IMG/VR virus record: IMGVR_UViG_3300046167_000321
Coordinates: 1-53,379 of that record
DNA length: 53,379 nt
Direction: 5' to 3' (one strand)
Source of the DNA: a virus
Taxonomy: Duplodnaviria; Caudoviricetes
Below the pieces are notes generated by a model. The model was not told the origin of the DNA, did no database searches, and saw nothing but the letters and a program-made list of their open reading frames with translations. A program made the translations under genes and the position numbers. Below are positions 1 through 53,379 of the stretch, piece after piece; positions within the stretch are counted from its first letter, which is position 1; each line of letters starts with the position of its first letter.

Positions 1-779
1 TGCTGCATCACACGTTTGATTGTGCGGCCAGCCATCCCGGCCTCTTCCAATGCCAGCTCGGCCTCGGCTGGGTTGATCTCATTAAGCGCCCAGCGCTGCC
101 AGATGCTCACACGCTCTTTGAACCGCTCGGCCTCGGCTGTCACGAATGCTTTGACCTTGTTAGGATTGAACCCGGAAGTGTGGCGGAATACTGAAGTTTC
201 GAATTCGCCAAACGTCATCCCATTGTCGCAATACCAATCAATGGCCCCGGCATTACAGCGGATCGATGTTCCGCCGAAACCATTGACCACAGCAACCCGG
301 AATTTCAGGGAAGTGCTGCGCCCGGTAAGCTGGCGAATGTCTGCGCCGATCTCAGGAAAAGAATATTCAAACCGGGTAAAACGGCCATTGCGGCTGATGC
401 TTTCCCGCAGCTCGATGTTCTGCAGCGCTCGTGTAGGCAGCGCAGCCTCGCAGCCCTCGGCCAGTTTGGCGGCCAGATCCCCGTTCTGTGCTATTGCGTA
501 CCGTTCACCTACTACACCCAAGGCAGCCAGATTATCTGTGCGGCGGATCAGGCGGCCCACATTCTCAGGAACCCCGGAGAATTCCCCGTGGTGGGTGTCG
601 GTCCCGTTCATCTCATGAAACAGCTCGACAGCCTCGGCTGTGAACCCGGTTTGATCGAGCGCAGGAAACAGGCGGCGCATTGCCGGGCTTGGCTGCTCGG
701 CCTGTTGGCGTTCATGCAGCTTCTGAGCCAGCGAAATAATTTCAGGTGAAAGGTGGCTTAAATTTGTGAAAGTGTTCAT
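1..779 (-). CDS. DUF932/DUF945-like phage early protein, N-terminal part (runs off window start; not in ORF track)
   Basis: Manual translation from ATG 779 (RBS TAGGAG): MNTFTNLSH...RRTDNLAALGVVGERYAIAQN...VVNGFGG...WYCDNGM...FRHTSG...KRVMQ, open to position 1; motifs typical of DUF932. Confidence 0.8.
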   Translation of the reverse strand, partial: MNTFTNLSHLSPEIISLAQKLHERQQAEQPSPAMRRLFPALDQTGFTAEAVELFHEMNGTDTHHGEFSGVPENVGRLIRRTDNLAALGVVGERYAIAQNGDLAAKLAEGCEAALPTRALQNIELRESISRNGRFTRFEYSFPEIGADIRQLTGRSTSLKFRVAVVNGFGGTSIRCNAGAIDWYCDNGMTFGEFETSVFRHTSGFNPNKVKAFVTAEAERFKERVSIWQRWALNEINPAEAELALEEAGMAGRTIKRVMQ

Positions 780-799
780 TTGGTCATTCTCCTAGTTAG

Positions 800-863
800 T
801 GGCCTGTCTCATCAGTGCAGGGTGGCCATTGTCTGCAGACCGGGGCGCTGCCCCGGTTTCGAC
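800..863 (-). ncRNA. Type II hammerhead ribozyme with loop I pseudoknot (HHR-1)
   Basis: Minus strand: gtc-GAAA-C-cgggg(cagcg)ccccg-GUC^-tgcag(acaatggccacc)ctgca-CUGAUGA-gac-aggcca. Complete core and stems I-III; loop UGGCC pairs with tail GGCCA; predicted cut between 838 and 837. Confidence 0.92.
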
Positions 864-1481
864 TTAGTGATTAAACAGCCTTGCCCAGAAACCCCGGCCC
901 CGGCATTCGGCCAGACGCTCGGCCATCATTGTAATTTGATCCTCGGCCCGTGCTCGATCAGCCTCTGCCTCTTCCCGGCGCAGATATTCCTGATGCGCTT
1001 CGTTCTGCCATTTGTTGGCTATGCTGGGATCATTTAACCGGGCAATGGCTGCGGCCTCGTTTAGCTGGGCATTGGCCAGATCATGCCGGGCCTCATCCCG
1101 CTGCGCTTCCATAGATTTGCGCCCGGCCTTCTGGCCCTCATAGCTTTCTTCTAAAATGGCCAAACGATTGTTGGCAAAATTTAATTGTGCCTCGGCCTCG
1201 ACTAAACGCCGGGCCAGATCGTTGCGATCCTTCCGGGCTGATACCAGCTCGGCCCGATATAAAGAATGCACCGGGGCGGATGCTTTCAGGATCTTGTAAA
1301 TGGTGGGGATCGATACAGCGTAACTGTCAGCAATTTCTGCCACAGATGCACCGCCTTGCCTTGCCGATCTAATAGACGGGCCGTTAGCCCATGCCACCGC
1401 TGTCTTTTTAGCAACCCATTTTGTAGGGGCTTGGATGGTGTCGAAATTGTTGGCAAATCCTTTGAGTGTGATCTTGTTCAT
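864..1481 (-). CDS. HTH + coiled-coil protein with C-terminal amphipathic GFWARLF tail
   Basis: ARQGGASVAEIADSYAVSIPTIYKIL resembles a resolvase/Hin-type HTH; long heptad region; RBS TAGGAG. Confidence 0.7.
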   Translation of the reverse strand: MNKITLKGFANNFDTIQAPTKWVAKKTAVAWANGPSIRSARQGGASVAEIADSYAVSIPTIYKILKASAPVHSLYRAELVSARKDRNDLARRLVEAEAQLNFANNRLAILEESYEGQKAGRKSMEAQRDEARHDLANAQLNEAAAIARLNDPSIANKWQNEAHQEYLRREEAEADRARAEDQITMMAERLAECRGRGFWARLFNH

Positions 1482-1529
1482 TTGGTCAGTCTCCTAGTTA
1501 AAATTTGAACAGGCCTCCGGCCCTGCCCC

Positions 1530-1559
1530 CTCTTAACATCCATTTGGTGGGCTTGGCAA
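1530..1559 (-). promoter_or_regulatory. Putative sigma70-type early promoter
   Basis: Minus strand TTGCCA-18-TAAGAG with AT-rich upstream tract, followed by a GC hairpin leader and the RBS of 864..1481. Confidence 0.5.
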
Positions 1560-1588
1560 CACTTTATTAAATCAGGAAACAGAATAGC

Positions 1589-1618
1589 AAAAGCCGCCCC
1601 GGAATTAACAGGGACGGC
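1589..1618 (-). terminator. Intrinsic terminator
   Basis: Minus strand gccgtccc-loop-ggggcggc-TTTT downstream of the 1704 ORF. Confidence 0.6.
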
Positions 1619-1703
1619 CTCAGTGTTTTATAAAGGGGTCAGGCTAATAAATAGAAGACCAGACCCCAGAAGGTCAAAAATCCCAGAACGGTATATATAG
1701 AAT

Positions 1704-1991
1704 TCACCACCTAATCGCTGCCCGGCCCAGCTCGGTTATCTCGAGGGTGCAATCACCCACCCCTCGAACATTGCGCCAGATCTGTTTGTGATTGGTTGTT
1801 ACCCGGCGGGATAAATAACCCCGGCGCAGCAAACCCTCGGCGGCCTTGTCTAATTCTTCTGGGGTGCGCTGCTTTCGATCCCCGGCCTGTGGCCTCGAGA
1901 TAGTAGGGAAGGGAACCGGGCTGCCATCTGATTTTGTGGCGGCATGTATCAAGAGCATGGTCATGACATCAGGAAGGGAATTATCAGCCAT
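1704..1991 (-). CDS. Hypothetical protein, possibly winged-helix-like
   Basis: Likely start MADNSLP overlapping the upstream stop; ends LLRRGYL...LEITELGRAAI, a wHTH-like pattern. Confidence 0.5.
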   Translation of the reverse strand: MADNSLPDVMTMLLIHAATKSDGSPVPFPTISRPQAGDRKQRTPEELDKAAEGLLRRGYLSRRVTTNHKQIWRNVRGVGDCTLEITELGRAAIRW

Positions 1992-2298
1992 TGGATGCGT
2001 CCCCCTCGTTTTCATGGTTGCACCCTTTGTGCTGGCCCTCAGTATTCCCGCCACCCTTGGCCACAGCATAAGCGAAAAATTCATGCTCGATCAGATCATC
2101 CAGATCTGCGGTTTCACAATTTATCTGAATAGATGGGCCATTCATACAGGCGCTGCTAAACTCAGATGACAGGCAGCACATATTGTGCAGCCCGTAATAG
2201 ATGTCGAGGCGGCTGCCAACACGGTTTAACAGTTCACAGATTTGGTTGTTGCTCAGATTATTGGCCAGTTCGCCAATGTCGATTGTCTCAGTATTCAT
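1984..2298 (-). CDS. Hypothetical early protein
   Basis: 104-aa ORF with RBS GAAGGA and the shared TGACCAAATG leader. Confidence 0.6.
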   Translation of the reverse strand: MNTETIDIGELANNLSNNQICELLNRVGSRLDIYYGLHNMCCLSSEFSSACMNGPSIQINCETADLDDLIEHEFFAYAVAKGGGNTEGQHKGCNHENEGDASNG

Positions 2299-2349
2299 TT
2301 GGTCATTCCTTCAAGTTAGATTTGAGCGGAGCCAATCGGCCCCAGCCCG

Positions 2350-2378
2350 GAAATATCAAAATCATTTCAGGGTGTCCA
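2350..2378 (-). promoter_or_regulatory. Putative sigma70-type early promoter
   Basis: Minus strand TGGACA-17-TATTTC followed by a GC hairpin leader resembling the one at 1505-1530. Confidence 0.45.
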
Positions 2379-2537
2379 GAAGAGTGTTCCCAAGCCCGGG
2401 AACTGGGTGCTTTGCGGCGTTGCAGCATGATTGATTCTGCGCTGCAGCATGGGTGTGGCTGGCGGTGTCGGCCCCCAGCACCACTGTGGCTTAGTGTGTG
2501 TATGAATTAAAAACTATGTGTGTTGTAGTTAATTCTT

Positions 2538-2806
2538 GACGTGTCAGTAAAATTAGTAGAAGTATCACCCTGACATAAATTCAAAGGAGCAGTAATGATA
2601 TTAAAAAAGAGCGAAGCTCAAGAATTAGGAAATGCATTGATTGATGCAATAGAATCTATGTCTGATAATGAAGAAAGCTATTATATATGTAGAATGGACT
2701 CTGGGCAGATTTTTAGTGTTAAAGGTGAAGAGGGAGATGATCATGATAATGGATTTGAAACCCTAGCATTCATTAAACAGTAGTAATACATCGACGTGTC
2801 AGTAAA
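2538..2806 (+). repeat. 14-bp direct repeat GACGTGTCAGTAAA flanking the 2595 ORF
   Basis: Identical copies at 2538-2551 and 2793-2806. Confidence 0.8.
2595..2783 (+). CDS. Small acidic hypothetical protein (AT-rich)
   Basis: RBS AAGGAG, 62 aa, followed by terminator. Confidence 0.65.
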   Translation: MILKKSEAQELGNALIDAIESMSDNEESYYICRMDSGQIFSVKGEEGDDHDNGFETLAFIKQ

Positions 2807-2809
2807 TCG

Positions 2810-2831
2810 AGGGGCCTTATGGCCCCTTTTT
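2810..2831 (+). terminator. Intrinsic terminator
   Basis: aggggcc-ttat-ggcccct-tttt. Confidence 0.75.
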
Positions 2832-2836
2832 CTATG

Positions 2837-2928
2837 AAAAAAGGCCCCGCTAAAAGGAAACAAAGCGGGGCCAGTGAGGCGTTGGATCTAACCAACAGGG
2901 AGGAACGAACTAAGGGAGGTTAGTTCGC
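2837..2928 (-). ncRNA. Candidate anti-Shine-Dalgarno sRNA (~92 nt)
   Basis: Promoter TGGACA-17-TAGGGT (2963-2935); hairpin cgaactaa-CCTCCC-ttagttcg; single-stranded TTCCTCCC; hairpin gttgg/ccaac; terminator ggccccgct/agcggggcc-T6. Confidence 0.7.
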
Positions 2929-2976
2929 ATAAACACCCTATCAAACACCCATCAAGGTGTCCACATATATTTTACC

Positions 2977-3005
2977 TTGACTTAGTTAAGTGTCCCATGC
3001 ATGTT
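2977..3005 (+). promoter_or_regulatory. Putative integrase promoter, divergent from the sRNA promoter
   Basis: TTGACT-17-CATGTT; the spacer holds a reverse copy of the GACACTTAA motif. Confidence 0.45.
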
Positions 3006-3036
3006 GGCGGGGCTTATAACTACGTGAGGTAAAGGA

Positions 3037-4128
3037 ATGAAGAGACACTATAAGTATATGCAAAAGGTCAAACTGAAACACGGTATGATCTGGGTCATCA
3101 ACCCATCGAAGGCAGTCAGGAAGGCGCTGGGCGTTGGGTACGAGAAGTACGATACATATCAAGAGGCCAAAGAAAGATCAGTTCAGATAGAGTTGGCCTT
3201 CGATGATTACAAAAGAACACAGCGTCCTACTAAGAAGCTGCACATAGAGGAAGACACAGTGGATTCACTGTTTCAGTTCTACACCAGCCGGGATGCATTC
3301 CAGAGTCTGTCTGAAAACAGCAAGAGAACGTACAGGTTTCTGTACAAGACAGCATCTGATCTGCGTATAGGTCAGTCCAACATACCATTTGGGCGCATGC
3401 TTATTAAAAGTGTGAATGCTAAGACTGCAGACGATCTGTTCTTAACACTGAGAACAGAGAAGAGTGATCATCGTGCCAATAGTGTGGTCAAGGTTCTTCG
3501 TAGAGTATGGTTCGTAGGCCGTAGAGGTATCTTAGGTGATGGTGCATCTAATCCATTCCAACAGATGGGCCTAAAGAAGCTAAACATCAGGCGCACAAGA
3601 TGGATGCCCGAGGACGTGGATGCATTTGTGTCTAAAGCAGATGAACTAGGCTATCAGTCTATAGGTACACTAGCCCTGTTATGCTATGACCTGTGCCAAA
3701 GGCCCGGAGACATGCGTAAGATGGTCTGGGGTAACTTCGATGGTGAGGTCTTTGCCTTCACTCAGGAGAAGACAGAAACTCCACTGACACTAGAATTATC
3801 TCCACGCCTCAGTAATCGGTTTGCTGATATAGTACGAGGCAAGGATGATGAATACATCGTCAAGTATGAGGCCACAGGTAGGCCATACGACATGCGTATG
3901 TATGCCAAGGTGGCACAGCATGTAAGAACCAAAGCCAAGTTAAGCTCCGATCTACAGATCAGGGATCTTAGACGCAGCGGAGCCACAGAGATGGGTGAGG
4001 CTGGATGTACTGAGGATGAGATTGCCGCAGTCACTGGCCACACATCACGCCAAATGCTTGAAATATACGTTAACCCTACACGGAAGATAGCTTCCCGGGG
4101 AATGCAGAAGAGGTGGCAGAATGCATGA
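3037..4128 (+). CDS. int: Tyrosine recombinase / integrase
   Basis: Catalytic set: CQRPGD (R), QEKT (K), RDLRRSG, TGH, IY; attP-like tRNA fragment 1 kb downstream. Confidence 0.9.
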   Translation: MKRHYKYMQKVKLKHGMIWVINPSKAVRKALGVGYEKYDTYQEAKERSVQIELAFDDYKRTQRPTKKLHIEEDTVDSLFQFYTSRDAFQSLSENSKRTYRFLYKTASDLRIGQSNIPFGRMLIKSVNAKTADDLFLTLRTEKSDHRANSVVKVLRRVWFVGRRGILGDGASNPFQQMGLKKLNIRRTRWMPEDVDAFVSKADELGYQSIGTLALLCYDLCQRPGDMRKMVWGNFDGEVFAFTQEKTETPLTLELSPRLSNRFADIVRGKDDEYIVKYEATGRPYDMRMYAKVAQHVRTKAKLSSDLQIRDLRRSGATEMGEAGCTEDEIAAVTGHTSRQMLEIYVNPTRKIASRGMQKRWQNA

Positions 4129-4300
4129 CGTAAATGTGGCTCGGGCAGAGTTTCAACGTGAGTTAGAAAAGATAACAGGATGCAATCAAGTCCAAAGCTC
4201 TCAACTCACAGAACGATTAATAGATCTGTTTAGCACATTGCGAACTGAGATCAGAAAGGTTGACAGTGGCAGAAGCAATCCCCCCGTCGATAATCCGTGA
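4121..4300 (+). CDS. Small hypothetical protein (59 aa, not in ORF track)
   Basis: MHDVNVARAEFQRELEKITG...DNP; overlaps integrase end, RBS GAGG. Confidence 0.55.
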   Translation: MHDVNVARAEFQRELEKITGCNQVQSSQLTERLIDLFSTLRTEIRKVDSGRSNPPVDNP

Positions 4301-4430
4301 GTTAGAGTTCTTAGGTGTACTGGTCCACATGCCACCCTACACCAAGCTGAAACCTGACTTTGATCGTAATAAACCGAAGTATGAATATAAACCAGTTGTA
4401 CTGGATGAGAATGGAGAACCACCCTTTTGA
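4266..4430 (+). CDS. Small hypothetical protein (54 aa, not in ORF track)
   Basis: GTG start, MAEAIPPSIIRELEFLG...DENGEPPF; stop overlaps thyX start (TTGA). Confidence 0.55.
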   Translation: MAEAIPPSIIRELEFLGVLVHMPPYTKLKPDFDRNKPKYEYKPVVLDENGEPPF

Positions 4431-5110
4431 TACAAGTAACATATAAAGACCACATGGGTTCAGATCTATCAGTTGTGAATGCAGCTCGTGTATCGTTTGG
4501 CAAGGAGAGGAAGGCATTAGGGTACACCAGCATTGGCGGTGGTCCTAGTATTCCTGTAATCCATGATACAGATAAAAACCTGATAAAATATCTAGCAGAT
4601 CATAGGCATATGTCTCCCTTTGGTCATGCCTTTGCATCTTTCCATTGTCGTGTGCCTTTGTATGTACACGCTCAGTTAGAGAAGCATAAGTTCCTGCGAG
4701 TTAATACCATCAGCCGCCGCTACGTTGATAGTACACCTGACATCTATATGCCTAATCCTTTCCGCTACAAGGCTAAAGACAAGAAGCAGGGAAGCACAGG
4801 CAATGCTAACAAGGCAGTGATGCATGATGGGTTTGATCAACGTCTGGCTGAACACATGGATCAATCTAAAGAGTTATATCAGGAGATGATTGATCGTGAT
4901 ATAGCTCCTGAGTTGGCCCGAGGGTGGCTGCCTCAGGCTACCTTCACTGAATTTATCTGGTCAGGAAGCCTCGATGCATTTTCTGATATGTGCAAACTAA
5001 GATGTGCTAATGATACTCAACTAGAATCTCGCATGGTTGCAGATGAGATATCAATGAAGATGGAAGAACTGTTTCCTGTGTCTTGGGAATCATTAATAAA
5101 TAGCTATTAA
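4427..5110 (+). CDS. thyX: Flavin-dependent thymidylate synthase
   Basis: GSDLSVVNAARVSF, H.SPF.H, KH...N..SRRY, APELARG.LPQ, LR....TQ.E motifs. Confidence 0.93.
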   Translation: MIQVTYKDHMGSDLSVVNAARVSFGKERKALGYTSIGGGPSIPVIHDTDKNLIKYLADHRHMSPFGHAFASFHCRVPLYVHAQLEKHKFLRVNTISRRYVDSTPDIYMPNPFRYKAKDKKQGSTGNANKAVMHDGFDQRLAEHMDQSKELYQEMIDRDIAPELARGWLPQATFTEFIWSGSLDAFSDMCKLRCANDTQLESRMVADEISMKMEELFPVSWESLINSY

Positions 5111-5189
5111 TTTTGTTGAGGGATAAAAAAGACAAAATATGTCAACACAACACAAAACCAGAGACAGAAAGTCAATAATATCAGTGCTT

Positions 5190-5231
5190 TGGTTGCGGGA
5201 GTAGGATTTGAACCTACGACCTTCAGGTTAT
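5190..5231 (-). mobile_element. attP core: 3' half of a host tRNA-Met
   Basis: Minus strand ATAACCTGAAGGTCGTAGGTTCAAATCCTACTCCCGCAACCA = part of anticodon loop, T-arm, acceptor strand and CCA; 5' half absent; AT-rich flanks with IHF-like TTTCAAtaggTTA. Confidence 0.85.
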
Positions 5232-5381
5232 AGGTCTATTTAATGATTTCAATAGGTTATATAACCTAGATGATTGTGTTCCGATAACTCGGTGTCTAAT
5301 TTAACACTAGACAGATGGTTTTTTCTTGATATAAGTGAGGGGCCGCTAGGCCCCGAACTAACCCCGATAGGGTGTATAACA

Positions 5382-6164
5382 ATGAACTATACTAGAAGTG
5401 ACCAAATAAGCATAATCAAGTCTATAACCCTTAGAGAAGGTGATAGTAAGACACTAGACTGTCCTTTCTGCTATGGACGTAAGAAGTTCACAATCAGTAA
5501 GATAGATGGACGTACAATATGGAATTGTTATAGAGCATCCTGCAGAATTAAAGGTGCATATAATACGGGGCGGTCATTAACCGCTATTCAAAACAATCTA
5601 AATGGTACTGTTAAGAGTACGATTAAGAAGACTAATCAAATACCGCCAATATTATCTGGTATAGATAACAACCCTGATGCAGTTGAATATCTGAAGTCTG
5701 TTAACTCCTATGATGCATACAAGCAGGGACTTATAAGAATACAATACTACCCTGCCCGTAACCGTGTTCTATATTTCAACAACGATAACACAGGTGCGGT
5801 AGGAAGATCATTGGATGGAAGTAATCCTAAGTGGATGAGCTTTGGTAATACCGAGGGTGGAATACAAGTAGGTGATTCTAAGACCGCTGTAGTAGTTGAA
5901 GACGTAGCATCAGCCTGTTCAGTAAGTAGAGTTAAGGGTGTGTGTGGCTATGCCTTACTAGGTACAAACATTACAGCACCTATTAAATCTAAGCTAAGAC
6001 ACTTTAGCTGTGTAATAATAATTCTTGACAAAGACGCTAGTTCCAAGGCATTACGGTTAGCGAAGAGCTTACAATCTCATTTAAATGTTAAAGTGAAGCT
6101 CACAAATGAAGACTTAAAATGGTTAAATGTAAAGGAAATTGAGAATACACTATGTACTTTATAA
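5382..6164 (+). CDS. DNA primase (Zn finger + Toprim)
   Basis: CPFC...NCYRASC, VVEDVASA, LDKDA; likely start MNYTRSD. Confidence 0.88.
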   Translation: MNYTRSDQISIIKSITLREGDSKTLDCPFCYGRKKFTISKIDGRTIWNCYRASCRIKGAYNTGRSLTAIQNNLNGTVKSTIKKTNQIPPILSGIDNNPDAVEYLKSVNSYDAYKQGLIRIQYYPARNRVLYFNNDNTGAVGRSLDGSNPKWMSFGNTEGGIQVGDSKTAVVVEDVASACSVSRVKGVCGYALLGTNITAPIKSKLRHFSCVIIILDKDASSKALRLAKSLQSHLNVKVKLTNEDLKWLNVKEIENTLCTL

Positions 6165-6339
6165 AAGGATGTAAAAATTTAGAAGGATCATGCTTTGGGA
6201 GAAAAGCATCAGATTGGTCAGACCCACATCAGGCTCCACCTATTGAAATGTAATTGATGATTTTTATAGGCGCAGAGGAAAACTGCGGTAACAACAACCA
6301 ACCGTCTAAGCTGCCAGTACAGACGTTAAAGTAAAGGGA

Positions 6340-6549
6340 ATGGCCACAATGAAAGCAAGGGCAATAATACTTATAGACCTAGAATTTCCTAGTTTTAGGG
6401 AAGCAGGTTTGTTTCAAGACAAAATGGATGATGCATTAGAAACACTGATCAAAGACAATAATCATGTTGTAACTACGCAAATGGATTTGAAGGAACGAAG
6501 GGGAGATCATGCTCCTGACATCAAGAAGATGAAGTTCAGAAATAACTAG
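6340..6549 (+). CDS. Hypothetical protein
   Basis: 69-aa ORF followed by terminator. Confidence 0.65.
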   Translation: MATMKARAIILIDLEFPSFREAGLFQDKMDDALETLIKDNNHVVTTQMDLKERRGDHAPDIKKMKFRNN

Positions 6550-6573
6550 ATAATTCAAACTAAAAACGGAATG

Positions 6574-6605
6574 AAAGCCCTGTCTTCGGATGGGGCTTTT
6601 TTTTT
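6574..6605 (+). terminator. Intrinsic terminator
   Basis: aaagccctgtc-TTCG-gatggggcttt then a long T run. Confidence 0.85.
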
Positions 6606-6660
6606 GATTTGATCCGTGTTACTAGGGACACCTAACAATACTAAAAGGGAGTCTAACTAG

Positions 6661-7881
6661 GTGGACCAATCATTACTAAAGAACCTACTATCGAGCGAAT
6701 TCTACAACGACAACAAGTCTAAATTAAAGCGATCCCTGTTTTCAGATGAGGCGGCAGACCTCTATGGGATACTGTGTGATGCACACGAAAAGTATCAACA
6801 TGACCTTTCAACCAAAGAGCTGATGATCTTGTTTGATCTCAATTACCCTGTGGCTACTCGAGCCGAGAAAGAGGTAATTGAAGACCTGATTGGAAGCATA
6901 CAGACCGCCCCGGATGTTTCTCCTGACGTGGCACATGATGCTATCGAGAACCTGTGGCGCAGAGAGATTGGGCGAGAAATTGCCGACGAAGGCATCAACA
7001 TGACCAATGGTCACTACGAAGCCATGAACAGAGTCCGTAGCCTAATTGAAAGATCTATTGATGGATATCTACCAGATGACTTTGGTGATCCTACCACAGA
7101 TGATCTTGATGAGCTTCTAGCTGAAACAGGTGATGATGCTCGATGGGCGTTTAACATTCCTACATTAAGCAGGAGTGTCTACGGCATTGGTGCTGGTGAG
7201 TTTGGCATTATCTTCGCCACACCTGAAACAGGTAAGACTGCCTTTGCTATCAGCCTGATTGCTGGTCCCGGCGGATTCTGTGAGCAAGGTGCTAAAGTTC
7301 TATACCTCGGCAATGAGGAGATAACAAAGCGGACTAAGCTACGTGCCTATCAAGCGTGGACAGGTATGACCCGTGACAGCATCGTGCAGAACCCTGACGA
7401 AGCCAAGCGTAAGTACACCGCTATTAAAGACAGACTGATAATGAAGGACACCCAAGATTGGGATCTAGATCGTATCGAGTCATACATTGAGAAGATCAAT
7501 CCTGATTTGATCTGTATCGATCAGGCGGACAAGGTTCAGATTGCTGGTCAGTATAATGCAGGTCATGAACGTCTGCGGGAATTGTATAGGCGTTTGCGTG
7601 AGACATCCAAAAGGTTCGAGTGTGGCCTACTGGCAGTATCCCAAGCCAGTGCAGATGCGGATGGTAAGACACGACTGACCTATACCATGATGGAAGGTTC
7701 CAAGATTGGTAAGGCAGCGGAGAGTGATCTTATTTTGGGTCTGGGGCGTCATTCTGGTGAGAATGAAGACAACAAACCAGACAACACCAGATTCATAACG
7801 GTCAGTAAGAACAAGCTATCAGGTTGGCATGGCACAATAGTATGCAGCATCGAGCCTGAGGTATCCCGTTATGTTGCATGA
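6661..7881 (+). CDS. DnaB-like (SF4) replicative helicase
   Basis: Walker A ATPETGKT, YLGNEE, ICIDQADK, VSQAS, SKNK. Confidence 0.92.
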   Translation: MDQSLLKNLLSSEFYNDNKSKLKRSLFSDEAADLYGILCDAHEKYQHDLSTKELMILFDLNYPVATRAEKEVIEDLIGSIQTAPDVSPDVAHDAIENLWRREIGREIADEGINMTNGHYEAMNRVRSLIERSIDGYLPDDFGDPTTDDLDELLAETGDDARWAFNIPTLSRSVYGIGAGEFGIIFATPETGKTAFAISLIAGPGGFCEQGAKVLYLGNEEITKRTKLRAYQAWTGMTRDSIVQNPDEAKRKYTAIKDRLIMKDTQDWDLDRIESYIEKINPDLICIDQADKVQIAGQYNAGHERLRELYRRLRETSKRFECGLLAVSQASADADGKTRLTYTMMEGSKIGKAAESDLILGLGRHSGENEDNKPDNTRFITVSKNKLSGWHGTIVCSIEPEVSRYVA

Positions 7882-10048
7882 TGGATGGTTGGTACTGGAC
7901 CTAGAAACTACAGTAGAGAAGCGTGATAACAAATGGGACAACAGCCCTAAGAACCCTAACAATAAGATTGTATCAGCGCATTACGGGTGGCTTGGTGAAA
8001 CGAGTGTAGAAGACGTTCAGCATGACTTTTACTATCATAATGAACTCACCACCCCTGCTGATCCTAAGAAGCTGCAGGGATACTTAGATAAAGCTAAAGG
8101 TCTAATCTTTCACAATAGTAAGTTCGATGCCTTTTGGTTGATCGAAGCCGGGTTTAGTATCCCAGATATTATATTCTGTACGATGATTGCAGAATATATC
8201 TTAGGCAAAGGGCGTAACACTGAAGTCGTTAAAGATGAGGATGGTAAGGACCAAGTAGTACGCCGGGAGATATCCCTAAAAGCAACAGCACAACGTCATG
8301 ACGTTACTCGCAAGAAGAGTGAGCTAGTCGATGAACTGTTTAAGTCTGGTACGGGCTTTGAGGCCATGCCTATCGAGGTGGTACGGGAATACGCTGAAGC
8401 GGATGTTGTTAGCTGTGGGGAGATATACTTATCTCAACAGGAGATATTCAACACTGATCCTAATAAGCCTTTACTGAACATAGTCCGTCTGATGAATGAG
8501 ATGACTTGGTTCCTTCTCGAGATAGAAGGCAACGGCTGCAAGATCGATATGGATGTTCTTAATCAAGTTGAGAGTGACTTCCGTACAGAGAAGGCAGAAC
8601 TAGAGAAAGCCCTTAACCAAATCGTTACAGAGGTAATGGGCGACACGGTTATAAACCTAAACAGCGGACAAGACATGACCAAGGTTGTGTATTCCCGTCA
8701 GGTATTAGATCGTGAGAAGCACAGGTCTACTTGGAATATAGGTGTGAACTCGAAGGGTAAGCCTTTGATGCCGCCTCGTATGAACCGAAGCCAGTTCAAC
8801 AGATCTGTTCGAGCTACCACACAGAAGGTATACAGAACTATAGCTATGTGCTGCCAGTTGTGCAGCGGTCACGGTACTATACAGAAGTACAAGAAGAATG
8901 GTGATCCTTGGAAGATACGCAGTAAGTGCAGCCTGTGTGAGGGCCGGGGCGCTATCTACGTTCCACAGAGCAAAGTAGCAGGGCTGAAGCTAAACCCTAC
9001 TGTACCCTCTGACGCAAGCATCAATGGTTTTAAGACAGATAAGCTCACTATCGGGCGTCTTATAGATCAGGCTAGGGAAAAGGATAACCTCACTGCTATT
9101 GAGTTCCTGACCAAGATCAAACGCCTCAATGCTATCAACACCTACCTTGATAGTTTTATATCGGGGATACAGACATGGACCAGACCATCAGGCCTACTGC
9201 ATTCTACCTTTAATCAGTGTGTCACTGCTACCGGGCGTCTGTCATCCACTAATCCTAACTTCCAAAACTTACCTAAAGGCAACAAGTTCGAGGTCCGTAG
9301 GGCTATTGTAAGCAGGTTCCCCGGCGGGAAAATCGGAGAAATGGATTTCAGTGGCCTTGAATTTAGAGTCGCAGGGATGCTGTCCCGGGATCAGCAGATC
9401 ATAGATGACGTACTGAATGGCAAGGATGTTCATAAACAAACCGCATCAATCATACTGCAGAAAACAGAAGAAGAGGTGACTAAAAATGAAAGGTCTGAGG
9501 CAAAGGCTTTTACGTTCCAACCATTATATGGCGGAGGCTCAAACGGAAAAGCAAGTCACATCAAAGCCTACTTCGACTCCTATTTCAATATCTACGAAGG
9601 ACTGTCTAGATGGCACAAAAGCCTCGGAGACGAAGTTATCAACCGAGGATATATTCAGACTCCAAGTGGTAGACAGTTTGCGTTCCCCGGAGCAAAACGG
9701 CTTGGGTCTGGACGAGTTACCAACCACACCCAAGTGGTTAACTTCCCCTGCCAGAGCTTTGCAACGGCTGATATCGTACCCCTTTCGTGTATTCGTGCGC
9801 TTAAAAGGTTTCGTGATGATGGTCTTCAATCGAAGCTAATCCTCACAGTACACGATTCTATTGTCGTGGATATACATCCAGATGAAGTTGACGCCGTAGG
9901 TATTGCCCTCGAGTGGTCCATGTCAGGCGTGGATGAAGAACTAAAAGATAGATTCAATTACCAATCAGTCCTACCCCTAGACACCGAGTATTCAGTGGGA
10001 TCAAATTGGATGAATTTAGAAGAGTTAAGTGTTGCTTTAGACACCTAA
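7871..10048 (+). CDS. polA: Family A DNA polymerase with 3'-5' exonuclease and DnaJ-type Zn-finger insert
   Basis: LDLETT, HNSKFD, TATGRLSS..PNFQN, DFSGLEFR, AKAFTFQPLYG, TVHDS; CQLCSGHG...CSLCEGRG. Confidence 0.96.
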   Translation: MLHDGWLVLDLETTVEKRDNKWDNSPKNPNNKIVSAHYGWLGETSVEDVQHDFYYHNELTTPADPKKLQGYLDKAKGLIFHNSKFDAFWLIEAGFSIPDIIFCTMIAEYILGKGRNTEVVKDEDGKDQVVRREISLKATAQRHDVTRKKSELVDELFKSGTGFEAMPIEVVREYAEADVVSCGEIYLSQQEIFNTDPNKPLLNIVRLMNEMTWFLLEIEGNGCKIDMDVLNQVESDFRTEKAELEKALNQIVTEVMGDTVINLNSGQDMTKVVYSRQVLDREKHRSTWNIGVNSKGKPLMPPRMNRSQFNRSVRATTQKVYRTIAMCCQLCSGHGTIQKYKKNGDPWKIRSKCSLCEGRGAIYVPQSKVAGLKLNPTVPSDASINGFKTDKLTIGRLIDQAREKDNLTAIEFLTKIKRLNAINTYLDSFISGIQTWTRPSGLLHSTFNQCVTATGRLSSTNPNFQNLPKGNKFEVRRAIVSRFPGGKIGEMDFSGLEFRVAGMLSRDQQIIDDVLNGKDVHKQTASIILQKTEEEVTKNERSEAKAFTFQPLYGGGSNGKASHIKAYFDSYFNIYEGLSRWHKSLGDEVINRGYIQTPSGRQFAFPGAKRLGSGRVTNHTQVVNFPCQSFATADIVPLSCIRALKRFRDDGLQSKLILTVHDSIVVDIHPDEVDAVGIALEWSMSGVDEELKDRFNYQSVLPLDTEYSVGSNWMNLEELSVALDT

Positions 10049-10060
10049 CCGTAGTATAAC
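10032..10060 (+). promoter_or_regulatory. sigma70-type promoter for SSB operon
   Basis: TTGCTT-17-TATAAC; spacer contains GACACCTAA. Confidence 0.65.
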
Positions 10061-10088
10061 TAAGAACCAAATAATTGAGGAGAGCCGA

Positions 10089-10925
10089 ATGGCCGAACTA
10101 CAAACTACATCAACAATGTCGCTGGCTGAATTACACCAGACATTGGGTATCAATGATAAGCCACAATCAGGCAGTGGCACACGTCTTCCAGAGCTGAAGA
10201 TATCGTCTCAGCGTAAGGATAAAGAGGGCAACGACATCCGTAAATTTGAGGGTCAGTTCTTTCTGAAGAACTACGATCAAGAGGTATATGCTGAAACAGT
10301 ACGAATACGTGTACTATCTCAGCTATTTCAGTGGATCGATTATGATCCAGATGAGAACCGTGTGCGTAATAAGACACTCCTGATTCCTTTTATGAGCCAT
10401 GAAGCTCGTGATATGCAGGGTGGTATTCGATGCGGTAAGCCAACATCTCGTGAGATGAAGAACTGGTCACCTGAACAGAAGTCTAAGTATAAGAGCATTA
10501 CTTTGTTTAGACAGCTTCGGTGCTTAGTTTCATACGAAGGCGTTACTGCCTCTGGAGAGAAGGTTAAGGTAGAAAACGTACCATCAATCATTCTCAACAA
10601 GAACTCATCTTATATGAACTTCGAGGATGAAGTTGTTAAGAAGTTGAATGGCCGTAACTATAGTGATGTGTGGGTAGACCTATCTAGTCAGGAACATCAG
10701 AACGGTAGCGTGACCTACTACACATGGCATTACACACCAGACATTAAGAACCCGGTCCCATTGGATGACAAGACAATGGAAACTATGGTTCATTTTGCTG
10801 GTCTAGTTAAATCTGAAAATGAACGTATCGACAGCTCCTATGAGCGGTCACTGAAGGATCGTGTGATGGATGATGATGCCATCGATGCTCTTGAAGATGA
10901 TCTAGATGCGGATCTGATGGATTGA
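10089..10925 (+). CDS. Putative single-stranded DNA-binding protein
   Basis: Position after polA, acidic C-terminal tail (DDDAIDALEDDLDADLMD). Confidence 0.65.
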   Translation: MAELQTTSTMSLAELHQTLGINDKPQSGSGTRLPELKISSQRKDKEGNDIRKFEGQFFLKNYDQEVYAETVRIRVLSQLFQWIDYDPDENRVRNKTLLIPFMSHEARDMQGGIRCGKPTSREMKNWSPEQKSKYKSITLFRQLRCLVSYEGVTASGEKVKVENVPSIILNKNSSYMNFEDEVVKKLNGRNYSDVWVDLSSQEHQNGSVTYYTWHYTPDIKNPVPLDDKTMETMVHFAGLVKSENERIDSSYERSLKDRVMDDDAIDALEDDLDADLMD

Positions 10926-11782
10926 TATTAGAAGCCAAAATCCACCAAATCATGGAAAGGCTTTCCAACAACGAGTCTGATCAACTTGAGATTAAGAAAG
11001 AGTGGATCGACGAAGCTGTTGAAATGGTCAGGGAAGGGCTTGAAAGACAGCTCTTCCGTGAACAGGAACCTTTCCGGGTACGGATGTCCAACATATCCAA
11101 GCCTACCTGTCAGCTCCATATGGAAAAGCAAGGTAAGCCTAAGTCCAGAATGCCTTACAATCACATTATGCGGATGATGCATGGTGATATGATCGAGGCC
11201 ATCATGCAACTGATACTTCGTATCTCCGGTGCTAACATCACTGGAGGTAAGAATAAGGTAAAGCTGGATGTAGCTGGGACTGAGGTAAGAGGCGAAGACG
11301 ATATCGAGATTGATCATAAGGTCTTTGATACTAAGTCAGCCTCTCCTTGGGCCTTTGGTAACAAGTGGTCAAAGGGCTTTGCTGGATTACAAGAGTCTGA
11401 TGACTTCGGCTATATAGGTCAACTGGTAGGATATTCTGCAGCTCAGAATAAAGAACCGGGCGGATGGATTGTTGTAGATAAGAGTAGTGGTCAGGTCAAA
11501 GTTGTTGAAGCTGATCTAAAGAAGCGTGACATCAAGAAGATCCTCGGGAACATGAGTACCGCAGTGAAATCACTGGATGGTGAATTCAAGCGTTGCTTTG
11601 AGCCTGAAGATGAGTTGTTCCGCCGAAAGCCTACAGGTTCCAAACGGCTATCAGCCACCTGTGGGTTTTGCTCTTTTCTGGGGTCCTGTTGGCCTAATGC
11701 TCAATACCTACCACAGACGGGATCTCAAGCTAAAGAGCCTCGCCACTACTGGTACACAGAGTATGAGGGCAATAAACTTTAA
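10922..11782 (+). CDS. PD-(D/E)XK Cas4-like exonuclease
   Basis: RMSNI..P.CQL, GEDD...FDTKSAS, GYIGQL..Y, CGFCSF...CW. Confidence 0.8.
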   Translation: MILEAKIHQIMERLSNNESDQLEIKKEWIDEAVEMVREGLERQLFREQEPFRVRMSNISKPTCQLHMEKQGKPKSRMPYNHIMRMMHGDMIEAIMQLILRISGANITGGKNKVKLDVAGTEVRGEDDIEIDHKVFDTKSASPWAFGNKWSKGFAGLQESDDFGYIGQLVGYSAAQNKEPGGWIVVDKSSGQVKVVEADLKKRDIKKILGNMSTAVKSLDGEFKRCFEPEDELFRRKPTGSKRLSATCGFCSFLGSCWPNAQYLPQTGSQAKEPRHYWYTEYEGNKL

Positions 11783-12138
11783 TGCCCATCAAGACCTCGA
11801 GCGCCAAGAGCAAAGGACGTAAGCACCAGCAGTGGACACGGGACAGGCTCCTAGAGCTTTTCCCTACGCTCGAAAAGGATGACATCCGATCAACATCAAT
11901 GGGAGCTGGCGGGGAAGATCTACAATTCTCGCCAGCAGCCCGTAAGCAAATACCCATTAGCGTAGAGTGCAAAGCATACAAAGCCTTCGCAATTTACAAG
12001 GTAATGGACCAAGCCGCAGAAAATTCCAAAGAAGGAATAGAGCCTGTGGCGGTCATAAAGGCGGACAGACGAACTCCGTTGGCAGTGGTTGATGCTCAGT
12101 ATTTCTTTAAACTTCTAGCTAATTCGGAGACAAAATGA
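11782..12138 (+). CDS. Holliday junction resolvase-like endonuclease
   Basis: KSKGR..QQW, SMGAGGEDL, SVECK. Confidence 0.75.
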   Translation: MPIKTSSAKSKGRKHQQWTRDRLLELFPTLEKDDIRSTSMGAGGEDLQFSPAARKQIPISVECKAYKAFAIYKVMDQAAENSKEGIEPVAVIKADRRTPLAVVDAQYFFKLLANSETK

Positions 12139-12464
12139 ACCCGGACGAACTGCCTAATAATTCCATGATGTTGCTTGTTCAGATGAATGACGATGGAGAG
12201 ATGTCCATCCTATCTGGTAGTAACCTCGATGAGGACAACGACGAGAAAACCCTAGAGTACCTAAACGATGTGATGACCGGATTGTTCCTGTCTTTCGACA
12301 ACATGATCAACCTGTTTGCATATATCGGTCATATGGCCCGTACCTCAGAGGAGCTGTACGATGAGCTTCAAGGACAAGAGGCACACTTCGAGCCAGATGA
12401 AGAACTCCTGAAAGCCATTAGGGATAGCAAGGTTATCCCCTTCGACAAGAAGAAGCTCAACTGA
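12135..12464 (+). CDS. Hypothetical acidic protein
   Basis: Translationally coupled ORF ending VIPFDKKKLN. Confidence 0.7.
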   Translation: MNPDELPNNSMMLLVQMNDDGEMSILSGSNLDEDNDEKTLEYLNDVMTGLFLSFDNMINLFAYIGHMARTSEELYDELQGQEAHFEPDEELLKAIRDSKVIPFDKKKLN

Positions 12465-12745
12465 TGGCAAAGTGGAAAGAAGTACCGCTTGCGGCGGAAG
12501 CATGTGATCGAACTAAGATAGCATCAGACGGACTGTCTACGTCCTACTATGAGCTTCCAACTCACGCCACAGAGCTACGTCACTTGATCAGTCATAAGGG
12601 CATGAGCAAGAGCCGGGGAGATATCTTCAAGGCTTGCTACCGCCTCGGTGAAAAGCAGGGCACAGACACGCTCTACGATCTCAACAAGATGAAGTTCTTC
12701 ATTGAGGATTTAATAGAAATGCATAAGCGTGGAGAGCTTTTATGA
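12464..12745 (+). CDS. DUF3310-like protein
   Basis: SDG.STSYY.LP...GDIFKACYRLGEK...YDLNK..FF. Confidence 0.6.
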   Translation: MAKWKEVPLAAEACDRTKIASDGLSTSYYELPTHATELRHLISHKGMSKSRGDIFKACYRLGEKQGTDTLYDLNKMKFFIEDLIEMHKRGELL

Positions 12746-13068
12746 ACATGCAAGATTACCAAACCCAAGCATCTAAAACCGCAATATACAATGATGCGGA
12801 TGTAATAATTTACCCGGCTCTAGGCCTATTCAGTGAAGCTGGCGAAGTAGCTGGAAAAGTGAAGAAGGTCCTGCGGGATAAGAATGGCCATTTTGATCCC
12901 ATTGAGAGGGACAAAATAGCTGATGAGGTAGGTGATGTTCTTTGGTACATCGCTGCCCTTTGCACCGACTTAGGTGTGGGTATGGAAACCATAGCCCAAA
13001 ACAATCTCAACAAACTTAATAGCAGGATGTCACGTAATGTCATCCAAGGTTCAGGCGATAATCGATAG
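12742..13068 (+). CDS. mazG: MazG-like NTP pyrophosphohydrolase
   Basis: LGL..EAGEVA.KVKK, DEVGDVLWY, N..KL.SR. Confidence 0.88.
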   Translation: MNMQDYQTQASKTAIYNDADVIIYPALGLFSEAGEVAGKVKKVLRDKNGHFDPIERDKIADEVGDVLWYIAALCTDLGVGMETIAQNNLNKLNSRMSRNVIQGSGDNR

Positions 13069-13076
13069 GGAAAATA

Positions 13077-14762
13077 ATGAGCAGTTTTAAATCAAACCTA
13101 AATCCAGCATTCAGATCAAAGTTTAGCGAGGATATCTTTAACCATAAGTATAAGCATGAAGGTGCTGAAACTTGGGATGCATTGGCTAAAACACTAATTG
13201 ATGATGTATGTGGTGATTTTTTACCACAAGAGGAGTTAGACCAGCTCACACAATATGTACGTGAGATGAAGTTTATTCCGGGTGGACGTTACTTGTATTA
13301 TGCAGGGCGTCCAAACAAGTTCTTCAACAACTGTTACCTTCTGAAGGCAGAAGAAGATACTCGTGAGGATTGGGCTAACTTATCATGGAAAGCTGAGAGC
13401 GCACTAATGACAGGTGGAGGCATTGGTGTAGACTATTCTGTATATCGTGCCAGTGGATCTCCTATCGCTAAGACAGGTGGTCAGGCCAGTGGGCCTATCC
13501 CTAAGATGAACATGCTCAATGAGATTGGCCGCCGTGTAATGCAAGGTGGATCACGCCGCAGTGCTATCTATGCATCCTTGAACTGGAAGCATGGGGATAT
13601 CCATGAGTTTTTGGGGGCCAAGGATTGGGCAAATATGCCTGTAGGTCAAACAGGAAAGACATTGTGGGACATTAAGCAGGATGACTTTAACTTCCCTGCC
13701 CCTCTAGACATGACCAACATCAGTGTAAATTACGATACTGAATGGCTGCTGAATTATTATAAGACAGGTGACGTAGGCGAAGTGTTCATGAAGAACGTGC
13801 GTCAGGCTATGCAATCTGCCGAGCCGGGATTCTCCTTTAACTTCTTTGATAAAGAGAACGACACATTACGCAACGCCTGTACTGAGGTTACATCAGCGGA
13901 TGATAGTGATGTCTGCAACCTTGGGTCTATTAACATGGGCCGAGTAGAAGACATCGATGAGATGGCAGATATTGTGGCGTTAGGTACTAAGTTCCTTATC
14001 TGTGGGACAATGAAGGCCAAACTCCCTTACGACAAAGTGTATGAAACCCGTGAGAAGAACCGTCGGTTGGGTCTTGGTCTGATGGGTATGCATGAATGGT
14101 TAATCCAGAGAGGGTCTAAATATGAAGTTACTCCAGAACTGCATTCGTGGTTACAAGTATATAAAGGTGTCAGTGATAAAGTATCGAGAGAAACAGCAGA
14201 TGAGTTCTCAATATCACGACCCGTGGCCAACCGTGCCATTGCACCCACTGGAAGTATTGGCATATTGGCTGGCACCTCGACTGGCGTTGAGCCTATATTT
14301 GCTGTTGCTTATAAGCGCCGTTACTTAAAGGGCAATACTAGATGGGTATACCAATACGTTGTTGATAGTGCTGCACAAGAGCTTATTGACAGATATGGCG
14401 CACAACCTGATAATGTCGAAAGTGCTTTGGATCTGGCGTCTGATTATGAACGGCGCATGGCATTCCAAGCTGACGTACAGGATTACGTTGATATGTCGAT
14501 CTCCTCGACAATTAACCTTCCTGCATTCGGGAGCAAGTTGAACAATGAAAATACGGTTGAAACCTTCGCTAATACGTTGGCTAAGTATGCACCAAGACTT
14601 CGTGGCTTCACTTGCTATCCTGATGGTAGTCGTGGTGGTCAGCCTCTCACTTCCGTACCATATCACGAAGCCGTAGAGAAGCTAGGCGAAGAGTTCGACG
14701 AACATATCGAAACTCATGACATCTGTGACATCTCTGGAACCGGGGGTAGTTGCGGGGTTTGA
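13077..14762 (+). CDS. nrdJ: Class II (B12-dependent) ribonucleotide reductase, compact form
   Basis: PGGRYL, NNC, RNACTE, VCNLGS, IAPTG, ISSTINLP; no beta-subunit gene nearby. Confidence 0.88.
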   Translation: MSSFKSNLNPAFRSKFSEDIFNHKYKHEGAETWDALAKTLIDDVCGDFLPQEELDQLTQYVREMKFIPGGRYLYYAGRPNKFFNNCYLLKAEEDTREDWANLSWKAESALMTGGGIGVDYSVYRASGSPIAKTGGQASGPIPKMNMLNEIGRRVMQGGSRRSAIYASLNWKHGDIHEFLGAKDWANMPVGQTGKTLWDIKQDDFNFPAPLDMTNISVNYDTEWLLNYYKTGDVGEVFMKNVRQAMQSAEPGFSFNFFDKENDTLRNACTEVTSADDSDVCNLGSINMGRVEDIDEMADIVALGTKFLICGTMKAKLPYDKVYETREKNRRLGLGLMGMHEWLIQRGSKYEVTPELHSWLQVYKGVSDKVSRETADEFSISRPVANRAIAPTGSIGILAGTSTGVEPIFAVAYKRRYLKGNTRWVYQYVVDSAAQELIDRYGAQPDNVESALDLASDYERRMAFQADVQDYVDMSISSTINLPAFGSKLNNENTVETFANTLAKYAPRLRGFTCYPDGSRGGQPLTSVPYHEAVEKLGEEFDEHIETHDICDISGTGGSCGV

Positions 14763-14953
14763 GCAAGACAGGCATGATCATAGCATATAGCCGGGGAAAG
14801 GATGCCTTCCGAGAGGGCATCTTCTCCTCACCCTATGCCCCAGAAACAATCAAACACAAGGAATGGCAGAGAGGCTTCGATGAGGCCTTCTGTAAGCATA
14901 GAGAGGTTAATGATGTACAAGGAATTCAACTACCAGATTCACTCGAGGTATGA
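14750..14953 (+). CDS. Ribosome modulation factor (Rmf)-like small protein
   Basis: AYSRGKDAFREG...PY......EWQRGFDEA matches the Rmf pattern G..A...G....PY.....W..GW. Confidence 0.55.
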   Translation: MRGLSKTGMIIAYSRGKDAFREGIFSSPYAPETIKHKEWQRGFDEAFCKHREVNDVQGIQLPDSLEV

Positions 14954-15335
14954 TGAGGCTGCTAGATCTAAAGCAAAGATGTTTTGGAAGGATAATGGTT
15001 ATCAGTGTGACGATAACGAAGACATATATGGAGTTGATCTTGTTGTTGAAGGCAAGGGACGTAAGTTTAACTGTGAAGTAGAGGTTAAACAGACGTGGCA
15101 TGGTTTAAAGTTCCACTATGACACCTTACATATACCAGTACGCAAGGCTAAGTTCCTTACTGACCCAACCACCTTCATGGTATTCAACGCTGGCCTACAT
15201 CGAGTAGCTGTAGTTGGGCGAAAAGCTGTACGGGAAGCCCCAAAAGTAGAAGTTCCTAACCGTGAGATAGCGTTTGGTGAACGATTTTTCGATGTGCCTG
15301 TATCTCAGGCCAAATTCTTCACGATAGGAGCATAA
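14910..15335 (+). CDS. PD-(D/E)XK family nuclease
   Basis: YGVDL...CEVEVK; RBS GAGAGG before ATG 14910. Confidence 0.65.
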   Translation: MMYKEFNYQIHSRYDEAARSKAKMFWKDNGYQCDDNEDIYGVDLVVEGKGRKFNCEVEVKQTWHGLKFHYDTLHIPVRKAKFLTDPTTFMVFNAGLHRVAVVGRKAVREAPKVEVPNREIAFGERFFDVPVSQAKFFTIGA

Positions 15336-15336
15336 T

Positions 15337-15582
15337 ATGACTGAAGAAACAAACCAAGTGACGAAGGCACTGAATGATGCCATTGAGGCAAACCTTCAAG
15401 CAGTAGTAGTATCCGGTGTGGATGCTAATGGACAGATGTTTATGACCAGCTCTAATTCATCCCTACCTTTCATGCACTGGACACTAAATCGATCAGTGTT
15501 TGAGTTGGGATTATTTGAGAAAAACAATGCCGACAACGCAAAAAAAGACCCGGAGTCTGTTGACCCCGAGCCTAAAAAATAA
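15337..15582 (+). CDS. Hypothetical protein
   Basis: RBS AGGAG, 81 aa. Confidence 0.7.
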   Translation: MTEETNQVTKALNDAIEANLQAVVVSGVDANGQMFMTSSNSSLPFMHWTLNRSVFELGLFEKNNADNAKKDPESVDPEPKK

Positions 15583-15588
15583 TACAAC
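15560..15588 (+). promoter_or_regulatory. sigma70-type promoter with no downstream ORF (sRNA promoter)
   Basis: TTGACC-17-TACAAC; next element is a 5' hairpin, then a terminator ~70 nt later. Confidence 0.7.
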
Positions 15589-15593
15589 ACTTG

Positions 15594-15659
15594 AGAATGG
15601 TTTGGTCACCATTCTAGTTAGATAAGAATAAACCCTCAGTTAAATGCTGGGGGTTTTTT
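15594..15659 (+). ncRNA. Candidate trans-acting antisense sRNA (~66 nt)
   Basis: Hairpin agaatggt-TTGGTC-accattct, single-stranded agttagataag, terminator; TTTGGTCA-N5-CTAGTTAG is complementary to five translation starts. Confidence 0.72.
15630..15659 (+). terminator. Intrinsic terminator between convergent blocks (possibly bidirectional)
   Basis: aaaccctcag-ttaaatg-ctgggggttt-ttt. Confidence 0.8.
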
Positions 15660-15661
15660 CG

Positions 15662-18600
15662 TTACTGAGGTATTGCTTTCTCTGTTTGTTCATCAACGCT
15701 TTCAGCACCAAGATAAGCGCCCCGTAATGCAAGCGGTGTCTGATCTGATACAAAGCTGGCCATTCTACCAAATAGATTCATTGCTTGTTTGTCCTTACCA
15801 TCAGCGACTAGCTGTAGCATTCGGTCAAACTCATCAGGACGGGCTACTAGGATATCCATAGTTTCCTGCGCCACATTCTGAATGTCATCTATCATTGGCT
15901 TTAGTACAGCCTTGCTTATGTTTCTAGCAATAGTGGCCTTAGTATTAAGGACGCCATAACGAAGAGTAATAAGCCTATCTGTGAGTTTAGTTAACTCCGT
16001 ATCATACGCTGTGTTAGAACCAAATGCTTCTCCTTTAATGGATCTAGATCCGGTAGAGATGTCCTGAAGTTCTAACATATGTAAGAACTGTGTCTTACGT
16101 TCAGGATTATTCTTAAATATGATATCCAAGCTATTTCTAAATGGGTTAGCAGGATTATTCAGCAGGTCTTGTATTTGTCTACTGGATACATCGTTAACTG
16201 CCCCGGTAGTGTTTCCTTCCGTAAGTGCTATTTTTCTAGACAGGAATACTTTATTACGCAGGAACTCAAGGTATGCCACCTGTATGCCAGATGTAATTAG
16301 ATCACCATCTGGTGATTGAGCCGCCCTCTTCATCAACTCATCTATCGTATTACCTTGACCTGCAACCTTGCCAAATATCTCATTGAATGCAGCCTGAGGT
16401 TCCTGTGTGATCTTAGGTGTTTTTCCCGGTATAAGGTCATCGATGAACTTTGCAGCGGCGTCTGTACGTGCTGAAGCTATAAAGTCAGAATGCTCTTTGG
16501 TAAGTTTTGCCGCCACTGTTTCAGCATCTGTTAAACCTGCTTCCAAGTTCTTCAGATCTCCTACTACAACACGGAATCTTTCCACAACATCAGGTGCTAC
16601 ATTTTCTAAAACAGCTAACTGTGGCTCTAACGCATTGATCATATCCACAGCTCTAGGAGCTTGTCCTGCCTCTAGGTTACGGGCCATGAAGTTCATGGAC
16701 ATACCAAGGTAGGCCTGTGCCATTTCAGCGGTTACGTTTTCATCAGTGCCTGATTGTAGTGCTGCTATGAATGCTTTCTGGTAATCATCTACGCCCTCCA
16801 TAGAGGAACTTAGAGCTACCTTACCTGCTGCATATGCATCAGCCATGCCGGGAGTAACTCCCGTTACTGTAGCAACCTGTCCTTCTTTCCTAAGTGCTAT
16901 CTTCGCTTTGTCCTCAAAAGCTCTAAGAGGTTCTGTGGTACGGAAGGTAGTGTCATGCTTACGATATAGGTCTAGCGCCTCGGTAAATGCAGGATCTCCT
17001 ACATTGTCAGCAATCTGATCTATACCTCGAACAAAGTTTCGTAGCTGTTCACCCTGCTGAGATGTAAGTGGATTGTTATATAATGCGTCTGCACGGAGTG
17101 CCAGTTGGCCACGTAAGTCTGTAAAGACTTCGGCCATAGTTACACCCTGCATCTCAAGACGTGCCAACATTTCTTCTACAGACTCATACACCAGATCACC
17201 ATTAGGGGCTTGAGCCACCCGAGGTGTCATCTTTTCAATCAGCCTGTTGATAGGATCTGCTACTGTCCCGGTCTGCGTAATTGTTTTTAAGAAGTTAGGC
17301 CACTCTTCCGCTGGCACGAATGATGTTGTTAATTTGTGAAATTCTTCTACAGGCAGTTCAACATCCGTGGGTAAGTTATCCCAAGCAGATTTGTATGTGC
17401 TAAAAGACTTCTTCCATGCTTCGTACAACTGAGGCCCACTCATACTGTTGAGCGCCCTGCGTTCAGCGGCATTAGAACCTAGCTGATTGTTTCGTGCGGC
17501 ATCCATAAAGAATCCCAGAACATCATTGTTATTCTGGAATTGATCTAATTCTGAGCTAATAGCCTCTACTGTATTTCCTGCATTGGCAGCCTTAAATGAT
17601 TTGTCTGTTGCTTCCGTAACAATATCACCAGCCAAACCGCTGGCGGCTGCGTCTACTGCATCAGCCCCGCCTAATCCTTCGGCGGTATTTGTCATTGCAT
17701 TCTGAAAACCCTCAACTACTGCAGCGTCTGCAGTTCTCACGGCCTGACTCTGCAATCTACTACGATGCAAGTCGATCATCTTTAGGGACATTGTGTTTGC
17801 TAAGTCATCTGCAAACTTCTCGTAGGCTTCTTCTCCCATTAATGATTTCTGCCATACATATGCACGATCAACGTAATCACGTACGCCTTGACGTACGGCG
17901 TCCACAGAAGTCCGAGGTATGGTAGTATTCCCTAATAATGGGAAGAATGACTCTGAGTTCTCACGGATAACCTCTCCAAGTATAGAAGCACGTTCAGCAA
18001 ATATCTCAGCAGGTACACCAGCAAGATTTGGATCTAGCTCATTTAATACTATTGCGCCTACGTCACGCTCAATACCCGCTTTAGTTAAACCTGAGGTACC
18101 TTTAAATAATGCCTTGATGGGTCTTTTAGCAAGTCCAGCAATTTTGCCTAAGGTCATTAGTCCGCCAGAGAATGCTACGTTGTCTGCGAAGTTAGCAATG
18201 TTACGATTTTCTTCGGCATCAAAGCCCAGCGCCTCGGCAATATTATCACCGAATAAAGGCTTGGCTTCCTGTGGTGTAGTGGCTGTAGTACCAATGTTTG
18301 CGCCTGTACCTAGTATAAACGTCTTTGAGAATATACGGGCAGCATCAATCATCTCTTCAGGCTTCTTCTTGCCTACTTTGGACCATGCCTGTGCTACATA
18401 CCGAGCCATTTTAGGAGATAGGTTGTATGCTTTCTCCAGCTTACTAGCTAAACCTACGCCGCCTACAGAACCAATAAGCATAGAAATAACTTCTTGGCCG
18501 ATAGCATCATAGTCGTTTGTTGGTGGTACTGTAGGGAAGTTCTCTTTAACGTAATCCGTTTCTGGATCTGTTCCTATTAATCCTCCAGTAAGCTCGCCAA

Positions 18601-19165
18601 TCTTATCTGTGATGCCTTCGCCTACTCGGGCAATACCTTTTATAGCCTGTGCTCCGCCACCCGCAATAGTGTTAATTAATTTGGAGTTTGGTGCATTTGG
18701 GTTTGGTACAATGAATGTTTGCTTATTACCCTCGGCATCTTTGGATACCTGAGTACGCATAGCCTCGCCACCTAGACCTTCAATAACGGCTTGCTTACCA
18801 TCGCCCTCAACTGCGGTACCTGTCTGCTGGTAGATCTTCTCGTTACTATCATCAACCGCCTGAATGAACTTATCACGCTTCTCGGAAGGATCTAAGTTCG
18901 CAAACGAAGGATCAGTCATCAATGCTTTATAGATAGGATGCTCAGTATCAATACCTGTGTAGCCCATCCTATTTAAGAAGGAGGGCCTATCATAGTAATC
19001 TGATATGCTTAATGGTGGTTTTTCGTCAGGCTCTGCTTGGTTGCTATCAAAGATTGAAGTGAAATCTTCAATAGTCATATCATTAGACTCGGAGCCTTCC
19101 TCATCAGAAACCGACTGCCCTTGGTTAAACAGGGCTTCAAAGTCTACTACTTGTTCTTCGGCCAT
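15662..19165 (-). CDS. Large internal virion / ejection protein (putative)
   Basis: 1167 aa, helical, last gene of the structural operon as in podoviruses. Confidence 0.6.
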   Translation of the reverse strand: MAEEQVVDFEALFNQGQSVSDEEGSESNDMTIEDFTSIFDSNQAEPDEKPPLSISDYYDRPSFLNRMGYTGIDTEHPIYKALMTDPSFANLDPSEKRDKFIQAVDDSNEKIYQQTGTAVEGDGKQAVIEGLGGEAMRTQVSKDAEGNKQTFIVPNPNAPNSKLINTIAGGGAQAIKGIARVGEGITDKIGELTGGLIGTDPETDYVKENFPTVPPTNDYDAIGQEVISMLIGSVGGVGLASKLEKAYNLSPKMARYVAQAWSKVGKKKPEEMIDAARIFSKTFILGTGANIGTTATTPQEAKPLFGDNIAEALGFDAEENRNIANFADNVAFSGGLMTLGKIAGLAKRPIKALFKGTSGLTKAGIERDVGAIVLNELDPNLAGVPAEIFAERASILGEVIRENSESFFPLLGNTTIPRTSVDAVRQGVRDYVDRAYVWQKSLMGEEAYEKFADDLANTMSLKMIDLHRSRLQSQAVRTADAAVVEGFQNAMTNTAEGLGGADAVDAAASGLAGDIVTEATDKSFKAANAGNTVEAISSELDQFQNNNDVLGFFMDAARNNQLGSNAAERRALNSMSGPQLYEAWKKSFSTYKSAWDNLPTDVELPVEEFHKLTTSFVPAEEWPNFLKTITQTGTVADPINRLIEKMTPRVAQAPNGDLVYESVEEMLARLEMQGVTMAEVFTDLRGQLALRADALYNNPLTSQQGEQLRNFVRGIDQIADNVGDPAFTEALDLYRKHDTTFRTTEPLRAFEDKAKIALRKEGQVATVTGVTPGMADAYAAGKVALSSSMEGVDDYQKAFIAALQSGTDENVTAEMAQAYLGMSMNFMARNLEAGQAPRAVDMINALEPQLAVLENVAPDVVERFRVVVGDLKNLEAGLTDAETVAAKLTKEHSDFIASARTDAAAKFIDDLIPGKTPKITQEPQAAFNEIFGKVAGQGNTIDELMKRAAQSPDGDLITSGIQVAYLEFLRNKVFLSRKIALTEGNTTGAVNDVSSRQIQDLLNNPANPFRNSLDIIFKNNPERKTQFLHMLELQDISTGSRSIKGEAFGSNTAYDTELTKLTDRLITLRYGVLNTKATIARNISKAVLKPMIDDIQNVAQETMDILVARPDEFDRMLQLVADGKDKQAMNLFGRMASFVSDQTPLALRGAYLGAESVDEQTEKAIPQ

Positions 19166-19167
19166 GA

Positions 19168-22044
19168 TTACTCCTGTTCAGAATCTGCTGTGGGAAATAG
19201 GAAGGGCATCTCTTGCTTAATGTATTCGATTTCGTAACCCATAGAAGTTAAGGACAACAACGCCTTATCTATTGTACTCTGACTAGGTTTTTCCCCTACA
19301 GCAGACTTGTAATTTGTAATGGTCTGAGCATTAAACTTAGCCAAACCTTCACCCGGTTGAATTAATTCAACTGCATCTGTTGTTACAACTTCGGGAGCTG
19401 CATTAACATTTTGTACTTCAATCTTTACTGTACCTTGTGCCCAACCATACGTGTCAGGTGTATTGGTTAGAACCTTACGGATGTTAGCAAAATACTCTTC
19501 GGCTGTAGCAAGTTCGTTACCAAACTCTGCACCATAGCTCCTTGCTTCCTTAATGAGCGTTTGATCTCTAAGAGTGACAGCAGCCCTACTTGCTTCACCC
19601 ATACGATCCCTAGCAAACTTCTGAAGACCTGCAGCAAATGTTTCGATATTGTTGCTGGTAAGAAGTGAGTTTCGGATGTTTTTGTAGTCTTGGTTAGAGA
19701 AGCCATTGCCTGTCTGTCCCAGAGCTTTACCTGCAGCAAAGATGTACTGGATAGATGCACCCATGAACTGTTGATAAACAGAAGCTGTTTCCCTATTCAT
19801 CACGCCGCTAGAAACAGCATTGTCTAGGTAATCAGTGATCTGATTAACCAACGTACCTTCATTGATATTATCATCTCCAGAAGCACTACCTACTATATCA
19901 AGCATAGCTGATAGCTCGTTACGTCCAGATACAAACAGGGCGTTTACTTTCCCTGCAGAAGTCAGAACGTATGGGTTTCTCCTTGCTAATTCTTCTAGCT
20001 TATATCCCATGACAGCTACGTTGGTAGCCGCACCCATTAACTTGGTTTGATCTGAAAGTAAATTAGATGCGCCACGGACTGATGCCGCTCTACTCTTATC
20101 TAGTTCTTCTGTCTGAATGTTCTTAGGATTTTCTATTACTTCACCTGTAGCAATGTTGGTATAAACTGTCTCGCCTTTATCATTTACACTCTGTCTTGCT
20201 GATACAATCAGACCCGGTTCAGTAGTAACCGCATATGTCTGGTCATTACCCCCAGCCTCGGAGGCTATGATAGAAGACATCTTAACTGGGTATATGTTTT
20301 TCAGATAGTTATTTGCTTCTGCCACTATTTTTGGATCACTAGATGTGAGAGCTAAAGTAGCTTCTGCGTGTTCAGCACTCAAGTTAGCTCTTGTAAGTGT
20401 GCTTGATTTAGACCCATCCAAGTTTGCTTTGGCTGCCGCAATCATTTGTTGCTGCTTTTCAGGTGTAGCCTTCTTCCATGCATCTTGCTCCATTAGAACT
20501 GATACAGATAGCTCTGCAAAGCTGGTAGGAACCTTCTCATCATCAGTCATGTTATAGATGTCTACAAGTGCTTTACCTTCTGTAGATTGCCACAACGCCC
20601 ATGCAGCGTCTTTATCTTCTTGTGTCTCATATATTTTATCATTAGCATATATTTCCTTACGGGCATTAAATGCTATGGTCTTTAGGCTGTTTTCATCAAA
20701 CACAAAGTCTTTTTGCTCTTTAGCTAATTCTAGATCTTTTAGAACCTTAATTCTTGAGTTAAGTGTATCTCTATACACTTTAGATGCAGTCATCTTTTTA
20801 CCCTTTAGCTCTGCTAAGATAGCCTCGCCTTCTTGAGAGGTGGAAAAGGTAAGAGATGGAAGTGCTGTATTTAGTATATCTGTCTGATAATCGATTGCAC
20901 GACCTATCATGGTTTTTAGAATTACAGGGGATACGTTAGCATACTTTGGATTATTCTTAGCATTAGTGATAAACTCATTAAGCTGGTTTTGATTCATTCC
21001 GCCTATATCAGGAAATACCTGTAGATCTTTTTGAAGTGCCTCTAGCTGAGTACGCATAGCCACGACTTCAGGATCTTGCTGATTTTTCTCCAGATTCAGT
21101 GCGGCCAGTGCAGCCAAAACCTTTTCCGAGTCAGTTACCTTACTTATATCGATGCGCTCTGATAGCGTCTTAGTGGTGTCTTTAGGGTCTTTAGGAATAA
21201 TCATCAAAGTACCAACAGCATCACCTACGGCATCCAGAGGGGCTACCCCGCTGTTGCTTGCTGCATCTACTTCAGTTGTGATGCTAGGTGACGTATTATC
21301 ACTTGCAGTAAGCCCGGAAGCAGAGGTAACATTACGCCCTGTCATTTCTTTCCATCTATCTACTCGTGCATTAACTCGATTAAGCCTTTGATCCGCCTGT
21401 CTTTGGCGTACACGATCAATCCAGCTATCACCTATCCCGGCCTCTTGGTATGGCTCGAATGATAGATCTTCATCCGTATCTACGTTTTTAGTAGATAGGC
21501 TGGACAGTAACAGTTCGCTGCTATTGTCTTCAGACTGATTGGAACTCAGAACAGTTTCTGTTTGAGTATCTAAAGCTGATGTTTCCTCGTTATTAACCTC
21601 AGATTCTGGCTTTACTTTAGGTTCTGTTGCTTCCAGAGGGTTAGTAATCGTACCATCCGGGGCCTGAAACCTAATTCTGTTTTCTTTAATACCTAATTGT
21701 AGGTCACTTACAATTTGATTTGCAGTCATCCCACCCACAAGGTTACGATAAATCGTAGCTTCTATTCCGGGTAAATTAGGATAGTTCGCAGCCAGAGATG
21801 CGGCCTGAGATCTATAATTTGTAGTCTTAGCGGCTGCTTTAGCTTTAGCTTTTTCACGGTCCTGTATATCTGAAACAGCTAACTTAAACAGATCATCATC
21901 TGCCTTGTTACGGGCAGCACGAGCTGCAGTAAATGAGGATGAAAACGAGTCAGCAAATCCAGTGGCAAAGCCTACTAGGGCGTCACTAGGGCCATCATCA
22001 TAATACTTACGAAAATCACCAAACTTATATTCACTGTAGCTCAT
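19168..22044 (-). CDS. Large internal virion / ejection protein (putative)
   Basis: 958 aa, N-terminal GFATGFADSF helix, position. Confidence 0.6.
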   Translation of the reverse strand: MSYSEYKFGDFRKYYDDGPSDALVGFATGFADSFSSSFTAARAARNKADDDLFKLAVSDIQDREKAKAKAAAKTTNYRSQAASLAANYPNLPGIEATIYRNLVGGMTANQIVSDLQLGIKENRIRFQAPDGTITNPLEATEPKVKPESEVNNEETSALDTQTETVLSSNQSEDNSSELLLSSLSTKNVDTDEDLSFEPYQEAGIGDSWIDRVRQRQADQRLNRVNARVDRWKEMTGRNVTSASGLTASDNTSPSITTEVDAASNSGVAPLDAVGDAVGTLMIIPKDPKDTTKTLSERIDISKVTDSEKVLAALAALNLEKNQQDPEVVAMRTQLEALQKDLQVFPDIGGMNQNQLNEFITNAKNNPKYANVSPVILKTMIGRAIDYQTDILNTALPSLTFSTSQEGEAILAELKGKKMTASKVYRDTLNSRIKVLKDLELAKEQKDFVFDENSLKTIAFNARKEIYANDKIYETQEDKDAAWALWQSTEGKALVDIYNMTDDEKVPTSFAELSVSVLMEQDAWKKATPEKQQQMIAAAKANLDGSKSSTLTRANLSAEHAEATLALTSSDPKIVAEANNYLKNIYPVKMSSIIASEAGGNDQTYAVTTEPGLIVSARQSVNDKGETVYTNIATGEVIENPKNIQTEELDKSRAASVRGASNLLSDQTKLMGAATNVAVMGYKLEELARRNPYVLTSAGKVNALFVSGRNELSAMLDIVGSASGDDNINEGTLVNQITDYLDNAVSSGVMNRETASVYQQFMGASIQYIFAAGKALGQTGNGFSNQDYKNIRNSLLTSNNIETFAAGLQKFARDRMGEASRAAVTLRDQTLIKEARSYGAEFGNELATAEEYFANIRKVLTNTPDTYGWAQGTVKIEVQNVNAAPEVVTTDAVELIQPGEGLAKFNAQTITNYKSAVGEKPSQSTIDKALLSLTSMGYEIEYIKQEMPFLFPTADSEQE

Positions 22045-22606
22045 CTAAAGGTCCCTCTTCTGCATTTAAGCCAAGCATCTCTGCTTGCATATCTTGGTCT
22101 GCGGGTTCCCCTGCTAAATCAGCTTCTGGTGCCATTAGGCCCATCTCTTCTTCAGCCGCCTGTTCTTCTTCTGGTACATCCTCTTGTTCAGGATCAACCT
22201 CTACTAACCCATCACGTTCAATTAGATCAGCAATGTGTTGTACATCTTCTTTTGTTGGGACTTCTGTGTTGTCCTCAAAGCCCATCTCATAGTCGATGCC
22301 GAGCTGTACGCACATAAGTTCGATTGCCCGGGCGGTAGGACCAGCCATCAGGATTCCGAAGTCTATTGAAATTAAACCGTCCATGATGGAACGGCTTATG
22401 AAGAAGTCTGTCATCGTGGTTACGGAGACACCGCTAGACACCAATGTATCCAAGCCTGTTTGTGTCTGTGGCTTCTTAAATGTCTTATCTACATACTTTA
22501 AGAACTGATCTGGATGATCATATTCTGGTGGCCTATGCCATGATTGATTTCGTGTATCGGAGAGGAAGTTCTCACCGGGGATAGGGATATCAAAGTTCTG
22601 CATCAA
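22031..22606 (-). CDS. Conserved phage structural-module protein
   Basis: FD.PIPGE...W..PP motif, acidic C-terminus. Confidence 0.65.
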   Translation of the reverse strand: MMQNFDIPIPGENFLSDTRNQSWHRPPEYDHPDQFLKYVDKTFKKPQTQTGLDTLVSSGVSVTTMTDFFISRSIMDGLISIDFGILMAGPTARAIELMCVQLGIDYEMGFEDNTEVPTKEDVQHIADLIERDGLVEVDPEQEDVPEEEQAAEEEMGLMAPEADLAGEPADQDMQAEMLGLNAEEGPLDELQ

Positions 22607-22808
22607 CCATACCCTCCTCTTCCATTAGTTCATCATCAAGACGCTCACCGGATTCATCACCCTTAGTGTCTTCCATGATTTCATCTTCTAGTTTGATAAA
22701 ATATTCAGGCGTATATTTCATATCGGGAAACTGTTCCATGAACTCTTCGGGTAGGTTTCCGGTATAATATTCCCGAACAGACGCCCGGATTGCTGCTTCT
22801 AAATTCAT
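22590..22808 (-). CDS. Small acidic hypothetical protein
   Basis: Coupled ORF, 72 aa. Confidence 0.55.
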   Translation of the reverse strand: MNLEAAIRASVREYYTGNLPEEFMEQFPDMKYTPEYFIKLEDEIMEDTKGDESGERLDDELMEEEGMVDAEL

Positions 22809-24685
22809 TGCAACCTCTCATAATTAACTGCTAAGTATCCGTTTGGATGTACGTGGACAGCATGCGGGAACTTCTCTTTGGCCTCATCAGCCATAATACC
22901 TACGTTGTTTTGGGAGCCAGCACCCAGCTTTTTAGCTGTGTCATTCCAATCCCATTTGTATAGGGCAAGACCTGAACTGTGGGTTCCAATACGGCGTATA
23001 TTTGTTTTTAGATCTGGATCAGACAGGAACGGCAGGAATGAAGCCATTGTGGCCATAAATCCTGTACCCCCGGCTGCGGCTGCTGCTGTACCCCCGGCTG
23101 CGGCTGCGCCCCCGGCTGCGGCAGTGCTGGCACCAAACATGCCCCCGGCACCAAACATACTTCCCAGTACGCTGCCTCCTATTTGACCTATAGCACCAAA
23201 CAAGGCATTTTTCTTAGACGCCTTGGCTTTCATAGCCGCAATCTGTGCTTCCATTTTCATCTGGAACATCTTCAGGTCACGGTCCTTCTGGCTTTCAGAG
23301 GATGTGGCTAAGTAGTTAAACTGCATATCAGCACGATTCCATAGGCGGTTGTGCTGTTCTGATGTAATGCCGAGTATAGTCTTGGCATCCATCTGTGCGG
23401 CGGAGAATGCCATCTGTGTGTTAGTATTCATTACTTGTCTGCGCCAACCAACATTATCCTGATCAATCTGATGTTGGTGTGTCTTCTCAAATTCAAACAT
23501 ACGCATCTCAGCGGCCTGATTTGCCCGTGCTGTTGCGTTGATTTCGCCTAAGTTAAACTTCTCAAATGCATCTTTCATCTGAGAAATGGCAAGCCCAGTG
23601 TTAGTGGATAATGTTGTGTACCACTGTTCACGGTCTAGCTCATTTGTAATATCAAATCGCTTACCTAAGTTAGTTTCCTTGGCATCCTCAAATAAAGCTA
23701 AATACCTTTGGGACGCATTAAGCATACCAGCTTGCTGTTGGTTAGCTAAGTTAGCTAAGTCTAGGTTCTTAACAACAGTAGCGTTATATGTAAGTGCCTG
23801 TGTCTTTGCATCTGCGTTTGCTATCTTGAGCTGCGAAAGGATACGAGCCTTCTGCATAAACTGAGCATTCTTGGCAGTCATATTCTCCGAAGCAATACCG
23901 TTCATGATATTTGCTTCTTTGTCAGCAATTCCTACGAGGTTAGACATCATTGCAGTAGCCAGCTTGGCTGTGATCTGCTGAGAGTCTGCCCCTTTAATAT
24001 TCAAAGATCCCTTAATGGAGTTGGCCATATCAGCCATAAACCCGGGGATCTTGTATTCGCCTGTGTTAGGATCTACGAAGTGTTTCTGTAGAAGGTCTAG
24101 CTGACCTACAACTGTCCTCTTACTATCAACAAATCCAAATTCACCTAAATCACGGGCAACTAATTTACCTGCAATAGTGCTTGTGTCTAATACATTTGAT
24201 GTGTTGTACATCGCTACATCATTTAGACTGTCAGTTGCAGCATCACCCTCGAGGGACATCTGCGTTTCATCTACATCTACTAACGATCCTGATGATGCTG
24301 TAGCTGTGGATGCATTAGCACTTGTACCTGTTTCATTAATAGCGTTGGTTACTGAAGCGGAGTTGTATCCTGTCTGGGCTGTAGGAGCCTCGGGCATAAG
24401 ATTAGCCCCGGCTGCCGTAGTACCCGTAGCTGCAGTAGTATTAAATTGATTTGTACTTCCGTAGTTTACCTGAGTGCCTTGAGTTCCACCAGCATTGGAA
24501 TCCATAAAAGGTACTTGTTGGCCTACCAACATACCTTGATTAGCAGCGTAGCTAGTAGGATCATCCAGTATCTTCTGTGCTTCTAGCACCACATCACTGT
24601 TTCCTACACGTCTGTCACTATACTGCTGACCCATAAATCTGCGGCCACCAGTTAGACCTCCGGGTGAAGTTACATTAATCGCCAT
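22805..24685 (-). CDS. Virion/ejection protein with C-terminal peptidase S74-like (intramolecular chaperone) domain
   Basis: Q/N/A-rich helical body, Gly/Ala hydrophobic stretch, then SDPDLKTNI...LYKWDW...GIMADE....P.AV....GYLAVNY. Confidence 0.72.
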   Translation of the reverse strand: MAINVTSPGGLTGGRRFMGQQYSDRRVGNSDVVLEAQKILDDPTSYAANQGMLVGQQVPFMDSNAGGTQGTQVNYGSTNQFNTTAATGTTAAGANLMPEAPTAQTGYNSASVTNAINETGTSANASTATASSGSLVDVDETQMSLEGDAATDSLNDVAMYNTSNVLDTSTIAGKLVARDLGEFGFVDSKRTVVGQLDLLQKHFVDPNTGEYKIPGFMADMANSIKGSLNIKGADSQQITAKLATAMMSNLVGIADKEANIMNGIASENMTAKNAQFMQKARILSQLKIANADAKTQALTYNATVVKNLDLANLANQQQAGMLNASQRYLALFEDAKETNLGKRFDITNELDREQWYTTLSTNTGLAISQMKDAFEKFNLGEINATARANQAAEMRMFEFEKTHQHQIDQDNVGWRRQVMNTNTQMAFSAAQMDAKTILGITSEQHNRLWNRADMQFNYLATSSESQKDRDLKMFQMKMEAQIAAMKAKASKKNALFGAIGQIGGSVLGSMFGAGGMFGASTAAAGGAAAAGGTAAAAAGGTGFMATMASFLPFLSDPDLKTNIRRIGTHSSGLALYKWDWNDTAKKLGAGSQNNVGIMADEAKEKFPHAVHVHPNGYLAVNYERLQ

Positions 24686-24929
24686 TTTTATCTCTTTCCT
24701 TCTGACAGGCCTTCACTTCATCCCGTAGTTTCACATAGTCAGAAACAACCATTGGAATGGCCGTATACCCATCCTGCAGAACATCTAGTTCTACCGACAG
24801 CTCTTCGTTAAATTCTTGGGAATACTGTTTTAGCGGGGGGCAGTAGACTTCTAACTTAGTCCTATAGACCGTCTCGGCGCAGCCTTTTAATAAGGCCATC
24901 CCGGCTATTAACAGAAGTATCTTCTTCAT
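24675..24929 (-). CDS. o-spanin (Rz1-like lipoprotein)
   Basis: MKKILLLIAGMALLKG-C lipobox, CPP motif, overlaps upstream TM gene. Confidence 0.75.
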   Translation of the reverse strand: MKKILLLIAGMALLKGCAETVYRTKLEVYCPPLKQYSQEFNEELSVELDVLQDGYTAIPMVVSDYVKLRDEVKACQKERDKNGD

Positions 24930-25104
24930 GCTTTGCCATCGCTTTGTAAAAATCTGAAGACCGTTTCTGGGCCTGTAATTCGTCGGCAAGAACTTTACCT
25001 TTTTCTATCTTCTTGCCATCCTTGCGCCCTAAGACGTAGAGAATAGGAAGCAATAGAGCTAAACCAGCAATAAGGTAGAGTTTGATCTTGCCGAAGATAA
25101 ACAT
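24862..25104 (-). CDS. i-spanin (Rz-like)
   Basis: N-terminal TM helix and short periplasmic helix, overlaps lipoprotein gene. Confidence 0.65.
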   Translation of the reverse strand: MFIFGKIKLYLIAGLALLLPILYVLGRKDGKKIEKGKVLADELQAQKRSSDFYKAMAKHEEDTSVNSRDGLIKRLRRDGL

Positions 25105-25448
25105 TAACGAGCGCCTACGTTTGTATTTCGTGCGATATACTTTAGCTCATTCTCCAAAAGAGCTATGCGCTGTTTGATGTCATTGATTTCAGATATGGCT
25201 TTTGTCATTGCAGACATATCATCCCACACTTCATCTAAGTCATCACGAACACGATTAAGTTCGTTTTGGTTCTCTTTAACATCACGTTTTGTATTGATTG
25301 TATCCTCTAGGGCCATGCGTGATCCTAGTGTGCTCACGGTTTCTTCAAGACCTGATATGGTTGTGGCCTGTTGGCTAACCCACCAGATTCCCCCAGCTAA
25401 CTGAATAACCATAGCAAAAACCAACGTTAGGGGTATCTTCTTTTCCAT
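25104..25448 (-). CDS. Membrane-anchored coiled-coil protein (lysis module)
   Basis: N-terminal TM then heptads. Confidence 0.6.
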   Translation of the reverse strand: MEKKIPLTLVFAMVIQLAGGIWWVSQQATTISGLEETVSTLGSRMALEDTINTKRDVKENQNELNRVRDDLDEVWDDMSAMTKAISEINDIKQRIALLENELKYIARNTNVGAR

Positions 25449-25451
25449 GAT

Positions 25452-26180
25452 CTAGTGAATACCTTCCTTATTGTCCTTCCAACGGGCGTAAGCCGCAAGA
25501 GCTATCCCGCCAATGGCACATAGTAGGAAGACTGTCTTGAGCATGGGCGCATAAGCTACAAGGCCTTGGATCTGCCCAGCGACTTCATTCAAGCCTGTTG
25601 CAGCTCCTGCAATACCCGCCCCAGCCATTGTCTTAGATTTAGCTAATGACTTAGGTGCTTCCTGTGTAGGCTTCTGAGTCATCAGATCCCCACCATCAGA
25701 AGCTAGTATAGCATCCATCGAGAATAATGCGCCTTCAGCAGCCCGGCGGCGTGTCAGACCACGTAGAGGAGTTAGTTTCCCATCTACTCTGGCCTTGTTC
25801 CACCTATTCAGTTGCTCTGGTATTTCGTCGTACAGACCCTTGTTCAATTTCTTGAGCAAGGTGCTGGATTTGAAGTTACCTTCGCCTACGTTGAAAATCC
25901 ACGAGGTTAAACTGTCGTACTGATTTTGGGATAATGGGACATGGACGTAGCGGTGAATAGCTTTAGCGTGAGACTCAATGTCATCAATCAGTAGCTGTTC
26001 TGCTTCAGCAGGAGTGATCTTCATTCCTGATCGAACACCCTTGCATGAACCATAACCTATGGTCCACTTCCCAGCCACACAGCGGTAACTGTGGATAAGG
26101 CCATCGTCTCCTACTTTATGTAGACCCTCAAACTTCTTGATAAGGTCTACGCCTGTCTGGCTTACACTTGTTGGTATCAT
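25452..26180 (-). CDS. GH24 lysozyme (endolysin) with hydrophobic C-terminal extension
   Basis: LIKKFEG, WTIGYG, FNVG, STLLKKLN, GLTRRRAAE; C-terminal TM-like segments. Confidence 0.92.
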   Translation of the reverse strand: MIPTSVSQTGVDLIKKFEGLHKVGDDGLIHSYRCVAGKWTIGYGSCKGVRSGMKITPAEAEQLLIDDIESHAKAIHRYVHVPLSQNQYDSLTSWIFNVGEGNFKSSTLLKKLNKGLYDEIPEQLNRWNKARVDGKLTPLRGLTRRRAAEGALFSMDAILASDGGDLMTQKPTQEAPKSLAKSKTMAGAGIAGAATGLNEVAGQIQGLVAYAPMLKTVFLLCAIGGIALAAYARWKDNKEGIH

Positions 26181-26191
26181 ATATGTTACCT

Positions 26192-27703
26192 CTAAGTTCG
26201 AGCATATGGACTACGGTTCACCGCTGGTGAAAGAAGTCCTGTATTTGCTATTGAACTACCCTGTACTGATCCAAGCATTCCCATCATATCTTCGATGTTA
26301 TAACCTACTTGGTTGATACGGTTACCTTGAGCATCAAAAGATGAAACCAGAAGGTTACCATTTTGATCAATGTCTCGCTGTACAGCCATGCCCATGTCAT
26401 TCACGTCATTGCGGATGAGTTTACCATTGTCATCAAAGGCACTTGTCATAGCACGGAAGCCTTGGGTGGTATTTGCATCCAGACCTTCCATTCCGCTATT
26501 AACGAAACTCTCCATGTTACCCAGACCTGTCATGAACTCTTGTCGAGCCAACTGTGCATCAGCAGATGTAGCATCAAATCCTTGTGCAATTTCGTAGGCA
26601 GCGTTGTTGACCGCACCCTTAACGGTGCCAAAGCCATCGTCCATGCCACCTATTACCGCATTTTCTACGTCACCTAGAGCGCCCCGGGTTGAAATACCTT
26701 GACCGGAAATTTCACCAGTTAGTGCAGCTCCTGTGTTGCCTACTTGCTCACGAGTAGCTTCACCTTCACCACCAATAGCTCCTGCTAGGTTGTTTTCAGT
26801 GATGCCCAGAGCCTGTGATAGGTCATTACGAGCACGATTAGCCAACATAGTGTTGTCATCATAATCAGAACGGAAACCAGAGAAGTCACCCTGAAGACCA
26901 GTGACCTGATCAGAAATGCCTGTCTGTCCTTCTGACAATGTTCCGAAGTAATCCGTTGCATTGGCATTACCTGAGTCTACTGCACTCTGGATGTCTGATT
27001 GACCTGCACCTAAGTCTGAACCGATTGTATCCAGTGTATTAGTTGTACGAGTATCAAAGTCTGAGATGTCTTCACGAGTATCTACAGCTTCGTCTCCTAC
27101 CTTTTCCATGATGTCACTACGGTTGGTGCTAAGTTTATCAACTAGGTCCGTAAAATATGAGGCTGCCTGAGTTGTAAGACGGCCCTCTGCATCAATGATT
27201 TCATCATTGGTATCAGAAAACGCCCTACCAAGATCAATATCTTGTTGATCAATCCGATCCGTAATATCAGATCGTGTAGTAGCTCCCGCAGACGTTACAT
27301 CAGACGATAAATCATCCATCCGTGTCTTACGGTCAGCTTGGGCGTCATCAAATCCTTCACCCATATCTGCAAATCCAGATGTAATGTCACGCTGAACATT
27401 ACCTACATCACTACTTACATCACCAATGTCACCAGTTAGGGCACTAAAATCATCAGTTATATTTGTTTCGGCAGTGCCAATACGTGATAGGCTTCGGTCT
27501 AAGGCATCACCAATGTCATCTTGAATATCGCCTTGGCCCCCAAATACATCATCAAACTTAGGATTACCGTATTCGGATACGGCTGTCTTAATTTCATCTA
27601 GGCTGGGGCCGCCACCGCCGCCGCCGCCCGTAAAAGTAATTAACCCAGAACGCCGTGAATGAACGTAGCGCATGGGTCCAAATTGTTCCATGAATGGATT
27701 CAT
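26192..27703 (-). CDS. D/G-rich helical virion protein (putative)
   Basis: 503 aa, apolipoprotein-like repeats, N-terminal poly-Gly. Confidence 0.55.
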   Translation of the reverse strand: MNPFMEQFGPMRYVHSRRSGLITFTGGGGGGGPSLDEIKTAVSEYGNPKFDDVFGGQGDIQDDIGDALDRSLSRIGTAETNITDDFSALTGDIGDVSSDVGNVQRDITSGFADMGEGFDDAQADRKTRMDDLSSDVTSAGATTRSDITDRIDQQDIDLGRAFSDTNDEIIDAEGRLTTQAASYFTDLVDKLSTNRSDIMEKVGDEAVDTREDISDFDTRTTNTLDTIGSDLGAGQSDIQSAVDSGNANATDYFGTLSEGQTGISDQVTGLQGDFSGFRSDYDDNTMLANRARNDLSQALGITENNLAGAIGGEGEATREQVGNTGAALTGEISGQGISTRGALGDVENAVIGGMDDGFGTVKGAVNNAAYEIAQGFDATSADAQLARQEFMTGLGNMESFVNSGMEGLDANTTQGFRAMTSAFDDNGKLIRNDVNDMGMAVQRDIDQNGNLLVSSFDAQGNRINQVGYNIEDMMGMLGSVQGSSIANTGLLSPAVNRSPYART

Positions 27704-27705
27704 GT

Positions 27706-28155
27706 TTATATCTCCATATCGTATACTTGATACAAGTGCCTGTAGCTACGTCCCGTATCGTTGGTTAAATTTTGAAGCCGCCGTTGCCAGCCTTTTCGGC
27801 CCCATATTTGAATCGAACTACACCTGTTATCCTGTGCAAACTTGACTAGGGTATCGTGATGTGCAGTCCATGCGTCCCATTCTTCGACGGAGCCGCCGCA
27901 AGTCTGGATCAACATTGTTTTACGTCTGGTTTCTTCTATAAACCGGGTGACGATTACTGAGGCTATGCTGTCGTTTTGATCGACTGTAAGCCAAATGTGT
28001 GCTTTTTCTATCATAGCTAATAGTGCTATGTCGAAAGATGTCATCTCTCCTACCGAGTGGCCTAAAGCTGACTCAACGTGAGGCTCAAGGATATGCCACT
28101 TTTTAAGAATGTCTTGGGGTTTCAGGAGGGATGACCGATATTTATTCTCAATCAT
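27706..28155 (-). CDS. GNAT-fold-like phage protein
   Basis: FA....C..I..WGRKGW.R.L pattern common in podovirus tail modules. Confidence 0.6.
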   Translation of the reverse strand: MIENKYRSSLLKPQDILKKWHILEPHVESALGHSVGEMTSFDIALLAMIEKAHIWLTVDQNDSIASVIVTRFIEETRRKTMLIQTCGGSVEEWDAWTAHHDTLVKFAQDNRCSSIQIWGRKGWQRRLQNLTNDTGRSYRHLYQVYDMEI

Positions 28156-28159
28156 CTAT

Positions 28160-28189
28160 ATTATACCGCATTTTATGCCACTAAGGCAA
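28160..28189 (-). promoter_or_regulatory. sigma70-type promoter
   Basis: TTGCCT-18-TATAAT; perfect palindrome ACACTTAGCTAAGTGT at 28207-28222 just upstream. Confidence 0.55.
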
Positions 28190-28233
28190 CATAGGGTGCA
28201 TTATAGACACTTAGCTAAGTGTTGGCAAGAAGA

Positions 28234-28449
28234 TTATGCAGCTTCTTCTACTGCTTCATCTAAGCTCTTAGTAAGCATATCAACAAACGCCTGTTTGCCT
28301 ACGCTTAGCTGATCTAAGTTAAACTGAGTAGTACCCATCTTACGATCTAAGTCTGCAACATGATTTACCATAATCTTTTGCTGATCAGTAAGCTGATCCT
28401 CAGTGTATTCTTTGTCGTTGATGACAATGGTTTTTTTGTTTTCTGCCAT
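28234..28449 (-). CDS. Small tail-associated coiled-coil protein
   Basis: MAENKKTIVINDKEY...; RBS TAGGAG. Confidence 0.7.
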   Translation of the reverse strand: MAENKKTIVINDKEYTEDQLTDQQKIMVNHVADLDRKMGTTQFNLDQLSVGKQAFVDMLTKSLDEAVEEAA

Positions 28450-28474
28450 TGCTTTTCTCCTAGTTAAGTTAAAA

Positions 28475-28825
28475 TTAAGCCGCCCACGGGGTTCCTGTGG
28501 CTTCGGCTGTCTTACGGGCAACCTGTGCCGTAACCTTACCTTGGCGGTTTGTTTCGATACGAGCCTTTGCTTCGTCGGCTGTTTCTTCGCCTTCGATCAA
28601 GCTGTTATACACCCAGCCTAGCACTGTGGCTTCGGTCAGGTCAGCATATGCTACAAAGTCAGACGCATCAGGATCAGGCTCAAGACGTAGCTTACCGCCT
28701 TCTACTGCACTGCATTCTGAGTGATCATCGTCTTGTACACGACATTCCCAATACACGGTTTTTACGCCGCCTGTAGCATCGTCACGAACCATGTCGTTGA
28801 TCTTCCATGTTGTTGTTTGTGCCAT
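28475..28825 (-). CDS. Tail-fibre-associated small protein
   Basis: TW.I..M.R, V..V.W, F..YADLTEA.VLGWV, G.PW terminus. Confidence 0.7.
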   Translation of the reverse strand: MAQTTTWKINDMVRDDATGGVKTVYWECRVQDDDHSECSAVEGGKLRLEPDPDASDFVAYADLTEATVLGWVYNSLIEGEETADEAKARIETNRQGKVTAQVARKTAEATGTPWAA

Positions 28826-28856
28826 TGTTTGTTTCTCCTTTATGGCTGGGGGATTA

Positions 28857-30874
28857 TTAGTTACAAATTCTCATTACACTCCAAGAAATGTTAGCCCCAG
28901 TAAATATTGATTGGTTGACTTGAAGGTTAGCCCCAGACATTCGCAAATCACAGCGATTTCCCAAAAGAAGATCAGTATATTTGGACGATGGGCCAGCTTG
29001 GATATGTGCAATACCCGTAGTGTTATCCTCTACATTACCTGTACCACTACCTCTAGCACTAACTATAAAGTTTCCTGAGTTGGCTTCAAATGTATATATA
29101 GTTATCCAAGTATTTACGGCGAGGTTTGTTGCAGTACCCCATTTTGTAGCAAATCTACCCGCAACTAAAGGCATAAAGTTTGTAGTTGCACCTTCTGTAT
29201 TGCTTGTACCTACCGCTACCGAATTATTATTCCCATCTACAAATATTGCATGGGCATTACTGTTGCTCTCAACACGGAAGTCATGGTCATGGGACGTTTC
29301 ATTAAACGATGTCATCGCCTGTGTTTGCGTCATAACCTCATTCGGGCCAAGCCAAGTTGATCTTTGTGAGGGTATCCCTATCGAATTATTCGGTGCGCTA
29401 GTCGAACCTGTATTAACAACATTTTCAGTCCATGAACCGCCTGTCACAACTGTGTGTGATGTGGATTCGTAGTTTCCTAACTGGACGTAGATTTCAAACT
29501 CATAATTTCCGTTTGGCACATAACGAACTGATTGACGATGGTACACTGCTATTATCCCCTTCAGCATAAAATACCGCATCTAGCATACTTGCGTTTGTGC
29601 CACCTCTAAGAAGTATTGTTAGTTTTCCTACGTTTGTACCGCCAGAAGAATACCCCGGTTTTGCACCGTGCATTACAATCTCAGCCCCATACGGCCCCGG
29701 AAGGTACATGTTGCCAAGTTTCCAGTAATTATTGTTGTTAGAACTCGTTTGTGAGGTAGGTGAGTGAGGATAATAATAAGTTGGTCTAAAGTTTCCGTTT
29801 ACTTCAAGAGTTGATCCGGGGTTTGAGGTGTTTATTCCGACTTCGTTTTGATCTGCATCAACGAAAATCATGTGAGTTGAGTTATTACTCTCAACACGGA
29901 AGTCTTGGTCATGGCTATCTTCGTTTATAACAATTCCAGTTGTACCCCGATACATTGTCATGGGTGTGCGGAAATTATTTGTTTTATCATCATCCGCATA
30001 AAGAAAGTTAAGTGCGCCGCCAGAATTTTGGAAACCCCAAAGCCTTGTGTTGCTTGTTGCGTCACTGTCTTTCAACCAAAGCTGAGTTGTTCCAGTGCTT
30101 TGAAAAGTTGGCCCTGATGCGTGGGTGTTTAAAGTTTGCACCATCATTACACCACCATTAGGGTCTGGTGAATTAGTGCCTATACAAACAGCGTCTGCAC
30201 CCGCATCAACAAAAAAGCATATTAGCGTTGCTGTCACTCTCAATGCGGAAGTCTACATTCTTACTGTTTTGGTTGAAGACCACCTCATTAAGAGGACGAA
30301 ACGTCAGAGCAGAATGTGCGTTCGTACTGTCGTAAATAAAAAACTGCTCTAAGTTGTCGATACCCGCTGACCATTGATTACTTGCATTTTTATATTGAAT
30401 CTGAGCAGTCGAGTCTGATGTTGTTTCAAAACGAAACTGAATGTCTCCAGAAGATTGTGCATGTATGAATGTCGATGGATTTGAGGTTCCGATCCCTATG
30501 CGATCAGTACCGCCATTAACAAAAAACATATTAGAGTTGTTGTCACTCTCAATGCGGAAGTCCGTATTCTGACTGTCTTCATTAAAATTTACTTCAGTGT
30601 TGCTAATGACCATTCTGTCTTGGTTATTTGTAAGAACCGCAACGCTATCGGCGGCTGGACGATAAATCGCCGCTCCAACATTTGGCTTAGATAAATTGCC
30701 AGTGAATTGGATGTGGTTCGTGTTCATTAGCAGAACACCACTTTGCGTTGTCGTACCAGTAAAAGTAGGAGAAGCCGTAGGAGCAGCGCCAACGACTTCT
30801 GCAACGGAAATCTGTCCGTCAGCTAACTCTGCGTTGTCTGATATCAGGTTAGCGAGTGTTCTTGCTTTGCTCAT
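28857..30874 (-). pseudogene. Second tail fibre gene broken by two +1 frameshifts (real or assembly error)
   Basis: ORFs 30206..30874, 29500..30243 and 28857..29579 join into one fibre with four NEDS.D.DFR.ES...FVD modules; breaks at A6 30211-30216 and near 29530. Confidence 0.75.
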
Positions 30875-30889
30875 AGCTAGTCCTTTAAA

Positions 30890-31150
30890 TTAGGGTGTTT
30901 CTTGTGCAGCTAGATGAGCCGCATATGCGTCTTTGACCGCTTGGGTGAATACTGATGCACATATGTCTGCTACGTCTGCGTCTTCGTCATCTAGAACAGC
31001 GTCAGGCATGACTACATGACGGTGAAAGTTGCGGCTGATTTCTTCGCCATCACGCTTGATGATGTTCGCTGTACGAACCTGCACGACAGGAAATGTGCCG
31101 TTGTGAACGACTTCGATTTTGTCGTTTAGTGTGCTTTCTGTTAGTGCCAT
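30890..31150 (-). CDS. Tail fibre assembly-type small protein
   Basis: MALTE....DKIEVV....VQVR....I..DG.EISR.FHRHV motif, follows fibre gene. Confidence 0.75.
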   Translation of the reverse strand: MALTESTLNDKIEVVHNGTFPVVQVRTANIIKRDGEEISRNFHRHVVMPDAVLDDEDADVADICASVFTQAVKDAYAAHLAAQETP

Positions 31151-31201
31151 CGTTTATCTCCTGTGATGGTTGGACTGTCCGACCCAAAGCTATGCAGTGG
31201 G

Positions 31202-34200
31202 TTATGAATCTGTTACATAACTAAATGATACTGTGCCTTCTATTGCTCCAGTAGTATCAGCATTTGAATCTACGGCTGAAATAGTGGTGCTTCCTGTGGT
31301 CTGTTGAAAAAATGTACCTGTTGTTGATTGATGACCAAAAGACATAAAGTGTGAAGCTACATTAGAGGCTGAATCTCCTCTTAAAAGAACTGGAACTTGA
31401 AATGAACCATTACCACTGCTTGGGTGGTTTGATGTTGCAAATGGAAATCCAGTTATTTGAAGATTACCCTGTGGAGAGTTTCGACCACTATTAAGGGCTT
31501 CAAAACGAACTTGAATATGAACAACTCGTCCTACTTTAGTATACCTACCTGTTGCATACCCTGTTCTTGAAGTCCAACCGCCACTGGTTCCTCCCGCAAG
31601 TGTATAAGTAAAAGTACCTTCTTCGTAGTCATTAAGTAGTTCAGAATGTTCAGTACTAGAACCGTTGCTAGTAGCAGAGAAGTCGATGCCTAGACCGTTG
31701 CCCATGACCACATTGCCAGAGGGAACTACATTACCGCCAGCGTATATTCTTAAATCGTGACTGTTGCTGCTATCTGTAATGTAAGAATATTGGCTATCGG
31801 CCTGTACGCCTATGCTCATTAACCTAGCAGTACTGTTTCCGCTGTTTCTCCCAATTATCGTAATATATGGGTTGGTAAGAGCCGAATCGTTAACACCTAT
31901 CTCCATCTGCTTAGAGACATTTTTGTTTCCAAGTATTAAGGGAGTTCCGCTAGTATCTCCTAACTGTCCAGAATCATAAATTCTGACCGCACCGTCTGGC
32001 CTGATACGCATACGTTCTGCGCCAGCGGTGGAAAACGATATTGTGTCAGAAGCACTCCGATACATACCCGTGTTAGGATCATCAACAAATCTAAAGCCCG
32101 GAACAACCGCACTTCCATCAGAGGCAGAAATTAATCCACCATTGTTAATTGATGCTTTTTTGGTGCCAGAAAACTTAAACTGGATGTCATCACCATTGGA
32201 TGACGCAAATATTTGAGTGTTCGTTCCGACTAAGTTTAATGATCCTGATGTAGCAATAACATTTCCATCGTTGTCGATGCGCATTTTCTCGCTGTTATCA
32301 ACATTAAACTGAATGCGTGAAGAAACTGCTGCGCCTCCCACATCAGCATTAAATGAAAGCCCTGCGTCACTAATCGTTTCAATAACACAATACATTGAGG
32401 TGTTTTGGCTATCGACAAGTCTTATTTGATTGTTGCTTGATTGAATTTGTAAAGGTGAACTAGGCGAACTCGTCCCAGTCCCAATCCCAACGCCAGTATT
32501 CGTAGCGTGTAAAATATTTGTTCCGCTAGGCTTCAGTGAGATAGAACCTGACGCACTGGAAATAGATAAATCACCTGATTGCTGATAAACAGTGTTACCT
32601 GTGTCTGCACCAGAAATCCTTAGCCCATTTAAGTATGAATATGCATTAGTAGTCACACCGCCAGTAATATCTACACCTGTGCTGGTGGTGGCGAGTTTGG
32701 CATTACCGCTGTAAGAAAGAGTAGAAGAACCTGAAGTATTTACTGTAAATAATTCCGTGCCATCTCCTTTTTGAAAAGATATGCTTGGCCCGTTGGACTT
32801 TAAAATTAACTCTCCTGCGGCAGTATCTTGCACATAACTATTAGACCCATCGTGGTAAATCTGTAGGTCAGACCCTGCACCAAAGATGGCTTTGTCGTTG
32901 TCACCAAATGACAAGTTGCCTGTCATGGTATCGCCAGCCACTTGCACATAACGTGCATCTGATTGTGTCTGTGTGAGGTGATCCGATAAGACGAATGTGC
33001 CGTAGCCTACGATCTCAACAATATCATTTACCGTGGTTCCACTGGCAAATACTACTGAGGTTCCTGACGTAGCGGTTACGTCTGTGCCGACCAACTGCTT
33101 CACGCCGTTCAAAAATACGTCTACATATCCAGAGTCATATGTGGCAGCAAATACTGTCTGACCCGCAGTAGCTGTATAGCTGTAGCGATTTGTTGTGCCG
33201 TTGACTGATGAACCCGCATTCGTCCAACCGTTAGCGGAGTACACTTTCATAGCACCCGCTGTGGTATCAAAATACAGATCACCAACATCCAAAGCTGACC
33301 CATCTGGATCGGCTGTTGGGGCGCTGCCTTGTGCGCCTAGATATTGGTTTTGGAATGTTGCTAAAGATGTTGCCGCTGCATTTTTGCTAGTTAAGGCTGA
33401 CGCCGCTGAATTAGATGCATTAGTAGCCGAAGTTGCAGCATTGGATTCTGAGGTTGCTGCGTTAGAAGCCGAAGTAGCCGCAGCAGTAGTGCTTTGGAAT
33501 AATCCGTCCACATAAGTCTTTGTAGTAGCATCTGTAGTAGCAGTAGGTGTAGCAAGACCAGTAATCTTATTGTTGCCCATAGCTAATGCACCAGACATCG
33601 TATCGCCAGATTTAGCTACACGGGTATCACGCTGCGTGTCTGTATATACTTTTGTAGCTACATCCTGTGCGCTTGTGGGATCACCTACCCCAGTAATCTT
33701 ATTGGTAGACATGGCAATAGCGCCTGTCATTGTTCCACCAGCTTTTGGTAGTTTAGTCGCAATGGAGTTGGTTACTGTAGTGCTGAATGCATCATCATCA
33801 TTTAGAGCATCAGCTAATTCGCCAAGTGTATCTAGCCCTGCACCAGCATCGCCAATAAGAGTAGATATTTCATCGTCTACATACTTTTTAGTTGCAGCAT
33901 CAAGGTCTGCACTTGGTGCTGTTAGATTAGTAATAGTAGCAGATGTACCAGCATTCATATTAAGATTGCCGTTAACTACTACGTTAGTGAATGTAGATGT
34001 ACCAGAACCAGCGGTTACGTTACCTGTTAGGTTACCTGTGACGTTGCCCGTAACACTTCCTGTATGTACCCCTGCCGTGTTACCTGTTACGTTTCCTGTT
34101 AGTGCGCCTGTAATGCCGCCACTAGCCGTTACTGTAGTGAATGCACCACTTGATGCTGCAGTAGCACCAATCGTAGCACCATCTATAGCTCCGCCATTGA

Positions 34201-35107
34201 TATCTACAGATGCTAATGTAGCTTGTCCTGCAGAAGAAATGGTAGTGAAGCTACCTGCCACTGCGGAGTTAGCACCAATAACAGCACCATCAATAGCACC
34301 ACCATCGATGTTCACTGAGTTCAGTGTTGCTAGACCCGTGGATTCAAGAGTGGTGAACTTACCTGTGCTGTGTGAGTTTGCACCTACTGTAGCGCCATCA
34401 ATAGAACCACCATTAATATCTGCCGTGGCTGCTGTTAAAGATGTTGTAGCACTCAGTGTGGTAAACGTACCCGCTGCCGCTACAGTTGTACCAATAGCAG
34501 CATTGTCGATTGCGCCAGAGGCTACATCAATGTTGCTGATAGTTGTTGTCGTGCCTACGTTAAATATGGCGTTAGCATTAACAGTAAGAATACCTCCGAG
34601 ATATGTTGTAGTGGCTACGTTTAAGCTACCATCAATATCCGCATTCCCGGAAAGGAACAAATCCTTCCAACGCTTTAAAGTATGTCCTAGATCTTTAGTA
34701 TTATTTGCATGAGGAGCAAAATCCCCACTTGAATTAATGAATCTGTTTTCTAACCAGACTGCAGCGCCAGCCGCATTGTACACACATACATAATAACGAT
34801 CATCTGGAACATTATACCAGACAGAACCAACAGCATATCCATCATTGATATCGTCACCTACAGAAGGATCAGAAGTTGCTGAATAGTTATTTTTACCACC
34901 AAGACCACCGTTTGCAGCAGGTAAAAACCCGCTTACCGAAGTAGCGAGGTCTATCTTAGGTCCGTTGCCTGTAGTACCATCATGAGCATGGCCTGTAGTG
35001 CCATTGAATGCATCTTGAAGTGTGTTGAATTCAGCATTGATTGGGGGGGCGGTAATGTTCTCACCGTTAATAATCGATGCTGCGGACTGTCTGGTATATC
35101 CAGCCAT
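31202..35107 (-). CDS. Tail fibre protein
   Basis: MAGYTRQS anchor, DINGG.IDG repeats, DAATK.YVD repeats, C-terminal L.DYEEGTF and YTKVGRVVH. Confidence 0.88.
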   Translation of the reverse strand: MAGYTRQSAASIINGENITAPPINAEFNTLQDAFNGTTGHAHDGTTGNGPKIDLATSVSGFLPAANGGLGGKNNYSATSDPSVGDDINDGYAVGSVWYNVPDDRYYVCVYNAAGAAVWLENRFINSSGDFAPHANNTKDLGHTLKRWKDLFLSGNADIDGSLNVATTTYLGGILTVNANAIFNVGTTTTISNIDVASGAIDNAAIGTTVAAAGTFTTLSATTSLTAATADINGGSIDGATVGANSHSTGKFTTLESTGLATLNSVNIDGGAIDGAVIGANSAVAGSFTTISSAGQATLASVDINGGAIDGATIGATAASSGAFTTVTASGGITGALTGNVTGNTAGVHTGSVTGNVTGNLTGNVTAGSGTSTFTNVVVNGNLNMNAGTSATITNLTAPSADLDAATKKYVDDEISTLIGDAGAGLDTLGELADALNDDDAFSTTVTNSIATKLPKAGGTMTGAIAMSTNKITGVGDPTSAQDVATKVYTDTQRDTRVAKSGDTMSGALAMGNNKITGLATPTATTDATTKTYVDGLFQSTTAAATSASNAATSESNAATSATNASNSAASALTSKNAAATSLATFQNQYLGAQGSAPTADPDGSALDVGDLYFDTTAGAMKVYSANGWTNAGSSVNGTTNRYSYTATAGQTVFAATYDSGYVDVFLNGVKQLVGTDVTATSGTSVVFASGTTVNDIVEIVGYGTFVLSDHLTQTQSDARYVQVAGDTMTGNLSFGDNDKAIFGAGSDLQIYHDGSNSYVQDTAAGELILKSNGPSISFQKGDGTELFTVNTSGSSTLSYSGNAKLATTSTGVDITGGVTTNAYSYLNGLRISGADTGNTVYQQSGDLSISSASGSISLKPSGTNILHATNTGVGIGTGTSSPSSPLQIQSSNNQIRLVDSQNTSMYCVIETISDAGLSFNADVGGAAVSSRIQFNVDNSEKMRIDNDGNVIATSGSLNLVGTNTQIFASSNGDDIQFKFSGTKKASINNGGLISASDGSAVVPGFRFVDDPNTGMYRSASDTISFSTAGAERMRIRPDGAVRIYDSGQLGDTSGTPLILGNKNVSKQMEIGVNDSALTNPYITIIGRNSGNSTARLMSIGVQADSQYSYITDSSNSHDLRIYAGGNVVPSGNVVMGNGLGIDFSATSNGSSTEHSELLNDYEEGTFTYTLAGGTSGGWTSRTGYATGRYTKVGRVVHIQVRFEALNSGRNSPQGNLQITGFPFATSNHPSSGNGSFQVPVLLRGDSASNVASHFMSFGHQSTTGTFFQQTTGSTTISAVDSNADTTGAIEGTVSFSYVTDS

Positions 35108-36948
35108 TATCGTCTCCCTGATTGCGTGTATTCGATAACTAGACCCTGAATTGAGTAGGGATCAAAATCACCGATAGTCACGTATGTAGCTCTGACCGAG
35201 AAGCCACTGCCTTCTACTGCCGTGCTTATGATTGGTTTGTCGGAGCCACCGTATAAAATGCCCGAGGCTGCGTATGTAACATTTTGGCCCCGGTACTGAA
35301 CCGGACGCCCTTCAATTTCTTCCACGTAGTTTGCTGGGTTGAATGTATCTGCAGCAAACCAATCGTAGGTTAGACCTAAGTTAATGGTCATAGGACCCTC
35401 GGCCCTCACGAATGTGTTTATTCGTCTAATGTGTTTTCTTACTTCGGTATCACCAAAGTCAAAGAATGGTGTTGAATACACCGCTACAATGTCTGATCCA
35501 TCGAAGTTAGTACCACGTTCTTGCTGGTACACTTTGCCATTGTAATCGCCGTGAAGGACTACCTCAGACCCGTTTATAAAGTCAGAGGTAGCACAGTTTG
35601 CTCTCATGCCGAGCATTTCACCAAACTCCCAGCCTAATTGCTGGTCCGCTGTTCTAAGTCCACCGATAATCCCGAATGCTTCAGAGACAGTGGATTCATC
35701 TCCGCTCACTAAATACCTTAATTGTGATTTAGTACGGACAACAACACCTACTAGATCGTCCAAGTCGTAATTATCACCAAGTGTTGATAGAAGCGTTTGT
35801 ACCGCTTTGGAGATTGTTTCGATCTCCACATCACCCACACGGGAAGTTCCAGCCACAGGACGAACACCATCAGGTGCTAGAAATGCAAGATCACCTCCAA
35901 TTTCAACAACGGAGTCCCGGGCAACACATCCCATGTTAGCCGTGACAGGTTCCAATATAAAAATAAGATCAGATTCTTCTACGGCCTTTTTGATTTGGTT
36001 TCGGCCAAAGATAAACAAGTCTTTTCGGAAAGGGGCAAGTTGTACTACATCAAAGCCTACACGAAGTATGCTTGAGTTTGTGGCAGGGTCAAAGTTTAAA
36101 TCGTTTCGTGTATCAGAGAAAGCTACAGCATCTTGGCTGACCTGATCTCCACCTAGAAACAAGTAACCCTCAAAGGCATTTACCAATTCAGGTCTTGCTG
36201 GGACATTAGAGCCACCCGGAGATCCTGATGCGCCTGTGTTGGTAGGACTTAAATACGTCCATGTAATTCCGTTGAATACTACAGCGTTGTTAATTCCATC
36301 TACTAGACATATTTTACCGCCACCACCGAAGTTGTACTTAGCTGACCGGATTCTTTTGATCTCTCGGTCTGCTGTAGGTGTGGCGGTGTTATGAATAAGT
36401 CCAGTTGTATACTTGGACCATGAACCTGCTGTAGTTCCTCGGTAAAATGAATATTGTTGGTTATCTATTGTAACCACATTATTCTGAACTGGGGCAGTAG
36501 AAAATGATACTGTGTTTCCTACTATATTGTAAGCAGAAGATGGTTGAACATTACCGTTTACTCGGACCACTACATTGGTTGGGTTTGTTATAGTCAAAGT
36601 GCGGCTGTTATCATCCGCTCCAGTGTAATTACTTTGTGCTGAAGAGGTGACAGTGAACTTATATACACGATCCTTACGTGCAGCGATTACCTCTGATGCA
36701 GATGTGTTTTCGTTGAAGAATATCTCAAGTCCTAATATTGGACCTTCGGCATCATTGCCACCTACTTCTACGTTTTGACCATAGTTAGTAAATCCATCAA
36801 TCCTACGGTAACCACCAAACAAACTTGGCTCGTAGTTTACCAGACGTGTAGCAACACCCGGCGACTCTTCACTAAGCTGTAAATGGTTTTGGGTAGCGTT
36901 TAAGCCACCCACTGATAATACTTTGTATGATTGAATATTATCTGGCAT
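35107..36948 (-). CDS. Tail tubular B / stabilisation (nozzle) protein
   Basis: GGLN start, NYEP...GGYRRI.G, GC.A.DSV.E.GGDL.FLAPDG.R. Confidence 0.75.
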   Translation of the reverse strand: MPDNIQSYKVLSVGGLNATQNHLQLSEESPGVATRLVNYEPSLFGGYRRIDGFTNYGQNVEVGGNDAEGPILGLEIFFNENTSASEVIAARKDRVYKFTVTSSAQSNYTGADDNSRTLTITNPTNVVVRVNGNVQPSSAYNIVGNTVSFSTAPVQNNVVTIDNQQYSFYRGTTAGSWSKYTTGLIHNTATPTADREIKRIRSAKYNFGGGGKICLVDGINNAVVFNGITWTYLSPTNTGASGSPGGSNVPARPELVNAFEGYLFLGGDQVSQDAVAFSDTRNDLNFDPATNSSILRVGFDVVQLAPFRKDLFIFGRNQIKKAVEESDLIFILEPVTANMGCVARDSVVEIGGDLAFLAPDGVRPVAGTSRVGDVEIETISKAVQTLLSTLGDNYDLDDLVGVVVRTKSQLRYLVSGDESTVSEAFGIIGGLRTADQQLGWEFGEMLGMRANCATSDFINGSEVVLHGDYNGKVYQQERGTNFDGSDIVAVYSTPFFDFGDTEVRKHIRRINTFVRAEGPMTINLGLTYDWFAADTFNPANYVEEIEGRPVQYRGQNVTYAASGILYGGSDKPIISTAVEGSGFSVRATYVTIGDFDPYSIQGLVIEYTQSGRR

Positions 36949-37637
36949 TAAAAGTTGACCCTCGTATCAAGCACATTTTGGTACTTGTTTATCAAGACGG
37001 TCTGCATCTCTTTAATGCCGAGCATATATTGGGCCATAGCAACATTAGCTGCTTCTGTGTTATCACGGAACATATACATATGGTACATGCCACCATCGAT
37101 AATAACGTGATCGTAAATCGTAGGAACTCGGGTTTCATCCGTGGTTGCCTGTAGATTTGAATGAGTGATGAAATATCTGAATTTTATTGTGTAGGCTTTG
37201 TCGGGAGAAGGCGTTACGCCATACCCGTTACCATGACTTGGGAATACATAATCTGGAATGGACACGCCACTTGACCCTGCATCTTGGTCTGCGGATCTAA
37301 AACTTCTGTAGTAATGATCACGCTCGATAAACTGTAATGCTTTAGTGTTAGTTCCTACAGCAGCATCCTTTTGGATCTGGAAGGAATTCCACTCTGCGCT
37401 TTTAAAGAAGTCTGGCCAGCTATATTCCTCAACGCCCTGAATAAGCACTTGTGTGTTTTCAGCAGCGTTAAATGGCCACTCAAATTCTGCTGAGTTAATT
37501 TTGGCAATAGATGCCCTGATAGCATCCTTGGCCAATGCCTGTACTCCACGGGCACCTACAAAGTCTGCTTCCGCCAGCTCAACTTCATTGAGTCTGCGGA
37601 GTAAGGTATTCGTCAGGTTGATAAATGTAGTAGGCAT
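36948..37637 (-). CDS. Tail adaptor / tubular protein A
   Basis: L.N..L.RLNEV, EWPF, P.PDKAY; directly after capsid gene. Confidence 0.75.
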   Translation of the reverse strand: MPTTFINLTNTLLRRLNEVELAEADFVGARGVQALAKDAIRASIAKINSAEFEWPFNAAENTQVLIQGVEEYSWPDFFKSAEWNSFQIQKDAAVGTNTKALQFIERDHYYRSFRSADQDAGSSGVSIPDYVFPSHGNGYGVTPSPDKAYTIKFRYFITHSNLQATTDETRVPTIYDHVIIDGGMYHMYMFRDNTEAANVAMAQYMLGIKEMQTVLINKYQNVLDTRVNF

Positions 37638-37691
37638 ATGTAACCCTAATCAAAGTTTATGGGGGACCGTTAAGCCCCCCACAATATCTAG

Positions 37692-38756
37692 TTATGCAGC
37701 GTTATATACTGCGGTCATGATAGCTTCAGGGCGCAATATCTTGCGACCATATAATTGCATGCCCCTGACCTGATCACTAAATGTAGTTGGTGAACGGAAT
37801 GTTTCCGTTTTTGCCAACTGCTGTGCAGATGCGATAGATGAGTCATGTCCAGCAACAATCACGCCGAAGTTCGTTTCAGAACCCGCTGCCGCATTTGTGT
37901 CTGGTCCAGTGCCCAAGTAAGGCAAGTTGTTGGATTTGTAGACACGCAGACCACGGAGTACACCGCTGCCCATGCGACCATTCCGCAACTCATCTCCGCC
38001 ACCGAAGTCAGCGTTAATGAATTTGGAATCTTCGTCCATCAACATTTCTACAAACACAGGATCTACTACAACCCAGCGACCATCTTGGTCTACGTTTGCT
38101 TGATCCATCTTACGTGCGATACGGTTCAACAACGCCAAAGGTGAAGTGATAGCGCCAGCGCCACCTCCTGCTGCCATTGGAATTGATGTAACTTCACCAA
38201 CATTACCTAAATCAGATCCACCAAATTCTGTAATATTCAGTGAGTTTGCTGCAAGCAATTCATCATTACCTGCGCCTGAGTTGGCTTTAGTGCCGTTAGT
38301 ATCACCGGAAGCTGAACGCCGTGCCCATGATCCTGCGCCACCTTTCCAGCCTGACAAGTAACCCAATACTTCTGAGTCAAATGTATCAGCTAGACGATAA
38401 GCTGCACGGTCTGTTGCCAGATCCATGAAGTTAACGTGGCTGTGTGCCGCTTCGATATCATCGATTGCAAACTGGAAGTAGTTCGCTTGATCGACAACCA
38501 TTGTGAAGTCGGCGTCTGCGAGATCTTGAGTAGCCAGAGTTGTACCACGCTCATATGTTGAGACTGTGATTTCAGGCTCCTTAATAATTCTCACACTGTC
38601 GCCAAATTGGCTGATCTCACCTGTGTAATCAGTATTAGTGATGTCTTCACAGACGGAAGTTTTGCGGAATTCCTTCATCACTTTTTGACTGTAAATTACA
38701 GGTGAGAAGTTTCCGTTTGGTAGGTTGGTATACCCACTTGCTTTTGCGAATGCCAT
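37692..38756 (-). CDS. Major capsid protein
   Basis: NLPNGNFSPVIYSQKV, ITN.DY.GEI...GD.V.IIKEP, D.VRG..LYGRKILRPEA. Confidence 0.92.
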   Translation of the reverse strand: MAFAKASGYTNLPNGNFSPVIYSQKVMKEFRKTSVCEDITNTDYTGEISQFGDSVRIIKEPEITVSTYERGTTLATQDLADADFTMVVDQANYFQFAIDDIEAAHSHVNFMDLATDRAAYRLADTFDSEVLGYLSGWKGGAGSWARRSASGDTNGTKANSGAGNDELLAANSLNITEFGGSDLGNVGEVTSIPMAAGGGAGAITSPLALLNRIARKMDQANVDQDGRWVVVDPVFVEMLMDEDSKFINADFGGGDELRNGRMGSGVLRGLRVYKSNNLPYLGTGPDTNAAAGSETNFGVIVAGHDSSIASAQQLAKTETFRSPTTFSDQVRGMQLYGRKILRPEAIMTAVYNAA

Positions 38757-38967
38757 TGTATTTCTCCTTGTGAAATGGCGGCCCCGAGGGGCTGGTCAGA
38801 TCAGAAGAGAGCTATTAAGTGGCAGTAAGGTACCGAGGGTGCGTATACACTGCCGTATATACGGGCCTCACCTAACTGGTGGACTAATCGTCTATATTCT
38901 TCTGGGGGGATCAAACAAACTAAGTAGCTTCTAGGAAGGGTCAGTTTGTGTTTTGTTTGATGCTTCT

Positions 38968-38996
38968 GTTATACCATCATTAAGTGCTTTTTGCAA
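38968..38996 (-). promoter_or_regulatory. sigma70-type promoter ~200 nt upstream of capsid gene
   Basis: TTGCAA-17-TATAAC; spacer contains GCACTTAA, upstream CACCTAA. Confidence 0.65.
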
Positions 38997-39007
38997 CACT
39001 TAGGTGG

Positions 39008-39781
39008 TTAACGTGCGGCACCAGACATATCGTATTCGAACTCGCCACGCTTGATTGATTCAAGAATAGCGTCTTCATTCTTCTCGAACTCTGCTGATGA
39101 CATTGCATCAACTTGGCTTTCTTTAAATCTTGCCCGAGTTCCGCTGTTAGGTGCTGCAGACGAGGAACGTCCTACTGATGCTGCTGCACTCTTATTAACA
39201 CCCTTCTTGCCGAGATCTGCTTTGAATAGATCAATAGCACGAGCTGCTGCATGAGGGTCATTAACATTCTTATATAATGCATCCTGAATATACTTAGGCT
39301 GTACTTTAGCCCACTTATGGAATGCTGGGTTAGCTCGAATCTTATCGAAGTCAGGATGTGCCTGACGCAATAGTGTTTCTGCTTTACCTCGGGTGATTTC
39401 GCTTTCCAACTTTTTCAAGTTTTCCATCTTCTTTTCACCCATCGCCAGAGCCTCTAATGAACGCTTCTGTGCGATTGTATCGATGATGTTTGCCACATCA
39501 GGATACTTGCGTACCCACTCCGCTACTTCTTTCTGTGAAGTTGGGAATCGAATCTGTTGTTTAGTTGCTGCAGCAAGCTGTTGCTTCATCTGCTGAACTT
39601 CACGATCTTTCTCGGACATCTGCATTTGAGTATGCCGCCGTAGATCTCCATATCGTTTCTGCCAGCTTTCATCGTCGCCTGATACAGATTGAGGAGAAGG
39701 CTGTTGTTCTGCCATCTCTTCTGAATACGGTTTTTCTTCTGCGCCGAGTTCTTCTCGGTACGCACCTTGATATTTAGCCAT
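39008..39781 (-). CDS. Capsid scaffolding protein
   Basis: KRYGDLRRH, HPDF..I, C-terminal MS..EFEK....I...G.F.YD.SG.AR; upstream of MCP. Confidence 0.8.
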   Translation of the reverse strand: MAKYQGAYREELGAEEKPYSEEMAEQQPSPQSVSGDDESWQKRYGDLRRHTQMQMSEKDREVQQMKQQLAAATKQQIRFPTSQKEVAEWVRKYPDVANIIDTIAQKRSLEALAMGEKKMENLKKLESEITRGKAETLLRQAHPDFDKIRANPAFHKWAKVQPKYIQDALYKNVNDPHAAARAIDLFKADLGKKGVNKSAAASVGRSSSAAPNSGTRARFKESQVDAMSSAEFEKNEDAILESIKRGEFEYDMSGAAR

Positions 39782-39857
39782 TTCTGGGTTCCTTCTGGGG
39801 GCCGAAAGTAGCCGAGTCTAGCTCGGGGTTTGCGGGTAGCCCTTCCCACGCAAAGGG

Positions 39858-42800
39858 TTATCGGATGAAGGCAACTTTCGGCGTAGACTTAAATGCGTAG
39901 CTAACCGTTGTAGCTTCCTCATCTTCGTCTTCGTCTAAGACTTCTTCTTCCGTGTCCACCGTAGCAACTTCTACATCATTGCCTTCCGGTGTCTCATATT
40001 CTTCTTCCCCTTGTTCTTCCTCTTCCTCATACTCTTCACCAGTGCCTTCGGTGTCGTGTAACTGCCCCATCATATCCATAGACATTAGGCCAGATTTAGC
40101 TTCAACCATCATATCCTGAATGTGCTTTAGTCCATGCCAGCGCACTACATCTGCAGGTAACACATATTCACCTTCAGACAGTAAGGCTGAGATATCATCT
40201 GATACTTCTTCAGGTAGTGAACCTACTGGAACAGGATTTCCTGTCTCCTCTTCGGTGTCATAATATGACCCGGGCATCATACCTTCTTCGTATGACTCAG
40301 ACATCATACCTTCGCCGCCACATGATCCATCACAGTCGCCTTCACAGCCGCAAGGCATTCCACCGTGATATGCTTTCATAGGTTCGTCATCTTTAATTGC
40401 TTTTTGCACGGCCTCGCCCCTCGCTTGTTCGTAACTGCTAAGTTTACCATCGTTGTTTAAATCTGCTTTAGCCCTATCCAGACGAAACTTTTCGTCAGCC
40501 ATAGATTGGCCTTCTATGGACATGATGCCCTTCTCACTCTCGGAATTATCTAGGAACCCACCACGAGCAAGTTGTGGTTGATCTTCTCCGTCACTCATAA
40601 GCCCAGCGCCTGTGGCTGCACCAAATAAGGACAGAACTGGTATTTCCTTGTTTAAGAGCTTTTTAAACACGCTCTCCTTGCTCTCATTCATAGCCTGTGC
40701 AGTTACGTCAATGCGCTCATCGAGTAGACGGGCTACAGACTTCAGCTCTGAGGCTAGTCCTGTACTGTCTCCAGATCCAAACCAACCCATAGATTGTGCT
40801 TCAGCAGGAGATACACCTAGCTTCTCAGCAGTTAGGCGGTAGATGTCTGAGAATACTGCATACTCTACCTGTTTACTCTGCCCTTTGGTTGTCTGGGATT
40901 TTATTGAGTCATCAATCATAGTTGCAGGATTTAATGATAGAGGATCAGCTTTATACTGATCTCTATACTTTGCTTTAATAAAATCAATCGGAATGCTTCC
41001 CGGTTCAATCTCATTCATTGCGTCTAAAGCCCCACGCACAGCATGAGTATCAACCGTGACACCATCTAAGTTACCGTACACATTTTCAGCAAACGTAGCG
41101 GGTTTAGGGTTGGTATCTGGGTTTATTCCACCAGCATCCACATCCTCTTTTAACTTTCTGTGAATACCATCTGAAACTAATGGCTTAACTACACCATCCT
41201 TTTCAACGAGATCGCCCTTGCGGCCAATCATCATGGGGTATCCCCGCTCATTGATGCCTGTACCGCCGGGGCCTACAATGTCATCTAAATCTAGTCCTAG
41301 CTGACGCTTGGTCATTACCAAGGTAGCATTGCGGATGTTCTGTGCAGTTTCTGTACGTGGGCTAGTTGCAGCGTAAGCCTCTGCAAACTCCTTCATCCAA
41401 TCGTATATTTCTTCCTTCTTGAAACCCATAGACATGGCTTTGTCTACAATCGGACCTGTGTGGTAAAAGTATTGTGCCTCAGTCCCTAACCAAGGCCTCA
41501 TACGCTCTGCTAGGCGGTCTGCTATCTTGTCCATAGCCTCGCTTACTGGGCGTCCACGATCATTTCCGGGTAAAGGTTTGTTAGTACCAGCATCCTGTCG
41601 GGGTACATATGTTTGTTTTTGGTCAGGAAGCGTTTTAGTGTAACTTTCGGGGGACAAATCAAACAACGGATTCTCACCACTAGGCTGAATACGGTCTGCT
41701 GTAGATAAATCCATCTGAGCCGCACGAATATCTAATACGGCCTGTGCAGCAGAAGAATCGGTTTGAGGTGTGTCAGATTGTGAGTATGGGACACGAGGCA
41801 TATCAGAACCAAACTTACCCGCAGCCGAGTTTATTGCCTCTACCTCTGCATCGTCTAATACACGATTAACTTTTATGTTTCCGCTAATTAACCATTCCCC
41901 GGTCATATTGGGGTTAGTCTTATATCTGTAGTACCCGCCAAAAGGTATTTCATCAGTAATATGTGCGGTCTTAGCTTCAGGCTGACCGTTCTTCATAATA
42001 CGAGCGTTAGCATCAGCCTTCTTCTGCCAATCCACACCCGCTGGCATCTCTACTTCAGCCCATACAGTATCCTCTGCACGTAAACGCTCAAAGTATTCTA
42101 CTTCGCCAGTTTTGCTGTTTTTCTTACTAAAGATATTGTTAGCACCATCAGCTTCGAGTTTCTTAGCTTGTTCTGCTGTAATCTTATGAGTAGGCCCAAT
42201 ATGTGTAGCAATAGGAAGATCCCCTGCATGCCAGCCCGGACGGAATGCCAAGTCACCAATAGAGGATTTAACTTTACCTGTTTTAGCGTTTAAATCACCC
42301 GCAACAGCTTCAATCCAGTTTCCCGGTTTAATTCCTGTCTTTGCATCTACATACAAAGGAAACAACTCTCCGGGGCGGTTAGGATCTATACGAAATAACT
42401 TATATGCAGTTACCGTATTGTTGTAATTCATGTTGGTTGTTTTAGGGGTAAGGGTAAGCTCTTCAGTTAGCGTATCCACAGCTTCATCTGTGGCATCGTC
42501 TACTGTATTAGGCTTTAGCCTCAGATTGCCACCACTCATACCCACAGTGTTAGGGTCTACTTCTATTCGTTTAGCTAACTCGTATAAGCTACCTGCACCC
42601 GCTTTAAGTGGTTTTATAACTGCCTTTGTAAGTGGAATTGCTTCTGCAACATTGAGAATACCCTCACCTACTGCAAGTCCCATCCCAAGTTTGTCATCGT
42701 TTCCTTTGGCAATCCTGAAGTCTCGCTTCGCTTCCTGCGTTCCGAATCCAGCACCAGCAGGAGTGAAATCTAGTAGACCTATACCACCATTATCCCATGA

Positions 42801-43316
42801 CGCATTTTCGTTTCCGGTAAACTTTTCGGCTAACTTATTAGCGTTGTAGTTCTCAACACCGAATGTATCCTGAAAGAAATCAGATATCGCATACTTGGTT
42901 TTTTCTCGCCATGTCGGAATGTAGTTAGATAGCTCTGCTGTGTTCTCATCTTCAGGAAATGGTAATCCACTATCCCTAGACCAGTAGCTTTCGTCCAAAA
43001 GAGATGCATTGAACATATTGTCACTACGCCACTGAGCGTATTTGTCAGCTTCTTCAGTCGATTCAAATACAGGTAACTTCTCGCCTGAGTATGGATCTAC
43101 ATTACCGTTGTTCTTGTACCAATCAGTTAGGTATTCCCGATCATAGGGATCTCCTGTTTCTGGATTAATGGTAGGCATAACCATGAAACCTTCGCCCAGA
43201 GGTATTGTTTCAGTAACCTCTGAATAACTTTCGCCTGTCTCATCGTCAGTAAATACAGGTTTACCAAATACGGTAATGCCCTGTTCAACTAAGTAAGGAT
43301 TATCCTCAACTGCCAT
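39858..43316 (-). CDS. Large polyvalent head-module protein (ART-like and HhH-glycosylase-like domains; conserved DDI.A.LSEGEYV.PADVVR C-terminus)
   Basis: AYKLF...RPGWH...WAEVE; AATSP...PK..TF..N...VTVDTHAVR...A..LG.SPA..Q...W. Confidence 0.7.
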   Translation of the reverse strand: MAVEDNPYLVEQGITVFGKPVFTDDETGESYSEVTETIPLGEGFMVMPTINPETGDPYDREYLTDWYKNNGNVDPYSGEKLPVFESTEEADKYAQWRSDNMFNASLLDESYWSRDSGLPFPEDENTAELSNYIPTWREKTKYAISDFFQDTFGVENYNANKLAEKFTGNENASWDNGGIGLLDFTPAGAGFGTQEAKRDFRIAKGNDDKLGMGLAVGEGILNVAEAIPLTKAVIKPLKAGAGSLYELAKRIEVDPNTVGMSGGNLRLKPNTVDDATDEAVDTLTEELTLTPKTTNMNYNNTVTAYKLFRIDPNRPGELFPLYVDAKTGIKPGNWIEAVAGDLNAKTGKVKSSIGDLAFRPGWHAGDLPIATHIGPTHKITAEQAKKLEADGANNIFSKKNSKTGEVEYFERLRAEDTVWAEVEMPAGVDWQKKADANARIMKNGQPEAKTAHITDEIPFGGYYRYKTNPNMTGEWLISGNIKVNRVLDDAEVEAINSAAGKFGSDMPRVPYSQSDTPQTDSSAAQAVLDIRAAQMDLSTADRIQPSGENPLFDLSPESYTKTLPDQKQTYVPRQDAGTNKPLPGNDRGRPVSEAMDKIADRLAERMRPWLGTEAQYFYHTGPIVDKAMSMGFKKEEIYDWMKEFAEAYAATSPRTETAQNIRNATLVMTKRQLGLDLDDIVGPGGTGINERGYPMMIGRKGDLVEKDGVVKPLVSDGIHRKLKEDVDAGGINPDTNPKPATFAENVYGNLDGVTVDTHAVRGALDAMNEIEPGSIPIDFIKAKYRDQYKADPLSLNPATMIDDSIKSQTTKGQSKQVEYAVFSDIYRLTAEKLGVSPAEAQSMGWFGSGDSTGLASELKSVARLLDERIDVTAQAMNESKESVFKKLLNKEIPVLSLFGAATGAGLMSDGEDQPQLARGGFLDNSESEKGIMSIEGQSMADEKFRLDRAKADLNNDGKLSSYEQARGEAVQKAIKDDEPMKAYHGGMPCGCEGDCDGSCGGEGMMSESYEEGMMPGSYYDTEEETGNPVPVGSLPEEVSDDISALLSEGEYVLPADVVRWHGLKHIQDMMVEAKSGLMSMDMMGQLHDTEGTGEEYEEEEEQGEEEYETPEGNDVEVATVDTEEEVLDEDEDEEATTVSYAFKSTPKVAFIR

Positions 43317-43317
43317 A

Positions 43318-43533
43318 CTATTCAGCTTCCTTCATTACTTCTTCACGAAGAGTTTTGAACCTTTTGAGTTCTTGGATGGAACCTTGTATCTGACGTACAC
43401 GATCCATATCCTTTGCAGTTTCTAACTGACCACGAAGTATATCTATGCGATTACCAACATATTCATGTAGTAAATCCATATGAGGCTTATCGTTAACCAT
43501 GATAAGCAATCGTCGGTAAAACAGTTTATCCAT
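43318..43533 (-). CDS. Small conserved protein after portal
   Basis: R.QG....L..LR helix; position. Confidence 0.7.
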   Translation of the reverse strand: MDKLFYRRLLIMVNDKPHMDLLHEYVGNRIDILRGQLETAKDMDRVRQIQGSIQELKRFKTLREEVMKEAE

Positions 43534-45645
43534 CTATTGTGCGGGACCTTGTGGTGCTTGAGGTGGCGGATTGCCACCATTGTCTCCACCACCAGCTCCA
43601 GTGAATCCCGGTGCTCCCGGTTCTGGTGCATTACCCGGTACTGCCTGACCTCCGCCGTTATTGGTAGGATCAGGAGCCTGTGGTTGGCCCTGTGGTGCGG
43701 CTTGTTGTGGCATTAGAGCTGCCATCTCAGCCATTAGTTTAGCTTGTACCATAGCTTCTCGAGGATCATTCATGATGTAATCTTCATCAAGATCCATAGA
43801 AGCCGCTATTTCTTTTAGAACGTAATCAAACTTAATGAATGGTGCCATTGCCGGGTTACCAGACAACTGCATAAACTGAATAAGTCGTTGTGACCTAATT
43901 TCGTTACGCATTAGGCTTTCAGTGCCACGAGCAACCACATCTAAGTCACCCTGAAGGTCTTCGTTGTAGTTGAACTGCATGTTAAATGCGAAGAGTGATT
44001 TACCCAAAGGAGCAAGAAGGTAATCATCGATGTTCTTAACCACGGACTTAATGCCTTGTGCGGCTGCGCCCATGAGCATCGACATACCAGAAGCTGTTCT
44101 ACCCACACCCGTAACTCCAGTAGAGCCGTGAGCAAACGAAGGCATACCTGTGCTTTCATCCGATAGCTGTCGAGCCTTATCAAACATCATGATTAACTCT
44201 TGGCTTACGTTAGGGAACTTGGTGCCAAAAATCGCCTGTCCGGGTGCGCCAGCCTGTCTCCGAAACACTTTGCCGGGGTAAATGGACATATCTTGTCCCG
44301 GGACCAAATTCGTCTCATCAACTTCAACTAGAAGGTTGCCTGATAGCGCAGCGTTGTCCACTGCCATCCGCATAAAACCGTTCATGAGAAGCTGCGTGTC
44401 TTCCATGTTCTCTGCAACGCCGATTCCGAAAAATCCGTAGGGATTAAGCTCGAATGGTACTGCAGAATAAGGAATACGAGTAGGAGTAAATGGGTTCATC
44501 ACTAAGCGCAGGATCTGTCCGTTACAAATCCAAGCATTTACGTGTATTTCGTCACGATCACTTAGTTCATCCGGTATATCTAGGTCTGCTGCTTCGGCTG
44601 TCTCGCTATCAACAACACCCCAGTATTCTAGTACCTCAAAACGCTCAATATCTGATTGTGTTTGGTTATCTTCTAAGATTTCTTCCCAATACTGCTGGGT
44701 ATAGTCTGCGCCAAACTCAATCGCTAGTTCAATGCTTTCCTCACGGAAGAATGGGCGGTTTTTAAGCGCACGTATTTGTGTACGGCTCATTCTGTGACGT
44801 TGAACAACATACTCAGCATCATGCATGCTACGTGCATCAGGATCTGGGTACATATTCCAGATAGAGACGGATTCTACCTTTGGAATAGTCTTAAATGTAG
44901 GATCATACTCGCCTTTGTCGTTCCAGCGAGGGTATTCTTTGTCTGCTGCAAACGGACCCTTTAGAATACCTGTACCAAACAGAGAACACTCGAATGCTAC
45001 AGAGCGTAAGTGCTTATCAGCGTCAGATTCCTCGAGCTGATCATGTATCATGCCTTCCATAAGTCGTGCAGACTTCTTGGCAGGTTCAAATGTAGCAGAC
45101 GTAGGTGTAGCACCCGGCCCATCTTGCAAAGAATCCTTAACTGGATCTAGCCTGTCTTTATATGGACCTGCCTGTTCCAATAACTCGGGGCGAGGACTAA
45201 TAGGACGTAGAGGTGATTTACCATCTGGACCAGTTTGTGTCTGTGCCTCAAAGTGCATGGACTTAACAGCCCCTTCGGGATACCGAGATGCCTCAATACC
45301 AATAGGAAACTTGCTGCCAGCAAAGAGTACGTCAGTAACCTGTGCATAAGCAGCCAAAACCTTGGTCTTCGTAATTTTAATAAATGCTTTGGACTTCTCT
45401 GTGTCCGTAAATTGTACTTCTGGGCCATATATACCACGGTAATTGCGGTAGGCCATTAGCCATCGATCTTCGTCGGATTCACGTCTTGTTTTAGAACGCT
45501 CGTAGCGTTCCCGGACATGAGCAACCAGACCAGAAAACTCGATGTTTTCTTCTTCTACGTTACCATCTTCTTCCAGAGCCACAACATTAGTATTTTCTGT
45601 AGGTGTATCTGGTGAGATATCTTCCGGTCTAGTCATTAAAGCCAT
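43534..45645 (-). CDS. Portal protein
   Basis: W..AYRNYRG.Y, F.K.TKTKVLAAY, GTG.LKGP, YPDP.A, TASGMSMLM. Confidence 0.9.
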   Translation of the reverse strand: MALMTRPEDISPDTPTENTNVVALEEDGNVEEENIEFSGLVAHVRERYERSKTRRESDEDRWLMAYRNYRGIYGPEVQFTDTEKSKAFIKITKTKVLAAYAQVTDVLFAGSKFPIGIEASRYPEGAVKSMHFEAQTQTGPDGKSPLRPISPRPELLEQAGPYKDRLDPVKDSLQDGPGATPTSATFEPAKKSARLMEGMIHDQLEESDADKHLRSVAFECSLFGTGILKGPFAADKEYPRWNDKGEYDPTFKTIPKVESVSIWNMYPDPDARSMHDAEYVVQRHRMSRTQIRALKNRPFFREESIELAIEFGADYTQQYWEEILEDNQTQSDIERFEVLEYWGVVDSETAEAADLDIPDELSDRDEIHVNAWICNGQILRLVMNPFTPTRIPYSAVPFELNPYGFFGIGVAENMEDTQLLMNGFMRMAVDNAALSGNLLVEVDETNLVPGQDMSIYPGKVFRRQAGAPGQAIFGTKFPNVSQELIMMFDKARQLSDESTGMPSFAHGSTGVTGVGRTASGMSMLMGAAAQGIKSVVKNIDDYLLAPLGKSLFAFNMQFNYNEDLQGDLDVVARGTESLMRNEIRSQRLIQFMQLSGNPAMAPFIKFDYVLKEIAASMDLDEDYIMNDPREAMVQAKLMAEMAALMPQQAAPQGQPQAPDPTNNGGGQAVPGNAPEPGAPGFTGAGGGDNGGNPPPQAPQGPAQ

Positions 45646-45648
45646 ATT

Positions 45649-47514
45649 TTAATATCCAAATACTGAGTCAGAGGGTTGCCACCTGTTTATGGGTTTGTCT
45701 CCAAAATCAAATGGTGAGAATGCTTTAGGACGGGACATGATGCCGTAGCGTATCGAGTCGTAAGCGTGGTCAGAGGCATATCTAGGATCGATATCGTCTG
45801 TACCTTTGGGGTCTGTAGGAATGACAGGTAGATCTGCAATGATCTGTCGGCAGTTGTTGAAAAATACTATGCCGGGTATTTCTGTCTCTTCATCTACTTT
45901 TAGTAATTCATGTAATCTGTTCTTGCCAGCTACCCTAGCCCCTGCAGATCGATCAGATGGACGCCATCGACATCCTTCGGAAATCATTTCTTCTGCAATA
46001 CTAGGACCAATTTGACCTCGGTTATGCCAACATGAACTGTCTAGGATTCCGTACTGTATGTTATCGCCTTCTTCAGCACTTAGTACGGCTTTAGCTAAAT
46101 CCCTACCAGTGTGCTTACTAAGGTACAGTTCACGGTAAACATAAAGTGTTTCGTAACTGGGGTCAATAGCAAACCAGTGTACCGCACTATAAGAACTGTA
46201 ACCGAAGTCTGCGGACCTAAATCTGCGCCACTCGTGTGGTATCTCAAACGGTTCGCATACATGAGTTAACTGTCTAAACTCGCTGAACGCAGCCCCGTCA
46301 GCCATCGCCCAATCGCCATCTAGTAATTGCCGCCTTTGCATTTCAGGCAGAGATAACAAGTTGGCTTCGTATGTACCTTCTTTGTATAGGTACGGGTTAT
46401 CTTTAAGTGTTGCAGGAATAAACCTACGTTGAAATAAAGGCTGCCCTGCCTTTTCGTGACTATCCGGGTATCTTAGAACTTCACCCGATTCAATATCAGT
46501 AGCATTAAAAGCACTACCAGCGGGGGCAGGATCTACAAAGGCCTTTTTAACCCATTGATGACCGGGGCCGCCCGGGTTGCTTGTAGCCCGAAGAAATACG
46601 GGCAGGTCAGGATTAGTTGTACGAAGTCGTGATCGAAGATATTGCCACGAAAATGGGGTGGCGTATTGTGTGAGTTCGTCCACTCCGATGTAACTAAATG
46701 CCTGACCCTGATATCTTAGAACGTCTTCATCACGTTCCAGATATGTCATCCATAACTTAGCTCCACTTGGGAACGTCCATTGGCTTTTCTTCTCCGCCCA
46801 TTTCGCTCCCGGGTACGCTTTCGGATACAGCTCTTGGCTCTTCCATACCAATTCACGGAGTTCGTCATTCGTCCTTCTAAGGATGAGTCCGTTGAAATCA
46901 GGTACTGAAAAATATCGTAAGGGATCTGCGAGGAGTCCGTATGACTTACCGCCTCCTGCTGCCCCGCCGTAGAGCACTTCTCTTTCCGGTGCCGCCAAAA
47001 ACTCTGTCTGTGGTCCGGGGTTTGGTTTGAATATGACTTCACGTTCTTGAGGTGTGGCCTCAAAGTCTAATCCTTCACTGACGCCTTGGTAGGGTTGCAT
47101 CAAGCCCTCTTCAGGCTTTTGTTTTTCCTTCAGCTTGTTCTCAGCCATAGTTCTCATACGCTTGGCGTCTGAAATTCTACGTTTAAGTTTAGCTTCAGCT
47201 TTATCTGATGCAGTCTTAGGCTTGCGTTTCCGGTTCTGTTTGTTCAGATCCTTCTGACGCTTGCTATCCCCACCTTTATGCATCCGCCATAAGTTGCTGA
47301 TGCCCTGATGGGAAATCCGTACCCCTGTCTGTTCAGAAACCCAGTGTGCAGTTTCTCGTAGGGAGTGTCCGTTTTCAAGGTAAACGAAGGCCTGTTCTAC
47401 TACCTCTACCTGTTCTTGGTCAGGGAGTAATACTAGAGGATCATCTTCACTTGCCTTATAGGCGTAAGGTATCTTTGCGGTAGGATTGTGCCTACTCTTC
47501 TGTTCCCATTTCAT
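45649..47514 (-). CDS. terL: Terminase large subunit with N-terminal DNA-binding-like extension
   Basis: YGGAAGGGKS, IGVDELTQ, ATSNPGG.GH.WVK, DFGY, DHAYDS.RY. Confidence 0.95.
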   Translation of the reverse strand: MKWEQKSRHNPTAKIPYAYKASEDDPLVLLPDQEQVEVVEQAFVYLENGHSLRETAHWVSEQTGVRISHQGISNLWRMHKGGDSKRQKDLNKQNRKRKPKTASDKAEAKLKRRISDAKRMRTMAENKLKEKQKPEEGLMQPYQGVSEGLDFEATPQEREVIFKPNPGPQTEFLAAPEREVLYGGAAGGGKSYGLLADPLRYFSVPDFNGLILRRTNDELRELVWKSQELYPKAYPGAKWAEKKSQWTFPSGAKLWMTYLERDEDVLRYQGQAFSYIGVDELTQYATPFSWQYLRSRLRTTNPDLPVFLRATSNPGGPGHQWVKKAFVDPAPAGSAFNATDIESGEVLRYPDSHEKAGQPLFQRRFIPATLKDNPYLYKEGTYEANLLSLPEMQRRQLLDGDWAMADGAAFSEFRQLTHVCEPFEIPHEWRRFRSADFGYSSYSAVHWFAIDPSYETLYVYRELYLSKHTGRDLAKAVLSAEEGDNIQYGILDSSCWHNRGQIGPSIAEEMISEGCRWRPSDRSAGARVAGKNRLHELLKVDEETEIPGIVFFNNCRQIIADLPVIPTDPKGTDDIDPRYASDHAYDSIRYGIMSRPKAFSPFDFGDKPINRWQPSDSVFGY

Positions 47515-47896
47515 CTATATCGGTCTTCTTTGGGGGCAAGATGAACAGTCCGTTCTCCGGTCCTGTTACCTCGACTTGCTCTTTCTTAACCAAACCAGTG
47601 CGGTCTAGAATTTCACGAGCTGCTGCAACTGAGTTCCGTGCGCCCATAGCACTCGGATCGTCTAACACTCCCACAATACCAAAGGCTGCTTTTGGCGCAT
47701 TCATCGCCAGAACCATAGATGCCTTCTCAGTAATCTGTTCTTTAAGTGGACCTACGACTTCTGCGATCTTTGTAGTGTCCGAGTATCCAGCCATTCGCAT
47801 GGCTTCCCTGATGTTCCCTTTGGCATCTGTAATCAATGCATCTAGGAATATCTCCTGCTTCTCTGTCAGTTTCTTTTCTTTAATTAATGGTGTCAT
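47492..47896 (-). CDS. terS: Terminase small subunit (putative)
   Basis: LTEKQ..FL..L......A...AGY, AA..ILDR.G, FILPPK. Confidence 0.75.
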   Translation of the reverse strand: MTPLIKEKKLTEKQEIFLDALITDAKGNIREAMRMAGYSDTTKIAEVVGPLKEQITEKASMVLAMNAPKAAFGIVGVLDDPSAMGARNSVAAAREILDRTGLVKKEQVEVTGPENGLFILPPKKTDIDEMGTEE

Positions 47897-48168
47897 CCTA
47901 TCGTCCTCATATAAACGAAACAGGCTCCTATTGTTGCTGTGAACACTATCCACCAGATTCGCTCGAAGAATTGGAGCTTGTGACCTCGTGTAGCAGTCAG
48001 TTCATCCAACTTCTGGATACGCTCCCACATCATCTTTTGCTGATCATCAATATTGTCCATGCGCTTAAAAACGGTAATCATCCGCTCTTCCATACGGGCG
48101 AGAGTTACAACTGCGTTTGAAAGTGCGTCCAATTTGTCCTCAATTCGTGTGAGGCGATCATCGCTCAT
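47893..48168 (-). CDS. Coiled-coil + C-terminal TM protein (XhlA/holin-like)
   Basis: RL.RIE.KLD...LARMEE; C-terminal hydrophobic helix. Confidence 0.6.
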   Translation of the reverse strand: MSDDRLTRIEDKLDALSNAVVTLARMEERMITVFKRMDNIDDQQKMMWERIQKLDELTATRGHKLQFFERIWWIVFTATIGACFVYMRTIG

Positions 48169-48410
48169 GATTTCTTCCTTTTCGGTTTCCAATTTACCTT
48201 CTTGGAAGAAGTTTTTCTCTTGGTAGCGGCTTTACCTGCCTTAGATTTGCATTGAGCCATAGTAGGCCTACACGCAGGATAAGAGCCACCGCTCTTCTTT
48301 GACTTACGGCCACAAGGACCACCTGTCTTACAATTTACCCAACCTTTACCACCATTCTGGCTAAACCACTTCTTCAGGCCGCCACTGGATTTACTTTTTT
48401 TTGCTGCCAC
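48165..48410 (-). CDS. Small Lys/Cys-rich basic protein
   Basis: GLKKWF...WV...TG.PCGR...YPACRP. Confidence 0.7.
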   Translation of the reverse strand: MAAKKSKSSGGLKKWFSQNGGKGWVNCKTGGPCGRKSKKSGGSYPACRPTMAQCKSKAGKAATKRKTSSKKVNWKPKRKKS

Positions 48411-48555
48411 TTTTCTTGCCGCCTATCTTATAGTTCTTTGCACCGACTTTGCGGCACTTAACCATGTGACCACTACGGTAAGCTGAGTTTTGTGGCATCG
48501 CTCGTGCTACCTTCTTGTAACAAGCGTCCTTTTTAGTCTTTTTCTTAGCAGCCAT
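48391..48555 (-). CDS. Small basic protein (54 aa, not in ORF track)
   Basis: MAAKKKTKKDACYKKV...SAYRSGHMVKCRKVGAKNY; coupled to neighbours. Confidence 0.7.
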   Translation of the reverse strand: MAAKKKTKKDACYKKVARAMPQNSAYRSGHMVKCRKVGAKNYKIGGKKSGSKKK

Positions 48556-48800
48556 TACTTTCTCCTCGACTTCTTACCGGAACATTTCCATTTCTTCCGA
48601 GATAGACGTAATGGACTATTAGGATCTTTAGCTGCCTTGGGATGCTTCTTCATCTGACCCGCAGATCGAGCACAGTAGGAGTCACCCTTCTTAGTACCCG
48701 GGGATATCTTGTATCCCTTGGCACCATATTTCACGGTCTTCTTGCGTCCTGTCTTTGGATTCTTGACCGTCTTGGAAAATTTCTTATCGCCTTTAGCCAT
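48555..48800 (-). CDS. Small basic protein (DUF6321-like)
   Basis: SYCARS.GQ.K....AKDPNS.L...R.KW.C. Confidence 0.7.
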   Translation of the reverse strand: MAKGDKKFSKTVKNPKTGRKKTVKYGAKGYKISPGTKKGDSYCARSAGQMKKHPKAAKDPNSPLRLSRKKWKCSGKKSRRK

Positions 48801-49066
48801 TATGCCACCACAAAATCTACGATCTGACCGTCAGGCATTCTCAGCTTATTAGGGTCAGGATTATACGCATACCGCTGATCAACTAACTTCAAGTTCTCAA
48901 CGGGAGTATGTTCATCTATTGGCTCTACTGATCCAGCGTGGCCAGCCCGTGCCTTCTTCTCAACCTCTTCACCTCTGCCACTCTCAAAGATCACATTCAC
49001 ATGAGTTTGGAACGGCATGCTGGGCAGGGGAAAATGACTTATGAGAGTTTCACCGGCCACTTGCAA
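48800..49066 (-). CDS. Hypothetical protein
   Basis: Coupled ORF ending GQIVDFVVA. Confidence 0.55.
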   Translation of the reverse strand: MQVAGETLISHFPLPSMPFQTHVNVIFESGRGEEVEKKARAGHAGSVEPIDEHTPVENLKLVDQRYAYNPDPNKLRMPDGQIVDFVVA

Positions 49067-49520
49067 TCCAAGCCCACCATATCAGCCCAGCGCATCCACC
49101 GAGAACGATTGTTACAACTATACCCCACTGGAATACTTCCATTAGGAATGCTCGTGCCTTGGCTTGTTCTTCGGCTTCTTGTCTTTTGCGAACCCGCTCT
49201 TGGGCCTGAAACTTTACCCAATCATCATAGAGGCCCGGACGCCCATATAGGCGCATATGGCTTTCGATTTCCTTACGAGCTTGCTTGAGCTTGTCGAGTT
49301 CTAGGAACTCCTCGAAGCTGTTTTCATCTTTGCCCATAGCGGCAGAGAATAAACTCTTCTTCCTGCGGTCACCTTGTGCCTTTAAGGTTTCTTCAGCAGT
49401 CAGGATTGCTCCCAACTGCTTTCCCATAGATCCTATCTCTCGACCATGCCCAATCAGGGTTTTAACCTGTGAAATTGCGGCATTGGCGGCTCCTACAACC
49501 GCCAGAGTTTCTGCTATCAA
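49050..49520 (-). CDS. Membrane-anchored helical protein
   Basis: RBS GGGAGG, C-terminal TM. Confidence 0.65.
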   Translation of the reverse strand: MIAETLAVVGAANAAISQVKTLIGHGREIGSMGKQLGAILTAEETLKAQGDRRKKSLFSAAMGKDENSFEEFLELDKLKQARKEIESHMRLYGRPGLYDDWVKFQAQERVRKRQEAEEQAKARAFLMEVFQWGIVVTIVLGGCAGLIWWAWIASGR

Positions 49521-49542
49521 AGCCGTTCCTCCCGAACCGCTA

Positions 49543-49686
49543 TTAGTCGCCGTATACCCTCTGTCTTAACTCACCCCGGGTTACCCCGATGTCTTTGAGT
49601 TGTTTGTCAGTCATGTTCTGAAGAACAAAGTAGGCAGCTCTACGCTCCTGTGTACGAGCTATGGCTTTAAAGATTTTGTTGAACAT
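49543..49686 (-). CDS. DUF1127 (YjiS-like) small protein (47 aa, not in ORF track)
   Basis: MFNKIFKAIARTQERRAAYFVLQNMTDKQLKDIGVTRGELRQRVYGD matches L..(L/M).D..L.DIG..R; RBS GGAG, TATAAT upstream. Confidence 0.85.
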   Translation of the reverse strand: MFNKIFKAIARTQERRAAYFVLQNMTDKQLKDIGVTRGELRQRVYGD

Positions 49687-49768
49687 AATTATCTCCATTG
49701 TTGATGTTCTATGGAGTTAATTATATCACACCCTATTAGGTGTTACTTCGGACAATACGGTATACCCG

Positions 49769-49969
49769 TTATGTGTTCTCGCCATCCATCTTAACAGGGA
49801 TGCAAGAACCTACAGCAAAGACATTCCGTTCTCTAACAGTTTTTAGCTGCTTTTTGAGTTCTACATTGCAATCGCTTTCAGACGCCGTAATAACGGGGCG
49901 CACTGCATATCTGCAATCAGAGGCCAAAGGGCCTATGCACATCAAAGCAACTGCAACGAAGTAGGTCAC
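49769..49969 (-). CDS. Small secreted/membrane Cys-containing protein
   Basis: Hydrophobic N-terminus, four Cys. Confidence 0.5.
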   Translation of the reverse strand: MTYFVAVALMCIGPLASDCRYAVRPVITASESDCNVELKKQLKTVRERNVFAVGSCIPVKMDGENT

Positions 49970-50121
49970 TTCTTCTTTTTCTTAGCGTAACCGCCGCCGT
50001 AGGCTTCCATCTCACGATCTTTGCGCTTCTTAGGCGCAGCCATCTTGTTAGACATCAGACCACCGTTGTATGCCTTAACGCTGGCACCACAGTTAGCTTT
50101 TTCAATCTTCATCTTCTTCAT
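49966..50121 (-). CDS. Small basic protein with AYxGG motifs (51 aa, not in ORF track)
   Basis: MKKMKIEKANCGASVKAYNGGLMS...EAYGGGYAKKKKK; overlaps neighbouring stop/start on both sides. Confidence 0.7.
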   Translation of the reverse strand: MKKMKIEKANCGASVKAYNGGLMSNKMAAPKKRKDREMEAYGGGYAKKKKK

Positions 50122-50375
50122 CTGGTATTCTCCATTAAACGCAGGGCTAGGTTGATATCTTCCTTAACATCCTGCGGATCTTCTTGCAGATTTTGGGAAG
50201 TCGCATCGTCCATCCAATAGTACTCAGAGTAACCTCTAAATTCGTAGGCATCATCACCGTCTGTGATCATCCCTTCTTCAATGAGATACTTCTTCGTTTC
50301 TTTTAGGGATAGACGTATTCCGGTGTTTGCCTCGATGGCAGCACGGACATAGTACAAATTTACTGGGGAGGACAT
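50118..50375 (-). CDS. Conserved hypothetical protein
   Basis: YYVRAAIEANTG..L......YL.EEG.I; promoter TTGACC-18-TATAAC at about 50413-50442. Confidence 0.7.
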   Translation of the reverse strand: MSSPVNLYYVRAAIEANTGIRLSLKETKKYLIEEGMITDGDDAYEFRGYSEYYWMDDATSQNLQEDPQDVKEDINLALRLMENTR

Positions 50376-50525
50376 AATAGTGCCTTAATACTACAGCGTC
50401 CTGTCTCTAACTGTTATACCATATAGGCAATAGTTAGGTCAACATGCGAGTAGTAGTTATCGAATTCGCTTGCCAAGAAGCAAATTACATGTTAAAACTT
50501 ATTTGGATGCGAAGCAGACAAATAC

Positions 50526-50960
50526 CTATAGCATGGTCATCTGTTTATATACGGGGCGCTCGATAAGGGCGTCCTTTTTCGTTTCTAGCCAATAAACAAC
50601 CTTCCTAACCTCTTCCAGACTCGCATCGTTCTTAATCCGGTTCGCTCGGTTAGATATAATGGTTACATTCCCTCGGACATAACCCAATGATGGGTCCAAT
50701 CTGTCTATAGAGGGAGCATGATCTACTACAGCCCGGGCATCAGCTAACCAATCCAACTGAATTCCTAAAACAGGGCAGTATAACGGGAAGGGAGCCAGAT
50801 CCTCTACCTCAATATCAAAAGGTATGTCTGAATCCTTGCATCTATGTTTAGCTGAGTGCAGATTCCAGCTCATTCTCTTCCGAATATGGTATTCCAACAG
50901 GTCTACCTTCGATACATGGTCTAGATCTTCTTCATTCCACATCTCTAGATCGCCCATCAA
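50526..50960 (-). CDS. HNH-type (His-Me) endonuclease
   Basis: CPVLG..L, PSIDR.DP..GYV.GNV.IIS..AN..K. Confidence 0.8.
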   Translation of the reverse strand: MMGDLEMWNEEDLDHVSKVDLLEYHIRKRMSWNLHSAKHRCKDSDIPFDIEVEDLAPFPLYCPVLGIQLDWLADARAVVDHAPSIDRLDPSLGYVRGNVTIISNRANRIKNDASLEEVRKVVYWLETKKDALIERPVYKQMTML

Positions 50961-51282
50961 AAAGATCCTCTGCTGCAGACAGGCTATCTTCCATCTGTCC
51001 TGCTACTGTACGCATCTCTTCCGCTGATCGAGCCAGCTCATGGGCTATCGAATAAAGGGATTGGTACATCTCAACACCAAACTCACGGTGTGTGTCTATC
51101 ACTAGCTCAGTGACCGCCTCGAATGGTATCCGAACTTCAATAGGATCATCCTCATCACCCAAAAACATAAGGGTGACTAGGGTACATACCCCTTCATCAT
51201 TAACTTCTAAGTCATTTTCAAGGTAACACTGTATTGGTAGTGATACATCCACGCCATTGGAATCCATAAGTACCTCTATCAC
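50932..51282 (-). CDS. Acidic hypothetical protein
   Basis: 116-aa ORF overlapping HNH gene start. Confidence 0.6.
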   Translation of the reverse strand: MIEVLMDSNGVDVSLPIQCYLENDLEVNDEGVCTLVTLMFLGDEDDPIEVRIPFEAVTELVIDTHREFGVEMYQSLYSIAHELARSAEEMRTVAGQMEDSLSAAEDLFDGRSRDVE

Positions 51283-51998
51283 TGGCGCATGTCCGATCTA
51301 AACCGGAGAATAACGTCATCTTAACCTACATATTGTACCCGAGTCAATAGCTAGGTGTTATATACGGTGCTCTCATCCACACTTTGTTGACATTTACAAC
51401 CAATATAATCCCAGAATAACCACGAGGGCTTTGACATTCCTGTAGGCTGGTCCATACCCCGGCTCTATTTACAGTGCTTAAATTCCAATCTCGGGTAGGG
51501 TTTGTATACGAGTACGGGTACCCCCCCGGGTGGCACTCGCCCCGGCCCGGATCAGCCCGAAACCCGTTAAAAGCATGGCCGAAACCCCTTGTTTGTATGG
51601 TTTTTCTGGGATCGATCCCGTTTTATGTTGGCTGTTCTGTTAACTGTTAGTTATCCGCCCCGACAACACGCTGTAGCACCCTATCCCCCCGGGGTGCGGT
51701 GGCCGATTGCTGCCCTGCAGAATATCTTGACGGGATTATAAAACGGGCGGAGGCGTCCCGGTTGAGCACCAAACAAACACCAGTAGGAACCCCGGCCAGA
51801 TCCTATCCCTGATCGATCACACACCCGGGCATTGTCTCAGCCTCGATCCCGTGCAGATCCGCCCTCGATCCGGGGCGCTGTTCCTGTGTGCCTCTGTGCT
51901 GCGTTTTAAGAGGCCATAAAGACACCTAGCTAACCTGCCCTACCGGGCGGAATAGATCACCCCTCTGTGCGTGGCTCTGTGTGGCTCTCAGGCATAAG

Positions 51999-52025
51999 AA
52001 AAGGCCCGGGGGTTAACCGGGCCTC
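51999..52025 (-). terminator. Intrinsic terminator of early operon
   Basis: Minus strand aggcccgg-ttaacc-ccgggcct-tttctt. Confidence 0.8.
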
Positions 52026-52050
52026 TGACGTTGCTTTGTGGTGGTGGCTG

Positions 52051-52266
52051 TTAGCTGTGTGTGTACCCGTCCGCCTCGATGGCCAGCCACATGCCGGGAA
52101 CCTGAACCACCACAGCATCATCCATGCCAAAGGTGCTTTTCACATCCCGGCGGAATTCCCGGTAAGATCCGGTCAAACCGGGGCGGCTGCCGTTGCTTTC
52201 ATGCCAACGCTGCCAGACCGCATAAACGGCCCGGCGCTGCGCTTTGGTGAGTTGAACCCCGGCCAT
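52051..52266 (-). CDS. Conserved small phage early protein
   Basis: MAGVQLTKAQRRA...SYREFRR...GMWLAIEADGYTHS. Confidence 0.7.
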   Translation of the reverse strand: MAGVQLTKAQRRAVYAVWQRWHESNGSRPGLTGSYREFRRDVKSTFGMDDAVVVQVPGMWLAIEADGYTHS

Positions 52267-52267
52267 C

Positions 52268-52762
52268 TTACCAGCTCGCCTGATAGTGAACGCTGCGCCA
52301 TTGTGCATGCGATCCGCTGGGGTGCTTTGGTGAAGCCTCGAGCCACCGGGCGGCTGCCCGGATCTTGTCCGCATGCTGTGCAGCCTCGGCCCGGTATTCA
52401 TCCCAGCCCTCACCTGATCCAAAAAAGAACCCACCACAATCATCATTAGATGGCAGGGCATCATCAGTTAAGGCCACGGCGATCTTTTCCAGATCATCCT
52501 CATCCAGACAGATCCGCTGGCATTCATCCACACCCTCGGCAAAGGTCTTCACGATGTATTCATGCAGCGGTGCAAACTTGCGCCAATAGCCCAGCTCGTG
52601 CTGGGTGCTGCAAACAGGCTCACCATCATCATCAACAGGCTTGCCCAGTGCACGGGCCTCTTCGAAGCTCGGGCGTTCTTTCCCGGCCTCATATTCATCC
52701 TGCAGGGTTTTATAATCTGGCACGAAATACTTTTCGCCTGAAAGGTACATATCCAATCCCAT
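52268..52762 (-). CDS. Conserved phage early protein (MGLDMY...YWRK...GFFFG...YQASW family)
   Basis: Characteristic motifs, RBS GGGGGA. Confidence 0.8.
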   Translation of the reverse strand: MGLDMYLSGEKYFVPDYKTLQDEYEAGKERPSFEEARALGKPVDDDGEPVCSTQHELGYWRKFAPLHEYIVKTFAEGVDECQRICLDEDDLEKIAVALTDDALPSNDDCGGFFFGSGEGWDEYRAEAAQHADKIRAAARWLEASPKHPSGSHAQWRSVHYQASW

Positions 52763-52776
52763 GATCTTATCCCCCC

Positions 52777-53112
52777 TTATGCTGCTATGCAGCCATCAGC
52801 CCGGGCGGCTGCGGCATACTGTGAAATAGTTTTATCAGCGGTGAAATACATATCCCGCTCGATCCCGATCCCCAGCGGCCCCTGTACTGCTTCCAGCTCT
52901 GTGATCGATACGCTGCCCAGCTCCGGGGAACCCATGCCCAGATCACACAGGCCGAAAGCAATATCGCCCTCGATCTCGGTCAGCAGCCACGTTGCAGCCC
53001 CGGCAGGATTAAAGAGCTTTACCACCGGGCGGTGATCGTCTTCGCCTTCAATCTCAGTCTTCCGGGCGTTTGCCTCGAGCTTCGTGCGGATCTCTTTTGT
53101 GATTAGTTTCAT
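52777..53112 (-). CDS. DUF2958 family protein
   Basis: PVVKLF.P.GAATWLLTE...FGLCDLG.G.PELG.VS..EL.......IERD..F. Confidence 0.88.
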   Translation of the reverse strand: MKLITKEIRTKLEANARKTEIEGEDDHRPVVKLFNPAGAATWLLTEIEGDIAFGLCDLGMGSPELGSVSITELEAVQGPLGIGIERDMYFTADKTISQYAAAARADGCIAA

Positions 53113-53133
53113 TTTGGTCAGTCTCCTAGTTAG

Positions 53134-53202
53134 TGGGCTGTCTCATCAGTGACCCTTGCCCAAGGTGGCCAGACGCCCGGGGATTAGCCCGAGCGTTTCG
53201 AC
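53134..53202 (-). ncRNA. Type II hammerhead ribozyme with loop I pseudoknot (HHR-2)
   Basis: Minus strand: gtc-GAAA-C-gctcggg(ctaatc)cccgggc-GUC^-tggcc(accttgggcaag)ggtca-CUGAUGA-gac-agccca; loop UGGGC pairs with tail GCCCA; predicted cut between 53172 and 53171. Confidence 0.92.
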
Positions 53203-53203
53203 T

Positions 53204-53379
53204 TTATGCAGCCATGCCGATCCGGGCCATCGCTGGGTGGCTTATGATCTGGCCCACCTCACGCTCCCGGCGATCTAATACCTCGGCCACGTTGTCGATG
53301 TTCGAGCTGTTACGAACCGGGAACAATTCGCTATTGTGGCTCGAGCGCTGTGTGAGCGCTGAATATACGGCCCACGTTG
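53204..53379 (-). CDS. DUF932-like protein, C-terminal part (continuation of 1..779)
   Basis: TWAVYSALTQRSSH...GMAA-stop; W..Y.A.T...H is the usual DUF932 C-terminal motif. Confidence 0.75.
   Translation of the reverse strand, partial: TWAVYSALTQRSSHNSELFPVRNSSNIDNVAEVLDRREREVGQIISHPAMARIGMAA

Follow-up and report, generated by a model that had tools for sequence, protein, structure and literature searches.

Here, we show that two intercistronic gaps on the minus strand of a 53,379-base IMG/VR virus record (IMGVR_UViG_3300046167_000321; this whole stretch of DNA is referred to as the window) are each filled entirely, from the upstream stop codon to the downstream ribosome-binding region, by a type II hammerhead ribozyme. 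HH1 and HH2 are probably ordinary, presumably constitutive type II hammerheads that serve as intercistronic processing sites, both within a single accessory operon of this tailed marine phage. New are these sequences, which come from a marine phage group; the kind of ribozyme is already known.

Cleavage after the triplet GUC would leave the upstream RNA with a terminal stem III hairpin and a 2',3'-cyclic phosphate. On the other side of the cut, the downstream RNA would start with a 5'-hydroxyl, followed by the stem I hairpin and a loop-tail pseudoknot placed 6 nt upstream of an unpaired Shine-Dalgarno (SD) sequence. Such cleavage would uncouple the neighboring cistrons, providing each with defined, structured mRNA ends and with stability and translation of its own. 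The influence of 5'-hydroxyl and 2',3'-cyclic phosphate ends on stability is taken here from general knowledge of RNA. Presence, position, conservation, and covariation of the elements were observed directly, and from these we infer cleavage in vivo and its effects on stability and translation.

Hammerheads around a DUF932 gene

The record belongs to the linear class and has a CheckV completeness of 99%. Genes at 45649-47514 and 43534-45645 encode, respectively, a terminase large subunit and a portal or head-tail adaptor protein, which identifies the record as a tailed phage. The G+C content is 52 to 57% at the record ends (about 1-2500 and 51500-53379) versus about 45% elsewhere. The high-GC ends belong to the phage itself, as is seen from the complete relative G001. 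A comparison of 2000-3100 with 49500-52500 for prophage attachment repeats detected no shared repeat longer than 10 nt.

A DUF932 gene (Pfam PF06067, E 1.6e-6) occupies 3..779 on the minus strand and runs off the record after residue 259. Over these residues, the product shares 91% identity with the corresponding stretch (residues 1-259) of the G001 DUF932 protein. At the opposite end, a C-terminal piece of the same gene (53204..53377, minus strand) aligns with residues 272-328 of that protein, with 53 of 57 residues identical to its C-terminus. Because both record ends align with one DUF932 protein, the record is a permuted genome lacking about 12 codons. The window ends thus split a single DUF932 gene, which means that HH1 and HH2 flank it. 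As read from the sequence, the order on the minus strand is 205-aa gene, HH1, DUF932, HH2, DUF2958. The 205-aa ORF (864..1481, minus strand) has a weak HTH_23 match below the Pfam cut-off, and its product is 49% identical to that of the gene situated between the two hammerheads of G001. The DUF2958 gene (52777..53112, minus strand; 111 aa) was assigned through Pfam (PF11171, E 9e-42), and the nearest bacterial DUF2958 proteins are alphaproteobacterial, sharing 55 to 60% identity.

HH1, between the 205-aa gene and DUF932, spans 798..864 on the minus strand and matches the Rfam family RF02276 (Hammerhead_II) with 37.7 bits, above the gathering score of 37 bits. HH2, situated between the DUF932 3' end and DUF2958 (53132..53203, minus strand), falls just below this score with 34.8 bits (E 0.0022); the G001 hammerhead at the equivalent junction reaches 38.8 bits. 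In the Rfam scan of the window, no other family was found at E<=1. Structure lines of cmscan covered model positions 1-66 of 66 for both elements, and the core CUGAUGA, GAAA, and the cleavage triplet GUC are intact at their model positions in both. Both possess type II topology, with stems I and III closed by loops and an open stem II, GUC/GAC, of 3 bp. In 151 alphaproteobacterial genomes, at least two RF02276 matches were obtained, a minority of the first-look candidates having been scored.

All of the following positions are on the minus strand. In HH1, the stop codon UAA of the 205-aa ORF (866-864) directly abuts stem II (UAA/GUC), the 5' strand of which, GUC (863-861), is followed by GAAA (860-857) and the stem III hairpin (856-840). 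The cleavage triplet GUC lies at 840-838, with the predicted cut after C838. Stem I (837-833 paired with 820-816) encloses loop I (832-821), which includes UGGCC at 828-824, and the core CUGAUGA (815-809) leads into the 3' strand of stem II, GAC (808-806), and then A805. In HH2, a single nucleotide, A53203, separates the stop codon UAA (53206-53204) from stem II GUC (53202-53200; UAA-A/GUC). Here, the cut is predicted after C53172, the loop carries UGGGC at 53162-53158, and the core (53149-53143) is followed by GAC (53142-53140). From CACUGAUGAGACAG to the AUG, the two elements are identical except for a G/C change in the pseudoknot, one A/C difference, and one extra A.

The HH1 tail GGCCA (800..804, minus strand) pairs with UGGCC in loop I (824-828), and the HH2 tail GCCCA (53134..53138, minus strand) pairs with UGGGC (53158-53162); the 5-bp helix thus covaries by a compensatory change, UGGCC:GGCCA in HH1 versus UGGGC:GCCCA in HH2. 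A loop-tail helix of at least 4 bp was present in 11 of 11 distinct family hammerheads parsed versus 34% with shuffled tails. Minimum-free-energy folds of the hammerhead regions were no more stable than those of shuffled sequences (z -1.7 and -1.15). In these folds, the SD is unpaired in uncut and cut forms alike. Small shares (0.05 to 0.16) of related sequence were contained in 11 RNA-library runs, which consist of assembled contigs and as such cannot show RNA ends; neither joints nor pile-ups of starts or ends were reported for them.

The leader cassette and the geometry of stop and start

Both pseudoknot tails run into CUAACUAGGAGA[A/C]UGACC(A)AAAUG, the start of DUF932 behind HH1 and of DUF2958 behind HH2. 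A preliminary description of this DNA had the tail followed by leader, ribosome-binding site, and start codon without any gap in both hammerheads, and the sequence confirms this. The DUF932 cassette (777..799, minus strand) comprises CUAACU at 799-794, the SD AGGAG at 789-793, and the AUG at 777-779. In the DUF2958 cassette (53110..53133, minus strand), the corresponding positions are 53133-53128, 53123-53127, and 53110-53112. The same description took the leader for a predicted sRNA site belonging to a compound switch specific for DUF932 and DUF2958. This interpretation does not fit the distribution of the leader, which precedes two other genes of the window without a ribozyme. The initiation cassette UUAACUAGGAGACUGACCAAAUG of the 205-aa gene (1479..1501, minus strand) and the variant CUAACUUGAAGGAAUGACCAAAUG of a 104-aa gene (2296..2319, minus strand) each follow a GC hairpin and lack a hammerhead. 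Together, the four copies constitute the minus-strand leader repeat family D3 (765-798, 1467-1500, 2284-2317, and 53099-53132), each copy reaching the start codon. The element TAACTAGGAGANTGACCAAA had three matches in the window, all of them exact although up to 2 mismatches were allowed, versus none in 100 shuffles.

The relatives point in the same direction. The pattern YUAACU(N)GGAG...UGACC...AUGAA opens most module genes in G001-G005 and L018/L020, whether a hammerhead is present or not. No hammerhead was found in G002, a 28.7-kb record in which leaders and sRNA are present. This phage has a GC hairpin at the 3' junction of DUF932, the place occupied by a hammerhead in the window, G001, G003, and G004. 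The G002 hairpin at the same junction suggests a similar role of hammerhead and hairpin in structuring the RNA end. Occurrence of the cassette behind GC hairpins (2 of 4 window copies), in relatives, and at the G002 junction indicates that it is independent of the ribozyme. We conclude that CUAACUAGGAGAnUGACC(A)AAAUG is the module's standard, predicted translation-initiation cassette and not a ribozyme-tied sRNA operator. Direct contact of tail and leader is limited to the window and the closest relatives; among relatives overall, the spacer varies from about 0 to 20 nt (about 3-5, 9-10, or 20 nt outside this closest group). The exact leader pattern was found in IMG/VR in the two closest relatives only, and it had no match in GTDB representative genomes. 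The spacer UGACC(A)AA and the AUGAA are conserved beyond what an SD requires. The cassette may therefore carry a further signal, which would lie outside the processing explanation.

In each of the 14 family hammerheads parsed, drawn from 4-5 separate junction types, the long ORF upstream has a stop codon whose end lies between -3 and +1 nt relative to stem II, and in 12 of these 14 the AUG follows stem II by 24 to 29 nt. The earlier observation that the upstream stop abuts a 3-bp stem II thus applies to HH1 and HH2 and extends to the family. In HH1 and HH2, the pseudoknot tail is located 6 nt upstream of the SD.

As a broad sample, IMG/VR was scanned with a generic core pattern, which yielded at least 120 stretches; 97 hammerhead candidates in 60 loci were parsed among the matches listed, and 86 were far enough from the locus ends. 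Among these listed matches, unrelated phage type II candidates had a long-ORF stop within 6 nt in 49 of 86 cases (57%) and an SD-preceded start 11 to 37 nt downstream in 58 of 86 (67%), with both features combined in 35 of 86. Random positions in the same loci (n=17,200) gave 2.5% for the stop, 7.8% for the start, and 0.3% for both. An SD-like tetramer started 0 to 14 nt after the tail in 34 of 43 cases with a loop-tail helix of at least 4 bp, again among the matches listed. Phage type II hammerheads as a class are normally placed in this way, with the stop at stem II and the tail at the SD. The same geometry is expected from tight gene packing alone and is therefore no evidence of coupling.

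A hammerhead was located directly upstream in 5 of 79 viral DUF2958 loci, and the motif parser, which is less sensitive than a covariance model, found none beside DUF2958 in 75 bacterial or 74 other viral loci. With 5/79 viral and 0/75 bacterial loci, the hammerhead was dismissed as a general companion of DUF2958.

Alternative readings of the leader and the junctions

A conserved sRNA candidate is encoded at 2836..2932 on the minus strand, with an uncertain 5' end. Its predicted layout comprises hairpin 1 (loop CCUCCC, 2914-2919), a single-stranded seed CCUCCCUG (2896-2903), hairpin 2, and an intrinsic terminator. Homologues occupy the equivalent place in G001-G005, so that together with the window 6 of 6 records possess it. 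RNAalifold detected compensatory changes in 8 of 14 predicted pairs, and the seed CCUCCCUG is the sole part invariant across all six records.

In a duplex scan of the whole window with the HH1 leader, the sRNA region was outside the best 25; the top matches were the leader's own antisense strand, which is trivial, and sites within coding sequence that pair by chance. For sRNA and leaders, the best RNAduplex solutions rely on the terminator stem, contain large interior loops, and are not conserved. Competition of UGGCC in the sRNA for the HH1 tail would involve only 5 bp located within the terminator stem, a match unconserved in other phages.

Three other readings of the locus, besides intercistronic processing, deserve consideration. 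In the compound ribozyme-sRNA switch envisaged in the preliminary description, the phage sRNA would pair with CUAACUAGGAGA beside the tail and modulate ribozyme folding as well as ribosome loading for DUF932 and DUF2958. Such a switch could draw on the conservation of the candidate and its C-rich anti-SD-like motifs in all six records, on its same-strand position, some 500 nt ahead of the first gene in the module, and on the ability of CUCCCUUAGUU in the window to pair imperfectly with AACUAGGAG. However, the longest contiguous complement of the seed CCUCCCUG to the four leaders is 3 to 4 nt, less than the about 6-7 nt or more taken to characterize the seed of an sRNA-controlled translation operator. 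A complement of this length was also present in 136 of 163 start regions of the window, and 10 of 163 had 5 nt or more. When 94 start regions are ordered by duplex energy, three leaders take places 17, 31, and 33; the leader of DUF932 is absent from this ranking because its ORF runs off the record. The additional pairing UAGUU:AACUA falls in the 3' arm UUAGUU of sRNA hairpin 1. In G003, CUAGACCC stands in place of this arm, and G004, G001, and G002 have either a different arm or none, whereas the leader CUAACU is unchanged throughout the relatives. Pairing of sRNA and leader showed neither conservation nor covariation across the related genomes, and the leader also occurs without ribozymes. 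We conclude that the sRNA-ribozyme switch is without support and, in our estimation, highly improbable, although weak pairing with the SD is possible. Gene exchange among the relatives may point to another role for the cassette. The 205-aa gene and DUF932 are arranged one way in the window and G005 and in reverse order in G001, G003, and G004, and the 5' half of the hammerhead, stem III included, travels with the upstream gene. Between the window and G005, the 104-aa gene and DUF932 have swapped their leader variants, UAGGAGA and UUGAAGGA, UGACC and AUGAA are kept whatever the reading frame (e.g., AUGACCAUGAAC versus UGACCAAAUGAAC), and stem II GUC/GAC is common to all hammerheads of the closest relatives. 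These swaps fit recombination at the conserved hammerhead 3' half and cassette, which may be a competing or an additional role. The cassette together with the hammerhead 3' half might then be mainly a recombination linker that lets gene cassettes shuffle, or a binding site for a phage protein, which would subject the module to a single regulator of translation or transcription, and adjacency of the ribozyme would be incidental. We consider this decidedly unlikely. The cassette is placed exactly where SD, spacer, and AUG must be, the regulator candidate for a binding site, the 205-aa protein, has the HTH_23 match below the Pfam cut-off mentioned above, and with six related records only, the swaps amount to a few events.

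Translation-gated cleavage is a possible but rather unlikely addition to intercistronic processing, the two being compatible with each other. A terminating ribosome would occlude stem II and GAAA as well as the 5' half of stem III, and the ribozyme would fold and cut only once this ribosome has left; downstream, a 30S subunit bound at the SD and AUG would reach the pseudoknot tail. The ribosome covers roughly 12 to 15 nt downstream of the A site. Contact of the stop with stem II and the reach of the 30S subunit to the tail would together couple the kinetics of cleavage to translation of both cistrons. This idea gains from the close contact of stop and stem II in all 14 family hammerheads across their 4-5 junction types, from the start codon spacing in 12 of them, and from the 49 of 86 listed hammerheads with a nearby stop versus 2.5% of random positions. 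On the other hand, an element of 65 to 85 nt, when fitted into a minimal intergenic gap, will inevitably contact both stop and ribosome-binding site, whether coupling exists or not, and no alternative fold sequestering the SD was predicted. A broader version, that phage type II hammerheads generally act as translation-gated punctuation and that, in addition, DUF932 mRNA is excised with ligatable ends that may allow a circular or re-ligated form, appears unlikely to us. If the punctuation were real, a terminating ribosome would delay folding and cleavage, and cleavage would free the next cistron to be translated and degraded independently. HH1 and HH2 share an interchangeable stem II, GUC/GAC.

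Comparison with known systems

The properties of HH1 and HH2 agree well with the type II hammerheads described by Perreault et al. in 2011 in the main text of PMC3088659. These likewise have a conserved core, an open stem II of 2 to 3 bp, closed stems I and III, and a pseudoknot, and in prophages several copies flank single genes, as HH1 and HH2 flank DUF932. In PMC3088659, PMC6765202, and PMC6155905, the same processing hypothesis accompanies descriptions of type II hammerheads whose loop I forms a pseudoknot with the 3' tail and of prophages in which several hammerheads flank single genes. Processing of long transcripts into single-gene mRNAs was already proposed in the text of PMC3088659, and the reviews PMC6765202 and PMC6155905 call the function of bacterial and phage hammerheads open. 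Our analysis differs from the main text of PMC3088659 in that the spacings from stop to stem II and from tail to SD are quantified. No published statement of these spacings was found in the literature searched, and the main text of PMC3088659, supplements aside, uses neither 'stop codon' nor 'Shine-Dalgarno' (0 occurrences each).

Another parallel is HHphage of the haloviruses HF1 and HF2, which, in the main text of Perreault et al. (2011), likewise lies near a start codon, 13 nt upstream of it, in an early polycistronic transcript. A mapped 5' end of the HF1/HF2 transcript is within 3 nt of the HHphage cleavage site, as given in the main text of PMC3088659. Unlike HH1 and HH2, HHphage is, according to the same text, a structural variant in an archaeal virus, needs high salt, and is situated before the first ORF and not between ORFs. 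Ribozymes proposed to act in translation initiation of RNA viruses provide a further parallel, since self-cleavage directly upstream of an ORF is linked to its translation in a preprint (bioRxiv 10.1101/2024.05.16.594327). That case differs in that, as presented there, it concerns eukaryotic viruses, type I hammerheads, and cap-independent initiation, whereas the phage case is known from sequence.

The sRNA candidate resembles anti-hemB (RF02837), an anti-SD sRNA with a C-rich seed, in its CCUCCCUG seed, short hairpin, and terminator. It is not a member of that family, because it scores 20.5 bits (E 2) in the window and 22.5 to 23.6 bits in relatives, far below the gathering score of 49.5. As putative targets, the hammerhead leaders match the candidate poorly.

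The locus reveals no new kind of regulator. Its value lies in a natural series, in which sister phages have either a hammerhead or a plain hairpin at one and the same junction, an identical type of cassette follows in either case, gene order is permuted, and the ribozyme moves with the upstream gene. Together with the count over the 86 listed hammerheads, this series makes for a concrete, testable architecture for ribozyme-mediated uncoupling of cistrons. The synthetic insulator RiboJ has a comparable arrangement. As in HH1 and HH2, a hammerhead is placed just upstream of the ribosome-binding site, and cleavage strips the upstream RNA and leaves a hairpin before the SD. Unlike HH1 and HH2, RiboJ was engineered from a plant satellite-RNA hammerhead and is positioned after a promoter; it is no natural type II intercistronic element.

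The window as a permuted genome

The two ends of the window (1-779 and 53204-53379) are pieces of a single DUF932 gene, with about 12 codons absent between them. This split therefore shows that the window, although recorded as "linear," is a permuted, nearly closed genome.

Junctions and gene order in the module

In the related phage G002, the 3' junction of DUF932 (locus L086, 3985-4035) carries a plain GC hairpin and, after it, the translation-initiation leader that module genes share; in sister phages, a hammerhead occupies the position of this hairpin. Related phages differ in which of the two genes, the 205-aa gene or DUF932, comes first, as seen on comparing the window (864-1481 and 3-779) with the locus L089 of the complete relative G001 (3001-4634). 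The 5' half of each hammerhead remains with its upstream gene.

The sRNA candidate and its surroundings

The phage sRNA candidate (2836-2932, minus strand) adjoins the integrase gene (3037-4128, plus strand) and comprises two hairpins and a terminator. It was found in all six related records, and its single-stranded seed, CCUCCCUG, is invariant among them. A comparison with Rfam yielded no family above threshold. Among phage start regions, the best complementarity to the sRNA candidate was detected at a 1301-aa ORF (start at 35107, minus strand; CAGGGAG), and the same match is present in the orthologous G001 start region; by itself, this is not significant. Within the start region of a 156-aa ORF (49520, minus strand), GGGAGGAAC is a perfect 9-nt complement to the stretch GUUCCUCCC of the window sRNA; the portion beyond the seed is not conserved in the other phages.

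Between the sRNA candidate and the module, a pair of direct repeats (2525-2551 and 2780-2806; TTTACTGACACGTC... on the minus strand), which may represent an operator, flanks a small ORF (2595-2783, plus strand). In G001, a small ORF is likewise flanked by a similar repeat pair (L089, 1500-1800).

Hammerhead arrays in unrelated phages

Arrays of type II hammerheads also occur on contigs of unrelated phages sampled from IMG/VR (L190-L309, among the matches listed), with at least six hammerheads parsed in L202 and at least four each in L209, L243, and L276, for example. Among these listed matches, most array hammerheads are tightly flanked, by a stop codon on the upstream side and by an SD-preceded start on the downstream side.

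Follow-up and report, generated by a model that had tools for sequence, protein, structure and literature searches.

The locus described here raises the question of what two self-cleaving ribozymes do between the first genes of a phage operon, and whether, as the first-pass annotation of this DNA proposed, they excise the mRNA of the one gene that lies between them, a DUF932 gene. The window, i.e., the whole stretch of DNA analysed, is 53,379 bases long and is spanned entirely by one IMG/VR record, classed as "linear" with an estimated completeness of 99%. A tblastn search of cultured phages with the DUF932 protein matched seven records, the close ones being CRP-3 and CRP-212, whose hypothetical proteins are 91.9% and 70.8% identical, respectively, to the window protein; searched alongside, plasmids gave no match and 185,579 species genomes none. 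The window phage is a CRP-3-like, HMO-2011-type temperate roseophage, a marine phage of Roseobacter, and CRP-3 itself is an HMO-2011-type podovirus whose integration site is the host tRNA-Met gene (Zhang et al. 2019, from the part of that paper covered here). The record ends (1-3 and 53377-53379) interrupt the DUF932 gene, from which about 12 codons (about 32 nt) are absent by comparison with the 328-aa protein of the relative L006, and the direct terminal repeats of L006 sit elsewhere in the L006 genome; the assembly of the window record is permuted and has a small gap. The circular map on which the excision proposal relied holds in substance, although the record is classed as linear and lacks these codons at its ends.

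When the whole window was compared with all 4227 Rfam families, a single match was obtained at the gathering threshold, to RF02276 (Hammerhead_II), and we refer to this element, running from 864 to 798, as HHR1 (37.7 bits, gathering score 37, E = 3.8e-4). The second element, HHR2, running from 53203 to 53132, matches the same family with 34.8 bits, under the gathering score of 37, and surfaced with E-value reporting rather than at the Rfam gathering threshold (E-values of 2.2e-3 over the whole window and 2.4e-5 locally). Besides these two, no Rfam match at E≤1 was found in the window. The elements and their predicted cleavage sites are as follows.

798 to 864, minus strand: HHR1, type II hammerhead between gene X and the DUF932 gene; RF02276, 37.7 bits, full model 1-66
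53132 to 53203, minus strand: HHR2, type II hammerhead between the DUF932 and DUF2958 genes; RF02276, 34.8 bits, full-length model
837 to 838, minus strand: predicted HHR1 cleavage site, after C838, leaving 837 as the new 5'-OH terminus; located by counting to GUC (C17)
53171 to 53172, minus strand: predicted HHR2 cleavage site, after C53172, giving a new 5'-OH end at 53171; counted on the sequence

Both copies were parsed outward from the catalytic core (anchored parsing). CUGAUGA, CGAAAC and GUC are present in each, in keeping with a conserved core defined by CUGAUGA, GAAA, an A15.1-U16.1 pair and a cleavage-site residue other than G, and in each the three-way junction has loop-capped stems I and III and an open stem II. 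In HHR1, stem II is GUC/GAC (3 bp), stem III is ACCGGGGC/GCCCCGGU (8 bp) with C17 at the cleavage site, stem I is UGCAG/CUGCA (5 bp), and loop I forms a pseudoknot with the 3' tail, UGGCC/GGCCA (5 bp). HHR2 has the same 3-bp stem II, GUC/GAC, a stem III of 9 bp with a sequence unlike that of HHR1, again C17, a 5-bp stem I with one G-U pair (UGGCC/GGUCA), and a 5-bp pseudoknot, UGGGC/GCCCA. The copies thus differ in stem sequence yet stay paired, with the pseudoknot changed on both sides, as the first-pass annotation had observed; a loop I/3' tail pseudoknot of at least 4 bp, found in both, is also the majority feature in Perreault et al. 2011. The new 5' ends that had been put forward, 837 and 53171, are the ones obtained by counting to C17 on the sequence, and these predicted positions follow from the hammerhead mechanism. 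Stop-codon adjacency and a ribosome-binding site after each ribozyme were likewise borne out: a TAA stop (866-864) abuts stem II of HHR1, at 0 nt, another (53206-53204) lies 1 nt from stem II of HHR2, and GGAG follows 6 nt past the pseudoknot in HHR1 and HHR2 alike. The minimum-energy fold computed without pseudoknots pairs loop I with the tail and leaves stem I unformed, so that misfolding is possible.

Chance resemblance was assessed with the core pattern GAAAC..GTC..CTGATGAG, which matches the window exactly twice, at HHR1 and HHR2, compared with a mean of 0.05 matches in shuffled sequences (n = 100), none of which (0/100) contained two or more. It is scarcely credible that the two elements are chance matches or inactive relics: the score of HHR2 below the Rfam cut-off would fit such a view, but the E-values, the shuffle control, the full core, the covarying stems and pseudoknot and the conservation in cultured CRP-3 and CRP-212 all weigh against it. 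Judged by sequence and predicted structure, HHR1 and HHR2 are genuine type II hammerheads with predicted self-cleavage, complete, with intact cores, at the coordinates that the first-pass annotation had given; they are on the minus strand, the one that is coding here.

The ribozymes interrupt an operon whose minus-strand order, from ORFs and Pfam matches, is the one originally claimed: leader, gene X, HHR1, DUF932, HHR2, DUF2958, two ORFs without a family, and a hairpin.

1482 to 1568, minus strand: conserved leader with promoter-like TTGCCA, 17 nt, TGTTAAG, and a GGCC-GGA-GGCC hairpin (alignment A4)
864 to 1481, minus strand: gene X, 205 aa, first cistron, weak HTH (ORF)
3 to 779, minus strand: N-terminal 259 codons of the DUF932 gene, running off the record start; PF06067, 28.5 bits, cut-off 23
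53204 to 53377, minus strand: C-terminal 57 codons and stop of the DUF932 gene, from the record end; matches the C-terminus of the 328-aa L006 protein
52777 to 53112, minus strand: DUF2958 gene, 111 aa; PF11171, E 9e-42
52268 to 52762, minus strand: 164-aa ORF without a family; homologues in L005 and L006 (family F12)
52051 to 52464, minus strand: last operon ORF, at most 137 aa, with a probably later true start; relatives have homologues (family F5)
51993 to 52026, minus strand: terminator-like 10-bp hairpin followed by UUUUCUU; fold -20.6 kcal/mol, z -2.67
777 to 799, 1479 to 1501 and 53111 to 53133, minus strand: translation-initiation motif CTAACTAGGAGAATGACCAAATG, 23 nt; three matches with at most 3 mismatches
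3037 to 4128, plus strand: tyrosine integrase (Pfam scan of window ORFs)

The leader is kept in the window, L007, L006 and CRP-3 (alignment A4). The promoter and terminator of the first-pass annotation are supported by this conservation and by the folded hairpin with its UUUUCUU, but neither is listed by simple scans: the consensus scan returned no promoter at the leader, which is read as one by eye, and the terminator scan did not return the hairpin on the minus strand. The HTH assignment of gene X finds a weak match to HTH_23 (E 0.0025, Pfam) that is sub-threshold, at 18 bits against a cut-off of 24.6. Gene X is 49% identical (E 1e-50) to the L006 gene downstream of DUF932, and the N-terminal DUF932 piece is 91% identical to its L006 counterpart. 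The CTAACTAGGAGAATGACCAAATG motif precedes three operon genes, where 0 occurrences are expected by chance (100 shuffles). Neither PHROGs nor NCBIfam gave a function for any operon gene, and the titles and abstract openings of the DUF932 literature hold nothing on function; we infer from position only that the operon genes are early. Outside the operon, the plus strand carries, in addition to the integrase, genes for ThyX, a DnaB-like helicase, a family A DNA polymerase, MazG and ribonucleotide reductase, and the minus strand those for terminase, portal, lysozyme and tail proteins. Between the operon terminator and this structural module, about 750 nt (51283-52050) have no convincing ORF; no tRNA gene was found in this stretch, which could harbour attP or regulatory sites.

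Whether the bracketing of DUF932 is a stable trait was judged against five IMG/VR relatives (L003-L007) and the cultured phages CRP-3 and CRP-212, using Rfam plus the anchored parse. The window and its relatives hold 14 hammerheads in total, which occur in the window and in 6/7 relatives: two each in the window, L006, CRP-3, L004 and CRP-212, three in L005, one in L007, where the contig ends, and none in L003. All 14 have a complete core and a 3-bp stem II; stem III measures 5-11 bp, stem I 5-7 bp and the pseudoknot 4-6 bp, and each of the 14 is a coding-strand element preceded by a stop codon and followed by a ribosome-binding site. Stem sequences are of at least six different kinds, with pairing preserved, and the intact cores together with the compensatory changes in stems and pseudoknot indicate selection on catalysis. 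In CRP-3 (MK613345, L128) the two copies are at 2273-2344 and 2920-2995, and in CRP-212 (MZ892988, L129) at 2289-2354 and 3039-3114; the GenBank records of both phages annotate CDS only and leave the hammerheads unannotated. Among distant DUF932-like loci, those of MJing1, CRP-1, HMO-2011 and CRP-345 gave no hammerhead by Rfam (E≤1) or parse.

The value of the parse is illustrated by L005, where a complete hammerhead at 3920-3985, with stem II UUC/GAA and a UUCG-capped stem III, was found by pattern and parse and missed by two Rfam-based scans at E≤1; Rfam silence is therefore weak evidence of absence, and for this reason our own parse was added. An alignment of eight hammerhead copies (MAFFT plus RNAalifold) yielded a poor consensus structure because stem lengths differ, and anchored parsing was used instead. 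In L004, the stretch upstream of DUF932 (3890-4003) contains a CGAAAC word without CUGAUGA and could not be parsed as a hammerhead; either a degenerate ribozyme or coincidence may account for it.

These relatives do not support DUF932 as the excised unit. A ribozyme lies downstream of DUF932 in 6/7 records having that flank and upstream of it in 3/8 records, and, among the seven records with both flanks readable (the window and six relatives), DUF932 is bracketed in two only, the window and L005. Gene X is the bracketed gene in L004, L005, L006, CRP-3 and CRP-212, and L003, with a DUF932 protein 83% identical, has no hammerhead by Rfam or parse; its gaps at 3940-4000 and 4985-5035 contain plain GC-rich hairpins at the same intercistronic positions, and the ribozymes are thus dispensable for the operon. 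The search for synteny that the earlier proposal invited therefore gave a divided answer, with intercistronic hammerheads in 6/7 relatives but a different bracketed gene and a permuted order. As compared across these records, the conserved trait is a hammerhead in the gaps separating the first cistrons, rather than the excision of DUF932.

The permutation itself is instructive. In alignment A4, the window and L007 read leader-X-HHR-DUF932-HHR-DUF2958, whereas L006 and CRP-3 read leader-DUF932-HHR-X-HHR-DUF2958, and the family map places DUF932 before X also in L004, L005 and CRP-212. The stretches that differ in X/DUF932 order behind one leader are 864-1481 plus 3-779 in the window and 4001-5634 in L006. 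Read from the alignment, this difference is a cassette swap at joints formed by ribozyme and ribosome-binding site. HHR1 shares 87-90% identity with the DUF932>X junction ribozyme of L004, L005 and CRP-212 (e.g., L129 2289-2354) and 70-78% with ribozymes downstream of gene X elsewhere (e.g., L006 5634-5712), while HHR2 is 94% identical to the CRP-3 ribozyme downstream of DUF932; at the level of nucleotide identity, ribozyme similarity does not track position. These observations raise the alternative that ribozyme and shared ribosome-binding motif act chiefly as a recombination joint or hitch-hiking module, one that shuffles early cassettes and is itself spread by the shuffling, with little benefit from cleavage. 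Both gene orders behind one leader (X-DUF932 in the window and L007, DUF932-X in L006, CRP-3, L004, L005 and CRP-212), the closer resemblance of HHR1 to ribozymes of the opposite junction than to those after gene X, the 23-nt initiation motif repeated at three gene starts and the patchy presence, with none in L003, are all compatible with it. We nevertheless hold it to be unlikely, since a passive repeat would decay, whereas every core nucleotide is kept in 14/14 copies and substitutions in stems and pseudoknot are compensating.

The reading that we prefer is that two functional type II hammerheads probably cut the minus-strand operon transcript, of six cistrons, at two intercistronic gaps. 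Hammerhead cleavage leaves 5'-OH and 2',3'-cyclic phosphate ends. Transcription would start at the conserved leader, near 1568, and end at the hairpin near 52000, and each ribozyme would fold once its own 3' tail had been synthesized, with stems I and III as hairpins, stem II held by GUC/GAC only, and the loop I/tail pseudoknot keeping stems I and II parallel. Each would then cleave after C17, which should yield three products: (i) a gene X RNA ending about 30 nt past its stop codon in a 3' stem III hairpin with a 2',3'-cyclic phosphate; (ii) a DUF932 RNA of about 1077 nt, beginning with a 5'-OH, the stem I hairpin and a pseudoknot located 6 nt before GGAG and ending in the second stem III hairpin; and (iii) an RNA for DUF2958 and the two ORFs, from a 5'-OH through the terminator. 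Since the type II topology puts a hairpin at both new ends, these RNAs could withstand both 3' exonucleases and 5'-monophosphate-dependent decay, and such shielding would uncouple the stability and translation of the individual cistrons. That the ribozymes cut in vivo, that the products resist exonucleases and 5'-monophosphate-dependent decay and that the cistrons are expressed independently are predictions from established hammerhead chemistry and what is established for bacterial mRNA decay.

The case for cutting is made by the Rfam matches, the chance controls and the intact cores in all 14 family hammerheads; against it stand the score of HHR2 under the gathering threshold, the ribozyme-free L003 and a promoter and terminator that consensus scans miss. 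With real hammerheads in the gaps of one same-strand operon, self-processing is the natural reading, and this part of the original interpretation stands. Its novelty does not, the idea having been described in 2011 for prophages: Perreault et al. 2011 (PMC3088659) reported clustered prophage hammerheads that flank single genes and proposed that they process mRNA to gene length, so that operon self-processing by hammerheads is a re-derived published hypothesis and not a new one. In the parts of that paper covered here, the expected cleavage was seen in vitro for three tandem prophage arrangements and in E. coli too for the one from Agrobacterium tumefaciens, the identity of the flanked gene was not constant, and disruption of the pseudoknot reduced activity 20- to >100-fold; in view of this cost, the kept pseudoknot argues for selection on speed. 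Their clusters, such as the triple ardA arrangement of A. tumefaciens, resemble the present locus in being type II with a loop I/3'-tail pseudoknot and in having several coding-strand copies within 1-2 kb that flank single genes near an integrase. The window likewise has two close coding-strand copies, HHR1 and HHR2, about 1.08 kb apart around the single gene DUF932, and an integrase. The setting differs in host group and phage type, being a marine HMO-2011-type roseophage of the CRP-3 subgroup, and it is DUF932 and gene X that are flanked. Three type II hammerheads of Desulfovibrio vulgaris cleave in vivo, as shown by cyPhyRNA-seq (Olzog et al. 2021, PMC8782182, in the part covered); those adjoin hypothetical and phage-like genes and release 5' fragments of about 30 nt, compared with 27-32 nt from stem II to C17 here. 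They differ from HHR1 and HHR2 in that they lie at three separate loci, none bracketing one gene, as far as that part of the paper goes, and in that their cleavage is experimentally demonstrated.

Two further systems offer functional parallels, one a natural protein-based counterpart and the other an engineered use of hammerheads. The early polycistronic mRNA of T7 is processed by RNase III, a host protein enzyme that leaves 5'-phosphate and 3'-OH ends. Intercistronic cuts and hairpins at the ends of gene-length RNAs are shared with that system (as predictions here), but the roseophage RNA is predicted to cut itself and to leave 5'-OH and 2',3'-cyclic phosphate ends. Insulators of the RiboJ type are engineered from a satellite-RNA hammerhead of another topology. 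As with RiboJ, a hammerhead before a ribosome-binding site would remove the upstream RNA context and leave a hairpin-led 5'-OH leader, although the element described here is natural and of type II.

A stronger version of the excision proposal holds that the DUF932 RNA, once released, is circularised into a translatable mRNA by host RtcB or by a reverse hammerhead reaction, and if this is true, a phage would possess a circular protein-coding RNA made by ribozymes. The end chemistry fits, as 5'-OH and 2',3'-cyclic phosphate ends are substrates of RtcB. The architecture fits as well: the halves of a type II hammerhead meet only via stem II, and with GUC/GAC in both HHR1 and HHR2, the 5' half of HHR2 at one end of the released RNA could pair with the 3' half of HHR1 at the other to reconstitute a full hammerhead. 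We consider circularisation very unlikely for several reasons: (i) spliced or circular products of hammerhead clusters, although regarded as conceivable, were sought and none was detected (Perreault et al. 2011, in the sections covered); (ii) the bracketed gene varies, with DUF932 in 2/7 records, gene X in others and no ribozyme in L003; (iii) in L005 and CRP-3, no more than 2 bp would form in the hybrid stem II; and (iv) a Pfam scan of 60 window ORFs found no RNA ligase or RtcB domain. The review by Weinberg et al. 2019 (PMC6765202, seen in part) describes hammerhead-bounded circular RNAs, viroids and retrozymes, which, like the DUF932 segment, are units bounded by two hammerheads and have ligatable ends on release. 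Those, as described there, are eukaryotic non-coding or retroelement RNAs with identical repeated ribozymes; in the roseophages, unlike viroids and retrozymes, the two flanking ribozymes differ from each other, the RNA between them is a bacterial-type mRNA, and relatives do not keep the same bounded unit, DUF932 being bracketed in 2/7.

Self-cutting of the operon could be subject to translational control. In 14/14 family hammerheads the upstream stop overlaps stem II by 1 nt or lies at most 3 nt before it, so that a terminating ribosome would occlude the ribozyme, covering stem II together with the GAAA core strand and the 5' arm of stem III. Cleavage would then occur mainly when the upstream cistron is poorly translated, the ribozyme sensing ribosome traffic, a possibility compatible with operon self-cutting. 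The same spacing was examined in a wider sample, obtained by a core-pattern scan of IMG/VR with a strict pattern (stem II ending UC/GA) that returned at least 120 unrelated phage loci (L008-L127); along a profile of six diverse DUF932 proteins, conservation was everywhere too low for a locus scan. The matches listed comprise 144 distinct ones, 121 of them with an upstream ORF (at least 40 codons) ending nearby. For 104 of the 121 among the matches listed, the upstream stop falls 0-6 nt before the stem II "UC", against 229/1018 random positions, a control in which intergenic spacers as such are not modelled. The stop is never inside the ribozyme, and there is no overlap with coding sequence in these 121; among the matches listed, the next gene usually starts 15-35 nt past CUGAUGAGA.

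That ribozymes abut the upstream stop suggests, as a hypothesis, that cleavage is coupled to translation. As an account of this spacing, gating by the terminating ribosome strikes us as improbable: phage genomes are compact, the downstream side is equally tight among the matches listed, and tight packing alone may explain the distance between stop and ribozyme. The stop-codon rule itself appears to be new, the term being missing from the covered parts of Perreault et al. 2011 and nothing relevant appearing in the literature searched.

The wider sample also speaks to structure and to gene neighbourhood. Among the matches listed, 109/191 candidates have a pseudoknot of at least 4 bp, compared with a mean of 31.75 when tails are swapped. 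As pairs 1-3 of each stem are canonical by construction of the parse, only pairs 4-5 are informative, and among the matches listed these are canonical in 171/191, 169/189, 181/191 and 184/190 cases. Few neighbours have a Pfam name, and those that do, among the matches listed, are mostly anti-restriction genes (ArdA, ArdC, DarA_C) and DUF932: the 123 downstream ORFs include DUF932 three times, ArdA twice, ArdC once and a phi29-type SSB twice, and the 117 upstream ORFs ArdA three times and ArdC, DarA_C and DUF932 once each, counts that are small, lack a baseline of gene-family frequency and include some genes both upstream and downstream. The loci with Pfam-named neighbours among the matches listed are L014, L035, L043, L061, L065, L068, L084, L113 and L127. 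In L043, from an unrelated phage, a DUF932 gene is bracketed by two hammerheads. The prevalence of anti-restriction genes and DUF932 among the named neighbours in the matches listed suggests, again as a hypothesis, a role in early counter-defence operons.

With regard to novelty, hammerheads in HMO-2011/CRP-3 roseophages appear to be new, as no mention of ribozymes was found in the literature on the group, and the link between hammerheads and DUF932 appears to be new as well, no pairing having been found in a literature search outside which lie the Roth 2014 and Weinberg 2015 gene lists and the figures and supplements of Perreault et al. 2011. The roseophage hammerheads add a good example and nothing categorically new. 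The 2019 review (Weinberg et al., PMC6765202), in the part covered, repeats the processing idea and calls the role unresolved; with the role of bacterial and phage hammerheads still open there, the roseophage case is a convenient test bed. The same ribozymes occur in the cultured temperate roseophages CRP-3 and CRP-212, for which a cultured host exists, strain FZCC0040 in the case of CRP-3, making the system tractable, and the natural relatives offer built-in comparisons, with three, two or no ribozymes and swapped gene order. Multiple copies are also seen beyond this group: at least 18 of the 120 listed loci have two or more matches within the fetched stretch, and in L065 (8125-11316) eight hammerhead pattern matches lie within 3.2 kb, after nearly every small gene, including ArdA.

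Follow-up and report, generated by a model that had tools for sequence, protein, structure and literature searches.

A predicted roseophage small RNA changes together with the start leaders of several phage genes, suggesting probable shut-off by base pairing

The C4 antisense RNA of phages P1 and P7 (immI) is released by RNase P from the very transcript it targets and serves one operon, icd-ant. It is about 70 nt long, pairs through two exposed segments with sites bracketing a ribosome-binding site, and contributes to lysogeny control by blocking phage-gene translation. A comparable logic, with a protein as recogniser, is used by RegA of phage T4, which recognises a related sequence at many early mRNA starts and shuts them all off together. 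Other small phage antisense RNAs affect the lysis-lysogeny choice: P22 sar blocks translation of ant and lambda OOP triggers RNase III decay of cII, each encoded in cis opposite a single target (PMC12197685). VpdS of the temperate Vibrio phage VP882 is a phage-encoded, trans-acting RNA that is bound by Hfq, promotes replication, competes with host small RNAs and alters the levels of phage and host mRNAs (PMC12197685).

The locus described here lies in a temperate, marine HMO-2011-type roseophage related to CRP-212, CRP-3 and CRP-235. We analysed a window of 53,379 nucleotides, the whole of IMG/VR record IMGVR_UViG_3300046167_000321. HMO-2011-type phages are reported to be among the dominant marine virus groups (PMC9038755); the main text of that report mentions neither sRNA, small RNA, ribozyme nor non-coding. 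The sRNA element (15560-15659, plus strand) is flanked by two convergent genes and closes the replication module, the plus-strand operon's last gene standing immediately before it. We judge it reasonably likely, on sequence evidence, that it encodes a trans-acting antisense RNA that blocks translation of several phage genes. Like C4, the predicted RNA has two exposed segments matching sites that bracket a ribosome-binding site. Unlike C4, it is equipped with a promoter and a terminator of its own and stands 9-15 kb away from the targets; it matches five to six separate leaders on both strands and has no sequence or model similarity to C4. It also differs from sar and OOP, being trans-encoded, partly complementary and matched to several targets. 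With VpdS it shares a temperate phage origin and a proposed action in trans, whereas host clade and phage type differ, and the part of PMC12197685 considered gives no leader cassette common to several phage genes for VpdS. The proposed logic is that of RegA, with an RNA in place of the protein. The features of the locus are as follows.

15560 to 15588, plus strand: promoter-like element, -35 TTGACC at 15560-15565, 17-nt spacer, -10 TACAAC at 15583-15588
15594 to 15659, plus strand: predicted sRNA of about 66 nt, from just past the -10 through the terminator U tract
15594 to 15615, plus strand: seed hairpin, stem AGAATGG/CCATTCT, 15594-15600 with 15609-15615
15614 to 15622, plus strand: single-stranded tail CTAGTTAGA, complementary to the (T)CTAACTAG of the leaders
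15630 to 15659, plus strand: intrinsic terminator, 11-bp stem with one U·G pair, then T6 to 15659
15539 to 15573, minus strand: terminator-like hairpin followed by T7, inside the end of an 81-aa ORF

Promoter, 5′ hairpin, tail and terminator all lie where an earlier sequence-only reading of the window had placed them. The ends of the sRNA were taken from the promoter and terminator positions, and the predicted fold has an energy of -28.7 kcal/mol (z -5.6). The loop of the seed hairpin, TTTGGTCA (15601-15608), is complementary to TGACCAAA, which stands just 5′ of the target start codons; RNAfold adds one U-A pair to the stem (7-8 bp) and leaves UUGGUC in the loop. As RNA, the exposed loop reads UUUGGUCA and the free tail CUAGUUAGA, and the terminator stem spans 15630-15656. 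The predicted RNA has a U6 tail and the A/U-rich AGAUAAGAAUAAA; an Hfq-dependent sRNA would have such a tail after an A/U-rich stretch and would also bind Hfq. TTGACC-17-TACAAC is unlisted by the promoter scan because its -10 lacks the final T (position 6). At 15560-15660, Rfam 15 returned no family at gathering score, nor any at E up to 5, and the Rfam covariance models for the phage C4-type antisense RNA family gave no match at the locus. The earlier statement that no ORF lies inside the element stands insofar as only mechanical ORFs overlap it (15500-15625, plus; 15511-15612, minus); both overlap the 81-aa ORF (15337-15582), and the locus has no other coding capacity. It fails at the promoter, whose -35 is contained in the last codons of that 81-aa ORF. 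An own promoter and Rho-independent terminator without coding capacity, as expected of a trans-encoded sRNA, are thus found at the level of sequence, together with an accessible conserved seed and compensatory change in relatives; the locus is at the same time an inverted copy of the leader motif. Among four RNA libraries searched over 10000-20000, assembled contigs of a close relative from one library span 15225-15624 and 15633-15851, contigs that are blind to ends, strand and level and come from a kind of library in which DNA may be present.

The leaders to which loop and tail are complementary share one layout, in which CTAACTAG, the Shine-Dalgarno sequence (SD) and TGACCAAA follow one another directly before the start codon. 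The candidate targets, and the ribozymes next to two of them, are these.

780 to 799, minus strand: target 1, DUF932 leader CTAACTAG-GAGAA-TGACCAA, then ATG at 779
1481 to 1501, minus strand: target 2, leader of a 205-aa weak-HTH gene, TTAACTAG-GAGAC-TGACCAA, then ATG
2298 to 2319, minus strand: target 3, leader of a 104-aa ORF (ORF104), CTAACTTG-AAGGAA-TGACCAA (spacer 6), then ATG
53113 to 53133, minus strand: target 4, DUF2958 leader CTAACTAG-GAGAC-TGACCAAA, then ATG
6652 to 6669, plus strand: target 5, helicase start TCTAACTAG-GTG-GACCAA
5383 to 5406, plus strand: weaker sixth site, primase start ATGAACTATACTAG-AAG-TGACCAAA
798 to 864, minus strand: type II hammerhead ribozyme (Rfam RF02276), directly 5′ of the DUF932 leader
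53132 to 53203, minus strand: second type II hammerhead (RF02276), directly 5′ of the DUF2958 leader

The first five matches are as the sequence-only reading described them, and for every target the motif is in mRNA sense and the sRNA copy antisense, each motif ending at or overlapping the start codon. The gene names hold as well (DUF932, E 1.6e-6; DUF2958, 9e-42; a DnaB-like helicase), the 205-aa gene having a weak HTH_23 hit below the Pfam cut-off. In four window leaders the predicted duplex would flank the SD on both sides and reach up to the start codon; in the helicase it would take in the start itself, the GTG within the motif being the likely start codon. The HTH-gene leader matches CTAACTAG at 7 of 8 positions, and its C-to-T change retains a G·U pair. 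The two-part pattern CTAACTAG-N3-8-GACCAA occurs four times in the window, at 799-780 (minus), 6653-6669 (plus), 15621-15602 (minus) and 53133-53114 (minus), against none expected (100 shuffles). All four exact CTAACTAG octamers of the window fall within the two-part motif, and TGACCAAA is found nine times where 2.2 are expected. Spacers between the halves measure 3, 5, 5, 5 and 6 nt, and the halves have no dyad symmetry. The primase-start site is also present in CRP-212 and absent from CRP-3 and CRP-235.

The first hammerhead scores 37.7 bits (E 0.00038) against a gathering score of 37, which places it in Hammerhead_II, and has the CUGAUGA and GAAA core elements and the GUC cleavage triplet. 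The second scores 34.8 bits, under that gathering score, and has an intact core and a pseudoknot between loop I and the 3′ tail that is kept by two-sided changes relative to the first copy; judged from its sequence, it is probably real. A Hammerhead_II search of five distant-group records found none. Lying directly behind hammerheads, these two leaders are internal to transcripts and not at promoters. Similarly, multiple hammerheads flank ardA in a prophage region of Agrobacterium tumefaciens, where ribozymes of type II or other types sit between small genes of early or anti-restriction type and cut polycistronic RNA (PMC3088659). Unlike here, no sRNA complementary to post-ribozyme leaders is described in the portion of that work considered; its Dataset S1 may already list the hammerheads reported here.

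Because the target site has two parts, an exact k-mer complement search gave too much noise, and energy scans took its place. Once the energy spent on unfolding sRNA and leader is counted in, the five target starts take ranks 1 to 5 among the 62 predicted starts in the window, at -17.1 to -11.3 kcal/mol: DUF932 (-17.1), ORF104 (-14.3), DUF2958 (-13.4), the HTH gene (-13.2) and the helicase (-11.3). The next start stood at -7.8, the primase followed at rank 7 (-7.6), and the median was -2.0 kcal/mol. Sixty seed-shuffled RNAs gave on average 0.53 starts at or below -11 kcal/mol and at most 3, compared with 5 for the real sRNA. By raw duplex energy over the whole window, the six starts are among about 15 top distinct sites and about eight GC-rich non-start sites equal the leaders; the unfolding-corrected scan separates them.

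Relatives were gathered through the neighbouring 81-aa protein, without any motif pattern, which gave 24 loci. A hairpin and terminator follow the stop of the 81-aa homologue in 23 of them, and the 24th locus ends 63 nt past the match. The unit is also present in CRP-212, CRP-3 and CRP-235. All 16 aligned relatives keep TTGAC, and in the -10 the T-A, unchanged and at the same spacing; the promoter reads TTGACC-17-TATAAC in CRP-3, TTGACA-17-TAATAT in G005 and, entirely intergenic, TTGACC-18-TATAAT in CRP-235. Every relative has a terminator at this place, of differing sequence. In the close group (loop TTTGGTCA, eight relatives), 96.4% of stem cells are paired and 4 of 7 pairs have changed on both sides; in the distant group these values are 93.8% and 6 of 18, and in neither case did any of 500 shuffles reach as high a pairing. 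G·U cells of the stem fit the plus strand alone, being A·C mismatches on the minus strand. The letters of loop and tail are constant within lineages while the stems vary. A search of reference genomes for prophage copies with the close-group core pattern gave no matches, and six matches to a looser distant-group pattern, all in unrelated bacteria, look like chance. Matches at loci L004, L005, L008 and L018 were likewise set aside as chance, lying within a coding region of an unrelated phage.

Across these relatives, the seed and the leaders differ together. CUAGUUAG is found with CTAACTAG/GG, CAAGUUAG with CTAACTTG (CRP-3), CAAGUUUAG with CTAAACTT (CRP-235) and UUUUAGCUAGUGAA with UUCACUAGCUAAAA (distant group). 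CRP-3 has the tail CAAGTTAG, and four of its five motif leaders carry CTAACTTG and one CTAACTTA; CRP-235 has the tail CAAGTTTAG with leaders CTAAACTTA and AAACTTG, its helicase and primase starts being without the motif. Tail extensions are matched too, AGAAT of CRP-212 by ATTCT in three of four early leaders and AGTTGA of G004 by TCAACT. From the whole records of G005 and G006, the G005 sRNA has a 14-nt perfect match to two early leaders, DUF932 among them, and G006 has matches of 8-9 nt with C:G where G005 has G:C. At the helicase start of L024, 8 + 6 nt of complementarity are kept with letters changed on both partners. Leader substitutions mostly keep G·U pairing, as with CTAACTGG in three CRP-212 and three G004 leaders and TTAACTAG in the window. 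The sRNA/leader covariation that the sequence-only reading had proposed as a check is thus seen in CRP-3, CRP-235, G004, G005 and G006, and its proposal of a stand-alone RNA gene pairing with several start leaders gains support from a conserved unit, stem covariation and joint change.

Predicted binding energies were also compared across genomes. RNAs of the close group reach -18 to -25 kcal/mol on leaders of their own group and only -13 to -16 on those of G005; for the G005 RNA the values are -24.9 on its own leaders and -11 to -13 on the others. As a point against the antisense reading, own leaders come top by longest run in four of seven rows, with one tie; the window RNA is slightly better on CRP-212 leaders (11.2 vs 10.2 on its own), and the G008 RNA scores 11.0 on G005 leaders compared with 10.0 on its own, the G005 RNA reaching 13.0 on those of G008. 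In G008 (54% complete) the energy scan gave nothing, and inspection by eye showed a 10-nt match in the orfA leader and one of just 6-7 nt in the DUF932 leader. G009 is 35% complete and without the early region. Four distant-group loci of 20 kb taken alone (L027, L035, L036, L039) gave no start-region matches because the early regions lie outside them. A match at the end of the G006 record, in a tail-fibre-like gene and a terminal inverted duplicate, was rejected as chance.

Alternatively, the element might do no more than end the replication-operon mRNA in cis, as a terminator joined to a protective hairpin, and resemble the leaders only as a relic of an old inverted duplication. It stands directly after the last gene of the plus-strand operon, so that read-through would include it, and the window's own -10 (TACAAC) is weak; the sRNA itself might instead be the 3′ end of that mRNA. 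The promoter spacing is nonetheless invariant in the 16 relatives, even where the promoter lies outside the ORF, and loop and tail stay fixed within lineages as stems change. Leaders 9-15 kb from the sRNA locus track the loop and tail differences (CRP-3, CRP-235, G005 vs G006, L024), which a relic would not do. We therefore regard a purely cis-acting element as very unlikely.

Comparison of the genomes establishes the anatomy of the gene, the plus-strand structure of the RNA, its complementarity to the leaders and their joint change. Since the locus repeats the leader dsDNA motif in inverted orientation, concerted change by itself would look alike under RNA-RNA pairing and under a binding protein common to all copies. 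Such a protein might be a DNA-binding regulator or, as T4 RegA does, repress translation by binding the leader RNAs. In that case 15602-15621 would serve as one more site, or as a decoy on the minus-strand late transcript, and the plus-strand RNA would have no role in trans. Co-evolution with a single protein would give the same concerted change of all copies, the inverted one included, and the minus-strand hairpin (15573-15539) would put a sense copy into the 3′ end of the late transcript. Against such a protein, the motif is built into a covarying hairpin whose G·U cells fit the plus strand only, between a conserved plus-strand promoter and terminator, and the leader substitutions mostly retain G·U pairing with the sRNA. 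Nor were the fixed spacing or symmetry and the promoter position of a DNA operator found: in the window the spacers run from 3 to 6 nt, dyad symmetry is lacking, and two sites are transcript-internal, each immediately behind a ribozyme. The preference of the sequence-only reading for RNA pairing over a DNA operator is supported by these features. No RNA-binding or repressor family appeared in the 27 scanned ORFs, a weak argument as most of these have no family at all. Taken together, we consider a protein site improbable. Conservation of the leader motif may also have an independent cause, for example translation efficiency.

Under the favoured antisense reading, an RNA of about 66 nt would be made from its own sigma-70-type promoter and ended by the intrinsic terminator. 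Its loop and tail would pair with the two leader halves on either side of the SD, up to the start codon, in four early genes (ORF104, the HTH gene, DUF932 and DUF2958) and the helicase, and more weakly in the primase. Pairing would cover roughly -22 to -1, and the duplex would exclude 30S subunits and possibly be open to attack by RNase III, giving joint shut-off of a group of phage genes. We infer that the sRNA is produced and that it represses rather than activates; as to timing, it would act either in early shut-off during infection or in silencing of the prophage.

Pairing could also serve an end other than repression. The sRNA might stabilise or activate ribozyme-cleaved early mRNAs, or act mainly on host targets with the phage leaders as competitors or sponges. 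Two targets would be 5′-OH hammerhead products, whose stability may need special control, and phage sRNAs acting on host mRNAs have been described (PMC12197685). In G005, moreover, the paired stretch covers -35 to -22, upstream of the SD, and a block of initiation is less certain there. The window duplex, by contrast, brackets the SD and abuts or overlaps the start, which is the classic geometry of a translational block, and we give pairing without repression a low probability.

Support for a role of the sRNA in lysogeny or immunity is circumstantial. An integrase is present in all seven sRNA-bearing genomes examined, and a Pfam and PHROGs scan of 27 distinct ORFs found no recognisable repressor besides the sub-threshold HTH_23, in agreement with the sequence-only reading; this is weak evidence because most of the 27 ORFs are without any family. 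That reading is accordingly supported in part, its core being backed by the relatives. We consider it rather doubtful, if conceivable, that the sRNA is the immunity determinant of temperate HMO-2011-type roseophages. If it were, the prophage sRNA would hold the helicase, the primase and the first early genes (DUF932, DUF2958 and others) untranslated without a CI-type protein, and superinfecting relatives would be silenced likewise. Seed/leader variants would define immunity groups, CUAGUUAG for the window and CRP-212, CAAGUUAG for CRP-3 and CAAGUUUAG for CRP-235. Transcripts of the minus-strand structural operon that reach the hairpin at 15539-15573 would carry the exact complement of the sRNA, and such late read-through would titrate the sRNA after induction. 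Synonymous changes in CRP-212 and L024 preserve the minus-strand pairing of this hairpin.

If the antisense reading is correct, a phage sRNA that recognises a shared leader cassette on five to six of the phage's own genes, some of them released by hammerheads, would make up a compact regulon at the post-transcriptional level; the part of PMC12197685 considered lists no phage small RNA of this kind. CRP-212, CRP-3 and CRP-235 have been cultured on one host strain (FZCC0040), and their natural seed/leader variants are ready-made compensatory mutants. Should the sRNA prove to be an immunity factor, it would explain the lysogeny of integrase-bearing phages that have no recognisable repressor.

The window spans an entire virus record of 53,379 bp with an estimated completeness of 99%; among cultured phages it is closest to the Roseobacter phages CRP-212, CRP-3 and CRP-235. 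All three are HMO-2011-type podoviruses with a common host strain, FZCC0040; CRP-212 is placed with the HMO-2011-type phages in passages of PMC9038755. The layout around the predicted small RNA is as follows.

Integrase, thymidylate synthase, primase, helicase, polymerase and reductase genes, + strand (primase to reductase named from annotated relatives)
15337-15582, + strand, 81-aa ORF, last gene of the + strand set
ORF104, weak-HTH gene, DUF932, then DUF2958 across the record ends, − strand, small early genes, first in order
Stop at 15662, − strand, 1167-aa ORF, end of the − strand set, after the structural genes

The small-RNA element (15594-15659, + strand) sits in the 79 bases separating the convergent ends of the 81-aa and 1167-aa ORFs. 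The DUF932 frame (window 1-779 and 53331-53379, − strand) runs past the record start and, with both record ends abutted, remains open for 16 codons further, totaling 275 aa; the linear record therefore appears to be cut within this gene, as expected of an assembly that is circular or circularly permuted.

The sequence-only reading had proposed a stand-alone antisense RNA facing several translation starts, and every feature that it named was located where it had placed it, including the leader variants at 1501-1481 and 2319-2298 and the mRNA-sense orientation of the motif in 5/5 targets. The two-part motif CTAACTAG-N3-8-GACCAA occurs four times in the window against 0 expected, and all four exact CTAACTAG octamers belong to it. 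In the four early-gene leaders the motif flanks the Shine-Dalgarno (SD) sequence on both sides, with its 3' end at the ATG, while at the helicase the GTG start codon lies inside the motif; an additional, weaker site lies at the primase start (5383-5406). The small-RNA tail CTAGTTAG faces the leaders CTAACTAG (three), TTAACTAG (with a G·U) and CTAACTTG.

Binding was scored as the dimer energy minus both monomer folds for the small RNA against 62 predicted start regions, set by a simple longest-ORF rule except where annotated relatives or the leader reading suggested otherwise (primase). The five target starts occupied ranks 1 to 5 (predicted binding −17.1 to −11.3 kcal/mol), compared to −7.8 for the next best, −7.6 for the primase in 7th place and a median of −2.0 kcal/mol over the 62. 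In 60 shuffles of the loop and tail letters, the number of starts reaching −11 averaged 0.53 and never exceeded 3, versus 5 observed. Raw duplex energies over all 40-nt windows gave a less clean picture: the five target starts and the primase start fell within roughly the top 15 sites, and GC-rich non-start sites scored as well as the leaders.

Relatives were sought via the neighboring 81-aa protein, making the search independent of the motif. A hairpin and terminator lie just 3' of the 81-aa ORF homologue in 23/24 loci, and the sequence of the 24th ends 63 nt past the match. The loop is TTTGGTCA in the close group, which comprises loci with at least 91% protein identity together with CRP-3 (49%) and CRP-235 (33%). 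In the distant group (~50% identity) the loops include TTTTAGCTAG and TTTTGTAG, and the terminator is longer and contains the invariant inner loop CTAACCA. In the close-group stem, CRP-3 included, 96.4% of cells are paired and 4/7 pairs have changed on both sides (0/500 shuffles as high; slid controls 41-57% paired), and the distant-group stem is 93.8% paired with 6/18 pairs changed on both sides (0/500 shuffles as high). Several stem positions pair as G·U on the + strand, where the − strand would have A·C, indicating that the hairpin structure belongs to a + strand RNA. Likewise, only on the + strand does the terminator contain a U·G pair and carry a proper U tract.

The promoter-like element has the same spacing in 16/16 aligned sequences, with TTGAC and the T-A of the −10 invariant. 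The ORF stops before the −10 in the window and in relative loci L019, L025, L024, L007 and L026; in CRP-3 the ORF stop falls within the −35 (−10, TATAAC), and in CRP-235 the entire promoter, TTGACC-18-TATAAT, is intergenic. Coding constraint therefore does not explain this conservation. The −10 of the window, TACAAC, is weak and absent from the promoter-scan output.

In loci L026-L040 (e.g. L028:7000-7051), a small inner hairpin sits within the terminator; its CTAACCA loop is unchanged in 9/9 sequences and its 4-bp stem covaries (L036). No complement to this hairpin was found in the leaders of G005, a distant-group genome. A tRNA-like sequence directly follows the terminator in most of these loci.

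Compared across genomes, the predicted small RNA and its leaders do vary together in several lineages.

Small-RNA seeds and leaders in cultured relatives, relative genome records (G) and a relative locus (L)
CRP-212: tail as in the window, extended by AAT; 3/4 early leaders ATTCTAACTGG, its G giving a G·U
G004: tail extended by TTGA; leaders TCAACTAACTGG or close variants, 4/4
CRP-3: tail CAAGTTAG; CTAACTTG in 4/5 motif leaders (DUF932-like gp57, gp56, gp55, helicase), gp60 CTAACTTA
CRP-235: tail CAAGTTTAG; leaders CTAAACTTA and AAACTTG, with the corresponding one-base insertion
L024: different in both loop and tail; helicase start retains 8 + 6 complementary bases
G005 (distant): loop with 3' arm, TTTTAGCTAGTGAA; perfectly complementary over 14 nt to two early leaders, including that of DUF932
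G006 (distant): seed TTTGTAGTG; leaders with (C)ACTACAAA, C:G at the position of a G:C in G005
G008 (distant): weaker seed match; 10 nt to one leader, 6-7 nt to DUF932

In CRP-235 the 3' arm of the hairpin additionally matches the SD region, and the motif is absent from the helicase and primase starts. In a matrix of binding energies, close-group RNAs gave −18 to −25 kcal/mol on close-group leaders and only −13 to −16 on G005 leaders; the G005 RNA gave −24.9 kcal/mol on its own leaders and −11 to −13 on others. By longest complementary run, own leaders were best in 4/7 RNA rows, with one tie and two exceptions. The window RNA matches CRP-212 leaders slightly better than its own; for the G008 RNA the scores were 10.0 with its own leaders and 11.0 with those of G005, and the G005 RNA scored 13.0 with the leaders of G008.

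Concerted change of all copies would likewise be expected if a protein recognized the motif, because the small-RNA locus is, as double-stranded DNA, an inverted copy of the leader motif. At this locus alone, however, the motif forms part of a + strand hairpin whose G·U pairs are strand-specific, and a promoter and a terminator of the + strand flank it. Half-motifs are separated by a variable spacer (3-6 nt) and a dyad is absent, most leader substitutions preserve G·U pairing, and leader distance is fixed relative to start codons, not promoters. These features tip the balance towards RNA-RNA pairing.

Two leaders start directly 3' of type II hammerhead ribozymes, which places them inside a polycistronic RNA.

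864-798, − strand, type II hammerhead between HTH and DUF932, 37.7 bits (gathering score 37)
53203-53132, − strand, type II hammerhead between DUF932 and DUF2958, 34.8 bits

Hammerhead cores also lie 5' of leaders in CRP-212, CRP-3 and G004, and a prophage region with multiple hammerheads around an anti-restriction gene is described in a passage of PMC3088659. In the two window ribozymes, compensatory change maintains the pseudoknot that joins loop I to the 3' tail. Hammerheads were found in 0/5 distant-group records searched; what precedes the matching leaders there is a GC-rich hairpin, itself conserved, whose loop is of the GUGGUG type (− strand; G005 16600-16560 and 15650-15610, G006 20610-20575 and 19620-19585).

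A second candidate small RNA lies between the integrase and the early operon.

~2960-2838, − strand, promoter-like GGGACA-16-TAAAAT, hairpin loop CCTCCC, second CCTCCC, small hairpin, terminator with T6

Its Rfam comparison gave a weak, sub-threshold anti-hemB match (20.5 bits versus 49.5). In CRP-212 the arrangement recurs (L002 ~340-235, − strand), except that the first stem differs.

The closest known system in working principle is the P1/P7 C4 RNA, in which two exposed segments pair around a ribosome-binding site, as would those of the small RNA here; unlike it, C4 is processed from its own single target operon. Comparison of the small-RNA locus with Rfam families gave no match. VpdS, sar, OOP and others, as treated in parts of PMC12197685, are either cis-antisense or host-directed, whereas the RNA here would address several phage-internal genes. 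The words sRNA, small RNA, ribozyme and non-coding occur 0 times in the main text of the HMO-2011-type paper (PMC9038755). On these grounds, the putative small RNA would count as a variation on known phage RNAs, its regulon lying within the phage, covering several genes and being set by a shared leader cassette.

A trans-acting antisense RNA is the most likely reading of the element. Loop and tail together would clamp a leader on both sides of the SD sequence up to the start codon, blocking initiation, and RNase III might cleave the RNA-leader duplex. A terminator-like hairpin followed by T7 (15573-15539, − strand) lies within the 3' end of the 81-aa ORF and is preserved by synonymous changes in CRP-212 and L024. 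Convergent transcription units would thus overlap across the small-RNA gene, which suggests that late transcripts could titrate the small RNA.

An integrase is present in 7/7 RNA-bearing genomes examined (5/5 by search, CRP-3 and CRP-235 by annotation), no repressor family was found among the 27 window ORFs scanned, and the three cultured phages combine one host with different seeds. The predicted targets, the first early-operon genes with the helicase and primase, fit either early/replication shut-off once the replication module is transcribed or prophage silencing, and for prophage silencing the support from these observations is circumstantial.
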